Positions 1-64,000 of a stretch of 64,000 nucleotides of DNA are shown one piece after another. The position numbers were made by a program, and so were the translations under genes. Source of the DNA: an uncultured Chloroflexia bacterium (GTDB lineage: Bacteria; Chloroflexota; Limnocylindria; QHBO01). Below the pieces are notes generated by a model that saw only the letters and a list, made by a program, of their open reading frames with translations, had not been told where the DNA came from and searched no databases. Position 1 is the first letter of the stretch. Every line of letters starts with the position of its first letter. Where the stretch lies: NCBI GenBank assembly GCA_963716585.1, contig CAVQTN010000002.1:389730-453729 (forward strand), given 5' to 3'.

Positions 1-1071
1 CCCAGCGCCGGACCAATGCGCGAGATGAACTCCCCCAACCGCGCCGGCGGGAGCGACACATCGAGCTTGTGGACGATGCCGGCCGCCGCGATCGCCTCGG
101 TGTGCCGCTCCCGCAGCTCCCACAGCCGGCGCCGGCCGGCCGCGTCGGTCGCCAGCAGCACGTCGTCCCGTTCGCCGAGAAGGGCAACCAGCTCGTGGGT
201 CGGGTCGTGGCGTGCGGCAACCTCGAGCAGCAGGTAGGCGCCGTGCGGGCCGGAGAATGGCCGGGCCGCGCCCGTGTGGGCCACCACCAGTGAGAGACCC
301 TGCTCGAAGAACAGCTCGGCCGCCATCAGGGAGGCCAGCTCGCGCCGCGCGACGTCGACGACCGCGATGGCCGCCTCGGCCGACGGCAACGCCAGCAGGG
401 CCGTCGCGCGCGCCGGCAGCGGCGGCACGAGGGCCAGCCGAGCGCCGGTGATGATCGCCCAGGGTTCCCTCACTGCCGCACAGCAGGCCGGCCAGGTCGT
501 AGCCGGTGTTGTCCTTGCGCAGCCCCGCCAGCCGGCTGACGATTGATCCGTCGGCGAGCACCGCCTCCACGCCGAGCAGCTGCGAGCGCATGGCGCCGTG
601 ACGCAGGACATTGAGACCACCCGCGTTGGTGGCGATCATGCCGCCGATCGTCGCCGAGTCGCGCGCGCCGAGGTCGACGCCGAATCCCCACTCGGCAGCC
701 GCCGCGTGGGACTGCAGGCCGGCCAGCGTCAGGCCGGCGCCGACCGTCACGGCGCCAGCGTCGACTGGCTCCAGCGAACGCAGCCGTCCCAGGCTGAGCA
801 CCACCTCGCCGCCGCGTGGTACCGAGCCGCCGACCAGGCCGGTGTTGCCGCCCTGCGGCACGATCGGCACGCCGGCATCGGCGCAGCAGCGCACCACCTC
901 GGCGATCTCCTCGGTCGAGCCGGGACGCACGACCGCCAGCGCGGAGCCCGAGAAGCGTCGCGTCCAGTCCGTTTCGTAACCGGCCTTGCGGTCCGCATCG
1001 GTCAGGACATGCGCGTCACCGACGATCGTGCGCAGCTCGCTGAGCAGGCCCATCGGTCAATCCTGACATGC
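1..1071 (-). CDS. FAD-linked oxidase (GlcD / D-lactate dehydrogenase family); C-terminus lies beyond the window start; apparent 1-nt frame break near 456-462
   Basis: Minus-strand translation from the ATG at 1071/1056 reads MGLLSELRTIVGDAHVLTDADRKAGYETDWTRRFSGSALAVVRPGSTEEIAEVVRCCADAGVPIVPQGGNTGLVGGS...GSEGTLG (FAD_binding_4). After about position 460 the protein continues in another frame (AIITGARLALVPPLPARATALLALPSAEAAIAVVDVARRELASLMAAELFFEQ..., FAD-oxidase C-terminal domain). It is missing from the ORF track because it runs off the window edge. Confidence 0.6.
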
Positions 1072-1087
1072 GCGTAGACTCTCGGGC

Positions 1088-1558
1088 GTGATTTCAAACG
1101 GTCGCGTGGCGCACGTCAACGTGTCGCCCGGCGGGGTGCCGAAGCTATCCATCGACGGCACCTGGGTGGGGCGTCTCGGCCTGGAGGGCGACGGCCACAC
1201 CGAGCCGGAGCCGATGCACGGCGGTCCCGACCAGGCGGTCTCGCTCTACTCGGTCGAGAGCATCGCGCGCGTCGCGGCCGACGGGCACCAGGCGTTCCCC
1301 GGCGCCTTCGGCGAGAACCTGACGCTCGATGGCATCGAGATGGGGTCGCTGGCTGCCGGCGACCGGCTGGCGGTCGGCGAGGCGTTGGTCCTCGAGATCA
1401 CCAAGCATGCGCAACCATGCCAGACGATCGCCCACTGGTTCGTGGAGGGGCGCATCGGGCGCATCAGTGGCAAGACCCATCCCCAGGATGCGCGCTGGTA
1501 CGCACGTGTTCTGGTCGAGGGCCGCGTGCGGACCGACGACGCCGTCCGCCGCATCTGA
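1088..1558 (+). CDS. MOSC domain-containing protein (YiiM-like)
   Basis: 156-aa ORF. MOSC beta-barrel hallmarks are present (GENLTLDGIEMGSLAAGDRLAVGEALVLEITKHAQPCQTIAHWF...GRISGKTH). It is divergent from the oxidase gene. Confidence 0.65.
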   Translation: MISNGRVAHVNVSPGGVPKLSIDGTWVGRLGLEGDGHTEPEPMHGGPDQAVSLYSVESIARVAADGHQAFPGAFGENLTLDGIEMGSLAAGDRLAVGEALVLEITKHAQPCQTIAHWFVEGRIGRISGKTHPQDARWYARVLVEGRVRTDDAVRRI

Positions 1559-1573
1559 GGGGCGCGCCGCCAG

Positions 1574-3496
1574 TCATCCCGCGGTCTGGCGTTCCAGCTC
1601 GCGGCCGCGTTCTCGGGTGAGGCTCAGCACGCGCCCGACGGCCTGCTCCAGCGATTCGCGGTCGTACCCGCCGCGGTACAGGACTTCGTTGACGAAGAAG
1701 GTCGGAGTGCCGGCCACGCCGGCCTCTTCCGCGCTGTTCACGTCCTGTGCCACGCGCGGCGCCAGGCGGGCGGTCCGCAGGTCGCGCTCGAAGCGCTCCG
1801 CGTCGAGCTGGAGCTCCGCGGCGTAGCGGACCAGGTCGGCGAACTGCAGCGCGTCCTGGTGCAGGAACAGCAGGTCATGCATCGGCCAGAACGCGCCCTG
1901 CGCAGCGGCCGCTTCCGCCGCCTCCGCGGCGAGCGCCGCGTTGGGGTGGACGTCGGGCAGCGGCAGATGCCGGAAGACGAACCGCAGCTCGCCGTCGAAC
2001 GTGTCGAGCAGCTCGCGCACGCCCGGCGCGGCGCGGCCGCAGTGCGGGCACTCGTAGTCTCCGTACTCGACGAGCGTGACCGGCGCATCGGCGGGTCCGC
2101 GGATATGGTCGCGGACGAGATCGACCGGTTCCGTCAGGTCCGGGAGCGGCAGCGAGGTTCGGGCTTCCGCCCGGCGGCGCCATTCGCCCGGGAGCAGCGA
2201 TACGGCGTGGAACAGGGTGATGCTCAACACGGCCGCCACGAGGGATGCCGCCAGGATCCCGAGCTTTGCCTGGTCCAGGAGCGCCCCGTTGTAGCTGAGC
2301 CCTCCGATCAGGAGCGACATGGTGAACCCAATGCCGGCCACCGACGATGCGGCGATGAGGGACGGCCAACCGACGGCCAGCGGCGCGCCACCGAGCCAGC
2401 GCCGCGACGCAAGCCAGGCGCCGGCCGGGATTCCCAAGGTCTTGCCCACGACGAGACCCCCGACGATGCCGAGCACCAGGGACGATCGCAGTGCGCTGCC
2501 CAGGAGCTCCGGACTGAGGTCGAGCCCCGCATTGGCAAGGGCAAAGAGCGGGATGATGACGAAGCTGCTCCACGGATGGAGCGCATGCTGGAGGCGCTCG
2601 TTGGGCGAAAGCGCCATGGTGATGTGACGGGCCGCCCTGCGTGCCAGGTCCGGACTGGGCCGCTGGCGGAATGCGCGCGTCGTGCCGGTGGCCAGCTCCA
2701 GCGAGGCGCGGCTGGGCGGATACGCGCTGGTGAGCAGTCCGACGGCGACGCCGGCGACGGTGGGATGCACTCCCGCCGTGGACGCCGCGAGCCACGCGCC
2801 GAGCGCGAGCAGGAGGTACACCTCCGAGCGCTCCACCCCACGCCATCGCAAGGCGGCCATCAATGCCAGCAGCGCCACGCCGATTGCCAGCGCGGCGAGG
2901 TTGACATCGGCGGTATACGCGATCGCGATGACGATCACCGCAGCGACGTCGTCCACGATGACCAGGGTCAGCAGGAAGGTCCGCAGCCGAAATGAGCTTC
3001 GCCTGCCCACCAGGGCCAGCACGCCAACCGCGAAGGCGGTGTCGGTGGCCATCACCATCGCCCATCCGCGCGAGGCCTCTGCCGTCGGGTTGAACGCCAG
3101 GAAGATGAGGACGGGCAACGCCATCCCGCCCACCGCCGCGATCACCGGCACGGCCAGCCGGCGGCGTTCGCGGAACTCGCCCATATCGAACTCGCGCCGA
3201 ACCTCGAGGCCGATGAGCAGGAAGAACACGGCCATCAGCCCGTCGTTCACCCAGCCCCGCAGGTCGTGGGCAAGGACGAAGTCGCCGAGCCGAAGCGACA
3301 GCTGAGATCCCCACAGCGCGTCGTAGCCGCCTCCCCACGGAGAGTTGGCCCACAGCAGTGCGGCGACCGTGGCGACCAGCAGGACGACGGCGCCGCCGGC
3401 CTCGGTGTGGAGGAAGCTGCGCACCGCGGCGAGGTGCTGCCGCGCCGGTGTCTGGGCCGACTCGATGCGGGTCGAGCCGGTTGGTCGGAGGGTCAC
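1574..3496 (-). CDS. nhaA: Na+/H+ antiporter NhaA fused to a C-terminal DsbA-like thioredoxin domain
   Basis: 640 aa. The N-terminal 12-TM NhaA region includes WVNDGLMAVFFLLIGLEVRRE and FLLTLVIVDDVAAVIVIA. The C-terminal soluble domain carries a CPHC thioredoxin motif (YGDYECPHCGRAAP) and DsbA-like sequence. Confidence 0.85.
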   Translation of the reverse strand: MTLRPTGSTRIESAQTPARQHLAAVRSFLHTEAGGAVVLLVATVAALLWANSPWGGGYDALWGSQLSLRLGDFVLAHDLRGWVNDGLMAVFFLLIGLEVRREFDMGEFRERRRLAVPVIAAVGGMALPVLIFLAFNPTAEASRGWAMVMATDTAFAVGVLALVGRRSSFRLRTFLLTLVIVDDVAAVIVIAIAYTADVNLAALAIGVALLALMAALRWRGVERSEVYLLLALGAWLAASTAGVHPTVAGVAVGLLTSAYPPSRASLELATGTTRAFRQRPSPDLARRAARHITMALSPNERLQHALHPWSSFVIIPLFALANAGLDLSPELLGSALRSSLVLGIVGGLVVGKTLGIPAGAWLASRRWLGGAPLAVGWPSLIAASSVAGIGFTMSLLIGGLSYNGALLDQAKLGILAASLVAAVLSITLFHAVSLLPGEWRRRAEARTSLPLPDLTEPVDLVRDHIRGPADAPVTLVEYGDYECPHCGRAAPGVRELLDTFDGELRFVFRHLPLPDVHPNAALAAEAAEAAAAQGAFWPMHDLLFLHQDALQFADLVRYAAELQLDAERFERDLRTARLAPRVAQDVNSAEEAGVAGTPTFFVNEVLYRGGYDRESLEQAVGRVLSLTRERGRELERQTAG

Positions 3497-3558
3497 ACGC
3501 GTAAGGTAGCGCCTGTGAATCCTGGCGACTCGTCGGCTTTCGGACTCCGCTTGATCAT

Positions 3559-3894
3559 GTGGCGTGCATGCTGACGATGCAGGCTCGCTTCACCACGGGG
3601 GCTGCTGCCGTCATGGCCCGCGACCCGGCGGTCGAGCACGGTCAGATGCTGCATGCGCCGGGTCTCAAGACCAGCGGCCGCTTCTTTGCCTTCGCCACGC
3701 CGGAAGACATCGTCGCCAAGCTGCCCGCCTCGCGGGTGCAGGAACTGATTGCTTCGGGAATCGGACGCCCGTGCGTCCTCCGGAGGGCTGCGCCCATGCG
3801 GGAGTGGGTCCGCCTCGTTCCCGACAATGACCAAGCCTGCGTGGCGTACCTGATCGAGGCCCGCGACTTCGTCGCCGCCACGCAGCGGAGGTGA
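3559..3894 (+). CDS. TfoX N-terminal domain-like small protein
   Basis: 111 aa with a GTG start and high GC3. It matches the TfoX_N pattern (GLKTSGRFFAFATPEDIVAKLP...MREWVRLVPDNDQACVAYLIEARDFV). Confidence 0.45.
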   Translation: MACMLTMQARFTTGAAAVMARDPAVEHGQMLHAPGLKTSGRFFAFATPEDIVAKLPASRVQELIASGIGRPCVLRRAAPMREWVRLVPDNDQACVAYLIEARDFVAATQRR

Positions 3895-3914
3895 CCAGGA
3901 ATGGCCCGCCGGCA

Positions 3915-5726
3915 CTAGCCTGCGCGGCGCAGAACCCTGGCGAGCTGGTTGACGAACGGGTCCGTCTCGATCTCCTCGAGTGAGCGCGGCAGGGCCAGCG
4001 ACCAGTTGGGCGCCTGGTCCGGGGTCGTCCCCGGCAGATTCGGGCGCTCCTCGACGCGCAGCGCATCCTCGAGCGTGGCGGCCACCAGCAGCGATGCCGA
4101 CGCGGCCAGGCGGCGATGCGCGGCCAGGATGACGGCATCGGCCTCGCGCGGGTCGGGAGCGATCGACACGAGCGGTGCTCGCATGCGCCGGAAGCCGGTC
4201 GCATCCGGCGCCAGGCCGGCCCGCCGCTGCTGCTCGAGGTCGGCTCCGCTCCACAGGCCGGAAATGGTTGGCAGATCGTGGGTGGTGACCGCTGCCAGGG
4301 CGAGCTCGGGGTAGGCGCCCGGATCAGCCCCTTCGAAGAGCAACAGGCGGTACGAGAGCATGCGGCGCTCGGCCAGCGTGGCGCGCACTTCGGGCTCGAC
4401 GGTCCCGAGATCCTCGCCGATGATGACCGCGTTGGCCCGATGCGCCTCGAGCGCCACGATGGCCAGCAGCTCGTCGGCGGGATAGCGGACGTACGCGCCG
4501 GCGGCCGGGTTGTGGCCGGGCAGCACCCACCACTGGCGGAATAGGCCCATGACGTGGTCGATGCGCAATCCCCCGGCGTGCCGCAGCGACGCGCGGATGG
4601 TCTCGATGAACGGCGCATGGCGGGCCTGCTGCAGCCGATGCGGCACGAACGGCGGCAGGTTCCAATCCTGGCCCGCGGCGTTGAAGGTGTCGGGCGGCGC
4701 GCCGACGGTCACGCGCTCGGCCAGCAGGTCCTGCCAGCTCCACGCATCGGCGCCCTCGGGGTCGAAGCCGACGGCCACATCGTTGATCAACGGCAGCTCC
4801 GCCGCGGCCTCGGCAAGCTGCTCGTCGACGAGCCACTGCAGCCACGCATGGAACGCGACCCTGTCGCCATGGGCCGCCGCGAATGCGCGAGCGCCGGGTG
4901 GCGACCGCAGCTCCTGCGGCCACTCCCGCCAGCGGCCGCCGAACCGCTCCGCGGCGACGCAGAACGTGGCCCACTCCTCGAGGCCGCGCCCCTGCCCGGC
5001 GCGATAGGCCGCGAAGGCGCCTCCACGCGGGGCGTCGCGCCACAGCAGCTCCAGGGCGCGCTCCTTCGCCTGCCAGGCGCGCGGACGGTCGATCAAGCGC
5101 GCGGCGTTGAGCTGGCGCGCCTCGGGTGCCAGGCGGCGCACCTCGTCACCGGCGCCGTGAACCGCCTCCGGTCGCAGGTAGATCGGATTGCGGAAGCGCC
5201 GCGAGCTCGGGAAGTACGGGCTCGGCTCCGGCGTCGGGCCGGGCGCCACCGCGTGCAGCGGGTTCATGATGCAGAACCCCGCGCCGAGCGTGCGCGACCA
5301 GCGCGCCAGCTCCCGCAGGTCGACGAGATCTCCGATGCCCCAGCTCCCTGCCGAGCGGACGGCATACAGCTGCGCGGTCCAGCCCCAGGCGCGCTCCTCG
5401 GGCAGCGGGCATGTCGGCGGTGCCGCGATGAGCAGCAGTTCGCGGTCGTCGCCGATCAGCCGGTGGTAGCCGTACGGCAGGTCGGCCGGCAGTCGGTCGA
5501 GCACGCCCAGCGCGGTGCCGTCCTCGAGGACCAGCTCGCCGACGTCGCGAAGCGGATCGCCGGCCACCACGAGGCGCACCGGGGACGTCGGACGCGGCTC
5601 GCGCGGCTCCACCTGCATCGCTTCGAGGATCCCGCGCTCGACGTCAGGCGCGACCGCGCGCCACTCACCGGTGGTGCTCAGGAACCCGCGGACGAGGCCC
5701 CACTCGGAGGCGGCGCCATCGCTCAT
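3915..5726 (-). CDS. malQ: 4-alpha-glucanotransferase (amylomaltase, GH77)
   Basis: GH77 motifs are present (LYAVRSAGSWGIGDLVDLRELARW, RIDHVMGLFRQWWV, IIGEDLGTV). The track ORF (909 aa) is over-extended upstream in a frame overlapping treY. The real start is the ATG at 5726, which overlaps the treY stop (ATGA). Confidence 0.85.
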   Translation of the reverse strand: MSDGAASEWGLVRGFLSTTGEWRAVAPDVERGILEAMQVEPREPRPTSPVRLVVAGDPLRDVGELVLEDGTALGVLDRLPADLPYGYHRLIGDDRELLLIAAPPTCPLPEERAWGWTAQLYAVRSAGSWGIGDLVDLRELARWSRTLGAGFCIMNPLHAVAPGPTPEPSPYFPSSRRFRNPIYLRPEAVHGAGDEVRRLAPEARQLNAARLIDRPRAWQAKERALELLWRDAPRGGAFAAYRAGQGRGLEEWATFCVAAERFGGRWREWPQELRSPPGARAFAAAHGDRVAFHAWLQWLVDEQLAEAAAELPLINDVAVGFDPEGADAWSWQDLLAERVTVGAPPDTFNAAGQDWNLPPFVPHRLQQARHAPFIETIRASLRHAGGLRIDHVMGLFRQWWVLPGHNPAAGAYVRYPADELLAIVALEAHRANAVIIGEDLGTVEPEVRATLAERRMLSYRLLLFEGADPGAYPELALAAVTTHDLPTISGLWSGADLEQQRRAGLAPDATGFRRMRAPLVSIAPDPREADAVILAAHRRLAASASLLVAATLEDALRVEERPNLPGTTPDQAPNWSLALPRSLEEIETDPFVNQLARVLRRAG

Positions 5727-8182
5727 CGGCGCTCGAGCAGCGCGACCGGAAACGCGGCCAGCAGCTCGGCCAGCGGCACGCCGCGCGCGACCTGGCGCTC
5801 CTGCAGCAGGTCGTGCCAGGCTCCCGCCGGGAGCTGCAGCGTGGTGTCGCCCCACGACGAGAGTCCGGCCGCCAGGCGCGGCGCGACAACGGCCAGCGAG
5901 CGACTGCGCAGGAAGGCGACGACTCGATCGCCCCTCGCGCCCTCGACGGTCAGCGGCTGGTACGAGCCGGCGAAGGCCTCGGGCCGTTGGTTGCGCAACG
6001 CGAGGACGCGCCGAAGCAGCCACAGCTTGGCGAGGCCGTCGCCCGCGCGCTGCCAGGCCTCGGCCGCGGTCATGGGCCCGACCTCGTCCAGCAGCCGGCG
6101 ACGTGCGCCGAAGTCGACGGGCCGGCGGTTGTCCGGGTCGACCAGCGACCGCTCCCACAGCTCGCTGCCCTGGTAGATGTCCGGCACGCCTGCGGCGGTG
6201 AGCCGCAGCAGCAGGAGTGCCAGCGAGGTCCGGCGTGCCGCGTCCTCCAACGTGTCCACGAATGCGGCGACCTCGGCGGCGAACGCGGCATCTCGCAGGA
6301 CGCCGCGAACGAACGCCTCCAGCGCCGCGTCGTAGCGGGCGTTCGGCGCGGTCCAGGTCGTGTAGCGCTTCGCCTCGTGCGCCGCCTTGCGCATGTAGGC
6401 CACGGCCCGCTCGACGGAGATGGGCCAGGCGCCGACGAGCGTCTGGTAGAGCAGGTACTCGACGTTGCGGTCGGGCAGAGCGTCGGTGCGGTGACGTTCG
6501 GCCAGCGCCGACCAGCGCGCCACCGCCGCGCCCCATTCGACGGGGAGCTGCGACAGGAGCGCCAGCCGCGCCCGAACGTCCTCGCCGCGCTTCGTGTCGT
6601 GGGTGGTCCCCGCCAGCATCGTCCGGCGCGACGCCGCCGAGCACCAGGCATGGAACTCGGCGACCGACCGTCCGAAGCGCCCCGGATCGCCGCCGACCTC
6701 GTTGAGCGCCACGAGCCGGTGGTATCGGTAGAAGGCGGTGTCCTCGACGCCCTTGGCCATCGCCGGGTCGCTGAGCTGCTGGAAGCGCATCGCCAGGTCG
6801 CCGCCGCGCTCGCCGCCGGACCGCAGGGTCAGGATCTCCTCGAGGAAGCCGAAGAGCCCGGGATCCAGGTCGGGCCGATGCCCGCAGGCCTGTGCCACAG
6901 CCGCGCGGATGCGCCGCGCATCGGCATCGGTCAATTCGTGGACCTCCGCCCTGGCGTAGGTCCGATACACGTCGAACGAGGCAAGCACCTCGGTGAGCGC
7001 CTCGCGCAGCTCGTGCCGCGTGAAGTCACGATGCCGCCGGTCCGACTCGCAGACGGCGAGGAATCGGGCGGCCAGCCGGTTGAGGTCGCTGCCCAGCCGA
7101 TCGTGCAGGACCTGCAGCTTCGACGTCCGCGCGACCTCACCCCACGACGCCGTCTCGCCGGTGAATGACGTGTACAGCTCGGTGAGTGGCGTCTCGCCGG
7201 CCGGGTCCACAAAGAGGCCGAGCGCCAGGTTGGCGAAGTCGTAGCCGGTCGTTCCCTCGATCGGCCAGGCCTCCGGCAACGCTTCGCCAGTCGCCAGGAT
7301 CTTCTCGGCCAGCAGCCAGGCATGCGGCACATCGGCGCGCAGCCGCTCGAAATAGCCGGTCGGATCGCGCATGCCGTCCGGATGATCCACGCGCAGCCCG
7401 TCGACCGCGCCGGCCGCAATCTGGTCCAGGATCAGCGCGTGGGTCGCCTGGTAGACGTCGGCATCTTCCACCCGCAGACCGATGAGCGTGTCGACATCGA
7501 AGAAGCGGCGGTAGCCGAGGTCGCTCGCCGAGGCGGTCCGGCGCGCCAGGCGCCAGTGCTGCCGCCCGATGAGCGCGTCGAGCGCCTCCGGATCCGCATT
7601 GATGGCTGCCACCCGCTGCGCGACCCCGCCTTCGTCGGCTGACCACGGAACGGTGGCCGGGTCGATCGGGAATCGCGCGGCTTCATGCGCGACCTGCAGC
7701 TCGCCACCCTCCGAGACGAGCTGCAGCCCCCCGCACTCCAGGACCCGGCCGTAGTGGTCGGGCAGCACCGGCAGGAGGATCTTGCCGGTCAGGCGCGGCT
7801 CGGCCGGCTGCCAGTCGACGTCGAACGCCCGCGCGTGGCGACTCCCTTGTCCGTGCTTCAGGACGTCCCACCACCAGCGGTTCTGTGGAACCCCGATCGC
7901 CATGTGGTTCGGCACGATGTCGAGCAGCAGTCCCATGCCGTGTGCATGCAGTGCCTCGACGAGCGTCGCGAAGCCTGCCGCGCCGCCCAGCTCGGCACTG
8001 ATCGCCGCGTGATCCACGACGTCGTAGCCGTGCGTGCTGCCCGCGACGGCCTGAAGCACCGGGGAGCTGTAGAGGTGGCTGATCCCGAGGTCGGCCAGGT
8101 ACGGGACCAGCGCGGCAGCCTCGGCGAAGCGGAACTCCGCCCGAAGTTGCAGCCGGTAGGTGGCCCGCGGCTCGATCGACAT
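5723..8182 (-). CDS. treY: malto-oligosyltrehalose synthase (GH13)
   Basis: 819 aa. The N-terminus reads TYRLQLRAEFRFAEAAALVPYLADLGISHLYSSPVLQA, and GYDVVDH and LLLDIVPNHMA are present, as typical of TreY. Confidence 0.9.
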   Translation of the reverse strand: MSIEPRATYRLQLRAEFRFAEAAALVPYLADLGISHLYSSPVLQAVAGSTHGYDVVDHAAISAELGGAAGFATLVEALHAHGMGLLLDIVPNHMAIGVPQNRWWWDVLKHGQGSRHARAFDVDWQPAEPRLTGKILLPVLPDHYGRVLECGGLQLVSEGGELQVAHEAARFPIDPATVPWSADEGGVAQRVAAINADPEALDALIGRQHWRLARRTASASDLGYRRFFDVDTLIGLRVEDADVYQATHALILDQIAAGAVDGLRVDHPDGMRDPTGYFERLRADVPHAWLLAEKILATGEALPEAWPIEGTTGYDFANLALGLFVDPAGETPLTELYTSFTGETASWGEVARTSKLQVLHDRLGSDLNRLAARFLAVCESDRRHRDFTRHELREALTEVLASFDVYRTYARAEVHELTDADARRIRAAVAQACGHRPDLDPGLFGFLEEILTLRSGGERGGDLAMRFQQLSDPAMAKGVEDTAFYRYHRLVALNEVGGDPGRFGRSVAEFHAWCSAASRRTMLAGTTHDTKRGEDVRARLALLSQLPVEWGAAVARWSALAERHRTDALPDRNVEYLLYQTLVGAWPISVERAVAYMRKAAHEAKRYTTWTAPNARYDAALEAFVRGVLRDAAFAAEVAAFVDTLEDAARRTSLALLLLRLTAAGVPDIYQGSELWERSLVDPDNRRPVDFGARRRLLDEVGPMTAAEAWQRAGDGLAKLWLLRRVLALRNQRPEAFAGSYQPLTVEGARGDRVVAFLRSRSLAVVAPRLAAGLSSWGDTTLQLPAGAWHDLLQERQVARGVPLAELLAAFPVALLERR

Positions 8183-8231
8183 CGCGCGGACCGTAGCACG
8201 CGGCTCGACTTCGCCCCGCTACCCTTTCGGC

Positions 8232-9785
8232 GTGAGGGAGATTGAGCTCTTCCTGGAGCTGCTGGTGGTCGTCGCACTGATCGCCACGGTCGCTCGCCGG
8301 CTGGGCGTCCCGTACGCGATCCCGATGGTCGTGGGCGGCCTGCTGCTCGGGTTCATTCCCGGGCTGCCGCGCATCGTGCTGACACCGGACCTGGTTCTGC
8401 TCATCTTCCTGCCGCCGATCCTGTTCTCGGCGGCGTACACCACCTCATTTCGCGACCTGCAGGCGAACATCAAGCAGATCGGCCAGCTTGCCTTCGTGCT
8501 CGTCCTGATCACGATGGCTGGCGTGGCGGTCGTTGCGCACTGGCTGGTACCCGAGATCGGCTGGCCCGCAGCCTTTGCCCTGGGCGCGATCGTCTCACCG
8601 CCCGACGCCATCTCGGCGACGGCGATCGCCCAGCGGGTCGGGCTGCCGCGGCGCGCGGTGATCATCCTGGAAGGCGAGAGCCTGGTGAATGACGCCACGG
8701 CGCTGACCGCCTATCGCGTCGCCGTCGCCGCAGCCGTCGGCACCTCGTTCGGGCTCGGCGATGCCGCGCTGAAGCTGCTCGTCACGCTCGTCGGCGGCAT
8801 CGTCATCGGACTGGTCGCCGGCTGGGTGATCACCCGCGTGGTCAACCGCCTCAATGACGCTCCGGTCGAGACCACTGTCAGCCTCATCGCACCGTTCGCG
8901 GCCTATCTGCCCGCCGAGCAGCTCGGCGTCTCCGGCGTGCTCGCCTGCGTGATTGCGGGGCTCATGCTCGGGCGCGCCGCGCCCACCATTCTCAGCTCGC
9001 AGTCGCGCGTGCTGGCGACATCGGTCTGGCAGATGGTCATCTTCCTGATCAATGCGTTTGTCTTCGTGCTCATCGGCCTGCAGCTGCCGGCCATCGCCGA
9101 TTCCAGCGCCCACTCGCTGTCGCAGTTCCTGATCGTTGGTGCCGCTGCCGCCGCGACGGTTGTCGCCGTTCGGATGGCCTGGATCTTCATCAGCTCCTAC
9201 GGCGCAGCGTGGCTGGCACGAAGGCACAACGGCCAAAGCTATCCGGGGTGGGAAGGCCTGCTGGTCCTCTCGTGGGCGGGCATGCGGGGCTCCGTCTCGC
9301 TGGCCGCGGCCCTGGCGCTGCCCGCCGTGCCGCCCTTCCCGGGTCGGGAGCTCATCATCTTCGCCGCCTTCTCGGTCATCCTGGTGACGCTCGTGGGACA
9401 GGGTCTCACGCTGCCGCTGCTGGTCCGCCGGCTCGGCCTATCCGGCGACGCCGAGCGTGGTGGCGAGGAGACGCATGCACGCCAGTTCGCCACCGAAGCG
9501 GCGTTGAGCCGGCTCATCGGCCTGCGCGAGGAGTGGCCGGACCACATCCCACTGGTCGACCAGCTGAGGCAGCGCTACGAGCACCGAACGGAGCATGAGC
9601 ATGCCGATCCGAACGACGAGGAAGCCGACCAGGAACTGATCGAGCACCGGCAGATCCGCCACGAGGTGATCGAGGCCGAGCGTCTTGCCGTCATCCACCT
9701 GCGGGATATCGGCGAGATCAATGACGACGTGCTGCGCCGCCTGGAGCGCGAGCTGGACCTCGAAGAGCTGCGGATGGAGGCATAG
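8232..9785 (+). CDS. CPA1-family Na+/H+ (cation/proton) antiporter
   Basis: Multi-TM protein with an NhaP/YjcE-like fold (LLIFLPPILFSAAY, IVSPPDAISATAIAQRVGLPRR, AIILEGESLVNDATALT). The track start at 8160 would overlap treY. The GTG at 8232 was chosen, so the start is uncertain. Confidence 0.75.
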   Translation: MREIELFLELLVVVALIATVARRLGVPYAIPMVVGGLLLGFIPGLPRIVLTPDLVLLIFLPPILFSAAYTTSFRDLQANIKQIGQLAFVLVLITMAGVAVVAHWLVPEIGWPAAFALGAIVSPPDAISATAIAQRVGLPRRAVIILEGESLVNDATALTAYRVAVAAAVGTSFGLGDAALKLLVTLVGGIVIGLVAGWVITRVVNRLNDAPVETTVSLIAPFAAYLPAEQLGVSGVLACVIAGLMLGRAAPTILSSQSRVLATSVWQMVIFLINAFVFVLIGLQLPAIADSSAHSLSQFLIVGAAAAATVVAVRMAWIFISSYGAAWLARRHNGQSYPGWEGLLVLSWAGMRGSVSLAAALALPAVPPFPGRELIIFAAFSVILVTLVGQGLTLPLLVRRLGLSGDAERGGEETHARQFATEAALSRLIGLREEWPDHIPLVDQLRQRYEHRTEHEHADPNDEEADQELIEHRQIRHEVIEAERLAVIHLRDIGEINDDVLRRLERELDLEELRMEA

Positions 9786-9808
9786 GCGCGCTTGGCCGGC
9801 GCCCAGTC

Positions 9809-9876
9809 GCGGTGAGTCGCCTGGCTCGCGGTGAGTCGCGGTGAGTCGCGGTGAGTCGCCTGGCTCGCCGTGAGTC
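9809..9876. repeat. tandem array of GGTGAGTCGC 10-mers interspersed with CTGGCTCGC(C) units
   Basis: Read directly. The array is ggtgagtcgc ctggctcgc ggtgagtcgc ggtgagtcgc ggtgagtcgc ctggctcgcc gtgagtcgc. The units are partly self-complementary (gagtcgcc / ggcgactc). It sits immediately 5' of repeat copy 1. Confidence 0.8.
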
Positions 9877-9885
9877 GCCAGGCGA

Positions 9886-10012
9886 TGAAACGAGTGACAG
9901 CCGCAGGCTCACGTGCGATCCATGCGCCAGGCGACTCAGATCAGCGCGATCGGGGGTTACTCGCCTGCAAACCGGTCGGTTTCAGTCAGCTGGCGCATCA
10001 AGTGCACGACAG
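9886..10012 (+). repeat. 127-nt structured direct repeat, copy 1, in the convergent intergenic region between the antiporter and the lipoprotein gene
   Basis: Ungapped alignment to 10874-11000 gives 108 of 127 identical bases. It contains the conserved hairpin aaaccg-gt-cggttt and conserved blocks gaaacgagtgaca, ctcagatcagcgcgat and cacgacagc. Confidence 0.8.
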
Positions 10013-10074
10013 CTCGCCCATTCCGGTCGGTTGATGCGCTGCACGACTCAAAGCGGGCCGCCCGCGACCGCTCC

Positions 10075-10734
10075 CTAGCTCGGCGCCAGCTGCGCGATGT
10101 CGATGACCAGCCGGTTGGGCTCCTCGAGCGTGGTGACGCGCATGCAGGCGCCGGGACCACGAACGCCGACGTACCACGTGCTTACCGCCTCGAAGTCGCC
10201 GCCCTGCTGGACGCTGACAACCTCGGCGAGCCCCGTCGGGGCGAGCGACGTTGGTCCGTCGTAGGAGATCGACCCGTCCGGCAGTTGTTTGGTCGTTCCT
10301 GGCAGCCGGACACGGAAGAAGCTCTCGCCGGGAATCGACAGCTCTCGGCCCGACCCGTCCTGGTAGAACGGTGGCACCCCCCGTTCGATGTCGTACGCGC
10401 CAGCTCCATCGGTCTCGAAGACGATCCTGTCGAACCGGTCATGTCCGCCGATCCGCACGTCGACGAGGCTGATGGGACCTGCGGCGTCCGAGCCCGCCAC
10501 CCGGAACTGCAGCGCGGCGGTGCAGTCGAAGCCGGTCAGGTCGTTCGGGCCGTCCTTGTCGGGTGGCATGGAGGGGACCGACATCGTCGGGTCGCTCGCG
10601 GGCGTCGCCGAGCCGGCGGTCGCTGGCAGCGTGGGGGCTGCGCTGGGGCTGGCGGTCGTGGCCGCGAGCGCGCTGCAGCCGGTAAGGATGAGGTTGACAC
10701 CAAGCAGCCAGGTCAGGGCGAAACGAACGGGCAT
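10075..10734 (-). CDS. secreted lipoprotein of unknown function
   Basis: 219 aa. The signal peptide and lipobox are MPVRFALTWLLGVNLILTGC. The mature sequence is non-repetitive and varied in composition (FDCTAALQFRVAGSDAAGPISLVDVRIGGHDRFDRIVFETDG...). The overlapping plus-strand ORF 9913-10740 is Arg/Gly junk. Confidence 0.65.
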   Translation of the reverse strand: MPVRFALTWLLGVNLILTGCSALAATTASPSAAPTLPATAGSATPASDPTMSVPSMPPDKDGPNDLTGFDCTAALQFRVAGSDAAGPISLVDVRIGGHDRFDRIVFETDGAGAYDIERGVPPFYQDGSGRELSIPGESFFRVRLPGTTKQLPDGSISYDGPTSLAPTGLAEVVSVQQGGDFEAVSTWYVGVRGPGACMRVTTLEEPNRLVIDIAQLAPS

Positions 10735-10873
10735 TGGTAGCGAACTCCGTTGGATGGTGATGCCCTGCGTAGACGCCCTCGCGTTGGTTCTTGTTCCAGA
10801 CCGATGCGTGACGCCCGCGGAGCCTGACTCGTGCCGGAGCCAAACCCGCGGCCGCTGAGTCGCTCGGCGACTG

Positions 10874-11000
10874 AAACGAGTGACACCCGCAGGCTCACCT
10901 GCCGCTCATGCGCCACAGGACTCAGATCAGCGCGATTGAGCGTTACTCGGCTGCAAACCGGTCGGTTTCAGTCGCCTGGCGCGTGAAACGCACGACAGCG
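10874..11000 (+). repeat. 127-nt structured direct repeat, copy 2, in the divergent promoter region between the lipoprotein gene and trpE
   Basis: Same element as 9886-10012 at 85% identity with no gaps. Here the 5' gaaacgagtg can additionally pair with cactcgtttg at 11011-11020. Confidence 0.8.
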
Positions 11001-11381
11001 CGCGCGTCCCACTCGTTTGACTCCCCGCCCAGCTCAAGCTGCGGCGGCGCCAGTTGACGTCACCGGAGCATCGGCCCATGATGCGCGCTCAATCGAACAC
11101 GACAGGCGTTGACCGGGACGATTAGTCGGTTGGCGGGCCCCACGAGCGAGCCGGGAGGGTGGAAGCCGGCGTGGCCCGATCCGATGAACTGGACCCGCGA
11201 GCCTCGCTCCGAACCCGGCGCCAACCACGCTGGCAGTAGGCGGCGACGAACTGACCGGACGTTAGCAGCGGTCGAACCGAGCGCGAGCCCGCAGCAACGG
11301 ACTCGAACCAGGGTGGCACCGCGGAAGAACGCCTCCGTCCCTTTGTATGGATGGAGGCGTTGCGGTACCTGCAAGGATGAA

Positions 11382-12775
11382 ATGACGCTCGCGGACACGA
11401 CACCCGGCATTGCGACCCTGGAGCTGGCGGCCGATACGCTGACGCCGGTCGCTGCCGCACTGCGCCTGGGTGATCGCTGCGCCTTCCTGCTGGAGAGCGT
11501 CGAGGGCGGCGTGCGCTACGGCCGCCACTCGATCGTGGGCGTCCGCGGCAGGACCCTGGTGGTGCGAGGCGAAACGGCCACGATCGACGGCCGGGACTTC
11601 GCCGCCGACGACCCGCTCGAGGCGTTGCGCGCCGTCCTGCCGCGGCAGGCCGCCGGTCGCGGCGACCTGCCGTTTCCGCTGGCATCCGGCGTGGGCTACC
11701 TGGGGTACGAGGCCGCGGCACGCTGGGAGCGCGTCCCGACGCCGTCCGCCGATCCGCTGGGCATGCCGGACGCCGTGCTGCACATTCCGGAGGCGGTGAT
11801 CATCTTCGACCACCTCGCACAGGTGATGCGCCTGGCTGCACTGGAAACGCCGCACGTGGCCATACGGCTCCAGGACCTCGCCGAGACACTGGGCCGGCCG
11901 AGCCCCGACGAGGCGCCGCGGCCAATGCCGCCATTGGCCGGCGAGGCGCCGCCGGACGATGCGGCGGCACGGGAGCGCTACGAACGCAACGTTGGGCAGC
12001 TGGTCGAGGAGATCCATGCCGGCGAGATGCTTCAGGCGGTCCTGGCTCGACGCTTCAGCATTCCGACGCAGCGCGGTGCCTTCGACATCTACCGCTCGCT
12101 GCGCCGCATCAACCCGTCGCCCTACCTCTTCTACCTCGACCTGTCGGACGTGGCGCCCCGTACGGCGCTGATCGGGGCCTCACCCGAGCTCCTCGTCCGG
12201 GTGCGCGACGGCGAAGTGGTGACCCGACCAATCGCCGGCACCCGGCCGCGCGCCGAGGATCCGAGCGAGGACGCCCGCCTGGAACGTGAGCTGCAGCACG
12301 ACCCGAAGGAGCTCGCCGAGCACGCCATGCTGGTCGACCTTGCCCGCAACGACGTCGGCCGCGTGTCGGTGGCGGCTTCGGTCGAAGTGCCGACGCTGCG
12401 CGCCGTCGAGCGCTACTCGCACGTCATGCACCTCGTCTCCGAGGTGCGCGGTCGGCTCCGGCCGGAGCTGGACGCCTTCGACGCGCTCCGGGCCGCCTTT
12501 CCCGCCGGCACGGTCAGCGGCGCGCCCAAGGTGCGCGCCATGCAGGCCATCGCCGACCTCGAGGGCGAGAAGCGCGGCCCGTACGGCGGCGCCATCGGCT
12601 TCTTCTCGTCGACCGACATCGAGGCGGCGATCACCATCCGCAGCGTCCTGCTGCGAGACGGCATGGCCCACGTGCAGGCCGGCGCCGGCATCGTCGCCGA
12701 CTCGGCGCCGCGCCGCGAGAGCGCCGAGGTGGCGGCCAAGGCCCAGGCAACCCTCGTGGCGGTCGGAGGAGGGGC

Positions 12776-12779
<4 letters not shown>
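11382..12779 (+). CDS. trpE: anthranilate synthase component I
   Basis: TrpE/chorismate-binding motifs are present (LLESVEGGVRYGRHSIVGV, GYLGYEAAARWE, FPAGTVSGAPKVRAMQAIADLEGEKRGPYGGAIGF). The start was set at ATG 11382 (MTLADTTPG). The 5' extension of the track ORF from 11109 lies over the repeat and was rejected. Confidence 0.85.
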
Positions 12780-13552
<773 letters not shown>

Positions 13553-13555
<3 letters not shown>

Positions 13556-14427
13556 TCCGCGATCCAGGTCCCGCGCCGTTGGCGTCGCGTTTCTTCCGCC
13601 CGTCGCCTTCCGTCGTCTCGGTTGGGCCGACCTCGTTCGGCGGCGGCGGACCGGTACTGGCCGCAGGCCCATGCGCCGTCGAGTCGCGGGAGCAGCTGCT
13701 GGCGGTTGCCTCGGCCGCTGCCTCGGTCGGGGCCGGGCTGCTGCGGGGCGGCGCCTTCAAGCCCCGCACCTCGCCATACGCGTTCCAGGGGCTGGGACCG
13801 GAGGGCCTCCGCCTACTGGCCGAGGCGCGCGCCGAGACGGGGCTGCCGGTCGCCACCGAGGTCCTGGCGCCGGAGCAGGTCGAGCTGGTGGCCGAGTACG
13901 CCGACATGCTGCAGGTCGGCGCGCGAAACATGCAGAACTTCTCGTTGCTCGCCGCCGTTGGAGCGGCCCGCAAGCCGGTGCTGCTGAAGCGCGGTCTTGG
14001 CGCAACGCTCGACGAGTGGCTGCTGGCGGCGGAGTACCTGATCGCCACCGGCGCCTCAGGCGTCGTGCTGTGCGAGCGCGGCCTGCGTCATTTCGACCCG
14101 CACACGCGCAACATCCTGGATCTCGCTGGTGCGGTGGCCGTGGGCTCCATGACGCACCTGCCGGTCATCGCCGATCCGTCGCACGCGACCGGCCGCCGCG
14201 ACCTCGTGATTCCGATGGCGCTGGCAGCGCTGGCTGCCGGCCTGAAAGGGGTCATCATCGAGGTCCACCCCGATCCGGACCGCGCGCTCTCCGACGGCCC
14301 CCAATCTCTCGACCTGGACGGTCTGCGCGAGTTGGCGGCGCGCATCGCCGGGTTGGGAATCAGGCTCGCCCAGCCCTCAAGACAGCCGCGCGCGACCACC
14401 GTCGAGGGCTGGGCCGGCTGGCGTTGA
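13553..14427 (+). CDS. 3-deoxy-7-phosphoheptulonate (DAHP) synthase, class I-beta, paralog 1
   Basis: DAHPS/KDO8PS-like motifs are present ([59 protein letters not shown]). The start is uncertain, a possible TTG near 13553. It overlaps the RES toxin gene convergently by about 50 nt. Confidence 0.75.
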
Positions 14428-14928
14428 GCGTCCTTCCAGCGGCTCGGGATGCTGCTCGCGCGATCCGACCGGCATGACCGCCTGAAAACCCCCGCGGAAG
14501 ACCACGAGCGACCAGTGGCCGCGGTGCGCGGCCGACGGAGCAACGATACCCAGCGCTCCCATGCGCCGTGCGCGTCGGCCAAGCTGTTGGGCACGTTCTC
14601 GCGGTCCCGTCAACTCCTCCTCGCTGACGCCCATTGCCTCGCGCACGTCGGGAACCCGCAGGTCGAGCACCGGGAGATCGTTGACGTCGAGCTCCCACAG
14701 GCATCGCGTCTCGTCCTCTGGACGGATTGCGCCGCGCGTCACAACGCTCCACTCGGCCCAAACGGTCGGCGCGTCGAGTGCTGCGTAGAGCGGCCACGAC
14801 TCGCCGGCGCGGTGGTATCGGGCCGATGCTGACGCCGGCCGGTCAGGCGGAAAGGCCGGGATGTCGACGCCGGTCTGGCGGTAGACGCGCCCAGAAAATC
14901 GGCTCAGGAGGTCGCTCGGCGGCCGCAC
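14377..14928 (-). CDS. RES-domain toxin (MbcT/ParT-like putative NAD+-targeting toxin)
   Basis: 183 aa. RES-domain signatures are present (RYHRAGESWPLYAALDAPTVWAEW ... LDLRVPDVREAMGV ... GALGIVAPSAAHRGHWSLVVF). It lies immediately downstream of the cognate Xre-like antitoxin gene. Confidence 0.7.
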   Translation of the reverse strand: MRPPSDLLSRFSGRVYRQTGVDIPAFPPDRPASASARYHRAGESWPLYAALDAPTVWAEWSVVTRGAIRPEDETRCLWELDVNDLPVLDLRVPDVREAMGVSEEELTGPRERAQQLGRRARRMGALGIVAPSAAHRGHWSLVVFRGGFQAVMPVGSREQHPEPLEGRSTPAGPALDGGRARLS

Positions 14929-14936
14929 CGGACGCG

Positions 14937-15263
14937 TCAGGCGAAGTCTCCGACGATGTACGACTCGGCAGCAGCGCGCACGCGCTCGAAGTCGCCCGCC
15001 GCCAGTCGGTCGATCGGCCGCTTCCAGCCGACGAACGCGCTGGGCGCCTCGAGCCAGGCCTGCTTGGCTTGTGGCGTCATGCCACGGCCGAGGGTGTCGA
15101 GCACCGCCTGGAGCTCGTGCATGCGCTCACGGTAGCGCCGCTGGGGGGACTGGCCGGCTCGCCAGCGCTCGGCGGTCCGCACGTCGGCGCCGGTCGCACG
15201 CGCGATGACCCGCGCCGGGAAGAGGCGGGCAAGGGGCAGCGGGCCCAATGTTGAGGCAACCAT
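14937..15263 (-). CDS. Xre-like antitoxin with a DUF2384 (MbcA/ParS-type) toxin-binding domain
   Basis: 108 aa. The C-terminus matches DUF2384 (TPQAKQAWLEAPSAFVGWKRPIDRLAAGDFERVRAAAESYIVGDFA). Its stop is 9 nt from the RES gene start. Confidence 0.65.
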   Translation of the reverse strand: MVASTLGPLPLARLFPARVIARATGADVRTAERWRAGQSPQRRYRERMHELQAVLDTLGRGMTPQAKQAWLEAPSAFVGWKRPIDRLAAGDFERVRAAAESYIVGDFA

Positions 15264-15419
15264 CGTGTGGCCATGCTAATGCCGGCCGAATTGCCGGTCA
15301 AGATGACGCGGGTGGGTCGTCCAGGGGTTGAGCTTGCAACATGTGGCTGTATCCGCCATCGATCCAGCCACGGAGCCGCTTCAAGGGCAGTCCGCTGGCC
15401 GCGAGCGATGGATAACCGC

Positions 15420-15453
15420 AAAACCGGCCATCGGGGGGTCGCCCGATGGCCGT
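15420..15453 (-). terminator. intrinsic terminator downstream of aroQ, the end of the shikimate operon
   Basis: There is an 11-bp perfect stem cggccatcggg / cccgatggccg (15426-15453) with a 6-nt loop. On the minus-strand transcript it is followed by GUUUUG (plus-strand aaaac at 15421-15425). Confidence 0.6.
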
Positions 15454-15496
15454 TAGCGCCAGATGCTGCAAACGGCGATCGCCAAGGGAGCACCCG

Positions 15497-15913
15497 CTAG
15501 AGGCGAGCGATAAGCAGATCCAGCGCCTCGAGGTAGCCTCGCCAGCCGTGACCCGCGACCTGCGCAACACAGGCCGGCGCGGTCACCGATACCCGCCGCC
15601 ACGGCTCGCGCGCCGACGTGTCGCTGATGTGCACCTCGACCACCGGCCGCCCACACGCCACCAGTGCGTCGTGGAGCGCGTGGCTGGTGTGCGCCAGCGC
15701 CCCCGGATTGATGATCACCGCGTCGTAGTCAACCTGTTCCAGCCGGTCGATCAGCGCCCCCTCGTGGTTCGACTGCAGGTGCAGCACCTCGTGCTCGCCC
15801 GCCCGCTCCCGCAGCGCGGCGACGATCTCGTCGAGCGTCGTGGTGCCGTAGATCTCCGGCTGCCGGCGCCCCAGGATGCCCAGGTTCGGCCCGTTCAGGA
15901 CGAGGATCCTCAC
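15497..15913 (-). CDS. aroQ: 3-dehydroquinate dehydratase, type II
   Basis: 138 aa (MRILVLNGPNLGILGRRQPEIYG...HLQSNHEGALID...IINPGALAHTSHAL). Confidence 0.9.
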   Translation of the reverse strand: MRILVLNGPNLGILGRRQPEIYGTTTLDEIVAALRERAGEHEVLHLQSNHEGALIDRLEQVDYDAVIINPGALAHTSHALHDALVACGRPVVEVHISDTSAREPWRRVSVTAPACVAQVAGHGWRGYLEALDLLIARL

Positions 15914-17447
15914 GGTCCGATGCGCCGCATGGCGGCCTCCAGCTCCGCGTCGGACACGTCGTCCACCTCCTCCACCTGGCCGATGCTCATCGGCAGCAGC
16001 CAGCGCTGTCGCCCTTCCGACCGCTTCTTATCGGTCTCCAGCGACGAACGAACGACCGATGCGTCGAAGTCGCGCTGCAGGTTGAGGCCGAGGCCGATGA
16101 GCAGGTGGTCCAGGCGCTCGGGCAGCCCCGCATCGGCACCCCGGGCAACCGCCATGGCCGTGACCGCTCGCAGGCCGAGGGCGACCGCCGCACCGTGGGA
16201 CAGGCGGTAGCGGCTCTCGACCTCCAGCGCGTGACCGAGCGTGTGGCCGAGGTTCAGCTGACGGCGCTCGCCGTCCTCGAACGGGTCGCGCTGCACGATG
16301 TCGAGCTTCACCCGCGCCGCGCGCTCGGTGATCGCGTAGCGCGCCTCCTCGTCGCCGCCCAGCGCCGCATTGCCCCGCTGCTCGAGGAGCTCCCACAGCA
16401 CCGGGTCGCCGATCATCGCCGCCTTGATCGCCTCGGCCAGCCCGTCGCGCAGCTGGTCGCGCGACAGCGTGCGCAGCGCCTGAATGTCCGCCACGACCGC
16501 GACAGGCGGCCAGAAGGCACCGACCGCGTTCTTGGCACCGGTCAGATCGACCGCCACCTTGCCGCCAAGCGCCGCATCGGCCTGTGCCAGCCAGGTCGTC
16601 GGCAGGTTGACCCACGGCGCGCCGCGGGCGAACAGCGCCGCGGCCAGCCCGACCACGTCGCCGGTGGTGCCGCCGCCAACCGCGACCAGTGGATCGCCGC
16701 GCTCGTGGCGCACCTCGCTGAGCCAGTCGAGGATCCGTTCCAGGTTGCGCAGCCGCTTCGAGCGTTCACCGGCGGCGATCTCCAGGCGACGTCCGGGCGG
16801 CGCCAGGTTCGCCACCCGCCGATCGACGATCACCGACGGCGTGCCCTCCAGCTCGGGAAGCGGTGGCGCCACGCCATAGATCACGCGGGCGGTCGCGGGA
16901 CCCATCGGATGGTGGCGCGCGACCTCGGCGTCGAACAGGCGACGGCCGGCCGGCGCGGGCTGCGCCAGGAGATCGCAGATGCGGTCGAGCGCATTCGGCT
17001 CGGATGTGTCGAGGTGCACGTCCGCCGCTCGATAGAACGGCGCTCGCCGTTCGGCCAGGCGCTGCAGGCCTGCCGACGCGTCGTCGCCGAGCATCGGACG
17101 AGGCTCGCTACCGGCGATCCGCTGAGCGAGCATCTCGAGCGGCGCGTCGAGCCACACCACGCGGCCGTAATGCCACAGCCGCCAGCGATTGATCGGATCC
17201 TCGATCGCGCCGCCGCCGGTGGCCACCACGGCGCCCGCCGGCAGATCGGCCACGACCGCGGCTTCGTGCGCGCGGAACGCCGCCTCGCCATCCGTCGCGG
17301 ATCAGCTCGGCCGGCGTGCCGCCCGGTGCGCTGCCGAACAAGCTCATCGGTGTCGGCCAGTGGTCGGCCAAGGCGCGCCGCCAGGTCGCGAGCGAGCGTC
17401 GTCTTGCCGCTGCCGGACAGGCCGACCAGCACGACACCTTCAGCCAT
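15910..17447 (-). CDS. aroB: shikimate kinase fused in frame to 3-dehydroquinate synthase (AroK-AroB); the kinase N-terminal region is interrupted by two 1-nt frame breaks near 17318 and 17296
   Basis: The DHQS portion reads PLVAVGGGTTGDVVGLAAALFARGAPWVNLPTTWLAQADAALGGKVAVD and NLGHTLGHALE. The ORF opens inside the kinase C-terminal half (AVVADLPAGAVVATGGGAIEDP...VVWLDAPLEMLAQRI) with no stop before the DHQS domain. The kinase P-loop half (MAEGVVLVGLSGSGKTTLARDLAARLGRPLADTDELVRQRTG) is in the track ORF 16881-17852. Linking the pieces needs the path frame1, then GTPAELIR, then DGEAAFRAHEAAVVADL. Confidence 0.7.
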
Positions 17448-18192
17448 GCGCCAGCTCCGCCTGCAGCGCGGAGCGCATCGGTCCCATGGGGGCTTCACGG
17501 CCGGTCCACAGCGTGAAGCTGAGCGCCGCCTGTCGAAGCAGGACACCGCCGCCGTCGGTTGCCCGCGCGCCGACATTGCGTGCCTCGCGCACCAGGCGCG
17601 TCGGGCTCGGTCGATACACCAGGTCGAGCACCGCCAGGTCGGGTCGCAGAAGGCCTGCAGGGACCGGCGAGGTATCCGACCCGGTGCCGATCGGGGTGGC
17701 GTTGACGAGCAGATCCGCGTCGCGCAGCGCGTCGCGCAGCTCAGCCCACTGCGCACGCGTGACGACGGTGGCCGATGCGCCGGCGTCGGCCAGGGCAACC
17801 ACGATGGCGCGCGAGGCGCCGCCTGCCCCCAGGACGACGGCGCGTCGAGCATCCGGCGCGAGGGCGGCCAGCTCGGCGGCGATGGCGGGGAGGTCCGTGT
17901 TGTGGCCGATCAGGCGGCCCTCGTCGGGAACGATGGTGTTGAGTGCGCCGGCACGCTCGGCATCGGCTGCCAGCTCATCGACCAGCGCCATGGCCGCGAC
18001 CTTGTGCGGCTGGGTCACGTTGGCACCCGCCTCGTTGCGGAGTCCGTTGACTGCCGCGGGAAGGGCCTCGGACGGCACGTCGGCGAGCTCGTAGCGCAGG
18101 GCGAGCCGAAACGCCTCGAACGCCGCGTTCTGGATGGCCGGCGACGCCGAGTAGCCGATGTGCTGGCCGAGCAGCAACACGCGGCCGCTCAC
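17440..18192 (-). CDS. aroE: shikimate dehydrogenase
   Basis: 250 aa (LLGQHIGYSASPAIQNAAF...VTQPHKVAAMALVDEL...NTIV...VLGAGGASRAIVVAL...LLVNATPIG). Its stop overlaps the aroK start (ATGGCTGA). Confidence 0.85.
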   Translation of the reverse strand: MSGRVLLLGQHIGYSASPAIQNAAFEAFRLALRYELADVPSEALPAAVNGLRNEAGANVTQPHKVAAMALVDELAADAERAGALNTIVPDEGRLIGHNTDLPAIAAELAALAPDARRAVVLGAGGASRAIVVALADAGASATVVTRAQWAELRDALRDADLLVNATPIGTGSDTSPVPAGLLRPDLAVLDLVYRPSPTRLVREARNVGARATDGGGVLLRQAALSFTLWTGREAPMGPMRSALQAELAHG

Positions 18193-19388
18193 GCCCTGCC
18201 CTGGGGGCCGCCTGAGCGGCGACGGCGACGCGCCACCGCCGCCCGCACGTCGCCCAACGTGTCGCCGCCGAACGTGGCGAGCAGCTCGTCCGCCAGGATG
18301 AGCGCCACCATCGACTCACCCACGATCGCGGCGCGCGGCAGGATCGCCACGTCCGAGCGCTCGATGTGCGCCCGCTCCAGCGCCCCGCTGACCAGGTCGA
18401 CGCTGGGCAGCGAGCGCCGCAACGTGGCGACCGGCTTCACAGCCGCACGCACCACGACCGGGGCGCCGTTGCTCATGCCGCCCTCGATCCCACCTGCGTT
18501 GTTCGTGCGTCGCCGCCAGCCAGGACCGCCGGGCAGGACGACGTCGTGCACCTCGCTGCCCCGCCGCTCCACCACGCCGAAGCCGAGTCCGATCTCGACG
18601 CCCTTGACCGCAGGGATGGCCATCACCGCGGCGGCCAGCGCACCATCCAACCGCGTGTCCCACTCCGCGTCCGAGCCCAGCCCAATCGGCAGCCCATCCA
18701 CGACGACGACGAACGAGCCGCCGATCGAGTCGCCGGCCTCCTTGACCGCCTCGATCTCGTCCAGCATGCGGCCCTCGGCCTCCGGATCCGGGCAGCGCAG
18801 CGGGCTCGGCGCGCGCAGGTCATCGCGCCACCAGCCTTCGGGTACGCATTCGAGCGCCGTCGCGGCATCCGGGAAGGCACGCACCGAACCCAGCTGGTCG
18901 ACGAAGCTCCAGACCCGGACGCCGACCAGACGAAGCAGCTGCCGTGCGACCGCGCCCGCCACCGCACGCGCAGCCGTCGAGCGAGCTGATGCGCGCTCGA
19001 GCACGTCGCGCATGTCATCGGTGTCGTACTTGATAGCGCCGGCGAGATCGGCGTGACCGGGACGAGCACGGGTGATCGGCTTCGGCCGCCGCTCCGCCGG
19101 CACCACCTCGACCGCCATGCGATCGGTCCAGTTCTGCCAGTCGCGGTTCTCGACCATGAAGCCCAGCGGCGAGCCGAGCGTGTGGCCATAGCGCAGCCCC
19201 GCCATCCACTGCACGCGGTCGCGCTCGATCTGCATCCGCCGCCCGCTGCCGTAACCGTGCTGGCGCCGCTGGAGGTCGCGGTTGACGCCGGCGGTCGAGA
19301 TGCGCAACCCGGCGGGCAATCCTTCGAGCACGCCGACGAGTCCCGGGCCGTGTGATTCTCCCGCGGTCAGCAGTCGCAGCCGCCTCAC
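18189..19388 (-). CDS. aroC: chorismate synthase
   Basis: 399 aa (MRRLRLLTAGESHGPGLVGVLEGLPAGL...GRRMQIERDRVQWMAGLRYG...). Its stop overlaps the GTG start of aroE (GTGA). Confidence 0.9.
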   Translation of the reverse strand: MRRLRLLTAGESHGPGLVGVLEGLPAGLRISTAGVNRDLQRRQHGYGSGRRMQIERDRVQWMAGLRYGHTLGSPLGFMVENRDWQNWTDRMAVEVVPAERRPKPITRARPGHADLAGAIKYDTDDMRDVLERASARSTAARAVAGAVARQLLRLVGVRVWSFVDQLGSVRAFPDAATALECVPEGWWRDDLRAPSPLRCPDPEAEGRMLDEIEAVKEAGDSIGGSFVVVVDGLPIGLGSDAEWDTRLDGALAAAVMAIPAVKGVEIGLGFGVVERRGSEVHDVVLPGGPGWRRRTNNAGGIEGGMSNGAPVVVRAAVKPVATLRRSLPSVDLVSGALERAHIERSDVAILPRAAIVGESMVALILADELLATFGGDTLGDVRAAVARRRRRSGGPQGRA

Positions 19389-20699
19389 GCCGGCACCGCC
19401 GCCAGTGTTTCGAGATCGTCCCAGAAGGACGGATAGGAGACCGATGCGCTCTCCGCGTCATCAATCCGCACTGTTCCTCCGACACCGGTGAGCGCCGCGA
19501 TCGCGAAGGCGATCGCAATCCGGTGGTCGTGGTCCGTGGCAATGTCGGCGTCGCGCGACGTCCCACGCGACACCCGCCAACCATCCGGTCGCTCCTCAAC
19601 CGTGGCGCCGACGCGCGACAGGCCGGCGACGACCGCCGAGATGCGATCCGTTTCCTTGACCCGCAGCTCGCGCGCGTCGCGCAGCTCGGACTCGCCCTCG
19701 GCGGCGGCCATGGCGACCGCCAGCAACGGCAGCTCGTCGATGAGCGGCCGGGACCTCGTCACCAGCCAGGCTGACCGCCTCGAGCCGTGGCGCGCTGCGC
19801 ACCACGAGATCGCCCACGCGCTCGGGGCCGTCGTCCCGCTCCTCGCACACCACGACGTCGGCGCCCATACGCCGCAGGACGTCCACGTACCTCAGGCGCG
19901 TCCGGTTGAGGCAGACGTCGACCAGCCGCAGCTCCGCGTCCGGGTGAAGCGTCGCGGCGACGACCCAGGCGGCGGCGCTCGACGGGTCGCCGGCAACGTC
20001 CAGGCTGAAGGCTCGGGGGCGTGCCGGGCCGTGGACCGTTGTCACACGCTCGTCGCGGCGGATGCCCACGCCCAGCCAGGCAAGCAGCCGCTCGGTGTGG
20101 TCGCGCGTCGGTCCGGGCAGCTCGATGGTCGTTTCGCCCTCGGCGCCCAGCGCGGCGAGGCAGATCGCCCCGAGCACCTGCGCGCTGGCAATCTCGAGCC
20201 GATGCTGCGTCGCCCGCAGCCCTGCCGGCACGACGCGGATAGGTGCGTGACCGTCGGTCGTCGTCACGTCGGCGCCCATGGCTCGCAGCGGCGCTGCAAT
20301 GCGCTCCATCGGCCGTCGCCGCAGCGAGCCGTCGCCATCGAGCACCGCGGCGATGCCGTGCCCGGCCAGGAGCCCGGCCAACAGCCGCATGGTCGTACCC
20401 GAGTTGCCGCAATCGAGCGGAGCGCCGGTTTCGAGCGTCGCCAGGCAGCGCCGCGTGCTCTCGATGTCGGCGCCGGCGCCGTGGATTCGCACCTGCGACT
20501 CGCCGTCGGCGATGGCCGCAGCCATCAACGCCCGATGCCCGATCGACTTGTCCGACGGCACGCGGATCACCCCGCGCAGCGCCGGAGCCCGGCTCACCAC
20601 GCGCTTCACCGCCAGATACCCGCGGCATGGGTGAACGGCGACGGGAGCACCCGCAATCGTGCCAATCCACTCAGCAGGCGGGTCGTTCCCGCTCGACAT
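19385..20699 (-). CDS. aroA: 3-phosphoshikimate 1-carboxyvinyltransferase (EPSP synthase, class II-like); 1-nt frame break near 19757
   Basis: The N-terminal two-thirds are in ORF 19596-20699 (VPSDKSIGHRALMAAAIADGES, TRDHTERLLAWLGVGIR). The C-terminal third is in ORF 19385-19762 (LIDELPLLAVAMAAAEGESELRDARELRVKETDRISAV). Skipping one G in the cccggccg run gives the expected ...GDEVPPLIDELP... Confidence 0.75.
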
Positions 20700-20787
20700 G
20701 GCGGGTCGCAGCCGTCATCGGCCGCCAGCCACCCATCAGCAGGGTAACTGGCGGAAGCCGCGACCCCGGCGGCCATGCTCGAAGACA

Positions 20788-22099
20788 TCACGGGTGCACC
20801 TCCGATGCGTGGCGCCGCTGCACGGAGCGCGAAGCGCGCAGGATCGAGCCGAAGACCGCCGACATCTCCTCGACCGTCATCACGCCGTCGCCGGCGGCCG
20901 CGCGGACCAGCAGCTCGTGCTCGCGCCGCACGTCGTGGCCGTGCGTGCCATTGCCACGGGCCTGCTGGACGGCGAGCGCCGCCGCGGCCCGTTCCTGCAG
21001 CAGCGCCGCGATCCGGTGGTCCAGCGAATCGATCGTCTCGCGCAGCGCCACGACGTCGCCGGATGGCGGCGCCGGGGATGGCATCGGTCGCTCGGGAATG
21101 CGCACGAACTGCAGTCGTCGCAGCTCGTCCATGAGCTCGCCGAACTCCTCGAACGAGAGCGACTGGTCGCCATCGGATTTGGCCTGGGTGGGATGGGGAT
21201 GCACCTCGATGAGCAGGCCATCCGCTCCGACGGCAGCGCCGGCGAGCGCCATCGGTCCGACCAGGGCTCGCTGGCCGGTGCCGTGCGAGGGGTCGACCAT
21301 GATCGGCAGGTGGGTGCGCTGGCGCAGCACCGGCACGGCCGACAGGTCGAGCGTGTTGCGTGTGGCCGTCTCGAACGTGCGGATGCCACGTTCGCAAAGG
21401 ATCACGTTTGGGTTGCCGGAGGACAGGACGTACTCGGCCGCCAGCAGCCACTCCTCGATGGTCGCGCCGAAGCCGCGCTTGAGCAGCACCGGCAGCCGGC
21501 TGTGGCCCACGGCGCGCAGCAGCACGAAGTTGTGCATGTTGCGGCTGCCGACCTGCAGCACATCGACGTAGCGGGCGAAGATCTCGACCTGCGCCGGATC
21601 GGTCACCTCGCTGATGACCGGCAGGCCGGTCTCGTCGCGGGCGTGCGCCAACAGCTCCAGGGCGGCGGAGCCCGAGACCCTGGAAGGCGTACGGCGAGGT
21701 GCGCGGCTTGAAGGCGCCGCCACGCAGCAGGGTCGCGCCCTCGCGACGCGCCGCGCGGGCCGTGCTCAGCAGCTGGTCGGCGGATTCCACCGCGCACGGG
21801 CCGGCGACCACCTGCAGCTCGCCTCCGCCACCGACGTCGACGTCACGCACCCGAACCCGGGTGCGCTCCGGATGATGCTCGATGCTTGCCAGCTTGTACG
21901 GCTGGGTGACCCGGATGACCTGCTCGACGCCGGGGAAGGTTCCCAGGTGCGCCGCACGCTCCACCTCGGCGCCGACCACGCCGATCACCGTCCGCTCCTC
22001 GCCGACGCTGACGAAGGCCTGCAGGTCGTGCGCCTCGATGGCCTCCCGGACTGCCTTCACATCGTCCCGCGTCGCCGTCGGACGCATCACCACGATCAT
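20788..22099 (-). CDS. tri-domain DAHP synthase (N-terminal ACT-like regulatory domain, class I-beta DAHPS core, C-terminal AroQ-type chorismate mutase), paralog 2; 1-nt frame break near 21661
   Basis: The N-terminal part is in ORF 20606-22099 ([43 protein letters not shown]...[12 protein letters not shown]...[15 protein letters not shown]). The continuation is in ORF 20788-21723 ([45 protein letters not shown]...[12 protein letters not shown], then the CM domain [33 protein letters not shown]...). The break is an extra C in gccgccctggag. Confidence 0.75.
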
Positions 22100-22164
22100 C
22101 TGTCAACGCCTCTTGCTGTGCTCGGCGTCTCGTGCCGAATGGGTCCTGGCAGAGGGAAACAAAA

Positions 22165-22200
22165 AACGCACCGGTCCGGGCGGACCGCTGCGTCGGCGGG
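22165..22200 (-). terminator. rho-independent terminator or attenuator hairpin in the leader of the shikimate operon
   Basis: The minus-strand RNA reads GCAGCGGUCCGCCCGGACCGGUGCGUUUUUUGUUUCCC, a stem CGGUCC/GGACCG followed by a U6 tract. It lies about 65 nt upstream of the DAHPS-CM start. A T-run this AT-rich is rare in this sequence. Confidence 0.6.
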
Positions 22201-22246
22201 CACGAGTGCCTCTGCTGGCGGGACTTGCCCGTCTGCCTCGTACCCG

Positions 22247-22276
22247 CTAGGCGTAGTACCAGCACGTGTGGTTCAT
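22247..22276 (-). promoter_or_regulatory. candidate attenuation leader peptide MNHTCWYYA with adjacent Trp-Tyr-Tyr codons
   Basis: The minus-strand reading is ATG AAC CAC ACG TGC TGG TAC TAC GCC TAG. It starts 38 nt after the SDR stop and ends about 45 nt before the terminator hairpin. The aromatic codons sit at the 3' end of the leader, ahead of an aromatic-pathway operon. Confidence 0.45.
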
Positions 22277-22313
22277 GAGTGCGCGGAAGGGTAATCCCGT
22301 TTCCCGACCGATG

Positions 22314-23021
22314 TCAACGCTCGGTCGCCCGACGGATGGCGACGCTCGGCGGCAGGATGGTGCGTCCGCCGTCGGCGTGCCACACCGCGCCGGTGACGTA
22401 GCTCGCCTCCGGCGAGACGAGGAATGCGATGACGTCGGCGATCTCCACGGCGCGCCCCATGCGCCCGAGCGGCACGTCCGGGCGCTCGCCAGGCGGAAAT
22501 GCTGCCGCATCGAAGGCCGTGTCGATCGCCCCGGCGGCCACGACGTTGACGCGCACCTCGGGGGCGCCGATGAGCGCCATCGAGCGAGCGAGGCCCTCCA
22601 GCCCGGCCTTCGACGCCGCGTAGGCAGGTGAACGCGGCGAGCCCTCGGCGGCCCCGGCGATACTGCCGACCAGCACAGCCGCCCCTCGCGATGCGCGCAG
22701 GAGCGGGAGCGCGGCGCGCATCGCCAGGTACGGCGCCCGCAGGTTGACGCGCAGCAGCTCGTCCCACGCCTCGAGGTCGTCCCAGGGCCCCGCCGCCGGC
22801 AGTCCTGCCGAGCAGACCAGGGCGTCGAGCGTCCCGTCGAGCTGCTCGAGGGCGCCAGCCAGCACCGCCTGGTCGCCCGCGTCGCCGACCATGTCCGCGT
22901 CCAGCCCGGGCTGCAGGTCGATTCCCAGCACGCGCCAGGCATCGCCGCGCAGACGCTCGGCGACCGCCTGGCCGATCCCGGAGGCGGAGCCGGTGACGAG
23001 CGCGCTGCGTGGTTGTTTCAT
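22314..23021 (-). CDS. SDR-family short-chain dehydrogenase/reductase
   Basis: The start is the ATG at 23021 (MKQPRSALVTGSASGIGQAVA), a TGxxxGxG Rossmann motif. The YxxxK context is AYAASKAGLEGL. The overlapping 594-aa track ORF is spurious. Confidence 0.8.
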   Translation of the reverse strand: MKQPRSALVTGSASGIGQAVAERLRGDAWRVLGIDLQPGLDADMVGDAGDQAVLAGALEQLDGTLDALVCSAGLPAAGPWDDLEAWDELLRVNLRAPYLAMRAALPLLRASRGAAVLVGSIAGAAEGSPRSPAYAASKAGLEGLARSMALIGAPEVRVNVVAAGAIDTAFDAAAFPPGERPDVPLGRMGRAVEIADVIAFLVSPEASYVTGAVWHADGGRTILPPSVAIRRATER

Positions 23022-23088
23022 CGGCGAAGGATGGCAGACCGGTGCAACGCAGTCCCCTCGCTCTCCGTCCTGACAGCAGCATCCACGC

Positions 23089-24954
23089 GTGCGACACTGG
23101 CGCCGAGGTACCTTCACGATCCTGGATCACCGGCTCATCAGCGCGTTGAGCGGCACGGCCCTCCTGCTCGCCGCCTGTTCGGCCACCCCGATTTCCACCC
23201 CTCCTGCGGCCACCCCGAGCATGACGGCCACTCCCAGCCCGCCGCTCAGTGCGACGCCGGTCCCGACCGCCACGCCCGACCCGGTCGAGCAGCTGCTGGC
23301 CGGCATGACGGTCGACGAGCGCATCGGGCAGCTGCTGATGCCGTACGCCTACGGATCGTCGGCCACCAGGGTCACGACCGCACAGGCGGCCGCCAATCGC
23401 CAGATCTACGGCGTCGACACGCCCGCACAGCTCGTGACGCGCGACCACCTCGGGGGCATGATCCTGCTGCCGCGCAATACGCTCCATCCGACGCTCTCCG
23501 AGCTGCCGACCGACAACACGACCGACCCGGCCGCCGTCCCCGGCCTGGTGGACGGCCTGCAGCAGGCGGCGCAGGCCGACAGCGGCGTGCCGCTGCTGAT
23601 CGCCACCGACCAGGAGGAAGGGATCGTCACCCGGATCGGTGCTCCGCTGGCGATGTTCCCCGGCGCAATGCCACTCGGAGCGGCGGGGTCGGCCGAGTTG
23701 GCGCGCAACGTGGCCGCCGCGACCGGCCGCGAGCTGGCCGCCCTCGGTATCAACCTCGACCTCGCGCCGGACAGTGACGTCAATGTCGAACCGCGCAATC
23801 CGGTCATCGGGCTGCGGTCGTTCGGCGACGAACCGAGCCTGGTCTCCCGGCTGGCCGCGGCGCAGGTCGCCGGCTACCAGCAAGACGCCGCGATCGGTGC
23901 GGCCGCCAAGCACTTCCCGGGTCACGGCGACACCACGGTCGACAGCCACACCGGGCTGCCAGTCATCGACCACGACCGCGCGACGCTCGATCGGGTGGAC
24001 CTGCCGCCGTTCGCGGCGGCCATCGGCGCCGGGGTGGACGTCGTGATGGCCGGCCACCTCCTCGTTCCGGCCCTCGACCCGGACGAGCCCGCAACCCTCT
24101 CGTCACGGATCCTGACCAACCTGCTGCGTGGCGATCTCGGCTTCGACGGCGTGGCCATGACCGACTCACTGTGGATGCAGGGCATCCGCTCCCGCGTCAA
24201 CAGCGATGCGGAAGCTGCCCTCCGCGCGCTGCAGGCCGGTGCCGACATCCTGCTCATGCCGCCCGACCCTGCCGGGGTCATCGATGCCCTCGGCGCGGCG
24301 GTGCGCGACGGCACGCTCAGCCAGACGCGGGTTGACGCATCCGTGCGGCGCGTCCTGCGACTGAAGCAGCGCCTGGGCCTGCTGCAGCCAGGCTGGCACC
24401 CCGCGGCGCGGGTCCCCGATGTGCAGACGCTCGCCGCCGATCGCGCGCTGGCCCTCGACGCCGCGACGCAGGCCGTCACGCTGACCAGCTGCACCGCGGC
24501 CCTGCCGCTCAGCAGCCGAAGCAGCCTGGTGGTCGGTCTCGACGGACCGGCGACCACACTCGCCGCCGGCCTGCCAAACGCCCACCCGCTGGCCGTGGCC
24601 TTCAACCCGACGGCAGCGCAGCGACAGGCTGCTGTAGCGGCCGCCGCGACGGCCGGCAGCATCGTGGCGCTGACCTACGACGCGGACCAGTCGGCGGCGC
24701 AGCAGGCCCTGCTCCGGGACCTGGCCGCCAGTGGCCGGCCGCTGATTGTCGTGTCGATCGATCTGCCGTATGACCTGGCCGTGCCGGTTGCCGCCGACGC
24801 GCGCCTGGCGACGTACGGGGCCGGAGCCGTGTCGATGGCCGGCCTGGCGCGGGCACTGACTTCCGGCAGCTTCAGCGGCCGGCTGCCGGTCGCCGTTCCC
24901 GGCCCCGCTGGTCGCGCGCTCGCGTTCGGCGACGGACTCGACCGCTGCCGCTGA
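23089..24954 (+). CDS. glycoside hydrolase family 3 lipoprotein (beta-N-acetylhexosaminidase / beta-glucosidase-like)
   Basis: 621 aa. The lipobox is LLLAAC, followed by a Ser/Thr/Pro linker. GH3 N-domain motifs are present (GGMILLPRN, KHFPGHGDTTVDSHTGLPVIDHD, VMAGHLLVPALD, GFDGVAMTDSL). Confidence 0.8.
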   Translation: MRHWRRGTFTILDHRLISALSGTALLLAACSATPISTPPAATPSMTATPSPPLSATPVPTATPDPVEQLLAGMTVDERIGQLLMPYAYGSSATRVTTAQAAANRQIYGVDTPAQLVTRDHLGGMILLPRNTLHPTLSELPTDNTTDPAAVPGLVDGLQQAAQADSGVPLLIATDQEEGIVTRIGAPLAMFPGAMPLGAAGSAELARNVAAATGRELAALGINLDLAPDSDVNVEPRNPVIGLRSFGDEPSLVSRLAAAQVAGYQQDAAIGAAAKHFPGHGDTTVDSHTGLPVIDHDRATLDRVDLPPFAAAIGAGVDVVMAGHLLVPALDPDEPATLSSRILTNLLRGDLGFDGVAMTDSLWMQGIRSRVNSDAEAALRALQAGADILLMPPDPAGVIDALGAAVRDGTLSQTRVDASVRRVLRLKQRLGLLQPGWHPAARVPDVQTLAADRALALDAATQAVTLTSCTAALPLSSRSSLVVGLDGPATTLAAGLPNAHPLAVAFNPTAAQRQAAVAAAATAGSIVALTYDADQSAAQQALLRDLAASGRPLIVVSIDLPYDLAVPVAADARLATYGAGAVSMAGLARALTSGSFSGRLPVAVPGPAGRALAFGDGLDRCR

Positions 24955-25100
24955 ACTGGGGGCTATCGGTCCCGGAAGATCCATGCTAGACTGCCGTGAC
25001 ATGCTCCCTTGCGGGAGCGCAGATAACGCGGCGCACGATCACTCCTCTCACGGTTTTCGGCGAGAAGGTCGCTGGAGCCGCACGAGAAGGAGTTTCTTTT

Positions 25101-25457
25101 TTGTACCAATCAACCTACACCGATAAGACGCTGGTCTGCGCCGACTGCAACCAGGAGTTCGTCTTCACCGGCAGCGAGCAGCAGTTCTTCGCTGATCGCC
25201 AGTTCAGCGAGCCGCGTCGCTGCCCGGCCTGCCGCGCAATCCGCAAGGCCTCCCGCGGCGACAACGGCGGGAGCAGCTACGGCAATGGCGGCGGCTATTC
25301 GAGCGGTGGTTACTCGAGCGGCGGCGGCTACGACCGTGGCCCGCGCGAGATGCACAGCGCGACGTGCGCGAGCTGCGGCCGCGAGGCCCTCGTCCCATTC
25401 CGGCCGACCGGCAGCAAGCCGGTCTACTGCAGCGACTGCTTCAGCCCGCGCCGCTAG
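25101..25457 (+). CDS. small double zinc-ribbon protein with a central Gly/Tyr/Ser-rich linker (putative nucleic-acid-binding)
   Basis: 118 aa from TTG 25101, preceded by GAAGGAG at 25084-25090 and an unusual T-rich spacer. The two ribbons are C-x2-C-x24-C-x2-C (CADC...CPAC) and C-x2-C-x17-C-x2-C (CASC...CSDC), separated by GGSSYGNGGGYSSGGYSSGGGYDRGPR. GC3 is high only from 25101 onward. The GTG at 24996 is rejected as the start. Confidence 0.65.
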   Translation: MYQSTYTDKTLVCADCNQEFVFTGSEQQFFADRQFSEPRRCPACRAIRKASRGDNGGSSYGNGGGYSSGGYSSGGGYDRGPREMHSATCASCGREALVPFRPTGSKPVYCSDCFSPRR

Positions 25458-25504
25458 TCGTCGTGCGCCAATGGCGCCACTCCGCTGATTTCCAATCGAG
25501 CCCG

Positions 25505-25540
25505 GTGAGCAATCGCCGGGCTCGATTGCTGCCCGCGGTT
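25505..25540 (+). terminator. 13-bp perfect inverted repeat (caatcgagcccgg / ccgggctcgattg) immediately after the zinc-ribbon gene; a U-tract-less terminator or a protein-binding palindrome
   Basis: Read directly. The loop is 10 nt and there is no downstream T-run. Confidence 0.4.
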
Positions 25541-25816
25541 GCGGACGCCAGTCGCCTCGGAAGGGCTGTGCCGCGCGGAACGCTCGGGGGGTGCCACTCC
25601 GAGTGGACATACGTCGGCGTGATCAGCGTTCGAGCGGTGCGGCGCTCGCGGTGGACGGCCCAACGCCGCGGACCGAGCGTGGAGAGCGTGCCAACGCCAT
25701 GCCCCGACCGCTACGCAGTGGACGAGCGCGGTTCAGACCGACAGGTGACTGGTCGCGCGACGTCCAGCAACCAAGGCTTGGCCTTAACGCGGCGTTGATC
25801 ATCGAATAACAGCGGC

Positions 25817-26986
25817 TTGACGACGCGGCCGCAGGCTGGCCGCATGACCAACAGATTCATGCCGCTCGGCAGACATGCGACACGCACGGCGCTGCCCCTC
25901 CTTGTCATCGGCTCATTCGCCCTGGCTGCATGCCAGCCGGCCGGCTCAGCTTCGAGCGCGCCAGCCTCCGGCTCGCCGGGCACGGGCTCGTCCCCGTTGA
26001 CCACTTCTTCCGCCAGCTCGACCTTGAAGGCCGATCTGCTGGGCGCCGGCGCGACCTTCCCCGACCCGGTCTACCAGGAGTGGATCGGCGGGTTCGTGGG
26101 TGCCAATCCGGGGGTCTCGATCACGTACGAGCCGATCGGCTCCGGCGGCGGGGTCGAGCAGTTCATCGCGCAGTCCACCGACTTTGGCGGATCGGATGCA
26201 TTCATGACCGATGACGAGATCACGGCCGCGGAGAAGGCGCGCGGCTGCGATGTCGTGCACATCCCCACCGTCTTCGGCGCCGTGGCGATGGCCTACAACG
26301 TGCCCGCGGTCGATGGCCTGGTGCTCGACTCCGCGACGATCGCCGGCATCTTCCTGGGCAGGATCACGAAGTGGAACGACCCCGCCATCGCCGCACTGAA
26401 CACCGGCGCGACCCTGCCGGACCTGCAGATCATCGTGGCACATCGCTCCGATGGATCGGGCACGACCTCGATCTTCACGACGTACCTCGACGGCGAGAGC
26501 ACTGACTGGCGCACTGGCGTGGGCAAGGGCAAGGAGGTCAGCTGGCCGACCGGGGTCGGCGGGCAGGGCAACGACGGGGTGGCCGCGGCCGTCGCCCAGA
26601 ACGAGGGGGGCATCGGCTACGTCGAGCTGTCGTATGCGATCGAGAACGGCCTGGCGGTCGCATCGGTCAAGAACGCCGACGGCACCGCGGTCGAGCCGAG
26701 CCTCGAGTCGACAACCGCGGCGGCCGACGGGATCCAGATCCCCGACGACCTGCGCTTCAACATCGCGCACGTCGGCGGCACTGGCTATCCGATCGCCGGG
26801 GCGACCTGGGTGCTCGCCTACACGTGCGGCTATGACCAGGCCAAGGCCGATGCGCTGAAGGCCTTCCTGCGCTGGGCGCTCGAGGACGGCGACCAGGTCG
26901 CACAGGAGCTGCACTACGCCCCGGTCGGTGAGGCGCTGCAGGCGAGGGCGCTGGCCAACGTCGACCGGATCAACGCCGGCGGATGA
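25817..26986 (+). CDS. pstS: phosphate ABC transporter substrate-binding lipoprotein
   Basis: The lipobox is FALAAC and the mature domain is PstS-like (GAGATFPDPVYQEWIGGF..., SDGSGTTSIFTTYL). The start may be the internal ATG at 25844. Confidence 0.85.
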   Translation: MTTRPQAGRMTNRFMPLGRHATRTALPLLVIGSFALAACQPAGSASSAPASGSPGTGSSPLTTSSASSTLKADLLGAGATFPDPVYQEWIGGFVGANPGVSITYEPIGSGGGVEQFIAQSTDFGGSDAFMTDDEITAAEKARGCDVVHIPTVFGAVAMAYNVPAVDGLVLDSATIAGIFLGRITKWNDPAIAALNTGATLPDLQIIVAHRSDGSGTTSIFTTYLDGESTDWRTGVGKGKEVSWPTGVGGQGNDGVAAAVAQNEGGIGYVELSYAIENGLAVASVKNADGTAVEPSLESTTAAADGIQIPDDLRFNIAHVGGTGYPIAGATWVLAYTCGYDQAKADALKAFLRWALEDGDQVAQELHYAPVGEALQARALANVDRINAGG

Positions 26987-27930
26987 AACCCAGGACCAGC
27001 CGCGGCGACAACGCCTTCCGCTGGATGGTGACCCTCTCGGGTGCCGCCGTCCTGGCCGTGCTGGCGTTGATGATCGGCTCGACCACGCTGGACGCCCTGC
27101 CGGTCTTCGTTTCGCAGGGGCTGGGCAGCTTCCTGACCGGCACGACGTGGGACCCGGGCGTGTCGCGCACCACGATCACCGGCACGTACCAGGCCGGCGT
27201 CTTCCTCTACGGCACGCTGCTGACCTCGGCCATCGCGCTGGCGCTGGCGGTCCCGGTCTCGCTGGGCATCGCGCTCTTCCTGAGTGACGTCGCCGCGCCG
27301 CGCCTGCGCGGTCCGCTGATCGCCCTGGTCGACCTGCTGGCCGCCATCCCGAGCGTCATCTACGGGCTGTGGGGGCTGCACTTCTTCGCGCCGGTCATCC
27401 TGAGGCCCGCGGCGCAGTCGATCAGCGCCGGGATCGGATTCATCCCGACCTTCGGGGGCCCGGTGATCGCGTTCAACGTCTTCTACGCCGGCGTCGTGCT
27501 GGCGATCATGATCGTGCCAATCATCACCGCCATCGCCCGCGAGGTGTTCGTGGCGGTACCAAACGCCCAGCGCGACGCGGCGTATGCCGTGGGCGCTACC
27601 CGTTGGGAGGTGATGCGCTCGGTGGTCGTGCCGCGCAGCCGGCCGGGCATCATCGGCGCGATCATGCTCGGGCTCGGACGTGCGCTCGGCGAAACAATCG
27701 CGGTGGCGCTGCTGATCGGTGGCGGGACAGCGATCAGCGCGAGCATCTTCCAGCCGGGGGACACGGTCGCCGCCAAGATCGTCAACACGTTCCAGGAGTC
27801 GACTCCCGAGGCGGTCCGCGCCCTGATCGCGCTGGGCGTGACGCTCTTCGCGCTCACCATCGCGATCAACGTCGCGGCGCGCCTGATCGTGCGGCGCATC
27901 GGCGATCTCAGCGGCGAGGCGGTCGCATGA
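26983..27930 (+). CDS. pstC: phosphate ABC transporter permease
   Basis: 315 aa with 6 TM segments. The ABC permease EAA-like loop is GRALGETIAVALLIGG. It overlaps pstS and pstA. Confidence 0.85.
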   Translation: MKPRTSRGDNAFRWMVTLSGAAVLAVLALMIGSTTLDALPVFVSQGLGSFLTGTTWDPGVSRTTITGTYQAGVFLYGTLLTSAIALALAVPVSLGIALFLSDVAAPRLRGPLIALVDLLAAIPSVIYGLWGLHFFAPVILRPAAQSISAGIGFIPTFGGPVIAFNVFYAGVVLAIMIVPIITAIAREVFVAVPNAQRDAAYAVGATRWEVMRSVVVPRSRPGIIGAIMLGLGRALGETIAVALLIGGGTAISASIFQPGDTVAAKIVNTFQESTPEAVRALIALGVTLFALTIAINVAARLIVRRIGDLSGEAVA

Positions 27931-28796
27931 CGGCCACGACTTCGCTGCTGATCCGTGCTCCCGGCGCACGGCGGCGTCGCGCCTTCGACCGGGTGGTGAG
28001 CGGCCTGCTGCTGTTCGCGGCGCTGTCTGCCGTGGTGCCGCTGCTGCTGATCATCGGGGTCACCATGGCGCGCGGCCTGCCGGCCATGAACTTCGCCTTC
28101 CTGACCGAGACGTTCAATTTCTCGCGCCGGGCGGCGGGCGGCGGCTACCTGCACGGGCTGGTCGGATCGCTGTACATGGGCGCCCTCGCGGCGCTCATGG
28201 CAATCCCGCCCGGAATCGCCACCGCGATCTACCTGACCGAGTTTCCACGCTCGCCGCTGGCGCCAGCGGTCCGGTTCTTCGCCGACGTGATGACCGGCGT
28301 GCCGAGCGTCTTCGTCGGCCTGTTCGTCTATACCCTGCTGGTGCGCCAGATCGGCTTCGGCACGTTCGTCGGCGCGCTGTCGCTGGCCATCATCATGCTG
28401 CCGATCGTGGTGCGCTCGTCCGAGGAGATCCTGCGGCTGGTGCCCGGCGACCTGAAGCGGGCGAGCTACGCGCTGGGGGCGCGGCACTGGCAAACGGTGC
28501 TGCGGGTGGTGCTCCCAGCGGCGGCACCCGGGCTGGTGACCGGATCGATGCTGGCGATCGCCCGCGCGCTGGGCGAGACGGCGCCCCTGGTCCTCACCGC
28601 CCTCGCGGCGCAGACGGTCGTGCTCGACTTCCAGGGCCAGGGCCAGTCGGCCCTGCCACTGCTCATCTTCCGCGAGGCGCGCGGGGCGTTCGCCGCCGGA
28701 CAGGAGCGCGCCTGGGCGGGGGCACTGGAGCTGATGCTGCTCGTGCTGGTGCTGAGCCTCGTCGCGCGGCTGGTGGGGAGGCGCCTGCATGGCTGA
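27927..28796 (+). CDS. pstA: phosphate ABC transporter permease
   Basis: The start is an ATGA overlap with pstC ([12 protein letters not shown]...). The loop [15 protein letters not shown] is present. The track ORF from 27369 is over-extended. Confidence 0.85.
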
Positions 28797-29622
28797 AATG
28801 GCCGCCTTGCCGGTGATGGACGCGACGGATGCCCGCGAACCCGAGACGCTCGCCACGGCGGACGCCGTGTTGCGCCTCGAGAACGTCGCGATCCACTACG
28901 ACGACGTGACCGCTGTGCGCGGCATCTCGCTCGACGTGCCCCGCAACCGGATCCTGGCGCTCATCGGTCCCAGCGGCTGCGGCAAGTCCACGCTGCTGCG
29001 CAGCATGAACCGCATGAATGACCTGATCCCCGGCGCGCGCCTCGACGGCCGGGTCAGCTACAACGGCGAGGACATGTACGACCCCGCGGTGGACCCGGTG
29101 GAGGTACGGCGCCGCGTCGGGATGGTCTTCCAGAAGCCGAACCCCTTCCCGAAGTCGATCTACGACAACGTGGCCTTCGGTCCCCGGCTCGCCGGCGCGC
29201 GGCGCGACCTCGACGAGATCGTCGAGCGCTCACTGCGCCGGGCAGCGCTGTGGGACGAGGTCAAGGACAAGCTGCGCGCGCCCGGGACGGCCCTCTCGGG
29301 CGGGCAGCAGCAGCGGATGTGCATCGCCCGCGCCATCGCCGTGGAGCCGGACGTGATCTTGATGGACGAGCCCTGTTCCGCCCTCGACCCGATCGCCACC
29401 CTGCGCATCGAGGAGCTGATGCGCGAGCTCAGCCACGCGTACACGATCGTGATCGTGACGCACAATATGCAGCAGGCGGCGCGCGCCAGTGATGTGACGG
29501 CGTTTCTGAACATGGGCGCGGACCGCGCTGGCCATCTCGTAGAGGTGGCACCCACTCAGCGGCTCTTCACCGCCCCGAGCAACCAGATCACCGAGGACTA
29601 CATCACCGGACGGTTCGGCTGA
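28789..29622 (+). CDS. pstB: phosphate import ATP-binding protein
   Basis: Walker [10 protein letters not shown], signature [16 protein letters not shown], and Walker [12 protein letters not shown] are all present. Confidence 0.9.
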
Positions 29623-30335
29623 TGCGACCGATGGAGTTCGATCCAATGAGCGATGACAGCGATCCGCAACCTCACGGCGGCCTGCGCAGCACCTTCGACC
29701 AGGCCCTGAGCGCGCTCAAGGAGGACGTCCTGCGGCTGGGTTCGCTGGTCGATGACGCCGTCGCCGGCGCCGGACGAGCACTGGTCGAGCGCGACGTCGA
29801 GCTTGCCGACCAGGTGCGCTGGAACGACGAGCAGGTCAACGAGCTGCAGCGGCGCATCAACACGGAGGTCGCTGCGGCGATCGCCACGCAGTCCCCGGTG
29901 GCCCGTGACGCACGCGAGCTGCTGGCGCTCTATCACGCCGCCGCGGAGCTGGAGCGAATGGGCGACTACGCGGTCAACATCGCGAAGCTGGCCCAGCAGC
30001 TGGCCGCCGAGCCGGAGCAGCCGATCCTGCCCCAGATCCCGCGGATGGTGATTCTCTGTCGCGAGCAGCTGCGCTCCGCCATGCGGGCGCTGGTCGATGT
30101 CAGCGAGGACGAGGCGCGTGCCATGTGCCGCCGTGACGACGAGATCGATGCGCTCTACAACGAGGCCTACCGCGCCAGCCTGGATGTTCTGACCCAGCAT
30201 GCGGATCGGGCGGCGCAGACGACGCATATGCTCTTCGCGGCGCATCACCTGGAGCGCCTCGGCGATCGGGTCACCAACATCGGCGAGGACGTGGTGTACC
30301 TGGCCACCGGGCGCGTGGAGGACCTCAACCCCTGA
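29622..30335 (+). CDS. phoU: phosphate signalling complex protein PhoU
   Basis: 237 aa with two PhoU repeats (ELERMGDYAVNIAK ... HLERLGDRVTNIGEDVVYLATG). Confidence 0.85.
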   Translation: MRPMEFDPMSDDSDPQPHGGLRSTFDQALSALKEDVLRLGSLVDDAVAGAGRALVERDVELADQVRWNDEQVNELQRRINTEVAAAIATQSPVARDARELLALYHAAAELERMGDYAVNIAKLAQQLAAEPEQPILPQIPRMVILCREQLRSAMRALVDVSEDEARAMCRRDDEIDALYNEAYRASLDVLTQHADRAAQTTHMLFAAHHLERLGDRVTNIGEDVVYLATGRVEDLNP

Positions 30336-30358
30336 GCAGCCCGAAGCGTCGCATCCTG

Positions 30359-31045
30359 GTGGTGGAGGACGATCGCACGTTGCGCCAGGCGCTGACCTTC
30401 AACCTGGCCCGCGAGGGCTACGACGTCGTCCCGGCGGTCGACGGCGAGCAGGCGCTGGCCGCCGTGCGCGGCGCCGGCCTCGACCTCGTCCTGCTCGACG
30501 TGATGCTGCCGGGCATGAGCGGCATGGAGGTGCTGCGTGTCATGCGTGGGGAGGGCCTTGCCACGCCGGTGATCATCGTCTCGGCCAAGGGCGACGAGAT
30601 CGATCGGGTGGTGGGCCTCAGGGTTGGAGCGGACGACTACGTGGCGAAGCCGTTCAGCCGCCCCGAGCTGCTGGCACGGGTGGAGGCGGTGTTGCGCCGT
30701 GGCGCCGGCCGATCACCGGTCGACGGCACCGCGCAACCGATCCTGGAAGCAGGCCCGCTGCGCGTCGACGCCGTTCGACGCAGCGTTGCGCTGGCCGGAG
30801 CCGAGGTTGCCGTGACGCCGCGCGAGTTCGACCTGCTCGCGCACCTGGCACGCCAGCCCGAGCGGATCTTCACCCGGGACCAGCTGCTGGCCGCGGTCTG
30901 GGGCTTCGACTATTCCGGCGACGGACGGACCGTGGACGTGCACGTCAGCTGGCTGCGCAGGAAGCTGCGCGGTGCCGACGGTCACGACTGGTTCCGCACG
31001 GTGCGTGGCGTGGGCTACGCATTGTCGCCGCCGGCGGATCGGTGA
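30359..31045 (+). CDS. OmpR/PhoB-family response regulator (RegX3/PhoP-like)
   Basis: The receiver (LDVMLPGMSGMEVLRVMR, IVSAKGDE, GADDYVAKPF) is followed by a winged-helix DNA-binding domain (ILEAGPLRVD...VALAGAEVAVTPREFDLLAHLARQPERIFTRDQLL...GYAL). The GTG start is uncertain, since no in-frame ATG follows the phoU stop. Confidence 0.75.
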   Translation: MVEDDRTLRQALTFNLAREGYDVVPAVDGEQALAAVRGAGLDLVLLDVMLPGMSGMEVLRVMRGEGLATPVIIVSAKGDEIDRVVGLRVGADDYVAKPFSRPELLARVEAVLRRGAGRSPVDGTAQPILEAGPLRVDAVRRSVALAGAEVAVTPREFDLLAHLARQPERIFTRDQLLAAVWGFDYSGDGRTVDVHVSWLRRKLRGADGHDWFRTVRGVGYALSPPADR

Positions 31046-32106
31046 GCGCCGAAGCGCGACCGGACCCGGCGGCGGCCTTCGAGGCTCTGCTCGCCAGCCG
31101 GGGCGGCGACCTCCTCCTGCTCGTCGACGAGCGGCTGCAGATCCTGCGCGCCGGCGGCGACGCCGAGTCGCTCGCCGAGCGTTCGGCGGAGGAGCTCGCG
31201 GGCATGAGCCTTATTGCCGCGTTCGGATCCGCGGCGCTCGACGGCGTGGCGCGGCAGGCGATCTCGGCGCAGCAGGCGGTCTCAGGCGAGGCCCAGATGG
31301 GCAGGCTGGGCAGCCGCAGCTTCACGGTCGAGGCGGTCCCGGTGCCGAGCGGCGTCGTGCTGCTCCTGCACGACGTCACGACCCTGCGGCGCATGGAACG
31401 CGTCCGCCGCGACTTCGTGGCGAATATCAGCCACGAGCTGCGAACACCGCTCTCCTCGATCAAGCTCCTGGCCGAGACGCTCTCGTCCGGCACGGTCGAC
31501 GACGCGGCGACGACCGCCGATTTCGCGCGACAGATCGAGCGCGAGGCCGACCACCTGGCGCAGCTGGTCGACGAGCTGCTCGACCTGTCGATGATCGAGT
31601 CCGGCGAGACGCAGCTGCACCTCGAGCTCCTCGATCCGGATGCGCTGATCGCCGATGTCGTGCGCCGCATCGCTCCGGTCGCCGAACGACGCGGGATCAG
31701 CGTGCGGCAGCTGCCCGCCGGCGGCGCACCGGGCGAGCTCCCCGCGGACCGCGAGCGCATCGGCCAGGCGGTCCTCAACCTGGCGCACAACGCCGTGAAA
31801 TACAGCTCGTCCGGCGGCGAGATCCGCATCGGCTGGGGGGTGCGACCGAAGGCGGTGCGCTTTTCGGTATCCGATGACGGAATCGGAGTCCCCGAATCCC
31901 ACCAGCAACGCCTGTTCGAACGCTTCTACAAGGTCGACCGCGCCCGCGTGCGTGGCGAGGACGAGGCCACGGTCAGCGCAGGCCTGGGCCTCGCCATCGT
32001 GCGGCACATTGCCGAGGCGCACGGCGGAAGAGTGGGGCTCGAAAGCCGCGAGGGGATCGGCTCGACGTTCTGGATCGAGCTGCCGACGCGCGAACGAGCC
32101 GAGTAG
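31042..32106 (+). CDS. soluble PAS-containing sensor histidine kinase (SenX3/PhoR-like)
   Basis: The GTG start overlaps the regulator stop (GTGA). There are no predicted TM segments. A PAS-like region is followed by HisKA (FVANISHELRTPLSSIKLLAETL) and HATPase_c (NLAHNAVKYSSSGGEIRIG...DDGIGVP...GLGLAIVRHI). Confidence 0.8.
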   Translation: MSAEARPDPAAAFEALLASRGGDLLLLVDERLQILRAGGDAESLAERSAEELAGMSLIAAFGSAALDGVARQAISAQQAVSGEAQMGRLGSRSFTVEAVPVPSGVVLLLHDVTTLRRMERVRRDFVANISHELRTPLSSIKLLAETLSSGTVDDAATTADFARQIEREADHLAQLVDELLDLSMIESGETQLHLELLDPDALIADVVRRIAPVAERRGISVRQLPAGGAPGELPADRERIGQAVLNLAHNAVKYSSSGGEIRIGWGVRPKAVRFSVSDDGIGVPESHQQRLFERFYKVDRARVRGEDEATVSAGLGLAIVRHIAEAHGGRVGLESREGIGSTFWIELPTRERAE

Positions 32107-32107
32107 C

Positions 32108-32995
32108 CTAGCCGGCGATGACCAACGTGCGTGGAGGCGGGAAATCATCCAGCAGACCGGCGGCGATGACCTGGAAGAGCTCCTGCGGATCCGGCAGGCC
32201 GTGCAGCCGGTGCGAGCCGAGACTGCGGAAGGTGAGACCGTCGGCGGGCGTGCCGAGCACGCCATGCGTCGCCAGGGATAGGACGATCTGGCCGCCGTGC
32301 CCCGCGGAGCAGATGCGCGCGGCGGTGTGCACCGCCAGCCCCACGTAGCCGCTCTCGGTCAGGGTCGGTGCGCCGCTGTGCAGGCCGATGCGGACCCGAA
32401 CCGTGAGCCCTTCCATCCAGCTGCGGGTCCCGAACGCGCGCTGGATGGCGATCGCTCCGCTGAGGGCGGCGGGGGCGGCGGCGAAGACGGCGAAGAACTC
32501 GTCGGCCCGAACGTCGACCTCGTGACCACCGTGCTGGCGCACCGCATCGCGGACCATGCCACGCACGTCTTTCAGCAGCGTGGCATAGCGGTCGCCGAGC
32601 CGGGAAACAAGAGCGGTCGAACCCTCGATGTCGGCCAGAAGGAAGGTGACGTCGCCGGTCGGCAGGTCGTGGATCTCGCTCGCGCGCGCCGCGACCTGGC
32701 CGAGCAGCCGTTCGTTCTCGATGGCCAGCTTCTCGGCCGCATAGCGCTCGCTGCGCAGCTGGCCGGTCATGAATCCGATGGGGACGATGCCGTGCCGCTT
32801 CGCCGCCGCCAGCAGCCGCAGCCGCGCCCTGTCGCGCGAAACTTCGTCCTCAAAGACGACCTGGTTGAAGCGCGCCAATGCATTGCGCACGTGGGCCGCG
32901 TCGTGAATCGGCAGCCGTCGGTGGCCTCTCGCATCAACGTGTGCGAAGGCGCTGTTCGGCAGATGTGCGCGTCGCTTCGCGTCGAGCTGGCCCAT
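32108..32995 (-). CDS. class III adenylate/guanylate cyclase with an uncharacterised N-terminal domain of about 80 aa
   Basis: The cyclase core reads VTFLLADIEGSTALVSRLGD...DEFFAVF...VRVRIGLHSGAPT...GYVGLAVHTAARI. The N-terminus (RAHLPNSAFAHVDARGHRRLPIHDAAHVRNALARFNQVVFEDE) is a domain I could not place. Confidence 0.75.
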   Translation of the reverse strand: MGQLDAKRRAHLPNSAFAHVDARGHRRLPIHDAAHVRNALARFNQVVFEDEVSRDRARLRLLAAAKRHGIVPIGFMTGQLRSERYAAEKLAIENERLLGQVAARASEIHDLPTGDVTFLLADIEGSTALVSRLGDRYATLLKDVRGMVRDAVRQHGGHEVDVRADEFFAVFAAAPAALSGAIAIQRAFGTRSWMEGLTVRVRIGLHSGAPTLTESGYVGLAVHTAARICSAGHGGQIVLSLATHGVLGTPADGLTFRSLGSHRLHGLPDPQELFQVIAAGLLDDFPPPRTLVIAG

Positions 32996-33071
32996 GATTG
33001 GTAGAGGTCCTGCATTCCGGCTGACGGTGCACCGGCCCGGTCACCGCGGTGAACGGCCATTATCGCAAACG

Positions 33072-33923
33072 CTAATCCGGCCGCGATTCGGAGAGTGGCC
33101 GCGCGCGGCTGCGGTCCGCGCGCCTCGTCTCGATGCGCAGCCACTGCCAGCCCGCCACGCCGATGAGCACAAAGCTGATGACGTCAGCGCCGATCAGCAT
33201 CACCGTTCCCGCCAGGCGCTGGTCGGCGAGCGCACCGGCGGCGACGTAGTGGTGGTACAGGAGCGTGGTCTGCGACACGATCACCAGTCCCAGCACCGAG
33301 CTCTGCGGCATCCCCAGGAACAGGTACAGCAAGCGCGCGGAGCCGCCGAGACGACGGGGCAGCGGGTCGCTGCCGATGGCCGGCAGCCAGTAGAGGTACC
33401 CGCTGAGCAGAAAGAGCAGGTGCTCCAGCTGGTGGACGCCCTCGGACTCGAGGGCAAGCTCGAAGAGCGGCGAGAAATGCGCGCCCCACATGACGACCGC
33501 GAAGACCAGCCAGGTGACGAGCGGGAAGGTGATGACGCGCACGAGCCGCGAGTGCAGCAGCGGCACCAGCACGCGGCGCCGAACGCCGGGCGACGCCACG
33601 CGCAGGAGTAGCGTGCCAGGCGCCCCGAGGACGAGAAGCGGCGCGGCGACGAAGCCGATCAGCAGGTGCTGCACCATGTGAAGGCTGAACAGATCATCGG
33701 CGAGGGTGTCGATCGGCGATTGGAGGGCGACGAACAGGCTGAGCAGGCCCCCGAGGAACGCCGCGGAGCGCCAGCCCGAGACGCGCGAGCCCGGGTGCGC
33801 GGCATTCACGCGCGCAACGCCGACGGTCCAGGAGGCGCCCGCCACGGCGAGCAGCAGGACCAACGCGGGCTCGATCGTCCAGCCCAGGACGACCCAGCTT
33901 CCAGGCGCGGCGTGAGCAAGCAT
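33072..33923 (-). CDS. ctaG: cytochrome c oxidase assembly factor CtaG (Caa3_CtaG family)
   Basis: 283-aa polytopic membrane protein (HMVQHLLIGFVAAPLLVLGAP ... LEHLLFLLSGYLYWLP). Confidence 0.7.
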   Translation of the reverse strand: MLAHAAPGSWVVLGWTIEPALVLLLAVAGASWTVGVARVNAAHPGSRVSGWRSAAFLGGLLSLFVALQSPIDTLADDLFSLHMVQHLLIGFVAAPLLVLGAPGTLLLRVASPGVRRRVLVPLLHSRLVRVITFPLVTWLVFAVVMWGAHFSPLFELALESEGVHQLEHLLFLLSGYLYWLPAIGSDPLPRRLGGSARLLYLFLGMPQSSVLGLVIVSQTTLLYHHYVAAGALADQRLAGTVMLIGADVISFVLIGVAGWQWLRIETRRADRSRARPLSESRPD

Positions 33924-33984
33924 GGTGTGCCTGACCCCTTGTCAGCCGGCGTATACTGCCGCCCTACGGCGTCAATACTATGGG

Positions 33985-34446
33985 ATGGCCCCAATGAACG
34001 ACATCCCCTCCGGTCCGACGGAACCCGGTCATCGGCCTGCCTTCGGCATCCTCGCCGGCGCGCTGCTGACTGCATCGCTGCTGCTGGCCGCCTGCAGCAG
34101 TCCGCCCGCGTCCGACGGCGGCCCGGTCAGCGAGCCGAGCGGCACCGTGGTGGTCAGGATGACCGACCAGCTGACCTTCGAGCCGGCGGCGATCGCCATC
34201 AAGGTTGGCACGAAGGTGCGTTGGGAGAACGCCTCGTCGATGGATCACACCACCACCGACGATCCGGCGAAGGCCCCCGACCCGAAGGATGCCGCGTTGC
34301 CAAGCGGCGCCGAGACCTGGGACTCGGGCGTGCTCAACGCCGGCAAGACCTTCGAGCGCACCTTCACTGTTCCCGGCACCTACATCTACTTCTGCCAGCC
34401 GCATGTGTCGGCTGGGATGGTCGGTCGGATCACCGTCACCGAGTAG
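33985..34446 (+). CDS. blue-copper (cupredoxin/plastocyanin-like) lipoprotein
   Basis: The lipobox is LLLAAC. Type-1 Cu ligands are present in ...MDHTT... and YFCQPHVSAGMVGRITV (Cys-x2-His-x4-Met). The start was chosen at the internal ATG (MAPMNDIPS). Confidence 0.7.
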   Translation: MAPMNDIPSGPTEPGHRPAFGILAGALLTASLLLAACSSPPASDGGPVSEPSGTVVVRMTDQLTFEPAAIAIKVGTKVRWENASSMDHTTTDDPAKAPDPKDAALPSGAETWDSGVLNAGKTFERTFTVPGTYIYFCQPHVSAGMVGRITVTE

Positions 34447-34491
34447 CACATCACCGCCAACCCGCAGAGGGGACGCAACAAGGAGCGTGCC

Positions 34492-35061
34492 ATGCCCGTG
34501 CAATGGATGATCGGCATCGCCTTCGTGATCATGGCCGGGTGCCTGGCCGCCGTCTTCCTGTGGATCGCGCTGGACGCGAGGATTGAATCCTGGGATGGCG
34601 TCTATCGACGAGCGGGCGTGATCAGGCGGCGCTGGCTCATTGGTCTGCTGGCCCTGTCGGTCGTCGCCTTCGCGGTCTCGATGACCTGGCTTCCCTACCA
34701 GTTCGTGCGCAGCGCACAGCTGCCCGGGGCGGCGAAGGAGGTCGCCGTGACCGCGCACCAGTACGCCTTCGACCTCAATACCGAGTGCCTGCCGACGAAC
34801 CAGCCCATCCAGTTCTCGGTCGGCAGCAGCGACGTCACGCACGGCTTCGCGATCTACGATCCCGACGGCCACATCGTCGGCCAGGTGCAGGCCATGCCCG
34901 GCTACACCAACGTCCTGCGCCTGGGCCTGACCAAGCCCGGGACCTACACGCTGCGCTGCGATGAGCTGTGCGGCCCGGGTCACCCGTTCATGAAGCGCGA
35001 GATCACGGTGGGCGGCTGCACGACCGGCGCAGCCGCGTGCGGGGGTGGCGGCTGTGGCTGA
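34492..35061 (+). CDS. ctaC: cytochrome c oxidase subunit II (short form with a CuA centre)
   Basis: Two N-terminal TM helices are followed by a CuA cupredoxin domain with HGFAI ... CDELCGPGHPFM. Confidence 0.8.
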   Translation: MPVQWMIGIAFVIMAGCLAAVFLWIALDARIESWDGVYRRAGVIRRRWLIGLLALSVVAFAVSMTWLPYQFVRSAQLPGAAKEVAVTAHQYAFDLNTECLPTNQPIQFSVGSSDVTHGFAIYDPDGHIVGQVQAMPGYTNVLRLGLTKPGTYTLRCDELCGPGHPFMKREITVGGCTTGAAACGGGGCG

Positions 35062-35088
35062 TCCGCGGCTGACGAAGGGAGCCCGAAG

Positions 35089-36630
35089 ATGACAACCGTG
35101 ACCGTAAGCGACGATGCGCTGCTGCACGATCCTGCCCGGCTGCGAACCGTCAACCGCCTGACCTTGCTGTGGGTGCTGACCGCGTTCGCCCTGCTTCTGA
35201 TCCTGGGACTGGCTGGCCTGCTGATGCGGGCGATCCAATCCGGACTGCTGGGCGGACTGGCATTCCCGTGGTTCTATCCGATCCTGACGCTGCATGGCAT
35301 CGGCATGGTCGCCCTGGTGGCCCTCATCCCCCTTGCCGGCTGCTGGTTCATCTTCGCCCAGCGGGTGCCAATGAGCACGCGCCTGTGGACGATCTGCTAT
35401 GGCGCGACGGTGCTCGCCGTCGTGCTCGTGCTGGTCTCGACCCTGATCGGCCATTTTGGCACCGGTTGGACCTTCCTCTATCCGCTGCCGTACCAGAGCG
35501 GCGGCGCCTGGGAGACCTGGGCGTTCGTGCCGTTCCTGCTGGCAGTCACCATCGTCGTGCTCGTGGTGCTCGCGATCGACGTCGAGTTCCTGTACCGCGG
35601 CATCCGGAAGTACGGCAGTTTGGGTCGCATGTACGGGCTGGAGTACCTAGTTAACCCTCATCCGCCCGACGACGGCCGGCCGCGGACCGATCCTGCCACG
35701 ATCGCCATGACCACCACGGCGCTGACCTGGATTCCGGCGGCTCTGCTTGGCGCCGTGCTGGTCGTGCTGGAGTTGACACAGGTCGTCTTCCCGGACTTCA
35801 GCATCAGCGCGCTGCTGGCCAAGAACCTGACCTTCTTCGCGGGCCACATGCTGGTCAACGTGGGCCTGTACATGGCGGCGGCGCTGCTCTACGTCATCCT
35901 GCCGGTCTTCGCAAAACGGCCGTGGAATGTCGCGCGCTACGTGGTCATCGGCTGGCTGGCGACGACCGTGGCGCTGTGGTTCGCCTTCTACCATCACCTC
36001 TACCAGGACTTCGCGCAGCCCGACGCCGTCCAGGTCGTCGGCGAGGTGTTCAGCTACGTCAGCGCGTTCCCAGCCCTGGTTGTCACCCTGCTGGGTGGCG
36101 TTCTCCTGGTCTGGCGCTCCGGCATCCGCTGGTCGCCGGCGCCACTGTTCATGTACCTCGGCATGGTCGGCTGGGCCATCGGCGGGACGGGTGCCATCCT
36201 CGACGGCACGGCCGGACTCAACCAGTTCATGCACAACACCCTGTGGGTCGCCGGACATTTCCACGGCATCATGGCGATGGGCGTCATGATGTTCTTCCTG
36301 GGCACGGTCTACTACGTCTTCCCCGCCCTGACCGGCCGGGCGTTGTCCGATCGCATCGGGCGCATGGCGGCGGTGTTCATCGGGGTCGGCGGCTACACGG
36401 TGGTGCTGGTGTTCTTCCTGTCGGGCGTGCTCAGCGAGCCGCGCCGCTACGCCGTTCAGCTGCCCGGCACCGAATGGCTCGCACTCATAGGCCTGCTGGG
36501 AGCGATCCTGGTCGGCATCGGCGGGTTGATGATTGGCGGTGACATGCTCGGAGCGCTGCGCCGGCCGGCCGTCCAGCCGAGTGACCCACAGCGTGAGCCG
36601 GAGGCCGGACCCGCCCCGGCGCCGGCGTAG
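35089..36630 (+). CDS. ctaD: cytochrome c oxidase subunit I
   Basis: 513 aa with 12 or more TM helices. Haem-copper oxidase motifs are present (WFYPILTLHGIGMV, WTFLYPLP, GHFHGIMAMGVMMFF). Confidence 0.9.
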   Translation: MTTVTVSDDALLHDPARLRTVNRLTLLWVLTAFALLLILGLAGLLMRAIQSGLLGGLAFPWFYPILTLHGIGMVALVALIPLAGCWFIFAQRVPMSTRLWTICYGATVLAVVLVLVSTLIGHFGTGWTFLYPLPYQSGGAWETWAFVPFLLAVTIVVLVVLAIDVEFLYRGIRKYGSLGRMYGLEYLVNPHPPDDGRPRTDPATIAMTTTALTWIPAALLGAVLVVLELTQVVFPDFSISALLAKNLTFFAGHMLVNVGLYMAAALLYVILPVFAKRPWNVARYVVIGWLATTVALWFAFYHHLYQDFAQPDAVQVVGEVFSYVSAFPALVVTLLGGVLLVWRSGIRWSPAPLFMYLGMVGWAIGGTGAILDGTAGLNQFMHNTLWVAGHFHGIMAMGVMMFFLGTVYYVFPALTGRALSDRIGRMAAVFIGVGGYTVVLVFFLSGVLSEPRRYAVQLPGTEWLALIGLLGAILVGIGGLMIGGDMLGALRRPAVQPSDPQREPEAGPAPAPA

Positions 36631-36641
36631 GCTCCGCCAGC

Positions 36642-37613
<972 letters not shown>

Positions 37614-37657
37614 TTCCCGCGTCGGCGCGAGCGACGCCGGAAACGCTCGTCTGAGCA

Positions 37658-38362
37658 ATGCCCAGTCATCGGCTCCGTGGGTCCGGTGCGGTCACGATCG
37701 ACCTGCAGGCGAAGCGCAACCGGCTGCTCGGCGATCCGGCGCGGCTGATGATCGTGGATGCGGTCACCAAGCGCCCGCGGCTCATCTCGGAGCTGACCGC
37801 GCTCACCGGGCTGCACCGCAACACGGTCCGCGCGCACCTCGCCCGGCTGGTCGATGCCGGCCTGCTCAGCGCGGAACGTCGCGATCCGATTGGGCCGGGC
37901 CGGCCGGCAAGGCGGTATTGCCTGCGCGACAGCCTGGGAATCCCCGGTACCGAGCAGCGGCTGCTGATCCGATCGCTTCTGCGGCTCGTGGCCGAGGCGT
38001 ACCAGGACGGCGCCACCGAGCGAGCCGAGCACGAGGGACACCGCATCGGCCTGCAGCTCGGCAGTGCGCTTGACCATCCGTCGGCCAGGCAGGCGCTGGC
38101 GCAGGTGACCGAGATCCTGCGTGAGCTCGCCTTCTCACCCGAGCTCACCGCCAGGGGCGAGGTGAGCCAGATCACCCTGCACAGCTGCCCATTCACAGTG
38201 TCTCCCGACGATCCGCGCGGCGGGATCATCTGCGCCTTCCACCTCGGCCTGATTCGCGGCGTGGTGGAGGTGGCCGCGCCGCCCGGACGCCACGATGTGC
38301 ACCTGCTGCCGCACGTCGGCCCCGACTTCTGCCGGGCCGAGATTCGCTTCGCCGCGGGCTGA
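37658..38362 (+). CDS. ArsR/SmtB-family winged-helix transcriptional regulator with a C-terminal Cys/His-containing domain
   Basis: The wHTH reads LLGDPARLMIVDAVTKRPRLISELTALTGLHRNTVRAHLARLVDAGLL. The C-terminal region contains HSCPF...CAFH. Confidence 0.6.
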   Translation: MPSHRLRGSGAVTIDLQAKRNRLLGDPARLMIVDAVTKRPRLISELTALTGLHRNTVRAHLARLVDAGLLSAERRDPIGPGRPARRYCLRDSLGIPGTEQRLLIRSLLRLVAEAYQDGATERAEHEGHRIGLQLGSALDHPSARQALAQVTEILRELAFSPELTARGEVSQITLHSCPFTVSPDDPRGGIICAFHLGLIRGVVEVAAPPGRHDVHLLPHVGPDFCRAEIRFAAG

Positions 38363-38367
38363 CGGCG

Positions 38368-39318
38368 TCAGGCCTGGTCGGCCATGGGCCGGACCTCGCC
38401 GATCCAGCGCACCAAGGTCTCTTCGTCGAAGGGCGCGGCCATCTCGCCGATGAAGGTGTGGAAGCCGAGGGTCTTCCGCTCGCGCATCTTCTCGGCGAGC
38501 TGCTCCGGCGTGCCGACCCAGAAGGTGCCGTCGCGCTCCACCTCGCGCATCGGCGTGTGGTTGTGCTCCATCCGTGCCTGCCAGGCGCGGCGCGCCTCAG
38601 CCTCGGTGTCACGGATGAGGGGCTTGCAGCCGGCGCTGAATTCGATCTCGGCCGGATCGCGGCCGGCATCGTCGCAATGCCGGCGCAGGACCTCGACCTT
38701 GTGGCGCAGGAAGTCGACCTCGCCCATGGCATTCCACATGTCGGCATACCTGGCCACGGTGCGCAGCGTCTTTCGCTCGCCGGAGCCGCCGATCATGATC
38801 GGCAGGTGCTGCTGGATCGGCCGCGGCAGGAGGCGCAGCCCGTCGAACGAGTAATGGCCGTCCGGGTCCGAGGTCACCGTCTGTCCATCGAACAACGCGC
38901 GCAGGGCAGCCACCGCCTCGTCCATCCAGTCAAGCCGCTGGCCGAAGCCGCTGCCGAAGTCGATGCCATGCGCGGTGTGTTCCAGCCCGAACCAGGCTCC
39001 GCCCATGCCGGCGATGACCCGGCCGTCGCTGACGTGGTCGATGGTCGTCAGCTCCTTGGCGACCAGCCCCGGGTTGCGCAGGGGCACGGCGCCGACCAGC
39101 AGGCCCAGGCGAGCCCGGGTCGTGACCTTGGCCAGTGCCGCGAGCGCCGTGTACCCCTCGAAGATGGGCTGGTACGGGTCGCCAAAGATGGCGTACAGGT
39201 GATCCCACGTCCAGAGGTGGTCGTAGCCGAGCTCGTCGACGCGCATTGCGGCCAGCTCGAAGGCGGGCCAGTCGGTCGCCTGGTTCCAGAGCAGGACCCC
39301 GAGTCGCGTCTCGGCCAT
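38368..39318 (-). CDS. LLM-class (luciferase-like) flavin/F420-dependent oxidoreductase
   Basis: 316-aa TIM-barrel LLM family (LGYDHLWTWDHL, LGLLVGAVPLRNPGLVAKELTTIDHVSDGRVIAGMGGAW). Confidence 0.75.
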   Translation of the reverse strand: MAETRLGVLLWNQATDWPAFELAAMRVDELGYDHLWTWDHLYAIFGDPYQPIFEGYTALAALAKVTTRARLGLLVGAVPLRNPGLVAKELTTIDHVSDGRVIAGMGGAWFGLEHTAHGIDFGSGFGQRLDWMDEAVAALRALFDGQTVTSDPDGHYSFDGLRLLPRPIQQHLPIMIGGSGERKTLRTVARYADMWNAMGEVDFLRHKVEVLRRHCDDAGRDPAEIEFSAGCKPLIRDTEAEARRAWQARMEHNHTPMREVERDGTFWVGTPEQLAEKMRERKTLGFHTFIGEMAAPFDEETLVRWIGEVRPMADQA

Positions 39319-39322
39319 CTGC

Positions 39323-40405
39323 TCAGGCCCAGGGCAGGCTGATGGGCAGCAGCGCGTTGAGCAGCAGGCCCAGGATCAGCAGCGCGCCCGCACGCCGCGT
39401 GTGGATGAAGGCCGCGCCGACGAACCACAGCGGCCAGCCGACGTAGCCCTCCGGCGGCTGCACCGGCCGCGGTGCGTTGAAGACGCGCAGGACCAGCAGC
39501 AGCAGTGGGACGCCGAGCAGGGTGACGATCACAAACGGCCCGATCCAGCCGACCAGCGCGGGCACGATCACGATCGGGTAGTAGGCGATCATCAGGACCT
39601 GGGCGACCCGCCGCGCTGTTGCCTGGCCGAGCATCACCGGCAGGGTGTGTACGCCCTTCGGCCGGTCGGCCTCGATCTTGTCGATGTGCTTGCCGAACAG
39701 CACGGTGGTCACCAGGATGGCGTACGGCAGCGACGCGATCCACACCCATCCGGGCAGCGCGCCGGTCGCGACGTAGAAGGTGCCGCCGACCATCAGCGGG
39801 CCCCACACCAGGAAGACGCCCGGCTCGCCCAGACCGTGGTACTTGAGCCGGATGGGCGGCGCGACATAGAAGACCGATACGAACAGGCCCGCCAGCGCGA
39901 ACGCGATGACCAGTGGCCCTCGCTCGTACGCCAGGAACAGCATGATCGCCAGGTCGACCGCATTGGCCAGCAGGATGGCGACGGCCAGCTGCCGCCGGGT
40001 GACCCAGCCCGAGAGCACGGGATGAGGCGCATACAGCGCCCGGTAGTAGTCGTCGGTGTCTACCCCACCCTCCAGGTCGAAATAGTCGTTGATCATGTTG
40101 TTGGCGGCGTGCGCCACCACCAGGCCGATGACGGCCAGCAGCGCCAGCCAGTAGCTGATTTGCACCTCACCCTGGCGGGCCGCGCCGACGGCCAGCAGCG
40201 CGCCGATGAGCCCGGACGTGGCGGTCATCGAGAAGACGGCCGCGCGGGTGATGACCAGCCACTTGCTGACCGCGTCGGGGTGGGTCATGCCCGCCGGCAG
40301 GTTGGCGGTGCGCAGCACGTAGCCCCAGCTGCGCAGGCGGGCACCCAACGGTGCGCTGGGCGTCACCGGGGTTGGCTTCGGAATCACGGGCCTGGTTGTC
40401 GACAT
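39323..40405 (-). CDS. UbiA-family aromatic prenyltransferase (MenA-like)
   Basis: Polytopic. The first Asp-rich motif is NNMINDYFDLEGGVDTDD and the second is FGKHIDKIEADRPKG. The start was chosen at MSTTRPVIPK, and the upstream 26 codons are uncertain. Confidence 0.65.
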   Translation of the reverse strand: MSTTRPVIPKPTPVTPSAPLGARLRSWGYVLRTANLPAGMTHPDAVSKWLVITRAAVFSMTATSGLIGALLAVGAARQGEVQISYWLALLAVIGLVVAHAANNMINDYFDLEGGVDTDDYYRALYAPHPVLSGWVTRRQLAVAILLANAVDLAIMLFLAYERGPLVIAFALAGLFVSVFYVAPPIRLKYHGLGEPGVFLVWGPLMVGGTFYVATGALPGWVWIASLPYAILVTTVLFGKHIDKIEADRPKGVHTLPVMLGQATARRVAQVLMIAYYPIVIVPALVGWIGPFVIVTLLGVPLLLLVLRVFNAPRPVQPPEGYVGWPLWFVGAAFIHTRRAGALLILGLLLNALLPISLPWA

Positions 40406-40793
40406 GTACGGCCGCGAGTCTACTCCGGGGCCGTCCGCGGGTCGCGCACCACGCCAGCGGCGACCAAGTCCGAGGGGACTCACCTGCGTGAGAGCACTTG
40501 GCTCGCGTGCGATCGACGCGCGCAGTGACTCAATTCGACCGGATTGACCCCTGAACTCGCGCGCGACGCGTCGTTGTGAGGTACTGCTCGCCTCAAATGC
40601 ATGACAGCGGCCGGATCTCGGTCGAGTGAATCAGGCCAGACTCAAAGCGGCGCCCAACCGATGGCGAGCGCCGTTGAAGTGCAGGAGGGCCTGGAGAAAC
40701 GATCGCGCCGCCGCGCATTCGCTGCCGCGGTCCTGGACGATCGGGCGAGCGGGGACACTTCCCCACTCGCCCAGCGGAGCCTCGCGGCTCCCG

Positions 40794-41054
40794 TCAGCTG
40801 GACGAGGAGCCGCTGCCGCTCGACGCCTTGTCGCTGCGGTCGCAGACGTGGCCCGTCGCGCCGTTGTCCGAGCCGATCCCCGTCCCGGCGCTGGCGCTGG
40901 GACTCGCGCTGGGCGTGGCTGACGGCGACGCGGCGAAGACGCTGGCCGCGCCGCCGAGCAGGATCGTGGCTCCCAGCACGGCGGCCGCGATCAAGGCGCG
41001 GGGTCGTGAACGGGCCGGCGGGCCGGCATCGGCCTGGATGGTTGGTTCCATTGC
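40794..41054 (-). CDS. small secreted Ser/Pro/Thr-rich protein (about 86 aa)
   Basis: Sequence: MEPTIQADAGPPARSRPRALIAAAVLGATILLGGAASVFAASPSATPSASPSASAGTGIGSDNGATGHVCDRSDKASSGSGSSSS. It has a signal peptide (or signal-anchor) and a low-complexity tail. It lies 87 nt downstream of the GT39 gene on the same strand. Only the 3' part of track ORF 40794-41864 was accepted. Confidence 0.4.
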   Translation of the reverse strand, partial: AMEPTIQADAGPPARSRPRALIAAAVLGATILLGGAASVFAASPSATPSASPSASAGTGIGSDNGATGHVCDRSDKASSGSGSSSS

Positions 41055-41140
41055 GTAACCTCCTGTCTGTGACGGCCGCCTGGTGGGGGCCGATGCGGTC
41101 CAGGGTGTCCTGCAGCTCTTGGAGTCGCATGAGAGTCGGC

Positions 41141-43162
41141 TCATGCGGCCAGGTCGTAGACGGTCACCCTGCCGATCGTCGTCGCGCTGAAGCGATCCGC
41201 GACCCACTGGCTGATCTGGGAGGCGACGTCCGATCCACCCCGCGCCCCGCGGAAGCCGCCGGCGTCGACTCCGGCGACGTAGTAGTGGATCGCGCCCGCG
41301 GCGACGTATGCCTGGAACTCGGCCAGCGTCGGCGAGGGGTCGGTGCCGTTGAAGCCGCCGATGGCCATCACCGACCGGCCGCTGCCGAGGGCCAGGCCAG
41401 CGGCGTTGTTGGCGCCGGTCGTGGCCGCTGCCCAGCGGTAGTTCGACGCATCCTGCTGCAGGGCCGCGACGAGTGCGGCACTCGGCGTCGCCGAGTCGAG
41501 CAGACCGCCGAGCGACGCGCCTCGATTGGCCGTGCCGTTGGACCCGCCGCCGAACGCTGGGAATGGCCGACTGTTGCCCGGGCGCTGGAACAGCTGGCCA
41601 CGCGGCCCGCGGAACGCGTTGCCGGGAGCGCCGGGGCCAAAGCGGCCGAAGCCGTCGACATTCTCGACCTGCGGCTCGGTGGTGGGGATGGCACCGCTGT
41701 GCGCCTCGGCGGCGGTGGCGATGGCGCCGAGGGAAGGGGCGGCCATCACGACCGCGACCGAGACAGCGAGCACCAGCTGCTGGATCCTCCGTCCGGCGCT
41801 CCGGCTGAACAGCAGCCCCATGGCGGCCACTCCGCCGCCGAAGAGCAGCACGGGCGCCAGCCACGGAAACCAGTCAGGGCTGCGGGCCAGCAGCGTCACC
41901 GCCCAGATGACGGTGAGGGCGACGCCAGCGGCGAGGCTGGCGCGAGCCACGGGATGACGTCGCCGAGCCCAGGCGGCGGCCACGCCCATGCCCACCAACG
42001 CACCGATGGCGGGCACCAGCACGACCGTGTAGTAGGGGTGGAAGATGCCCTTCATCAGGCTGAAGACGAGCCCGGTGAGCACCAGCCAGCCGCCCCACAG
42101 CAGCGCCTGGGCGCGCACCGCGTCGGTTCGCCGGCGACGGCGCGTCAGCCACAGCAGCGCCACGAACGAGACCAGCGCCGCCGGCAGCAGCCAGCTGACG
42201 TTGCTGCCCAGCTCACCACCGAACAGGCGCAGCCAGCCCGCGCCGTCGCTGAACGGGCCGCCGCCGAACCCGCCGAACGTAGGTGCTCCCCCGCCGACTC
42301 GACCGACCTCGTCGCCGGTCAGCCGCCCGAGGCCGTTGTAGCCGAGCATCAGGTCGATGATGTTGTTCGTCTGCGTCCCGCCGATGAACGGACGCGTGCT
42401 CGCGGGCAGCAGCATCACCACGGCGACCCACCAGCCGGCCGAAACCAGGACGGCCAGCGCGGCCGCTCCGACCTGGCGCACCCGCCGCCACCAGCTCGTG
42501 GGTGCGGCGAGCAGGTAGACGCCGCTCAGCACCGGGATGATCACGAATCCCTGCAGCATCTTGGTCAGGAACGCGAAGCCGACGGCCACGCCGGCGAGCA
42601 CCAGCCAGCGCGTCGAGGCCGTTTCGAGGGCCCGCAGCGTGCCGTACGCCGACGCAACCAGCAGCAGCGTCAGCAGCGCGTCCGGGTTGTTGAATCGGAA
42701 CATGAGCGCAGCGACGGGGGTCAGCGCCAATGCGGCGCCGGCGATCAGCCCGCCCAACGCTCCGCCACGGCGACGAACGCTCAGGTACAGCAGCCAGACC
42801 GCTGCGACGCCCTCGAGGGCCTGCGGGGCCAGGATGCTCCACGAGCTGAAGCCGAAGATGCGGGCGCTGAGTGACATGACCCACACGGCCGCCGGCGTCT
42901 TGTCGACGGTGATCGCGTTTCCGGCGTCGAAGGAGCCGAACAGCATGGCTGCCCAGTCCTTCGAGCCCGCCAGCGCCGCCGCCGAGTAGTACGCGTTGGC
43001 CCAGCCCGATGCGGACAGGTTCCACACGAAGAGCGCTGCGCTTCCCAGCAGGAGAAGCACGAGGGCGGGAAGCTCCCACCCAAGGGAGCGTCCCGCGACG
43101 CGTGTGTTGGCCGGTTGTGCGATTCGAACGCCGGCGTCACCGGCCAGGACGTCGGAGCTCAT
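41141..43162 (-). CDS. glycosyltransferase family 39 (PMT/ArnT-like) polytopic membrane protein
   Basis: 673 aa. The N-terminal signature typical of bacterial GT39 proteins is present (WNLSASGWANAYYSAAALAGSKDWAAMLFGSFDAGNAITVDKTPAAVWVM). The protein has many TM helices and a Gly-rich periplasmic region. Confidence 0.75.
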   Translation of the reverse strand: MSSDVLAGDAGVRIAQPANTRVAGRSLGWELPALVLLLLGSAALFVWNLSASGWANAYYSAAALAGSKDWAAMLFGSFDAGNAITVDKTPAAVWVMSLSARIFGFSSWSILAPQALEGVAAVWLLYLSVRRRGGALGGLIAGAALALTPVAALMFRFNNPDALLTLLLVASAYGTLRALETASTRWLVLAGVAVGFAFLTKMLQGFVIIPVLSGVYLLAAPTSWWRRVRQVGAAALAVLVSAGWWVAVVMLLPASTRPFIGGTQTNNIIDLMLGYNGLGRLTGDEVGRVGGGAPTFGGFGGGPFSDGAGWLRLFGGELGSNVSWLLPAALVSFVALLWLTRRRRRTDAVRAQALLWGGWLVLTGLVFSLMKGIFHPYYTVVLVPAIGALVGMGVAAAWARRRHPVARASLAAGVALTVIWAVTLLARSPDWFPWLAPVLLFGGGVAAMGLLFSRSAGRRIQQLVLAVSVAVVMAAPSLGAIATAAEAHSGAIPTTEPQVENVDGFGRFGPGAPGNAFRGPRGQLFQRPGNSRPFPAFGGGSNGTANRGASLGGLLDSATPSAALVAALQQDASNYRWAAATTGANNAAGLALGSGRSVMAIGGFNGTDPSPTLAEFQAYVAAGAIHYYVAGVDAGGFRGARGGSDVASQISQWVADRFSATTIGRVTVYDLAA

Positions 43163-43167
43163 CAGCG

Positions 43168-44367
43168 TCAGCGGTTGGCGGGCAGCGTGCCCAGCGTGAC
43201 CGAGAGCTGCCGGGTCTGGCCGCCGCGCACGATCGTCAGCGCAAGCTTCTCGCCCGGGGCATGCGGCAGGATGAGGGTCGACAGGTCGTGGGTGGCATCC
43301 ACCTTCGTGCCGTCGACCGTGACGATCACATCGCCGTCGCGCAGCCCGGCTGCCTCGGCGGGGCCACCGGCCACGACGGCGGATCCCGCGCCGGAGCCCG
43401 ACGGGGCATGGATCAGTGCGCCGTTGTCAACCGACAGACCCTGGTCCTTCGCCAGCTGCCGCGTGACCGGCTGGTAGTAGACGCCGATCCATGGGCGCGA
43501 CAGCTGCTGGCCGGCGAGCGCCTGCTCCACCAGTGGCCTGGCGACGTCGATCGGAATGGCGAAGCCGATCCCCTGCGCGCTGCCGGCAACCGCGGTATTG
43601 ATCCCGATGACCTCGCCCGAGCTGCTGAGCAACGGGCCGCCGGAGTTGCCGGGGTTGATTGCCGCATCGGTCTGGATGAGATTGTTCAGCTGTTCGCCGG
43701 AGAGATCGGTCACGCCGCCGGCCTGGATCTGGCGGCCCAGCCCCGAGACCACACCGGTGGTGACCGTGTTCTCGAACGTGCCCAGCGGGTCGCCGATGGC
43801 GATCGCCATCTGCCCGATCTGCAGGTCGCTGCTCGAGCCGAGCTGCACCGTCGGCAGGCCGGTGGCACCGATCTTGACGATGGCAAGGTCGGTGAGCGGG
43901 TCGGTGCCGTAGACCGTGGCGTCGAAGGTGCGGCTGTCCGCCAGCCGGACCTGCAGCGCGGTGGCCCCCTGGACGACGTGCTTGTTGGTCAGGATCCAGC
44001 CGTGGCTGTCGACGATCATGCCCGAGCCGACACCGGTGCCCGTGCCGCGCGAGCTGTTGACCGTCGAGGTGATGACCACCACCGCCGGTGACGTCTTTTG
44101 CACGGCCGCCGTGACCGCGCTGGTTTCGTCGATGCGCACGTTGCTGACGACAGAGCCACCGGCAAGTGTTCCGCTCGAAGCGCCGCTCGACAACGGCGAG
44201 AGCAGATTGACCGCCGCGACGGCTCCCAGGCTGCCAGAGAGGAGCCCGGCGACGAGCGCGGCAACGATGAAAGGGCCCCATCCGGCCGGCCCGCCGCGAC
44301 GAGTGGCGGGTGCGGCGGCAACGATCGGCCCGGGAGCAGCTGCGCGATCGGAAGTCTGGTTGATCAT
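43168..44367 (-). CDS. htrA: HtrA/DegP-family serine protease with a PDZ domain (PepD-like)
   Basis: An N-terminal TM anchor is followed by a trypsin-like domain (GSGMIVDSHGWILTNKHVV, TDAAINPGNSGGPL) and a C-terminal PDZ domain (VDNGALIHAP...GDVIVTVDG). Confidence 0.85.
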   Translation of the reverse strand: MINQTSDRAAAPGPIVAAAPATRRGGPAGWGPFIVAALVAGLLSGSLGAVAAVNLLSPLSSGASSGTLAGGSVVSNVRIDETSAVTAAVQKTSPAVVVITSTVNSSRGTGTGVGSGMIVDSHGWILTNKHVVQGATALQVRLADSRTFDATVYGTDPLTDLAIVKIGATGLPTVQLGSSSDLQIGQMAIAIGDPLGTFENTVTTGVVSGLGRQIQAGGVTDLSGEQLNNLIQTDAAINPGNSGGPLLSSSGEVIGINTAVAGSAQGIGFAIPIDVARPLVEQALAGQQLSRPWIGVYYQPVTRQLAKDQGLSVDNGALIHAPSGSGAGSAVVAGGPAEAAGLRDGDVIVTVDGTKVDATHDLSTLILPHAPGEKLALTIVRGGQTRQLSVTLGTLPANR

Positions 44368-44456
44368 GAGCTCAGCATCGCCGCCGAGTCTGAGGGGATT
44401 CTGAGAATGCCTGCATGCGCCGGGTCAAACCTGAGTAAAGAAATGGCTGCTCGGCG

Positions 44457-45785
44457 TCAGGCCGGCGCAAGGGGCAGACGAATCTCGAAATGGGCCCCGC
44501 CACCCACACGGTTGGAGGCAACGATCGAGCCTTCATGCTGCTCGGCGATCCAGCGCGCGATCGACAACCCGAGCCCGGTCCCCTGGTGCGGCGCATCGGG
44601 GGCACGCCAGAAGCGGTCGAAGACGCGTGCCAGGTTCTCGCTGCCGATGCCCGGCCCGTCGTCGTCGACCGAGGCAACCACCTGGCGCCCCTCGGGCCGC
44701 ACTGCGACGCTGACCTGCGAGCCCGCAGGGCTGTGCTGGATGGCATTGTCGACGATGATCCCCAGCAGCTGCCGAAGCCGATCGGGGTCGCCATTGACCG
44801 GCGACGGTGAGGCATCGAGGCGAAGCGCCACATCGAGGACCTCCGCGCGGTGGCCCAGGCTGCGCAGCGCCTCGCCGGCGGCATCGGTCAGGTCGACCGG
44901 CTGACGCGTGAGCTGCAGCACGCCGGAGTCGGCGCGTGCCAGCAGGAGCAGGTCCTCGACGAGGCTGGTCAGGTGATCCGCCTCGGCTTCCACGTCGTCG
45001 AGCGCCGTGCCGACCTGCGCGACCGGCTGCTGCGGGTGGCGGCGCAGGTCCTCCACGCTGCTCTTGATGACCGCGATGGGCGTGCGCAGCTCATGGCTGG
45101 CATCGGCCGCGAACTCGCGCTGCCGTTCCAGCGACTCGCGAATCGGGACCAGGGCCCGCCCGGCGTACAGGAAGCCGAAGACGACCGATGCGGCGAGCAC
45201 CGCCAGGCCGCCGATCACCAGGACCAGCAGGGCGGTGTCGAGCACGCGCTGCTCGTTGGTGCGGTCCTGCAGGATCTGCACGACCCAGGTCTGGTCGCCG
45301 ATCTGCATCGGCTCGCTCAGCACGCGCACCGGCGTGGAGGCCACGCTGGCAAAGCGCACGTCGGTCGCACCGCGACGCGCGGCGTCGAGCGACGAGCCGA
45401 CCGGCAGGTCACCGGACAGGTCCGGCGGCAGCCTGCCGACGACCTCGTTCCCGGGAGCCACCAGGATGCTCATCGTGCCGGCCGCCGGGCCGCCGAACTG
45501 CGGCGTGCCCAGGTGCTGATCATCATTGAGCTGGCCGCCCAGAACGGCCGGCAGCGCCTGGTCGCCGAAACGCTGGATGAGCTGCTGGGTGTTGGTCGCC
45601 TGCTGGCGCAGCCGTGACTCGCTGGCGCCGGACAGGGCCGCGTTCAGGCTGGCGTACAGCGCGATGCCGAGCACGATCAAGGTCGCCAGGGTGGCGCCCG
45701 CGCTCCATGCGGCGAGCCGCCATCGGACACGACCGAGCAGCGGAGCATCGAGCCCCAGCCCCACGCGGCGGCGTTCGGTCGTCAT
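44457..45785 (-). CDS. membrane sensor histidine kinase (MprB/CpxA-like)
   Basis: There are two TM segments flanking a periplasmic loop, then HAMP, HisKA (FAADASHELRTPIAVIKSS) and HATPase_c (DNAIQHSPAGSQVSV...DDGPGI...GLGLSIARWI). It sits immediately upstream of the htrA-like gene. Confidence 0.8.
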   Translation of the reverse strand: MTTERRRVGLGLDAPLLGRVRWRLAAWSAGATLATLIVLGIALYASLNAALSGASESRLRQQATNTQQLIQRFGDQALPAVLGGQLNDDQHLGTPQFGGPAAGTMSILVAPGNEVVGRLPPDLSGDLPVGSSLDAARRGATDVRFASVASTPVRVLSEPMQIGDQTWVVQILQDRTNEQRVLDTALLVLVIGGLAVLAASVVFGFLYAGRALVPIRESLERQREFAADASHELRTPIAVIKSSVEDLRRHPQQPVAQVGTALDDVEAEADHLTSLVEDLLLLARADSGVLQLTRQPVDLTDAAGEALRSLGHRAEVLDVALRLDASPSPVNGDPDRLRQLLGIIVDNAIQHSPAGSQVSVAVRPEGRQVVASVDDDGPGIGSENLARVFDRFWRAPDAPHQGTGLGLSIARWIAEQHEGSIVASNRVGGGAHFEIRLPLAPA

Positions 45786-45801
45786 GCGGCTGCCATGCGC
45801 G

Positions 45802-46476
45802 TCACGCCTCCGCCATGCGATAGCCGACGCCGCGCACCGTGAGGATGCGCGTCGAGGCGCCGTCGCCGAGCTTGTCGCGCAGGTAGTGGACGTAGGTGTC
45901 GACGCTGTTCTCGGTCAGGAAGTCGCCATACGGCCAGGCGTGGTCGAGCAGCTGCTGACGCGTGAGCACTTGTCCGGGGTGGCGCAGGAAGCACTCGAGC
46001 AGTGAGAACTCCCGCGGGCTGAGCTCCACCGAGCGGTCGCCGACCTTGACCGAGCGCCGGACCTCGTCGAGCGCGATCGGGCCGTTGCGCAGAACCACGC
46101 CGCGCCGAGTCCCCCCGTCGCGCGCGCGACGGTCGAGCGCCCGCAGTCGTGCCGCGAGCTCCTCGTAGCTGAAGGGCTTGACGAGGTAATCGTCTGCGCC
46201 GGAGTCCAGGCCGCGCACGCGGTCGCCAACCGCGTCGCGCGCCGTCAGCATCAGGATCGGCGTGCGGTTGCCGTCGTCGCGCAGGCGGCGCGCAACCTCC
46301 AGGCCGCTGATGTCCGGCAGGCCGATGTCAAGGATCACGCCGTCCAAGCCGGCCATGCCGGCGACGTCGAGCGCCTCGTTCCCCGTGGCCGTCAGCTCGA
46401 CAAGGTGGCGGTCGCCTTCCAGCAGACGCTTGAGCAGGCGGCCGAGCCGCGCGTCATCCTCGACGACGAGCAGGTG
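45802..46476 (-). CDS. OmpR-family response regulator (MprA/CpxR-like)
   Basis: The start is MHLLVVEDDARLGRLL. The receiver is followed by a winged helix (SPREFSLLECFLRHPGQVLTRQQLL...GVGYRM). The track ORF extends spuriously to 46944. Confidence 0.8.
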   Translation of the reverse strand, partial: HLLVVEDDARLGRLLKRLLEGDRHLVELTATGNEALDVAGMAGLDGVILDIGLPDISGLEVARRLRDDGNRTPILMLTARDAVGDRVRGLDSGADDYLVKPFSYEELAARLRALDRRARDGGTRRGVVLRNGPIALDEVRRSVKVGDRSVELSPREFSLLECFLRHPGQVLTRQQLLDHAWPYGDFLTENSVDTYVHYLRDKLGDGASTRILTVRGVGYRMAEA

Positions 46477-46630
46477 CATGAGGCTGGGTGTGCTGGTCCA
46501 TGCGCAGAGCCTACGCCGTGGTTCTGAGAGTCCGCTGAGAACAGTGGACGGTCCGCGACGAGACCTTGCAGTAGGCGCCGCGACGACGGGTCGTATGCTG
46601 TAGCGGGCGCAGCGCCAAAGAGGTGATGAC

Positions 46631-47233
46631 GTGATTTCGCGTGGCTTCATGGGACGTCGCCGCGATTCCGATTCGGGGCGACGCCTGCCGCCCGGACAGT
46701 ACGACGTCGGCGACGCCTTCCCGGTCCTCTCCGCGGGGCCGACGCCGCGCACGCCGCTTGATCGGTGGGACTTCACGATCGAGCTGGCTGGCCAGCCTGC
46801 TGCCCGCTGGACCTGGGACGAGCTGCAGGAGCTGCCCCACGAGGAGCTGACGGTCGACATCCACTGTGTCACCAAGTGGTCCAAGTTCGCGACCCACTGG
46901 AGCGGGGTGTCGATCGACGCCCTGCTGGAGGGACTCCCTCCCACTGGTGCCTATCTCGTCGCCTTCTGCGACGGCGGCTATACCACCAACCTGCCGCTGG
47001 CGGATGCCACCGGCGGCAAGGCGTGGGTCGCGGATCGATACGACGGCCAGCCGCTGGCCCCCGAGCACGGCGGTCCGGCGCGGTTGCTGGTACCGCACCT
47101 CTACTTCTGGAAATCGGCGAAGTGGGTCCGAGGCCTGCGCCTGCTTGACCACGACGAGCCGGGGTTCTGGGAGACGCTCGGCTACCACAATCGCGGAGAC
47201 CCATGGCTGGAGCAGCGCTACAGCGGCGACTGA
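46631..47233 (+). CDS. sulfite-oxidase-family molybdopterin-binding oxidoreductase (short form)
   Basis: The Oxidored_molyb fold is present (HCVTKWSKFATHWSGVSIDALL...GGYTTNLPLADA...DGQPLAPEHGGPARLLVPHLYFWKSAKWVRGL). Confidence 0.7.
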   Translation: MISRGFMGRRRDSDSGRRLPPGQYDVGDAFPVLSAGPTPRTPLDRWDFTIELAGQPAARWTWDELQELPHEELTVDIHCVTKWSKFATHWSGVSIDALLEGLPPTGAYLVAFCDGGYTTNLPLADATGGKAWVADRYDGQPLAPEHGGPARLLVPHLYFWKSAKWVRGLRLLDHDEPGFWETLGYHNRGDPWLEQRYSGD

Positions 47234-47262
47234 CCTGGCAGGCCGCCCAGGTCACCCGGCAT

Positions 47263-47940
47263 ATGCAGGAGACGCCGCGGGTGTGGCGCATCTCCATGGC
47301 ACCGCCCGACCTGGCCGCGCACCTGGCCGGTCAGCACGTCGACATCCGGCTCACGGCGCCAGACGGCTACCAGGCCCAGCGCAGCTACTCGATCGCGTCG
47401 GCCCCCGAACAGTCCGGCCTCGAGCTTGTCGTGGAGCGGCTGGATGACGGCGAGGTCTCTCGGTACCTGACCGATGAGCTGCGCGAGGGCGACGTGATCG
47501 AGCTTCGCGGCCCGATCGGCGGCTACTTCGTCTGGCACGCCGGCCTCGGCGGCCCGCTGCAGCTGATCGCCGCCGGTTCCGGCGTCGCGCCCTTCCTGGC
47601 CATGCTCGACCATTGGCAGGCCTCCGGCTCGGAGGCACGCGTCCAGCTGCTCTACTCGTCCCGCACCCGTGACGAGGTCATCGCCCACGACCGCCTGGTG
47701 GAGCACCGCCGCGCCGGTATCGGCATCGCGATCACGCTCACGCGTGAGCAACCACCGGGCTGGGACGGCCTGAACGGTCGCGTGGATCGCCGCATGCTGG
47801 AGCAAGCAACCATTCCCGCGGAGGATCGGCCGCAGCTCTTCATCTGCGGGCCGACCGCCTTCGTCGAGGGCGTCGCCGACATGGCGGTCGCCCTCGGCCA
47901 CGACCCGAACCTGGTCAAGACCGAACGCTTCGGAGGATGA
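47263..47940 (+). CDS. ferredoxin-NADP reductase-like FAD/NAD(P)-binding oxidoreductase
   Basis: The FAD-binding motif is RSYSIAS and the NAD-binding motif is LIAAGSGVAPFLAML. The start was chosen at MQETPRVWRIS. The track start at 47203 would overlap the previous gene. Confidence 0.65.
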   Translation: MQETPRVWRISMAPPDLAAHLAGQHVDIRLTAPDGYQAQRSYSIASAPEQSGLELVVERLDDGEVSRYLTDELREGDVIELRGPIGGYFVWHAGLGGPLQLIAAGSGVAPFLAMLDHWQASGSEARVQLLYSSRTRDEVIAHDRLVEHRRAGIGIAITLTREQPPGWDGLNGRVDRRMLEQATIPAEDRPQLFICGPTAFVEGVADMAVALGHDPNLVKTERFGG

Positions 47941-48233
47941 GCACCATGGATTCCATCGCCAGCCATCGCCTGGATGGCAACGCCGCCGCGGGCCGGCTGA
48001 CCGACGTGTTCGCGGTCGAGATCACCACCATTCGCGCCGTGTGCGCCGGCTGTGGGCGGAGCGGGCAGTTGGGCGAATACATCGTCTACGCCGATGCGCC
48101 CGGCACGGTGATCCGCTGCCCGTCATGCGAGGCCGTCGTCATCCGGCTGGCGCAGGTCGGCGACAGCACCTGGCTCGACATGCGCGGCGCCCGGGCGCTG
48201 CGCATCCCCCTCGGCGGGACGGACCGGAGCTAG
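47937..48233 (+). CDS. small zinc-ribbon protein (CxxC...CxxC) of unknown function
   Basis: 98 aa. The start overlaps the FNR-like gene stop (ATGA). The cysteine pairs are CAGCG and CPSCE. Confidence 0.5.
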   Translation: MSTMDSIASHRLDGNAAAGRLTDVFAVEITTIRAVCAGCGRSGQLGEYIVYADAPGTVIRCPSCEAVVIRLAQVGDSTWLDMRGARALRIPLGGTDRS

Positions 48234-48286
48234 CCGCCGCTCCGTAGCGTGGGCTGGCCGCGCGAGGCCGCGACCAGCCGCGTCGC

Positions 48287-48883
48287 TCAGTCCTCGTCGA
48301 TGATCGGCATGTCGACGAGGTGCGCCGAGACGAACCACATCTGCATCTCGTTGGTGCGCAGCACGTCGCCCATCAGCAGGTCGTTGCTGCCCGAGTCGCC
48401 GTTCTCGTCGGTCACGTCGATGGCCTTCCTGGTCTCGCCGATGATGATCTTGTGCCCCTCGACCAGCCGCGACAGCATGGCCGGCACCTCTTCGGCGCCG
48501 TTTGGCGGCCGCACGATGTTCGTCAGCTCGGCGACGTGGCGCGGATCGGATACGGCGATGCCGCCCAGCATCTGCACGCGCTCCGCCAGGCCGTCGAGCA
48601 GCACCAACTGCTCTGCGGCGTGCTTGTCGAAGAGCAGGTGCAGCTGGTAGAAGGTCGGCCCCGACACCAACCAGTGGTGCTTCTTGTAGAGGCTGTACAG
48701 GATGGTGCTGTCGGCCAGGATCTCGTTCAGCAGCTTGCAGCTCTGCCGCCGCGACGCATCGTCCAGGCCGAGCGGCAGCTTGCGCAGGCTGCCGAAGCGT
48801 TGCACCTCGTGACCGCCGTGCGCCAGCTTGGGATTCGCCTCGTCCGAGGCGGCCACGGGCCGCCTGGTGGTTGTTGCCATCAT
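48287..48883 (-). CDS. dps: Dps-family DNA-protection / ferritin-like protein
   Basis: 198 aa (KLLNEILADSTILYSLYKKHHWLVSGPTFYQLHLLFDKHAAEQ...ERVQMLGG). The ferroxidase-site His and Asp/Glu pattern is present. Confidence 0.85.
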   Translation of the reverse strand: MMATTTRRPVAASDEANPKLAHGGHEVQRFGSLRKLPLGLDDASRRQSCKLLNEILADSTILYSLYKKHHWLVSGPTFYQLHLLFDKHAAEQLVLLDGLAERVQMLGGIAVSDPRHVAELTNIVRPPNGAEEVPAMLSRLVEGHKIIIGETRKAIDVTDENGDSGSNDLLMGDVLRTNEMQMWFVSAHLVDMPIIDED

Positions 48884-49338
48884 TGGTTCCTCTCGCTACT
48901 CGGTCGGGAGCGACGCTCCCCAGTCAAGCTTGTGACGGAGCACGATGCGGGCCAAGCCGCGACGGCCAAGGAGAGCCAGGCCGATCAGTTTCCGTCGCGC
49001 GGGCCGACGTCGGCGAGGCCGCCCTTACGACCACGATCGTCGGGAGTCGGTTGGCGCGGCAGACGGTCCCGGGTCGTGTTGTCGTGCGCGTCCCGCTCGG
49101 CCTGGTCGCTGATCCATCGCCGATCGCGTCGCAGTCGACGCCATAGCCATTTCATCACGCTCACCTCCGGGGCCCGCCCCGCGCAGTGCATACCACGCTG
49201 ATCGCCGCGGCGAGCGCCGCCACGCCCGTCATACCGAACACCACGATACTCGAACCCAGTCCGTCTCGCGGTGCGTTCCCCAGGACCAGAGTGGAGGCCC
49301 CGCTGCCACAGCAGCACAGGGGCAGCCGGGCCCGTGGG

Positions 49339-50421
49339 TCAGGGTCCTGGCACGTCGGTTGGAAGATTCTCAGTCGGGATCTTGGCAGCGGATCGTCGAG
49401 CCAGGAGCTCGCGCCCCTCGATGAGCCCGCCGGGTCGCAGGGCCAGGATCACAATCAAGGCGATCGCGAGGCAGACCTCCGTGAGCCCAACCACCTGGAA
49501 TGGCAGGAACTGGGCGATGTTGATCGTGTTCTCAACCCTTCGCAGGCCCTCGAACGCGAGGGTCACGATCCCGGTGCCGATGACGGCGCCCGACACGGTC
49601 GCCGGGCCTCCGACGATGAGCATCGTCAGGACGACGAACGTCTCCGTCAGGTAGAAGGCGCTCGATGAGAAGGACGTGATGAAGTGCGCCCAGAGAGCAC
49701 CGCCGAAGGCGACGATGAATGCCGACATCACGAATGCGGCCCAGCGCGTCCGCACGATGTCGATGCCTATGGTCGCGGCCGCGTAGGGGCTATCTCGCGA
49801 GGCGCGGAGCTTGAGCCCGAGCGTCGAATCCCTGAACAGGTATACGACCACGAGCACCATGAGCCCGGCGCTTGCGGCGGTCACCAGGTCCGTGTAGGGA
49901 AGCAGCCCGAACAAGGTCCTGGGCCCGTTGGTCACGTCGCTCCAATGGGCGAGGATGACGTGCACGATAACCAGCAGCGCGAAGGTCGCGATGACCGCCG
50001 CCGCGTCCGACAGCCGCATCAGCGGATAGCCAACCACCGCCGCAAACAGCGCTGCGACGCCCCCCGCGATGAGGCATGCCGGCAGGAATGGCAGCTGGAT
50101 GTGCACCAGCGGGGCGTACAGGGTCGGCAGAGCGAGTGCCTTGGCATCGGGGCTCATTGTCAGAATCGCGGAGGCATAGGCCCCGATGCCCATGAACCCG
50201 ATGTGACCGAACGACAGGACTCCGGAATTCCCGACGAACAGCTGGAGGCCCAGGACGAGAACCAGGCTGATGAAAGCGTCCGTCGCGATCCGCAGGACCA
50301 GGGGATCGCCAAGCAGCGACGCGGCACCGGCGACTGCGATCAGGATGGCCATGAGGACGACGAGGGGACGGTATCGGCCCACCAGGCTGCCAAGATCACG
50401 CACGGAAGCGAGGCGCATCAT
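49339..50421 (-). CDS. branched-chain-amino-acid-type (Liv/Urt family) ABC transporter permease
   Basis: 360 aa, polytopic (LSFGHIGFMGIGAYASAIL). Confidence 0.8.
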   Translation of the reverse strand: MMRLASVRDLGSLVGRYRPLVVLMAILIAVAGAASLLGDPLVLRIATDAFISLVLVLGLQLFVGNSGVLSFGHIGFMGIGAYASAILTMSPDAKALALPTLYAPLVHIQLPFLPACLIAGGVAALFAAVVGYPLMRLSDAAAVIATFALLVIVHVILAHWSDVTNGPRTLFGLLPYTDLVTAASAGLMVLVVVYLFRDSTLGLKLRASRDSPYAAATIGIDIVRTRWAAFVMSAFIVAFGGALWAHFITSFSSSAFYLTETFVVLTMLIVGGPATVSGAVIGTGIVTLAFEGLRRVENTINIAQFLPFQVVGLTEVCLAIALIVILALRPGGLIEGRELLARRSAAKIPTENLPTDVPGP

Positions 50422-51317
50422 GCGATCCGTTTCGCGGCTGCTCGGCCTCGCACAATGCCTTCCGGGCGTACGAGCAGAACGAGGATCACGATGGCAAACG
50501 TGAATGCTTCGCGAAAATCGAGCAGGCCCTGGGGCAGCACCGTCTCCATGCCCACCGTCAACAGACCGAGCAGGTAGCCACCGACCAATGCGCCGGTCAT
50601 GCCTTCCATCCCGCCGATAACGATCGCGATCAGGGCAATCAGGAGCGGCCCGCCGCCAATCGTCGGGTTCACTGAACCGATCCGGGCAATCCAGAACAAC
50701 CCGACCACCCCAGCCAGCACGCCGCTGATCGCGAACGCCGTCGCGATGACGCGGTCCGCGCGGATGCCGAGCAGGCGCGTCATCACGAAATCGTCGGATG
50801 CTGCGCGCAAGGCGATCCCGAGTGTCGACCGCCGTAGCACGAGGTTCAGCACCAGGAGGACACCGATGCTCACGAACAAGGTCAGGACATTGGCAACGCC
50901 AATCGAGACACCGGCGACCGTAATGTTCCCGGATAGGAGCTCGGGAATCGGAACTGCGCGGGGTCGTGGGGAGACGATCAGCAGCGCGGCATTCTGGAGG
51001 AGCGTGCTGACCGCAAACGAGGTGATGATCATGGCGCTGAGCGAGTTGGAACGGACGGGCCGGAAGGCGATCCGTTCCGTCAGCAGGCTGGCTCCCGCCG
51101 CGACCGCGATCGCAATCAACGCCACCGCCAGCCAGGGAAGCGGCCCATCACCCAAGACGAGCAGGGTGTAGCCGGCAACCATCAGCAGCTCACCGTAGGC
51201 CAGGTTCACGAGCCGAAGGACGCCGTAGACGATGACCATGCCGAGCGCCATCAACGCGTAGAGGCTTCCCAGGCTCAAGACGTTCAGCGTGAACTGGACC
51301 AGCCCGGCGAGGTCCAT
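50418..51317 (-). CDS. Liv/Urt-family ABC transporter permease
   Basis: 299 aa, polytopic (LAYGELLMVAGYTLLVL). Its start overlaps the upstream ATPase gene and its stop overlaps the next permease gene. Confidence 0.8.
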   Translation of the reverse strand: MDLAGLVQFTLNVLSLGSLYALMALGMVIVYGVLRLVNLAYGELLMVAGYTLLVLGDGPLPWLAVALIAIAVAAGASLLTERIAFRPVRSNSLSAMIITSFAVSTLLQNAALLIVSPRPRAVPIPELLSGNITVAGVSIGVANVLTLFVSIGVLLVLNLVLRRSTLGIALRAASDDFVMTRLLGIRADRVIATAFAISGVLAGVVGLFWIARIGSVNPTIGGGPLLIALIAIVIGGMEGMTGALVGGYLLGLLTVGMETVLPQGLLDFREAFTFAIVILVLLVRPEGIVRGRAAAKRIA

Positions 51318-52045
51318 CAGCCGCCTCCCGGTATGGGGCCGGAGCCCAGATAGACACGCGCGATGTCCACCTGGGATCGCACCTCGGCCGGCGCGCCGCT
51401 CGCCTCGATCGAGCCGGTTCGCAGCAGGTAGACGCGATCTGCGATCTCCAGCGTGCGCGTCACGTTCTGCTCGACGAGCAGGATCGTGACCCCCTCATCA
51501 CGAAGCTCCTTGACGAGGCGGAAGATCCTGTCGACCAGCGCCGGGGCGAGCCCGAGCGAGGGCTCATCCAGCATCAGGAGGCGCGGCCGCGAAAGCAGGG
51601 CGCGACCGATCGCGAGCTGTTGCTGTTCGCCGCCGGACAAGGTGCCGGCGCGCTGGGCTCGACGCTCGCCCAGGATTGGAAAGCGCTCGAACAGCGCTTC
51701 GGTGTCCACCCGGACAGCGGCCGCGTCTCGACGGAGGTACGAGCCCAGGCGCAGGTTCTCAGCAACCGTGAGGCTTGCGAAGATGCCGCGGCTTTCGGGG
51801 ACCATCGCCACGCCGCGCCGGGCGATCTCCTCCGGGGTGCGTCCGATGATGGACGATCCGAGAAACGAGATCTGGCCGCGGCTCGGCGCAACGACGCCTG
51901 CGATGGCACCCAGTGTGGTCGACTTGCCGGCGCCGTTCGCGCCGATGAGGGCGACGAGCTCCCCCTCGCCAACCTCGAGCGAAACGTCGCGGACCGCTGT
52001 GATCGAGCCGTAGCGCGCTCCGAGCCCCTCGACCTTCAGCACCTC
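51317..52045 (-). CDS. Liv/Urt-family ABC transporter ATP-binding protein (LivF-like)
   Basis: Walker A GANGAGKST, signature LSGGEQQQLAIGRAL, Walker B LLMLDEPSLGL. The start was set at the GTG overlapping the livG-like stop. The track ORF is over-extended to 52153. Confidence 0.8.
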   Translation of the reverse strand, partial: EVLKVEGLGARYGSITAVRDVSLEVGEGELVALIGANGAGKSTTLGAIAGVVAPSRGQISFLGSSIIGRTPEEIARRGVAMVPESRGIFASLTVAENLRLGSYLRRDAAAVRVDTEALFERFPILGERRAQRAGTLSGGEQQQLAIGRALLSRPRLLMLDEPSLGLAPALVDRIFRLVKELRDEGVTILLVEQNVTRTLEIADRVYLLRTGSIEASGAPAEVRSQVDIARVYLGSGPIPGGG

Positions 52046-52769
52046 AGGCCGCCGACCCTGCCGAAGTCCCGAGATACGCCTCGATGACGGCCGCGTCGCC
52101 CTGGATCTGATCCGCCGTGCCCTCGGCGATCGTCTGCCCGTGGGCAAGGACATGGATGCGATGGCACAGCCGCATGATCAGCCGCATGTCGTGATCGATG
52201 ACCAGGAGGCCGCGATCCGCGGTGCGCGGGATCTCGACCAGCCGATCCAGGAGCGCGTCTGTTTCGTCCTCGTTCAGGCCGGCTGCCGGTTCGTCGAGCA
52301 GGAGATAGCGGCAGCCCGTGGCAAGGGCGCGAGCGATCTCGACCATCCGCTCGAGTCCGTACGGAAGGGCACCGGCGAGCGAGTCGCGCAAGCTTGCCAG
52401 GCCCAGCCATTCGAGGAGATCAGCCGCTGTCCGCGAGGCCTCCCCTCTCGAGCGCCCAGCGCTCAGCGCGCCGACCTCGACGTTCTCCATGACCGTCAGG
52501 CTGCGGAACAGCTTGACCGACTGGAAGGTACGGGCGACTCCAGCTCGGGCGATGACATGCGCGGGCCGGCCGGCCACATCGACGTCATCCACCAGGATCC
52601 GACCCGCAGTCGGAGACAGCAGGCCGGTGACGACGTTGACGAGCGTGGTCTTGCCTGATCCGTTCGGCCCGATCAGGCCAAGGATCTCCCCCGGCCCGAA
52701 TCGGAGGCCCACGCCATTCAGGGCGCGGAGGCCGGCGAAGTCCTTCGTCAAGCCCTCGACGACAAGCAT
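52044..52769 (-). CDS. Liv/Urt-family ABC transporter ATP-binding protein (LivG-like)
   Basis: Walker A GPNGSGKTT, Walker B YLLLDEPAAGL, plus the LivG-type C-terminal extension. Confidence 0.8.
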   Translation of the reverse strand: MLVVEGLTKDFAGLRALNGVGLRFGPGEILGLIGPNGSGKTTLVNVVTGLLSPTAGRILVDDVDVAGRPAHVIARAGVARTFQSVKLFRSLTVMENVEVGALSAGRSRGEASRTAADLLEWLGLASLRDSLAGALPYGLERMVEIARALATGCRYLLLDEPAAGLNEDETDALLDRLVEIPRTADRGLLVIDHDMRLIMRLCHRIHVLAHGQTIAEGTADQIQGDAAVIEAYLGTSAGSAA

Positions 52770-52807
52770 TCAGGCGCGGCCGCAGCCCCGCCGGGCTGTC
52801 GCATGGG

Positions 52808-54028
52808 TCAGGGCTCGGGCACCCAGGTTGGGCGGAACCACCCATCGAATTTCGTCTTGCCGGCGGCGATCTCGGCGATCACCGCCTCCTTGTCGGGCCG
52901 GTGGCCGCCCGCCGCGTCCGACCAGGTGAGATGGCCCGTCAAGAGCGTGAACTCGGTTCCCTCCATGGCCTTGGCCATGGCCGCGCCATCGGTGCTGTTG
53001 GCCTTCGTCATCGCCTGAGCCATGACATTCACCACGTCCCATCCGGTGACGACGAACGCGGTGTCGGGATCCTTCTGGTATTCGGCCTTGTACAGGTCGA
53101 GAAACGCCGCGACGTTTGCGCCCGCATCGGCACTCATGAAGCTGTGGGTGACATAGAAGACGTCATTCCCACGATCGGGTCCCAGGACGACAGACAGCTG
53201 GGGATCGTCGTACGAGTCACCGCCCATGATCGGGGTGGTGATCCCGGCCGCGCGGATGGTCTTGATGATCGTCCCGAGGTCCGGCATGTACGACGAGATG
53301 TAGAGCACGTCCGGCTGCTTGGGCAGAGCCTTGATCCGTTGCAGCTGCGCCGAAAAATCCTGAGCGCCCTGGGTGTAGGTGTCCTCTGCGAACACCTCAC
53401 CACCGAGGTGCTTGAACGTGGCGATGAAGTAGCGGCTCAGGGACTTCGTGTAGTCGATGAACGTGTCGGTCACAACGTATGCCGTGCGCCAGCCCTTCTT
53501 CGCGTACGCGAATTCGGCCCCGGATGCGCCCATGGTCGTGTTCCACATCGAAAGGGTGAACTGCTTGTCGCCGAGCGACTTGGATCCGTAGAGGGGTGAG
53601 GACGCACAGGTGGAGATGCCGACGATGCCGGCTTTCTGTGCCTCGCGGCTGGCCGGGCCGCCGAAGTCGAAGTCACACGGCGCGATGATCGCCTTGGCGC
53701 CCTGCTGGATCAGCTCGAGCGCGACGTTCCCGACCACGACCGGGTCGCTCTTCCCGTCCAGGTTGATGAGCTCGACCTGCTTGCCGAGGATGCCGCCCTT
53801 CTTGTTCAGCTCCTTCACCGCAAGCTGGGCGCCACGCAGGCCCGGCTCGTCAAGCGGCGCCTGGATCCCGGTCAGGCTCAGCGTGGAGCCGATGAGGATC
53901 TTGTCGCCGGTCACGCCGCTGGCCGACGGACCAGGTGTCTGGGTACCGACTTGCGCGCCGCATGCCGCTACGATGAGCGCCACCGCGGTCAGGGCGGACA
54001 TCTGCTTGAGAAGCAAGCGATTCCCCAT
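52808..54028 (-). CDS. Liv/Urt-family periplasmic substrate-binding lipoprotein (amide/urea/amino-acid binding)
   Basis: The start is MGNRLLLKQMSALTAVALIVAAC (lipobox). A type-I periplasmic binding fold is present (ILIGSTLSLTGIQAPLDEPGLRGAQLAVKELNKKGGILGKQVEL). Confidence 0.8.
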   Translation of the reverse strand: MGNRLLLKQMSALTAVALIVAACGAQVGTQTPGPSASGVTGDKILIGSTLSLTGIQAPLDEPGLRGAQLAVKELNKKGGILGKQVELINLDGKSDPVVVGNVALELIQQGAKAIIAPCDFDFGGPASREAQKAGIVGISTCASSPLYGSKSLGDKQFTLSMWNTTMGASGAEFAYAKKGWRTAYVVTDTFIDYTKSLSRYFIATFKHLGGEVFAEDTYTQGAQDFSAQLQRIKALPKQPDVLYISSYMPDLGTIIKTIRAAGITTPIMGGDSYDDPQLSVVLGPDRGNDVFYVTHSFMSADAGANVAAFLDLYKAEYQKDPDTAFVVTGWDVVNVMAQAMTKANSTDGAAMAKAMEGTEFTLLTGHLTWSDAAGGHRPDKEAVIAEIAAGKTKFDGWFRPTWVPEP

Positions 54029-54090
54029 CAGACCAGTTCCTCCACCTGGCCCCCCGTTCTCGGCCGGCGGATGATAGCAGAATCGACCTG

Positions 54091-55137
54091 ATGCAAGAGG
54101 CACGAAGCGTGACCGATATCGTCCCGGTGACCCGGTTCGTCCCGACACCCCGGCAGTACGCCTGGACCTTCGGCGGCTGCGATCCGGTGATGCGGATCCG
54201 GCCCGGCGAAGTCATGGATCTCTTTACGGAAGACTGCTTCGCGGGGCACATCAGAACAGCAGCGGACCTGCCTGCCACCTCGATCGAATACCCCTTCATC
54301 AACCCGCAGACTGGCCCGTTCTTCGTCGAGGGTGCGGAACGCGGGGACACGCTGGCCATCCATCTCGTCGACGTTCAGCCGGCACGTGACTGGGCGGTGA
54401 GCACCACGGTGGCTCTGTTTGGAGCGCTGACCGGCACGAAGTTCACCGCCACCCTCCAGCCCGCTCTCCCGGAGCGGACCTGGATCTATCGCGTCGACGC
54501 GGCCACTCGGGAGGTCATCTTCGAGGCGCTCGACTCGGACTTCCCGGTGCGCCTCCCCCTCGAGCCCTTCCACGGGACCATCGGCGTTGCCCCGGCGGCG
54601 TACGAGGTCCGCAACGTCCTCGTCCCGGAGGCGTTCGGCGGCAACATGGACACGCGTGAAGCGCGGGCCGGGACGACCATCTATCTCGGCGTCAACGTCC
54701 CGGGCGCGCTCTTCTCGCTGGGCGACGGTCACTACACGATGGGCGACGGCGAGGCGTGCGGCGTCGCGGTCGAAGGAGCGATGAACACGCGCCTCACCGT
54801 TGACGTGATCAAGGGCGTCTACTGTGAGTGGCCGCGCCTCGAAGACGACGACTGGGTCATGGTGGCGGGCTCGTATCGCCCGCTGGAGGATGCGTTCAGG
54901 ATCGCCCAGACACAACTGGTCCGCTGGGTGGCCTCCGAGACCGGCCTCTCGGAGATGGACGCCTACCAGCTCGTTTCCCAGGCCGGGCGCTCGTCGATCG
55001 CGAACGTCTGCGACGCCAACTACACCATCGTCGCCAAGATGCCGAAGCGAGTCCTTCCGCACGACATCCCGTGGATGGGCGCGGCACATGACCGGCTGGC
55101 GGCCATCGGTCGGCGGGTCTCGATCGCTACGCCCTGA
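54091..55137 (+). CDS. acetamidase/formamidase-family amidohydrolase (FmdA/AmdA)
   Basis: 348 aa (FFVEGAERGDTLAIHLVDV...GGNMDTRE...GDGHYTMGDGEACGVAVEGAM). Confidence 0.85.
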   Translation: MQEARSVTDIVPVTRFVPTPRQYAWTFGGCDPVMRIRPGEVMDLFTEDCFAGHIRTAADLPATSIEYPFINPQTGPFFVEGAERGDTLAIHLVDVQPARDWAVSTTVALFGALTGTKFTATLQPALPERTWIYRVDAATREVIFEALDSDFPVRLPLEPFHGTIGVAPAAYEVRNVLVPEAFGGNMDTREARAGTTIYLGVNVPGALFSLGDGHYTMGDGEACGVAVEGAMNTRLTVDVIKGVYCEWPRLEDDDWVMVAGSYRPLEDAFRIAQTQLVRWVASETGLSEMDAYQLVSQAGRSSIANVCDANYTIVAKMPKRVLPHDIPWMGAAHDRLAAIGRRVSIATP

Positions 55138-55164
55138 GCAGGCAGGTTGTGGCCGCGCCGACGT

Positions 55165-55644
55165 CTACTGAACGTTGAAGTCGACGACCATCCCCTGGCT
55201 CACATGCCCGGGCAGGTTGCAGATGATGGCGTAGTGCCCAGCTGGCAGGTCGACGGTTAAGGTTCCCGAGGCCCCAGGCGCGAGCTCAGCAACCTCGCCC
55301 ATCGAGGTGAAGTCGTCCTCGTTCACCGCGCCGTCGACCAGCGGCAGGTCCGCTGCCTGGGTGTCCGTCTGGAGCACGACGAACTCGTGCGGCATGGTGC
55401 CGCCGTTCGTGACGTTGAAGGTCACCGAGCCGGCTGCCGCGGTCACCGCGCTCAGGGCGATCTTGTACTCGGTCAGCGTGGCGGTGATGGTCACCCCGGC
55501 CCCCGACGCGGGCGACGAAGCACTAGCTGAAGCCGATGCTGATCCGGAGGCAGTCGCCGACGGGGTCGTACCGCCGGCACTGCACGCGACCATCAGCGCC
55601 GCAAGGGCCGCCAGGGCGGCGGTCCGGAGTCCCATGGGGGTCAT
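55165..55644 (-). CDS. cupredoxin-domain lipoprotein (type-1 copper)
   Basis: The start is MTPMGLRTAALAALAALMVAC, followed by a Ser/Ala-rich linker. Copper ligands are present in MPHEF and CNLPGHVSQGM. Confidence 0.7.
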   Translation of the reverse strand: MTPMGLRTAALAALAALMVACSAGGTTPSATASGSASASASASSPASGAGVTITATLTEYKIALSAVTAAAGSVTFNVTNGGTMPHEFVVLQTDTQAADLPLVDGAVNEDDFTSMGEVAELAPGASGTLTVDLPAGHYAIICNLPGHVSQGMVVDFNVQ

Positions 55645-56021
55645 GCTGGTGCACCCACTTGGACGCTGTAGAACAACGCCCCAAGCGGAGCCGCTACGCC
55701 CAGCGCGAGCGACACAGGCCAAACGCGTGGGACCAAGAGCATCAAGATCAGGGGTCGGTCGCGAATCGTGAGCTGCGAGCGTGGGGCCACGGTGGTATCG
55801 CCTTTCGTGTCGTGCTCAGGTGCCGCAATCACGGACTTCGGGCTTCGCCCAGCCTCCGAGTGTCTCACGGACGGACGCCCCTGCAGGATGCGCGCCAGGA
55901 GGCGGGCATCCATTTGACCACTCGCGGCGGCTCCACGCCCTGCCGGTCGAGGCCAGCGGGGGCCCGCGTGCCCAGTCGACCGACGCCAATTGTTCTGCGA
56001 GGGCGGTTCCGTGCTCAAATG

Positions 56022-56093
56022 ATTGGCTGGGGCGGAAGGATTCGAACCTTCGATCTCCTGATCCAGAGTCAGGCGCCTTACCGCTTGGCCACA
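56022..56093 (-). tRNA. tRNA-Gln (anticodon CUG)
   Basis: The minus-strand sequence TGGGGTG-TG-GCCAAGCGGTAAGGC-G-CCTGA-CTCTGGA-TCAGG-AGATC-GAAGG-TTCGAAT-CCTTC-CGCCCCA-G folds as a cloverleaf. It has a 7-bp acceptor stem with one G-U pair, anticodon loop CUCUGGA, and a T-loop GGTTCGAATCC. CCA is not encoded. Confidence 0.8.
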
Positions 56094-56174
56094 CCCCAGC
56101 GCGCGTGCCGAAGGATTCTACCAAAGAGGCCGTTCCTGCCTCCTCCTGGTCTTCTCGCCGGCCGCAACCGGCCC

Positions 56175-57361
56175 CTAGGCGACGACGCGCTCGGCACGTA
56201 CCGGAATCGCGGCAGCGGCCACGAACGGGAAGGCGACCACGCTGGCGAAGGCAACGCCGTAGCCGAAGGCTCCCCCGCCGGCCAGGCCGATGATGATGGC
56301 CAGCGGCGTGGCGACGACGGTGGCGACCAGGTTCTGGAACGTGTTCTGGACGCCCAGCGCCCGTCCCGCCCATCGCGGCCCAGCTCGCTCGGCTACCGCG
56401 GTGAAAGCCAGCCCGTTGGGCGAGACCGTGATCATGGCCGCCACAGCCAGCGCAACGACCGATGCGCCGGAGCCTGCCATGGCGAGCACGCTAAGCATGG
56501 CCATCGCCAGGCCGATGGCCAGCGCCACGAGGCGCATCGGTCCAAGACGGGAGCGGACGCGATCCGACCAGTAGCCGGCCGCCAGCCGCGTGGCGGCGCC
56601 GACCAGCTGGGTGATCGCCAGCAGGATGCCGGCGCCGCCGAGCGACCAGCCGCGGCCGGTGACCAGGTAGTCGAAGGCGAAGATCGCGACGGCGAACTGC
56701 GGAATGACGAGGCACGCGCTGGCGGCATGGATGCGCCACAGGTAGGCCGTCCGATACGGCGAACCGTCTTGCGGCGCACCGGCCACCCGGGCGGGCCGCT
56801 GCGGATCGCGCACGACCAACCCGATGAGTACCGCGGTGACCAGGCAGGCCGCCCCCAGCCCGCCAAGGGCGGCGCCCAGGCCAATGGTGGCCAGCGACGG
56901 CAGGACGAGCGCGGCGGCGGCCACACCGAGCGGCTGGCCGGTCTGCCGGATGCCCATCGCCAGGCCGCGCTCCTGAACGTCGAACCAGCCCAGGATCAGC
57001 CGTCCGCTGGCGGCGTGGATGGCGGCACCGCTGGCACCCGCCAGGAAGAGGCAGATCCAGCGTTGCAGCGGATCGGGCAGCTGTGCCGCGGTCAGCAGCG
57101 CCAGCCCGGCGCCGGCGAGGCCGAGAGTCAGGACCAGGCGCTCGCCCCATCGGTCAGCCGCCGCGCCCCAGGCGATGAGCGCCACCAGCACGCCAAAGAC
57201 CGGCGCGATGACCAGGGTGGTGGCCGCCTCGAGCGGGAGCCCCTCGGAGCGCAGTGCCGGGATCAGGTAGGCAAGGCCGTACTGCGAGGCACAGCCGGCG
57301 ATCAGGCCGGTGAGGCCCACCGCCAGCACGACCCAGCGCTGCGCCCCGTTCTCGGTGGTCA
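56175..57361 (-). CDS. MFS-family transporter
   Basis: Twelve predicted TM helices. The start was set at the GTG at 57361 (VTTENGAQRWVVLAVGL). The first 100 or so codons of the track ORF are Arg/Gly junk. Confidence 0.7.
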
Positions 57362-57373
57362 CTGCCCCTCTAC

Positions 57374-58465
57374 TCAGGCGCTGTGGACCGCCAGCACGTT
57401 GTGCGCGGGAACCGGCCGGCTCATGCCCTTCAACGTCAACTCGCCGACCTCCTCGACCTCGACCAGTCCCTCGACCATGGCATAGGCGCGCTGCGTGAGC
57501 AGGATCTGGTCGGGCGCCGCCTGGCTGCTCAGCCGCGAGGCCATGATCACCACGTTGCCGATGGCGCCGTAGTCGTAGCGTCCTTCGAAGCCGATGCGCC
57601 CCAGCGTCGCGTAGCCGACCGCGATGCCCACCCCCAGGCCCATCTCGTAGCCACGCTTGCGCCACTCGCTGGCCACCGGCTGGAACCGCTCGCGCACGGT
57701 GAGCGCCATGCGCACGGCGCGCTCGACGTGATCCGGCTGCAGGACCGGATCGTTGAAGAACGTCATCACCCCGTCGCCGGCGAAGTGCTCGAGCGTGCCC
57801 TCGTGCTCCAGGATCGCGGTGCCGATGAGTCGGTGGTACTCGCCCAGCACCCCGAACAGCTCCTCCGGCTCCGCCTGCTCGGCGAACGTGGTGAAGCCGC
57901 GCAGGTCGCAGAAGACCGCCGTGATCTGGCGCCGATGCCCGCCGAGCAGCTGCTCGCCCTCCGCCGACGAGATGAGGGCCGAGATCTGCGGCGACAGGAA
58001 TCGACTGAGCTCCTGCTTCTGACGTTCGATCGTGTCATTGAGCGCGGTCTGGCGTGCGAGATACTCCTGCTCCAGGTCGTGCATCCGTTTCGCCGCCAGC
58101 GAGGCGTTGATCCGGGCTCGCAGGATGCTCGGCTCGATGGGTTTGGCGAGATAGTCGGTCGCGCCCAGCTCGATGCATCGCACCACGCTCTCGAGCTCTT
58201 CGACGCCGGAGACGATGATGACCGGGATGTGGCGGATGGCCGCGTCCTCTTTCATCGCCGCGAGGGTCTGGTAGCCGTCGAGCTCGGGCATCAGTACGTC
58301 GAGCAGGACGACGTCGATGGCGGCCGGCTGCGCTCGCAGCAGCTCCAGCGCGGCCATCCCGTTCTCAGCCTGCAGCACCTTCAGCCCCAGTGCCTCGAGC
58401 TGGCGGACCAGGACGAGCCGGTTGACGAGGCTGTCGTCGACGACGAGCGCGATGCCGTTGCTCAT
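57374..58465 (-). CDS. response-regulator receiver fused to a class III adenylate/guanylate cyclase
   Basis: The REC domain reads ALVVDDSLVNRLVLVRQLEALGLKVLQAENGMAALELL...DVVLLDVLMPELDG...ATDYLAKP. The cyclase domain reads ITAVFCDLRGFTTFAE...LEHFAGDGVMTFF...GLGVGIAVGYA. The start [11 protein letters not shown] overlaps the Hpt stop. Confidence 0.8.
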   Translation of the reverse strand: MSNGIALVVDDSLVNRLVLVRQLEALGLKVLQAENGMAALELLRAQPAAIDVVLLDVLMPELDGYQTLAAMKEDAAIRHIPVIIVSGVEELESVVRCIELGATDYLAKPIEPSILRARINASLAAKRMHDLEQEYLARQTALNDTIERQKQELSRFLSPQISALISSAEGEQLLGGHRRQITAVFCDLRGFTTFAEQAEPEELFGVLGEYHRLIGTAILEHEGTLEHFAGDGVMTFFNDPVLQPDHVERAVRMALTVRERFQPVASEWRKRGYEMGLGVGIAVGYATLGRIGFEGRYDYGAIGNVVIMASRLSSQAAPDQILLTQRAYAMVEGLVEVEEVGELTLKGMSRPVPAHNVLAVHSA

Positions 58466-58830
58466 GTAGCCCGATCCCGCCACGCGCGCAGCGCCTGGAG
58501 CGTTGCCTCCCACTCCACGGCGAGCCCGGCGAGGTCGTCGGCGGCGCCGTCCAAAGCATCCTCCCGTCCCGCGGCCTCGAGGCGTCGCGCACGAGCCGCC
58601 AGGCGCTGCGCCCCGACCGTGGCGCTGCTCGACTTCAGCGTGTGCGCCGGCCGTACCACCGACGCGGCATCGTGCGCGTCCGCCGCGGCCTGGATCTCGG
58701 CGATCTGGCGCGGCGCATCGCCGAGATAGGTGTCGATCAGATCGACGACGAAAGCGCTGTCGCCGCCGACCGAGGCCGCCAGCTCGGCCAATGCAACGTC
58801 ATCGAGGAGGGGGAGCTCAGGCTCGGGCAC
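58462..58830 (-). CDS. Hpt (histidine phosphotransfer) domain protein
   Basis: 122 aa. The phospho-His context is [26 protein letters not shown], which is typical of Hpt. Confidence 0.75.
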
Positions 58831-61800
58831 GTGATTTCCTCTTGCGCGGGGACCCGGGTTGCGCGGCCGGCACTCTCATTGGCGTCCGCTCCAGGGCGGC
58901 CGCCAGCTCCGGGGGGCGGATGGGCTTGCTCAGGTAATCGTTCATCCCAGCGGCCAGGCACGCCTCGCGGTCGCCGGCCATGGCGTTGGCGGTCATGGCC
59001 ACGATCCACAGCGGCCGACTCCGGCCAGCGGGAGCGGATCGCGCGCGTGGCACCGAGTCCGTCGAGCTCGGGCATCTGGACGTCCATGAGCACCACGTCG
59101 AACGGCGTCGCGCTCGAGTGCCGCGATCGCCTGCAGCCCATCGGCTGCCACCTGCGCGGTGTAACCGAGCTGCGCCAGCAATCGCAGGGCGAGCTTCTGG
59201 TTCACGGCGTTGTCCTCGGCCAACAGGATGCGCAATGGATTGCGCTCGCCAAGCAGGCCGTCATCGTTCGTCGCGACCTTGCCCGGCGCGGGACGCCGCG
59301 TCACGACCGGCGCCGAGCAGGATCGTGGCAATGGTGTCGTGCAGCGCCGACGGCTTGACCGGCTTCGCCAGCCAGTCCGTCACCGGACCGCCATCCCGGT
59401 CCCGCATGCCGACCGACGACAGGATCACCAGCGGTGTCTGCTGACGATGCGCCGTCTCATCGACGGCGCGGACGCGTTCCGCGAGCTCGACTCCGTCCAG
59501 CTCTGGCATCAGCAGGTCGAAGAGGGCGATGTCGAAGCGCTCGCCGTGCTCGAGCCATTCGAGCGCCTCGAGCGGCGAGCCCGTCTCGCGCGGCACCATC
59601 CCCCAGCGCGCGGTCTGCGCCACGAGGATGCGGCGATTCGTGGCGTTGTCATCGACGATCAGCGCCGTTCGTCCGCTCGAGGTCAGCCTCGATCCGCGCC
59701 GGTCGACTGGGTGCCACCGCATCTGGCGCGGCGAGCGGCATGCGGACCGAAAGATGGAAGACGCTCCCCTCTCCGGGGACGCCCTGGCTCTCGACAGTCA
59801 GCGAGCCATCCATCAGCTCCGCGAGCCGGCGGCTGATGGCGAGGCCGAGGCCGGTGCCGCCGTATCGGCGCGCAATCGACGCATCGGCCTGGCTGAAGGA
59901 CTGGAAGAGCCGATCCATGGCAGCCGCCGGGATACCAATGCCCGTGTCGCGAATGTCGATGCGGACCTCGCAGCGACCCAGGCTGCCGCGCTTCGGACGC
60001 TTCGATCTGGGTTCCGCCGACCGTCACGACGACCTCGCCCTGCTCGGTGAACTTGACGGCGTTCGAGAGCAGGTTGAGGAGCATCTGGCGCAACCGGCCC
60101 GCGTCGCCGACCAGGGCGGCGGGAAGCTCCTCGTCGACGGCGTAGACCAGCTCGAGGCCCTTCTTGGCAGCAGCCGGCGCGATGATGTCGAGCGAGACCT
60201 CGATGGCGTCGCGCAGGTTGAACGGGGCGTTCTCGAGATCGACGCGCCCCGCCTCGATCTTCGAGAAGTCGAGCACGTCGTTGATGATCGTCAGCAGCGC
60301 GTCACCCGACGTGCGGATCGTCTCGGCGAAGTCGCGCTGCTCCTCGTCGAGCGGTGTGTCCATCAGCAGCCCCGACATGCCGATGATGGCATTCAGCGGC
60401 GTCCGGATCTCGTGGCTCATGGCCGCCAGGAAGCTGCTCTTGGCCTCGTTGGCCTGCTCGGCGGCGTCTACGCGACTCCTGGGCCTCGCCGAAGAGGCGC
60501 GCATTCTCGAGCGCGATGGCCGCCTGCTGCGAGAGCCCGACCAGGAAGCTCAGGTCGGCGTTGCTGAACGGCGTCGGCGAGTCGGTCCGCCACATCGCCA
60601 GCATGCCGGCGACGGCTCCGCGGACCACGAGTGGCGCCGCCATGAGGCGTTCGGCGCCGTGCTGCTGCGTGCCCTCGATGGTCATCGCCCGAGGATCCGC
60701 ATTGGGGTCGTTGATGGCCTCTGCCGTACCGGTAACGGCAATATCACCCAGGATGCCGGCGCCACGGGTGATCAGGGAGGCGCGCAGCTGCTCGGCGATG
60801 TCTCCCTGTGCCGACGACCGCCCGGAACCTCTCGCCGTCCTGTTCCGGCAGATAGATCGCGGCGGCATCGGCGCGCAGCAGCCGAATGGCGCGCGAGGCG
60901 ATGACGTCGAGCACCGTCGACAGGTCGAGCGTCGCGGAGATCTCGCGCCCGACGTCGGCGAGCCCCGCCATCTCGTCGGCGCGGCGCCGGGTCTCGTCGT
61001 ACAACCGTGCGTTCTGGACCGCGACGCCGACGTTCGCGGCAATCGTCGCGAGCAGCCGCGCATCGGCGTCGCCGAAGCGGCTGTCGCTGGTGGTGCTCTG
61101 CACGCTGATGGCGCCGATGGCCCGGTCGCCTACCAGGATCGGCACGCCCAGGTACGACCGCGCGCGCGTTCCGACGCCTCGCTCCCCAGCGTCTCCCAGT
61201 CCGATTCGCTGTTGAGCAGCAGCGGCGCGCGGCCCGCGATCACGCGGGACGTCAGTCCGGTGCCCAGCGGCAGCGGATCCTGGCGCTCGTGGGTTCCACG
61301 CTCGACGTAGAACGGAAAGTCGATGACTCCGTGACTCCTCGTCGAGGAGCGCCACGTAGGTGATGTCGGCGTCGAAGGCATCGCGCGTCTTCTCGCCGAC
61401 GAGCGCCAGCAGCGGCTCGACCTCCATGCGCGCGGTCAGCGCCTCGCCCACGGTGTTGATCGTTCCAAGCTCGCCGACACGCTGGCGTGTCTCGTCGATG
61501 AGCCGACCCGTTCGCAGTGCCACGCTGAGGCTGGCCGCAATCGTGGTCAGCAGGGAGACATCGGCCTCGTTGAAGGCATATTCGCGGTCGAGGTTCTGGA
61601 GCGAGATGACGCCTAGGATCTCGTCGCCCAGGACGAGCGGGGCGAAGATCGCCGAGCGGGCCGGCTCACCGCTGAGCTGTGAAGGCTGGCCCAGCTCTGC
61701 CCCGACCTCGCGAAGGTCGTGGGTGATGAGCAACGGTTCCCGCGTCTCGATCACCCGCTTGCGGAAGCCCATCACCGGCCGCGACTCGACCGGATAGCGC

Positions 61801-64000
61801 TTGCCACGCTCCAGCGTGAACGGGAATTCCATCGTCTGGGTCGTCGCGTCGTAGACGGCGATGTCGACCACCTGCGTGTCGAAGACGTCGCTCGCGCGCT
61901 CGCCGACCAGCTCGTACATCGCCTGCACATCGACCTCGGCGGCGAGCCGGCGCTGCACGCTGTTGACGATCGCCAGCTCGGCGGCGCGCCGGTCGGTCTC
62001 CGCCAGCAGCCGCTTCGTCTCGTCGAAGAGACGAGCGTTCTCGAGCGCGACGCTGAGGCTCGACGTGAGCGTCGTCAGCAGTCGCACATCCGAGTCCGAG
62101 AAGGCGTCCTCGCGATCGATGTTCTGCAGCGAGATGACGCCTCGAGCCTCGTCCCCGACGATCGAGTGGAACCCACAGGCCCGACTGCGGCGCTTCACCT
62201 TGAACCACGCAGTGCCCAGGCGTGCTCCTGAAAGACACTCTGGATGTCGCGACCGATGAGCAGCGGCTGGCGCGTCTCCATCACGTGGGCTCGCAACCCG
62301 CCGATGGGCTGCGGCTCGTCAGGCAGACGCTCACCGCGCTCGATGGTATACGGATAGCGGATGAGCCCGGCTTGACGGTCGACGATGCCGATGTCGACGA
62401 CCTGCGCGTCGAAGATCTCCTGGATCTTGTCGCCGACGAGGTCGTACATCGCCTGCATGTCGAGCTGCGACGCAAGCCCCTGCTGGACGCTGTTGACGAC
62501 CGCCAACTCGGCCGCCCGCTCGATCGGTCTCGGTCAGAAGGCGCTTCGTCTCGTCGAAGAGCCGCGCGTTCTCGAGCGCCACGCTCAGGCTGGCGGCCAG
62601 CGTCGACAGGAGGCGCACGTCCGCTTCGGAGAATGCGTTCGTCCGATCCAGGTTCTGGAGCGAGATGCGGCCCCGAACCTCGCCGGCGGCGAACAACGGC
62701 GCCGCCACCAGGCTGAGTGCCGGCTCGCCCTGGATCGGTTGCAGGTCCTGTCCGGTTTCCACGTTCCAGGCGGGGACGTCGGCGATGTAGATCGGCTCCG
62801 CGCGCTCGATCAATTGCGCCGAATAGCCATGGACCGGCACCGGTTCATCGGGATAGCGTACGCCGCGCTCGATGGCGTACGGGAAGTGAATCAGGTTCGA
62901 CGCGGTGTCGATGATGCCGATGTCGACGACCTGCGCGTCGAAGATCTCCTGGATCTTGTCGCCGACGAGCTCGTACATCGACTGCATGTCGAGGTTCTGC
63001 GGCCAGCCCCTGCTGGACGCTGTTGACGACCGCCAGCTCGGCGGCGCGCTCGTCGGTCTCGGCCAGCAGGCGCTTCGTCTCGTCGAAGAGGCGGGCGTTC
63101 TCGAGCGCCACGCTGAGGCTGGAGCCAGCGTGGTGAGGAGGCGCACATCGGAATCCGAGAAGGCGTGCTCGCGGTCGAGGTTCTGGAGCGAGATCCGCCC
63201 GCGGATCTTCCCGTCGCCGAAGAGCGGCGCCATCACGAGGCTCCTGGACGGTTCACCCTGGGTGATGACCGTGCCGCCGGCGTGTTCGCTTGTCCCAAGC
63301 GTCGTAGTCGGGGATCAGCACCACCGAGCCGGTGCGGATCAGCTCGGAGGAGAGCCCGGAGCCCTCCAGCGTGGTCGGCTCGGTCGCGGAAAGCGCACCC
63401 CGCGCTCGATGGCGTAGGGGTAGCGCACCAGCCCGGCGTCGAAATCGAAGATGCCGATGTCGACGACCTGCGCGTCAAAAATCTCGCGGATCTTGTCGCC
63501 CACCAGTTCGTACATCGCCTGCATGTCGAGGTTCTGGGCCAGCCCCTGCTGGACGCTGTTGACCACCACCAGCTCGGCCGCGCGCTCGTCAGCCTCGCCC
63601 AGCAGCCGCTTCGTCTCGTCGAACAGCCGAGCGTTCTCGAGCGCCACGCCCATGCTCGATGCGACCGTGCTGAGGAGCCGCTCGTCGCTTTCGGAATAGG
63701 CATTCGGCTTCAGGTTTTCGAGGCCGATGATGCCGATCACCCGCTCGCCGGCGAGGATCGGCACGCCGAGCCATGACTCCGACGCCGGTCCCGCCACCAC
63801 GATCGCGTCGCTGGCTGCCGTATCGTCCAGCCTGCCGAGGCGCAGCGGCGCGCGCGATGCGATGACCTTGGAGGTGAGGCCCTGCCCCAGCTGAATCGGC
63901 TCGCTGTGCAGCCGATCCCCCTCGGCGATCTCATACGGGAACCGGATGACGTTGGTCGCCTCGTCGTAGAGGGCGACAAACAGCGAGGTCGCGTCGAAGA
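58817..64000 (-). CDS. hybrid sensor histidine kinase with at least 7 tandem GAF domains, HisKA, HATPase_c, and two receiver domains; N-terminus beyond the window end; reading frame interrupted at several points
   Basis: The pieces in the track are as follows. GAF modules of about 175 aa recur with a period of about 525 nt between 60300 and 64000 ([43 protein letters not shown]...[22 protein letters not shown]). HisKA and HATPase_c lie at 59649-60504 ([19 protein letters not shown] ... [17 protein letters not shown], then after a frame change [23 protein letters not shown]). REC1 is at 59261-59722 and REC2 is split over three frames (58817-59331). Confidence 0.6.

Follow-up and report, generated by a model that had tools for sequence, protein, structure and literature searches.

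Multi-GAF hybrid histidine kinases of Candidatus Limnocylindria (Chloroflexota) share a run of GAF domains joined by linkers with a recurring 11-residue motif, followed by HisKA, HATPase_c and two receiver domains. The homologs are annotated as 'GAF domain-containing protein' or 'GAF domain-containing protein/CheY-like chemotaxis protein' (e.g., P0001-P0003), and at orthologous Limnocylindria loci the kinase gene has the same neighbourhood, an Hpt gene and then a receiver-cyclase gene. Orthologs in other Limnocylindria MAGs, short-read assemblies included, are single open reading frames of 1366–2572 aa, and those at loci L002-L010 are intact. The best 120 homologs measure 1272–2501 aa. A second point of comparison is the residual error of long-read sequencing. 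Residual indel errors of long-read-only assemblies reportedly split genes into fragments, and the classic residual errors of Nanopore data concern homopolymer length and are mostly deletions. Bacterial indel mutations consist mainly of deletions and homopolymer slippage.

The window, that is, the whole 64,000-nt stretch of DNA analysed here, ends in a gene of this kinase family (Table 1). At the protein level it does not differ substantively from the Limnocylindria kinases described above; what sets it apart is truncation at the window end and 16 single-base indels, because of which the gene occupies three alternating reading frames. We consider these 16 frame breaks to be, most probably, single-base consensus errors from assembly or polishing in an ordinary gene whose true form would be one open reading frame, and we place the probability of this explanation at roughly 0.86.

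Table 1. Features of the kinase locus, in window coordinates, with frame breaks given as position and sign.
Feature	Coordinates	Strand	Evidence and remarks
Multi-GAF hybrid sensor histidine kinase gene	58818..64000	-	three-frame translation, alignment to contig_9433 (L001), Pfam, codon-usage frame tracker
GAF module U7 + linker, partial (window end)	63615..64000	-	anchor motif at 63615; unbroken
GAF module U6 + linker	63079..63614	-	breaks ~63387 (-1), ~63288 (+1), 63123 (-1)
GAF module U5 + linker	62550..63078	-	break 63000 (+1, inserted G)
GAF module U4 + linker	62019..62549	-	breaks 62522 (+1 C), 62209 (+1 C), 62163 (+1 G)
GAF module U3 + divergent linker (10-residue motif)	61491..62018	-	without break
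GAF module U2 + linker	60993..61490	-	breaks 61331 (+1 C), 61183 (-1, G5 to G4 homopolymer)
GAF module U1, final GAF ahead of kinase core	60485..60992	-	break 60813 (+1 C)
HisKA phospho-acceptor domain, 11-residue H-box	60247..60444	-	Pfam; tblastn coordinates; break 60469 (+1 A) directly upstream
HATPase_c catalytic domain	59739..60108	-	Pfam, tblastn; split by break 59999 (+1 C)
First receiver domain	59312..59679	-	tblastn; breaks 59679 (+1 C), 59311 (+1 G) at its edges
Second receiver domain	58890..59229	-	tblastn; split by breaks 59107 (+1 C), 59015 (+1 G)
Hpt phosphotransfer protein gene, 122 aa	58462..58830	-	intact; Pfam Hpt E=4e-16
Receiver + adenylate/guanylate cyclase gene, 363 aa	57374..58465	-	intact; Pfam Response_reg + Guanylate_cyc

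The kinase gene has its stop codon at 58818-58820 and its 5' end beyond the window edge at 64000, such that the window holds the C-terminal ~1,720 residues. In the repaired partial protein (1723 aa), Pfam recognised seven GAF domains, HisKA, HATPase_c and two Response_reg domains. The repeated GAF folds form a tandem array in which GAF_2 (E=6e-93) and GAF (E=1.5e-81) each matched seven stretches. HisKA was matched over its entire profile (1-66/66, E=1.6e-23) and contains the conserved His box, while HATPase_c (E=1.1e-25) shows N, G1 and G2-like boxes (24 residues) in translation. The two Response_reg stretches fused at the C-terminus had E=1.5e-39. The codon-usage frame tracker was consistent with the frames obtained from translation and alignment, and assigned a single frame to 63388-63993 in the U7 region. 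The repaired kinase is 77–79% identical to its best full-length homologs. Judged by these predicted domains, it is an ordinary large multi-GAF hybrid histidine kinase of Candidatus Limnocylindria. The region would represent the last five kilobases, at the 3' end, of a single long gene for a kinase of cytoplasmic type, in which at least seven GAF modules within the window, with conserved helical linkers between them, would precede HisKA, HATPase_c and the two receivers; further modules lie upstream of 64000.

At the kinase stop, the Hpt and kinase genes share 13 nt. Both the Hpt protein and the receiver-cyclase protein are identical on an independent ENA contig, contig_9433 of ERZ25039577. Domain architecture suggests that the kinase, Hpt and receiver-cyclase would form a His-Asp-His-Asp phosphorelay governing cyclic-nucleotide synthesis, with the receiver-cyclase as its likely output. 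Scans of the region for tRNAs and Rfam families gave no match.

The GAF array is periodic at the DNA level. A minus-strand block encoding a 10-residue motif recurs at seven sites (+ strand positions 60485, 60993, 61491, 62019, 62550, 63079 and 63615), as reported in the first-pass annotation (there about every 520–538 nt), at spacings of 508, 498, 528, 531, 529 and 536 nt. A degenerate 30-nt pattern of this block had five matches, compared to none in 100 shuffles. Tandem Repeats Finder reported no repeat in 57-64 kb because the period of ~530 nt exceeds its 500-nt limit. The last four units had been described as nearly identical in nucleotide sequence, which does not hold: in global alignments of unit pairs, whole units were 57–76% identical (shuffled baseline 54%), with 75–76% among U4-U6 and 58–65% between GAF cores. 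Only the linkers of ~200 nt are highly similar (80–91% identical within the window, 80–98% in 60-nt windows), and they are 85–90% identical to the linkers of other species. Hence, the recent tandem amplification proposed earlier is unsupported, because it would leave units with ~95% or more nucleotide identity that resemble one another more closely than their orthologous counterparts elsewhere, whereas the units here fall far below that identity and the linkers are equally similar to those of other species. The tandem periodicity is, on these alignments, an old modular architecture of the protein family.

The frame breaks span 59015 to 63387 and comprise 13 one-base insertions and three one-base deletions. 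The compensating breaks within the repeats noticed at first pass were recovered as three -1/+1 pairs (63387/63288, 63123/63000 and 61331/61183; 99–156 nt apart). This includes the example singled out in ORF 62331-63236, where the frame is lost by a 1-nt deletion at 63123 and regained by a 1-nt insertion at 63000, 123 nt apart. However, compensation does not extend to the remaining 10 breaks, all +1 insertions, six of which lie outside the repeats in the HisKA, HATPase and receiver portion.

Contig_9433 is 98.9% identical over window positions 55157-63178 and encodes the kinase as an intact 1429-aa open reading frame. Over these positions, the window differs from it by 14 one-base indels, all in the kinase gene, with 12 extra bases and two missing bases in the window; no kinase indel exceeds 1 nt. 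Repair of these 14 indels restores 1429 codons with 0 stops. The repaired gene shows 50 synonymous and 12 non-synonymous differences from contig_9433 (50, 11 and 2 at codon positions 3, 1 and 2), which together with the stop-free repair implies that it evolved under purifying selection. Alignments with ortholog proteins agree, in that the frame switches coincide with indels inside matched stretches. The breaks are absent from an independent assembly of the same population and from all orthologs examined, in support of the indel errors suggested by the first-pass annotation.

Similar breaks occur in other genes. Outside the kinase gene, the codon-usage frame tracker detected another five breaks of the +1 type in the window, each of them in a housekeeping gene: the EPSP synthase gene aroA (Pfam positions 285 and 306 on either side), a DAHP synthase (71 and 76), a second DAHP synthase with two breaks, and an FAD oxidase broken at GGC[G]ATC. 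The kinase family is also broken in two more long-read ENA contigs, with ~9–10 and 7 breaks, mostly insertions, while its short-read loci are unbroken. Fragments of the kinase are annotated as separate proteins only on the source contig (1,158,598 bp). A protein search with the kinase core for near-identical short-read fragments returned none above 83% identity, and it found truncated homologs on other long-read contigs. A search of JGI metagenome contigs for kinase copies from the same species yielded distant relatives only (≤61% identity); its patterns were generic kinase motifs, and it therefore provides no independent same-species evidence. Related MAGs originate from the Microflora Danica long-read project, whose pipeline produced Nanopore-only Flye assemblies with one Medaka round (PMC12313526), and we infer that the source contig is an assembly of this type.

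The kind of base inserted is informative as well. Among the 12 insertions mapped against contig_9433, only one duplicates a neighbouring base (6 expected, P=0.003), whereas 10 create a CpG (2.7 expected, P=5e-5). Nine are a synonymous alternative base beside a third codon position (P=0.004), a signal that weakens to P=0.03 after conditioning on the CpG bias. At 8 of 9 informative sites, one or more orthologs carry the inserted base as their allele. This insertion spectrum is unlike natural +1 mutation. The breaks share with residual long-read errors that single-base indels, in local clusters and also in housekeeping genes, disrupt reading frames that are intact in short-read and second assemblies. 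They differ from the classic form of such errors in that 13 of the 16 breaks are insertions, in that 11 of the 12 mapped insertions lie outside homopolymers and most create CpG, and in their concentration: the kinase gene has 16 breaks in 5.2 kb and the remaining 58.8 kb of the window has five, a ~38-fold difference in density. We found no common sequence or methylation motif at the insertion sites. Post hoc, GAGTC was seen close to 3 of the 12 sites.

If the breaks are consensus errors, the 13 insertions and three deletions would have arisen during assembly or polishing of a 1.16-Mb MAG contig. Their clustering might be explained by reads of co-occurring strain or paralog variants that pile up at this gene, leaving both third-position alleles in the consensus. 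The idea that both alleles were retained at polymorphic sites is only partly supported. SNP density against contig_9433 is elevated in the kinase gene, but the breaks are not enriched beside SNPs (5 of 14 within 10 nt, ~4 expected), nor do they track the SNP density of the locus. Four breaks sit in the low-SNP portion of the gene (61.0-62.5 kb), and the block at 53.5-55 kb has a similar SNP density yet no breaks. Likewise, the receiver-cyclase gene is error-free, although its cross-species conservation is at least equal to that of the kinase.

An alternative explanation might be that the breaks are real, and that the kinase is a recently inactivated, decaying pseudogene in this strain. As in pseudogenes that decay by frameshift, several frame disruptions are concentrated in one gene with intact neighbours (Hpt, receiver-cyclase and an MFS transporter), and the raised SNP density could point in the same direction. 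Moreover, the other 11 kb of the comparison with contig_9433 contained only two indels, and the window was correct at both. Because the window is thus the better assembly beyond the kinase gene wherever the two differ, a real event specific to this gene retains a small share of the probability. In contrast to decaying pseudogenes, however, the gene shows purifying selection, is stop-free over 1429 codons after repair, and lacks large deletions; the non-synonymous changes, stops and deletions that relaxed selection would leave alongside the frameshifts were not seen. A mutation process that produces indels only would be needed to explain sixteen frameshifts unaccompanied by non-synonymous decay on the same scale. 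An insertion-dominated spectrum without slippage, and the same type of break in aroA, in DAHP synthase and in kinase homologs on other long-read contigs, argue further against decay. We therefore regard the degenerating gene, which the first-pass annotation had offered as its alternative, as unlikely.

A variant of this explanation, to which we give about half that weight, is that the extra bases are present in the DNA, and that an unusual mutational process, which makes +1 insertions that create CpG, recurrently strikes the multi-GAF kinase genes of Limnocylindria. If true, such a process would repeatedly inactivate or diversify multi-GAF kinases within populations, and would account for the shattered homologs in other long-read contigs.

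Slightly less probable again is that the tandem repeat was wrongly assembled or collapsed. The GAF modules would then differ in number or order from those shown, and the breaks would mark mis-joined unit junctions. The internal repeats would lend themselves to collapse, with linkers that reach 91% identity over 198 nt and perfect matches as long as 57 nt, and copy number does vary between species (4–11 linker motifs among the best 120 homologs). Yet, units of such low overall identity are easily placed by long reads, all mapped differences are indels of 1 nt and none is a junction, and six breaks fall in the kinase and receiver portion outside the repeats. The window and contig_9433 are collinear across all shared modules without a unit-sized gap, and no unit is gained or lost. 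Hence, the earlier suspicion of mis-collapsed repeats and an uncertain copy number was not borne out, and the suggestion of variable copy number applies between species but not to these two same-species assemblies, which agree over the shared modules.

Biological use of the frame changes, by programmed ribosomal frameshifting, transcript editing or a hypermutation resembling phase variation that switches the sensor, has next to no probability: several long-read contigs carry a broken homolog of the gene and the CpG-creating insertion contexts are non-random, but it would demand sixteen shifts in both directions, 15 of the 16 sites lack homopolymer or simple-repeat tracts of the phase-variation type, no slippery motif is held in common, and in orthologs and the near-identical strain a single frame suffices for the same protein.

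With consensus errors as the preferred explanation, the biological weight of the locus is small, as the kinase is another member of a very common family with thousands of homologs. Its significance lies in a long-read MAG that carries clustered single-base insertion errors, which fragment long genes into false proteins; at least two fragments of the kinase are already separate entries in public protein collections. The error signature is unusual in that it lies outside homopolymers, creates CpG and often sits beside third codon positions. Tallies of pseudogenes, sensor kinases or GAF copies from such genomes would be misleading.

Three-frame translation of the minus strand at 57–64 kb reveals a single long protein that repeatedly changes frame, in which GAF-like modules, joined by a linker that includes a 40-residue stretch, are followed by a histidine-kinase core and two receiver domains. 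Pfam searches of the frame-repaired partial protein (1723 aa) recovered seven GAF stretches (GAF_2, E = 6e-93), HisKA, HATPase_c and two Response_reg domains. The G+C content is ~68%, and the related loci belong to Candidatus Limnocylindria (Chloroflexota) MAGs.

An independent contig of the same species, contig_9433 (ENA ERZ25039577:contig_9433; L001 and L015 are its parts), was found via an exact-protein look-up of the receiver-cyclase. Its part L001 carries the kinase as an intact ORF of 1429 aa. Window 55157–63178 is 98.9% identical to L001 and differs from it by 14 one-base indels, all within the kinase gene (59015–63123); the window has one base too many at 12 of them and lacks a base at the other two. 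Further breaks at ~63387 (−1) and ~63288 (+1), where the quality of L001 is itself poor, bring the total to 16. Four orthologous proteins aligned to the window switch frame at the same positions as the indels, and a codon-usage Viterbi frame tracker recovered the breaks independently. According to the first-pass annotation, compensating breaks within the repeats caused the frame to be lost and regained over about 120 nt. Its example is indeed a −1/+1 pair (63123/63000), one of three such pairs spaced 99–156 nt apart. The ten other breaks, however, are uncompensated insertions, six of which lie outside the repeats, in the stretch coding for HisKA, HATPase and the receivers.

Although the sequence file does contain the breaks, they are almost certainly consensus errors of long-read metagenome assembly (probability of roughly 0.86), in line with the earlier suspicion of indel errors. 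Besides the intact kinase of L001, this is supported by orthologs at seven other MAG loci, short-read assemblies among them, which are single ORFs of 1366–2572 aa. The best 120 of 5988 homologs (E < 1e-30) measure 1272–2501 aa, and separate-protein entries for the broken pieces were found only on the 1,158,598-bp source contig. Broken homologues on other long-read contigs, broken housekeeping genes and the insertion spectrum, all described below, bear on the question as well. The main rival explanation, a genuine pseudogene, is improbable: undoing the 14 mapped indels yields 1429 codons with no stop, and codon differences between the repaired window and L001 number 50 synonymous and only 12 non-synonymous (50, 11 and 2 differences at positions 3, 1 and 2), which is purifying selection, not decay.

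Microflora Danica, the long-read project behind the MAGs related to the window, produced Nanopore-only Flye assemblies with one Medaka round (PMC12313526), and the window probably has the same origin. The homologous kinase gene is unbroken at the short-read loci, as it is in one MAG from long reads. Two other long-read contigs of ENA ERZ25039464 carry broken homologues, with mostly insertions: contig_453 (L100 2440–11934; ~9–10 breaks in 9.5 kb) and contig_29095 (L099 7507–13734; 7 breaks in 6.2 kb). The flanks are much cleaner in the former and hold several breaks in the latter.

Within the window, five more +1-type breaks affect housekeeping genes of the same assembly. Four of these lie inside the 13.4–21.7 kb aromatic amino-acid cluster, and hence errors are clumped there too. 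The two paralogous DAHP synthase genes of this cluster (12772–14427 and 20788–22101), each with a ferredoxin-like N-terminal domain, are <8 kb apart on either side of aroA and adjoin an anthranilate synthase component II gene.

Broken housekeeping genes, the kinase gene and its neighbours (window coordinates)
Feature	Position	Strand	Observation
FAD-linked oxidase	~456		+1-type break, GGC[G]ATC; split between FAD_binding_4 and FAD-oxidase_C
Second DAHP synthase (paralog), N-terminus	~13420 and ~13600		two +1-type breaks
EPSP synthase (aroA)	~19750		+1-type break; Pfam halves 79-285 and 306-417
DAHP synthase-chorismate mutase	~21680		+1-type break; Pfam halves 9-71 and 76-265
tRNA-Gln (CTG)	56024-56098	-	sole RNA gene detected within the window
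Receiver-adenylate/guanylate cyclase gene	57374-58465	-	intact, downstream of kinase; Pfam Response_reg+Guanylate_cyc
Hpt protein gene	58462-58830	-	intact, downstream of kinase; Pfam Hpt
Multi-GAF hybrid histidine kinase gene	58818-64000	-	continues past window end at 64000

Break density was ~38-fold higher in the kinase gene (16 in 5.2 kb) than in the other 58.8 kb (five; binomial P of order 1e-14). Against contig_9433, breaks were not enriched beside SNPs, and SNP density along the locus did not track them. Cross-species conservation is just as high in the neighbouring receiver-cyclase gene, which nonetheless has no breaks. A reasonable guess is that the clustering stems from a collapsed strain bubble, or from mixed pile-ups of variant copies at polishing.

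The comparator, contig_9433, is error-prone too. An inverted fold-back copy of window 37161–46397 (93% identity, 145 gaps) makes up its first 9.2 kb (L015 1–9226); this copy repeats sequence from further downstream on the contig and looks like an unpolished chimeric (fold-back) long read at the contig end. The kinase N-terminus of contig_9433 aligns to the window at 86% identity, with 34 gaps over 567 nt, and switches frame repeatedly where the window stays in frame. Outside the kinase, the sensible frame at indel differences is always that of the window (OmpR-type regulator, C-terminus of a second kinase, LivM, UbiA, PMT_2). Both assemblies thus contain error clusters of their own, including one apiece in the kinase gene. 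Divergence between window 47587–63178 and L001 is patchy (~1.7–2.5% at 59.0–60.9, 62.5–63.2 and 53.5–55 kb; ~0.25% at 55.5–58.9 kb), a pattern suggestive of recombination blocks between strains; C/G transversions account for 22 of the kinase block's 68 SNPs.

The insertion spectrum is unlike the product of replication slippage. Only one of the 12 insertions duplicates a neighbouring base, versus 6.0 expected at random (P = 0.003), while ten create a CpG, versus 2.7 expected (P = 5e-5), and nine are a synonymous alternative base beside a third codon position (P = 0.004). Of these signals the CpG bias comes first, with P = 7e-6 given the third-position pattern against only P = 0.03 under the reverse conditioning. 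At eight of nine informative sites the inserted base is an allele present in some ortholog. Each CpG-creating insertion (59015–63123) is either a C that precedes a G or a G that follows a C, and 11 of the 12 insertions fall outside homopolymers. Post hoc, GAGTC occurs ≤10 nt from three insertion sites, and two share the context T|GAGCGG.

The periodic tandem array of GAF modules does exist, but it is old and unremarkable. Seven linker-encoding blocks recur at plus-strand positions 60485, 60993, 61491, 62019, 62550, 63079 and 63615, at spacings of 498–536 nt (first noticed as 520–538 nt), and a 30-nt degenerate linker block gave five matches versus none in 100 shuffles. The last four units had also been described as nearly identical, implying recent amplification; the near-identity did not hold. 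Whole units share 57–76% global nucleotide identity (75–76% among U4–U6, the fourth to sixth modules from the kinase core), versus 54% for shuffled sequence, and GAF cores 58–65%; the linker alone reaches 80–98% in 60-nt windows, with a longest exact run of 57 nt. The 198-nt linkers are 80–91% identical inside the window and 85–90% identical to ortholog linkers of other species, so their similarity reflects family-wide conservation and codon bias rather than a recent amplification within this genome. Mis-collapsed repeats, the other early suspicion, are not supported, and neither is an expanded array: window and contig_9433 are collinear across all shared modules, with zero unit-sized gaps. 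Copy number thus does not differ between these two over the shared modules, but it does vary between species, from 4 to 11 linker motifs per protein in the best 120 of 5988 homologs.

The tRNA-Gln gene occupies a 0.7-kb non-coding gap upstream of an MFS transporter gene. Judging from domain architecture, the kinase and the two genes downstream may form a phosphorelay, in which a signal would be sensed by the GAF array and the kinase would autophosphorylate at the HisKA histidine and pass the phosphoryl group to its own receiver(s). From there it would move through Hpt to the receiver of the cyclase, whose phosphorylation would modulate cyclic-nucleotide output.
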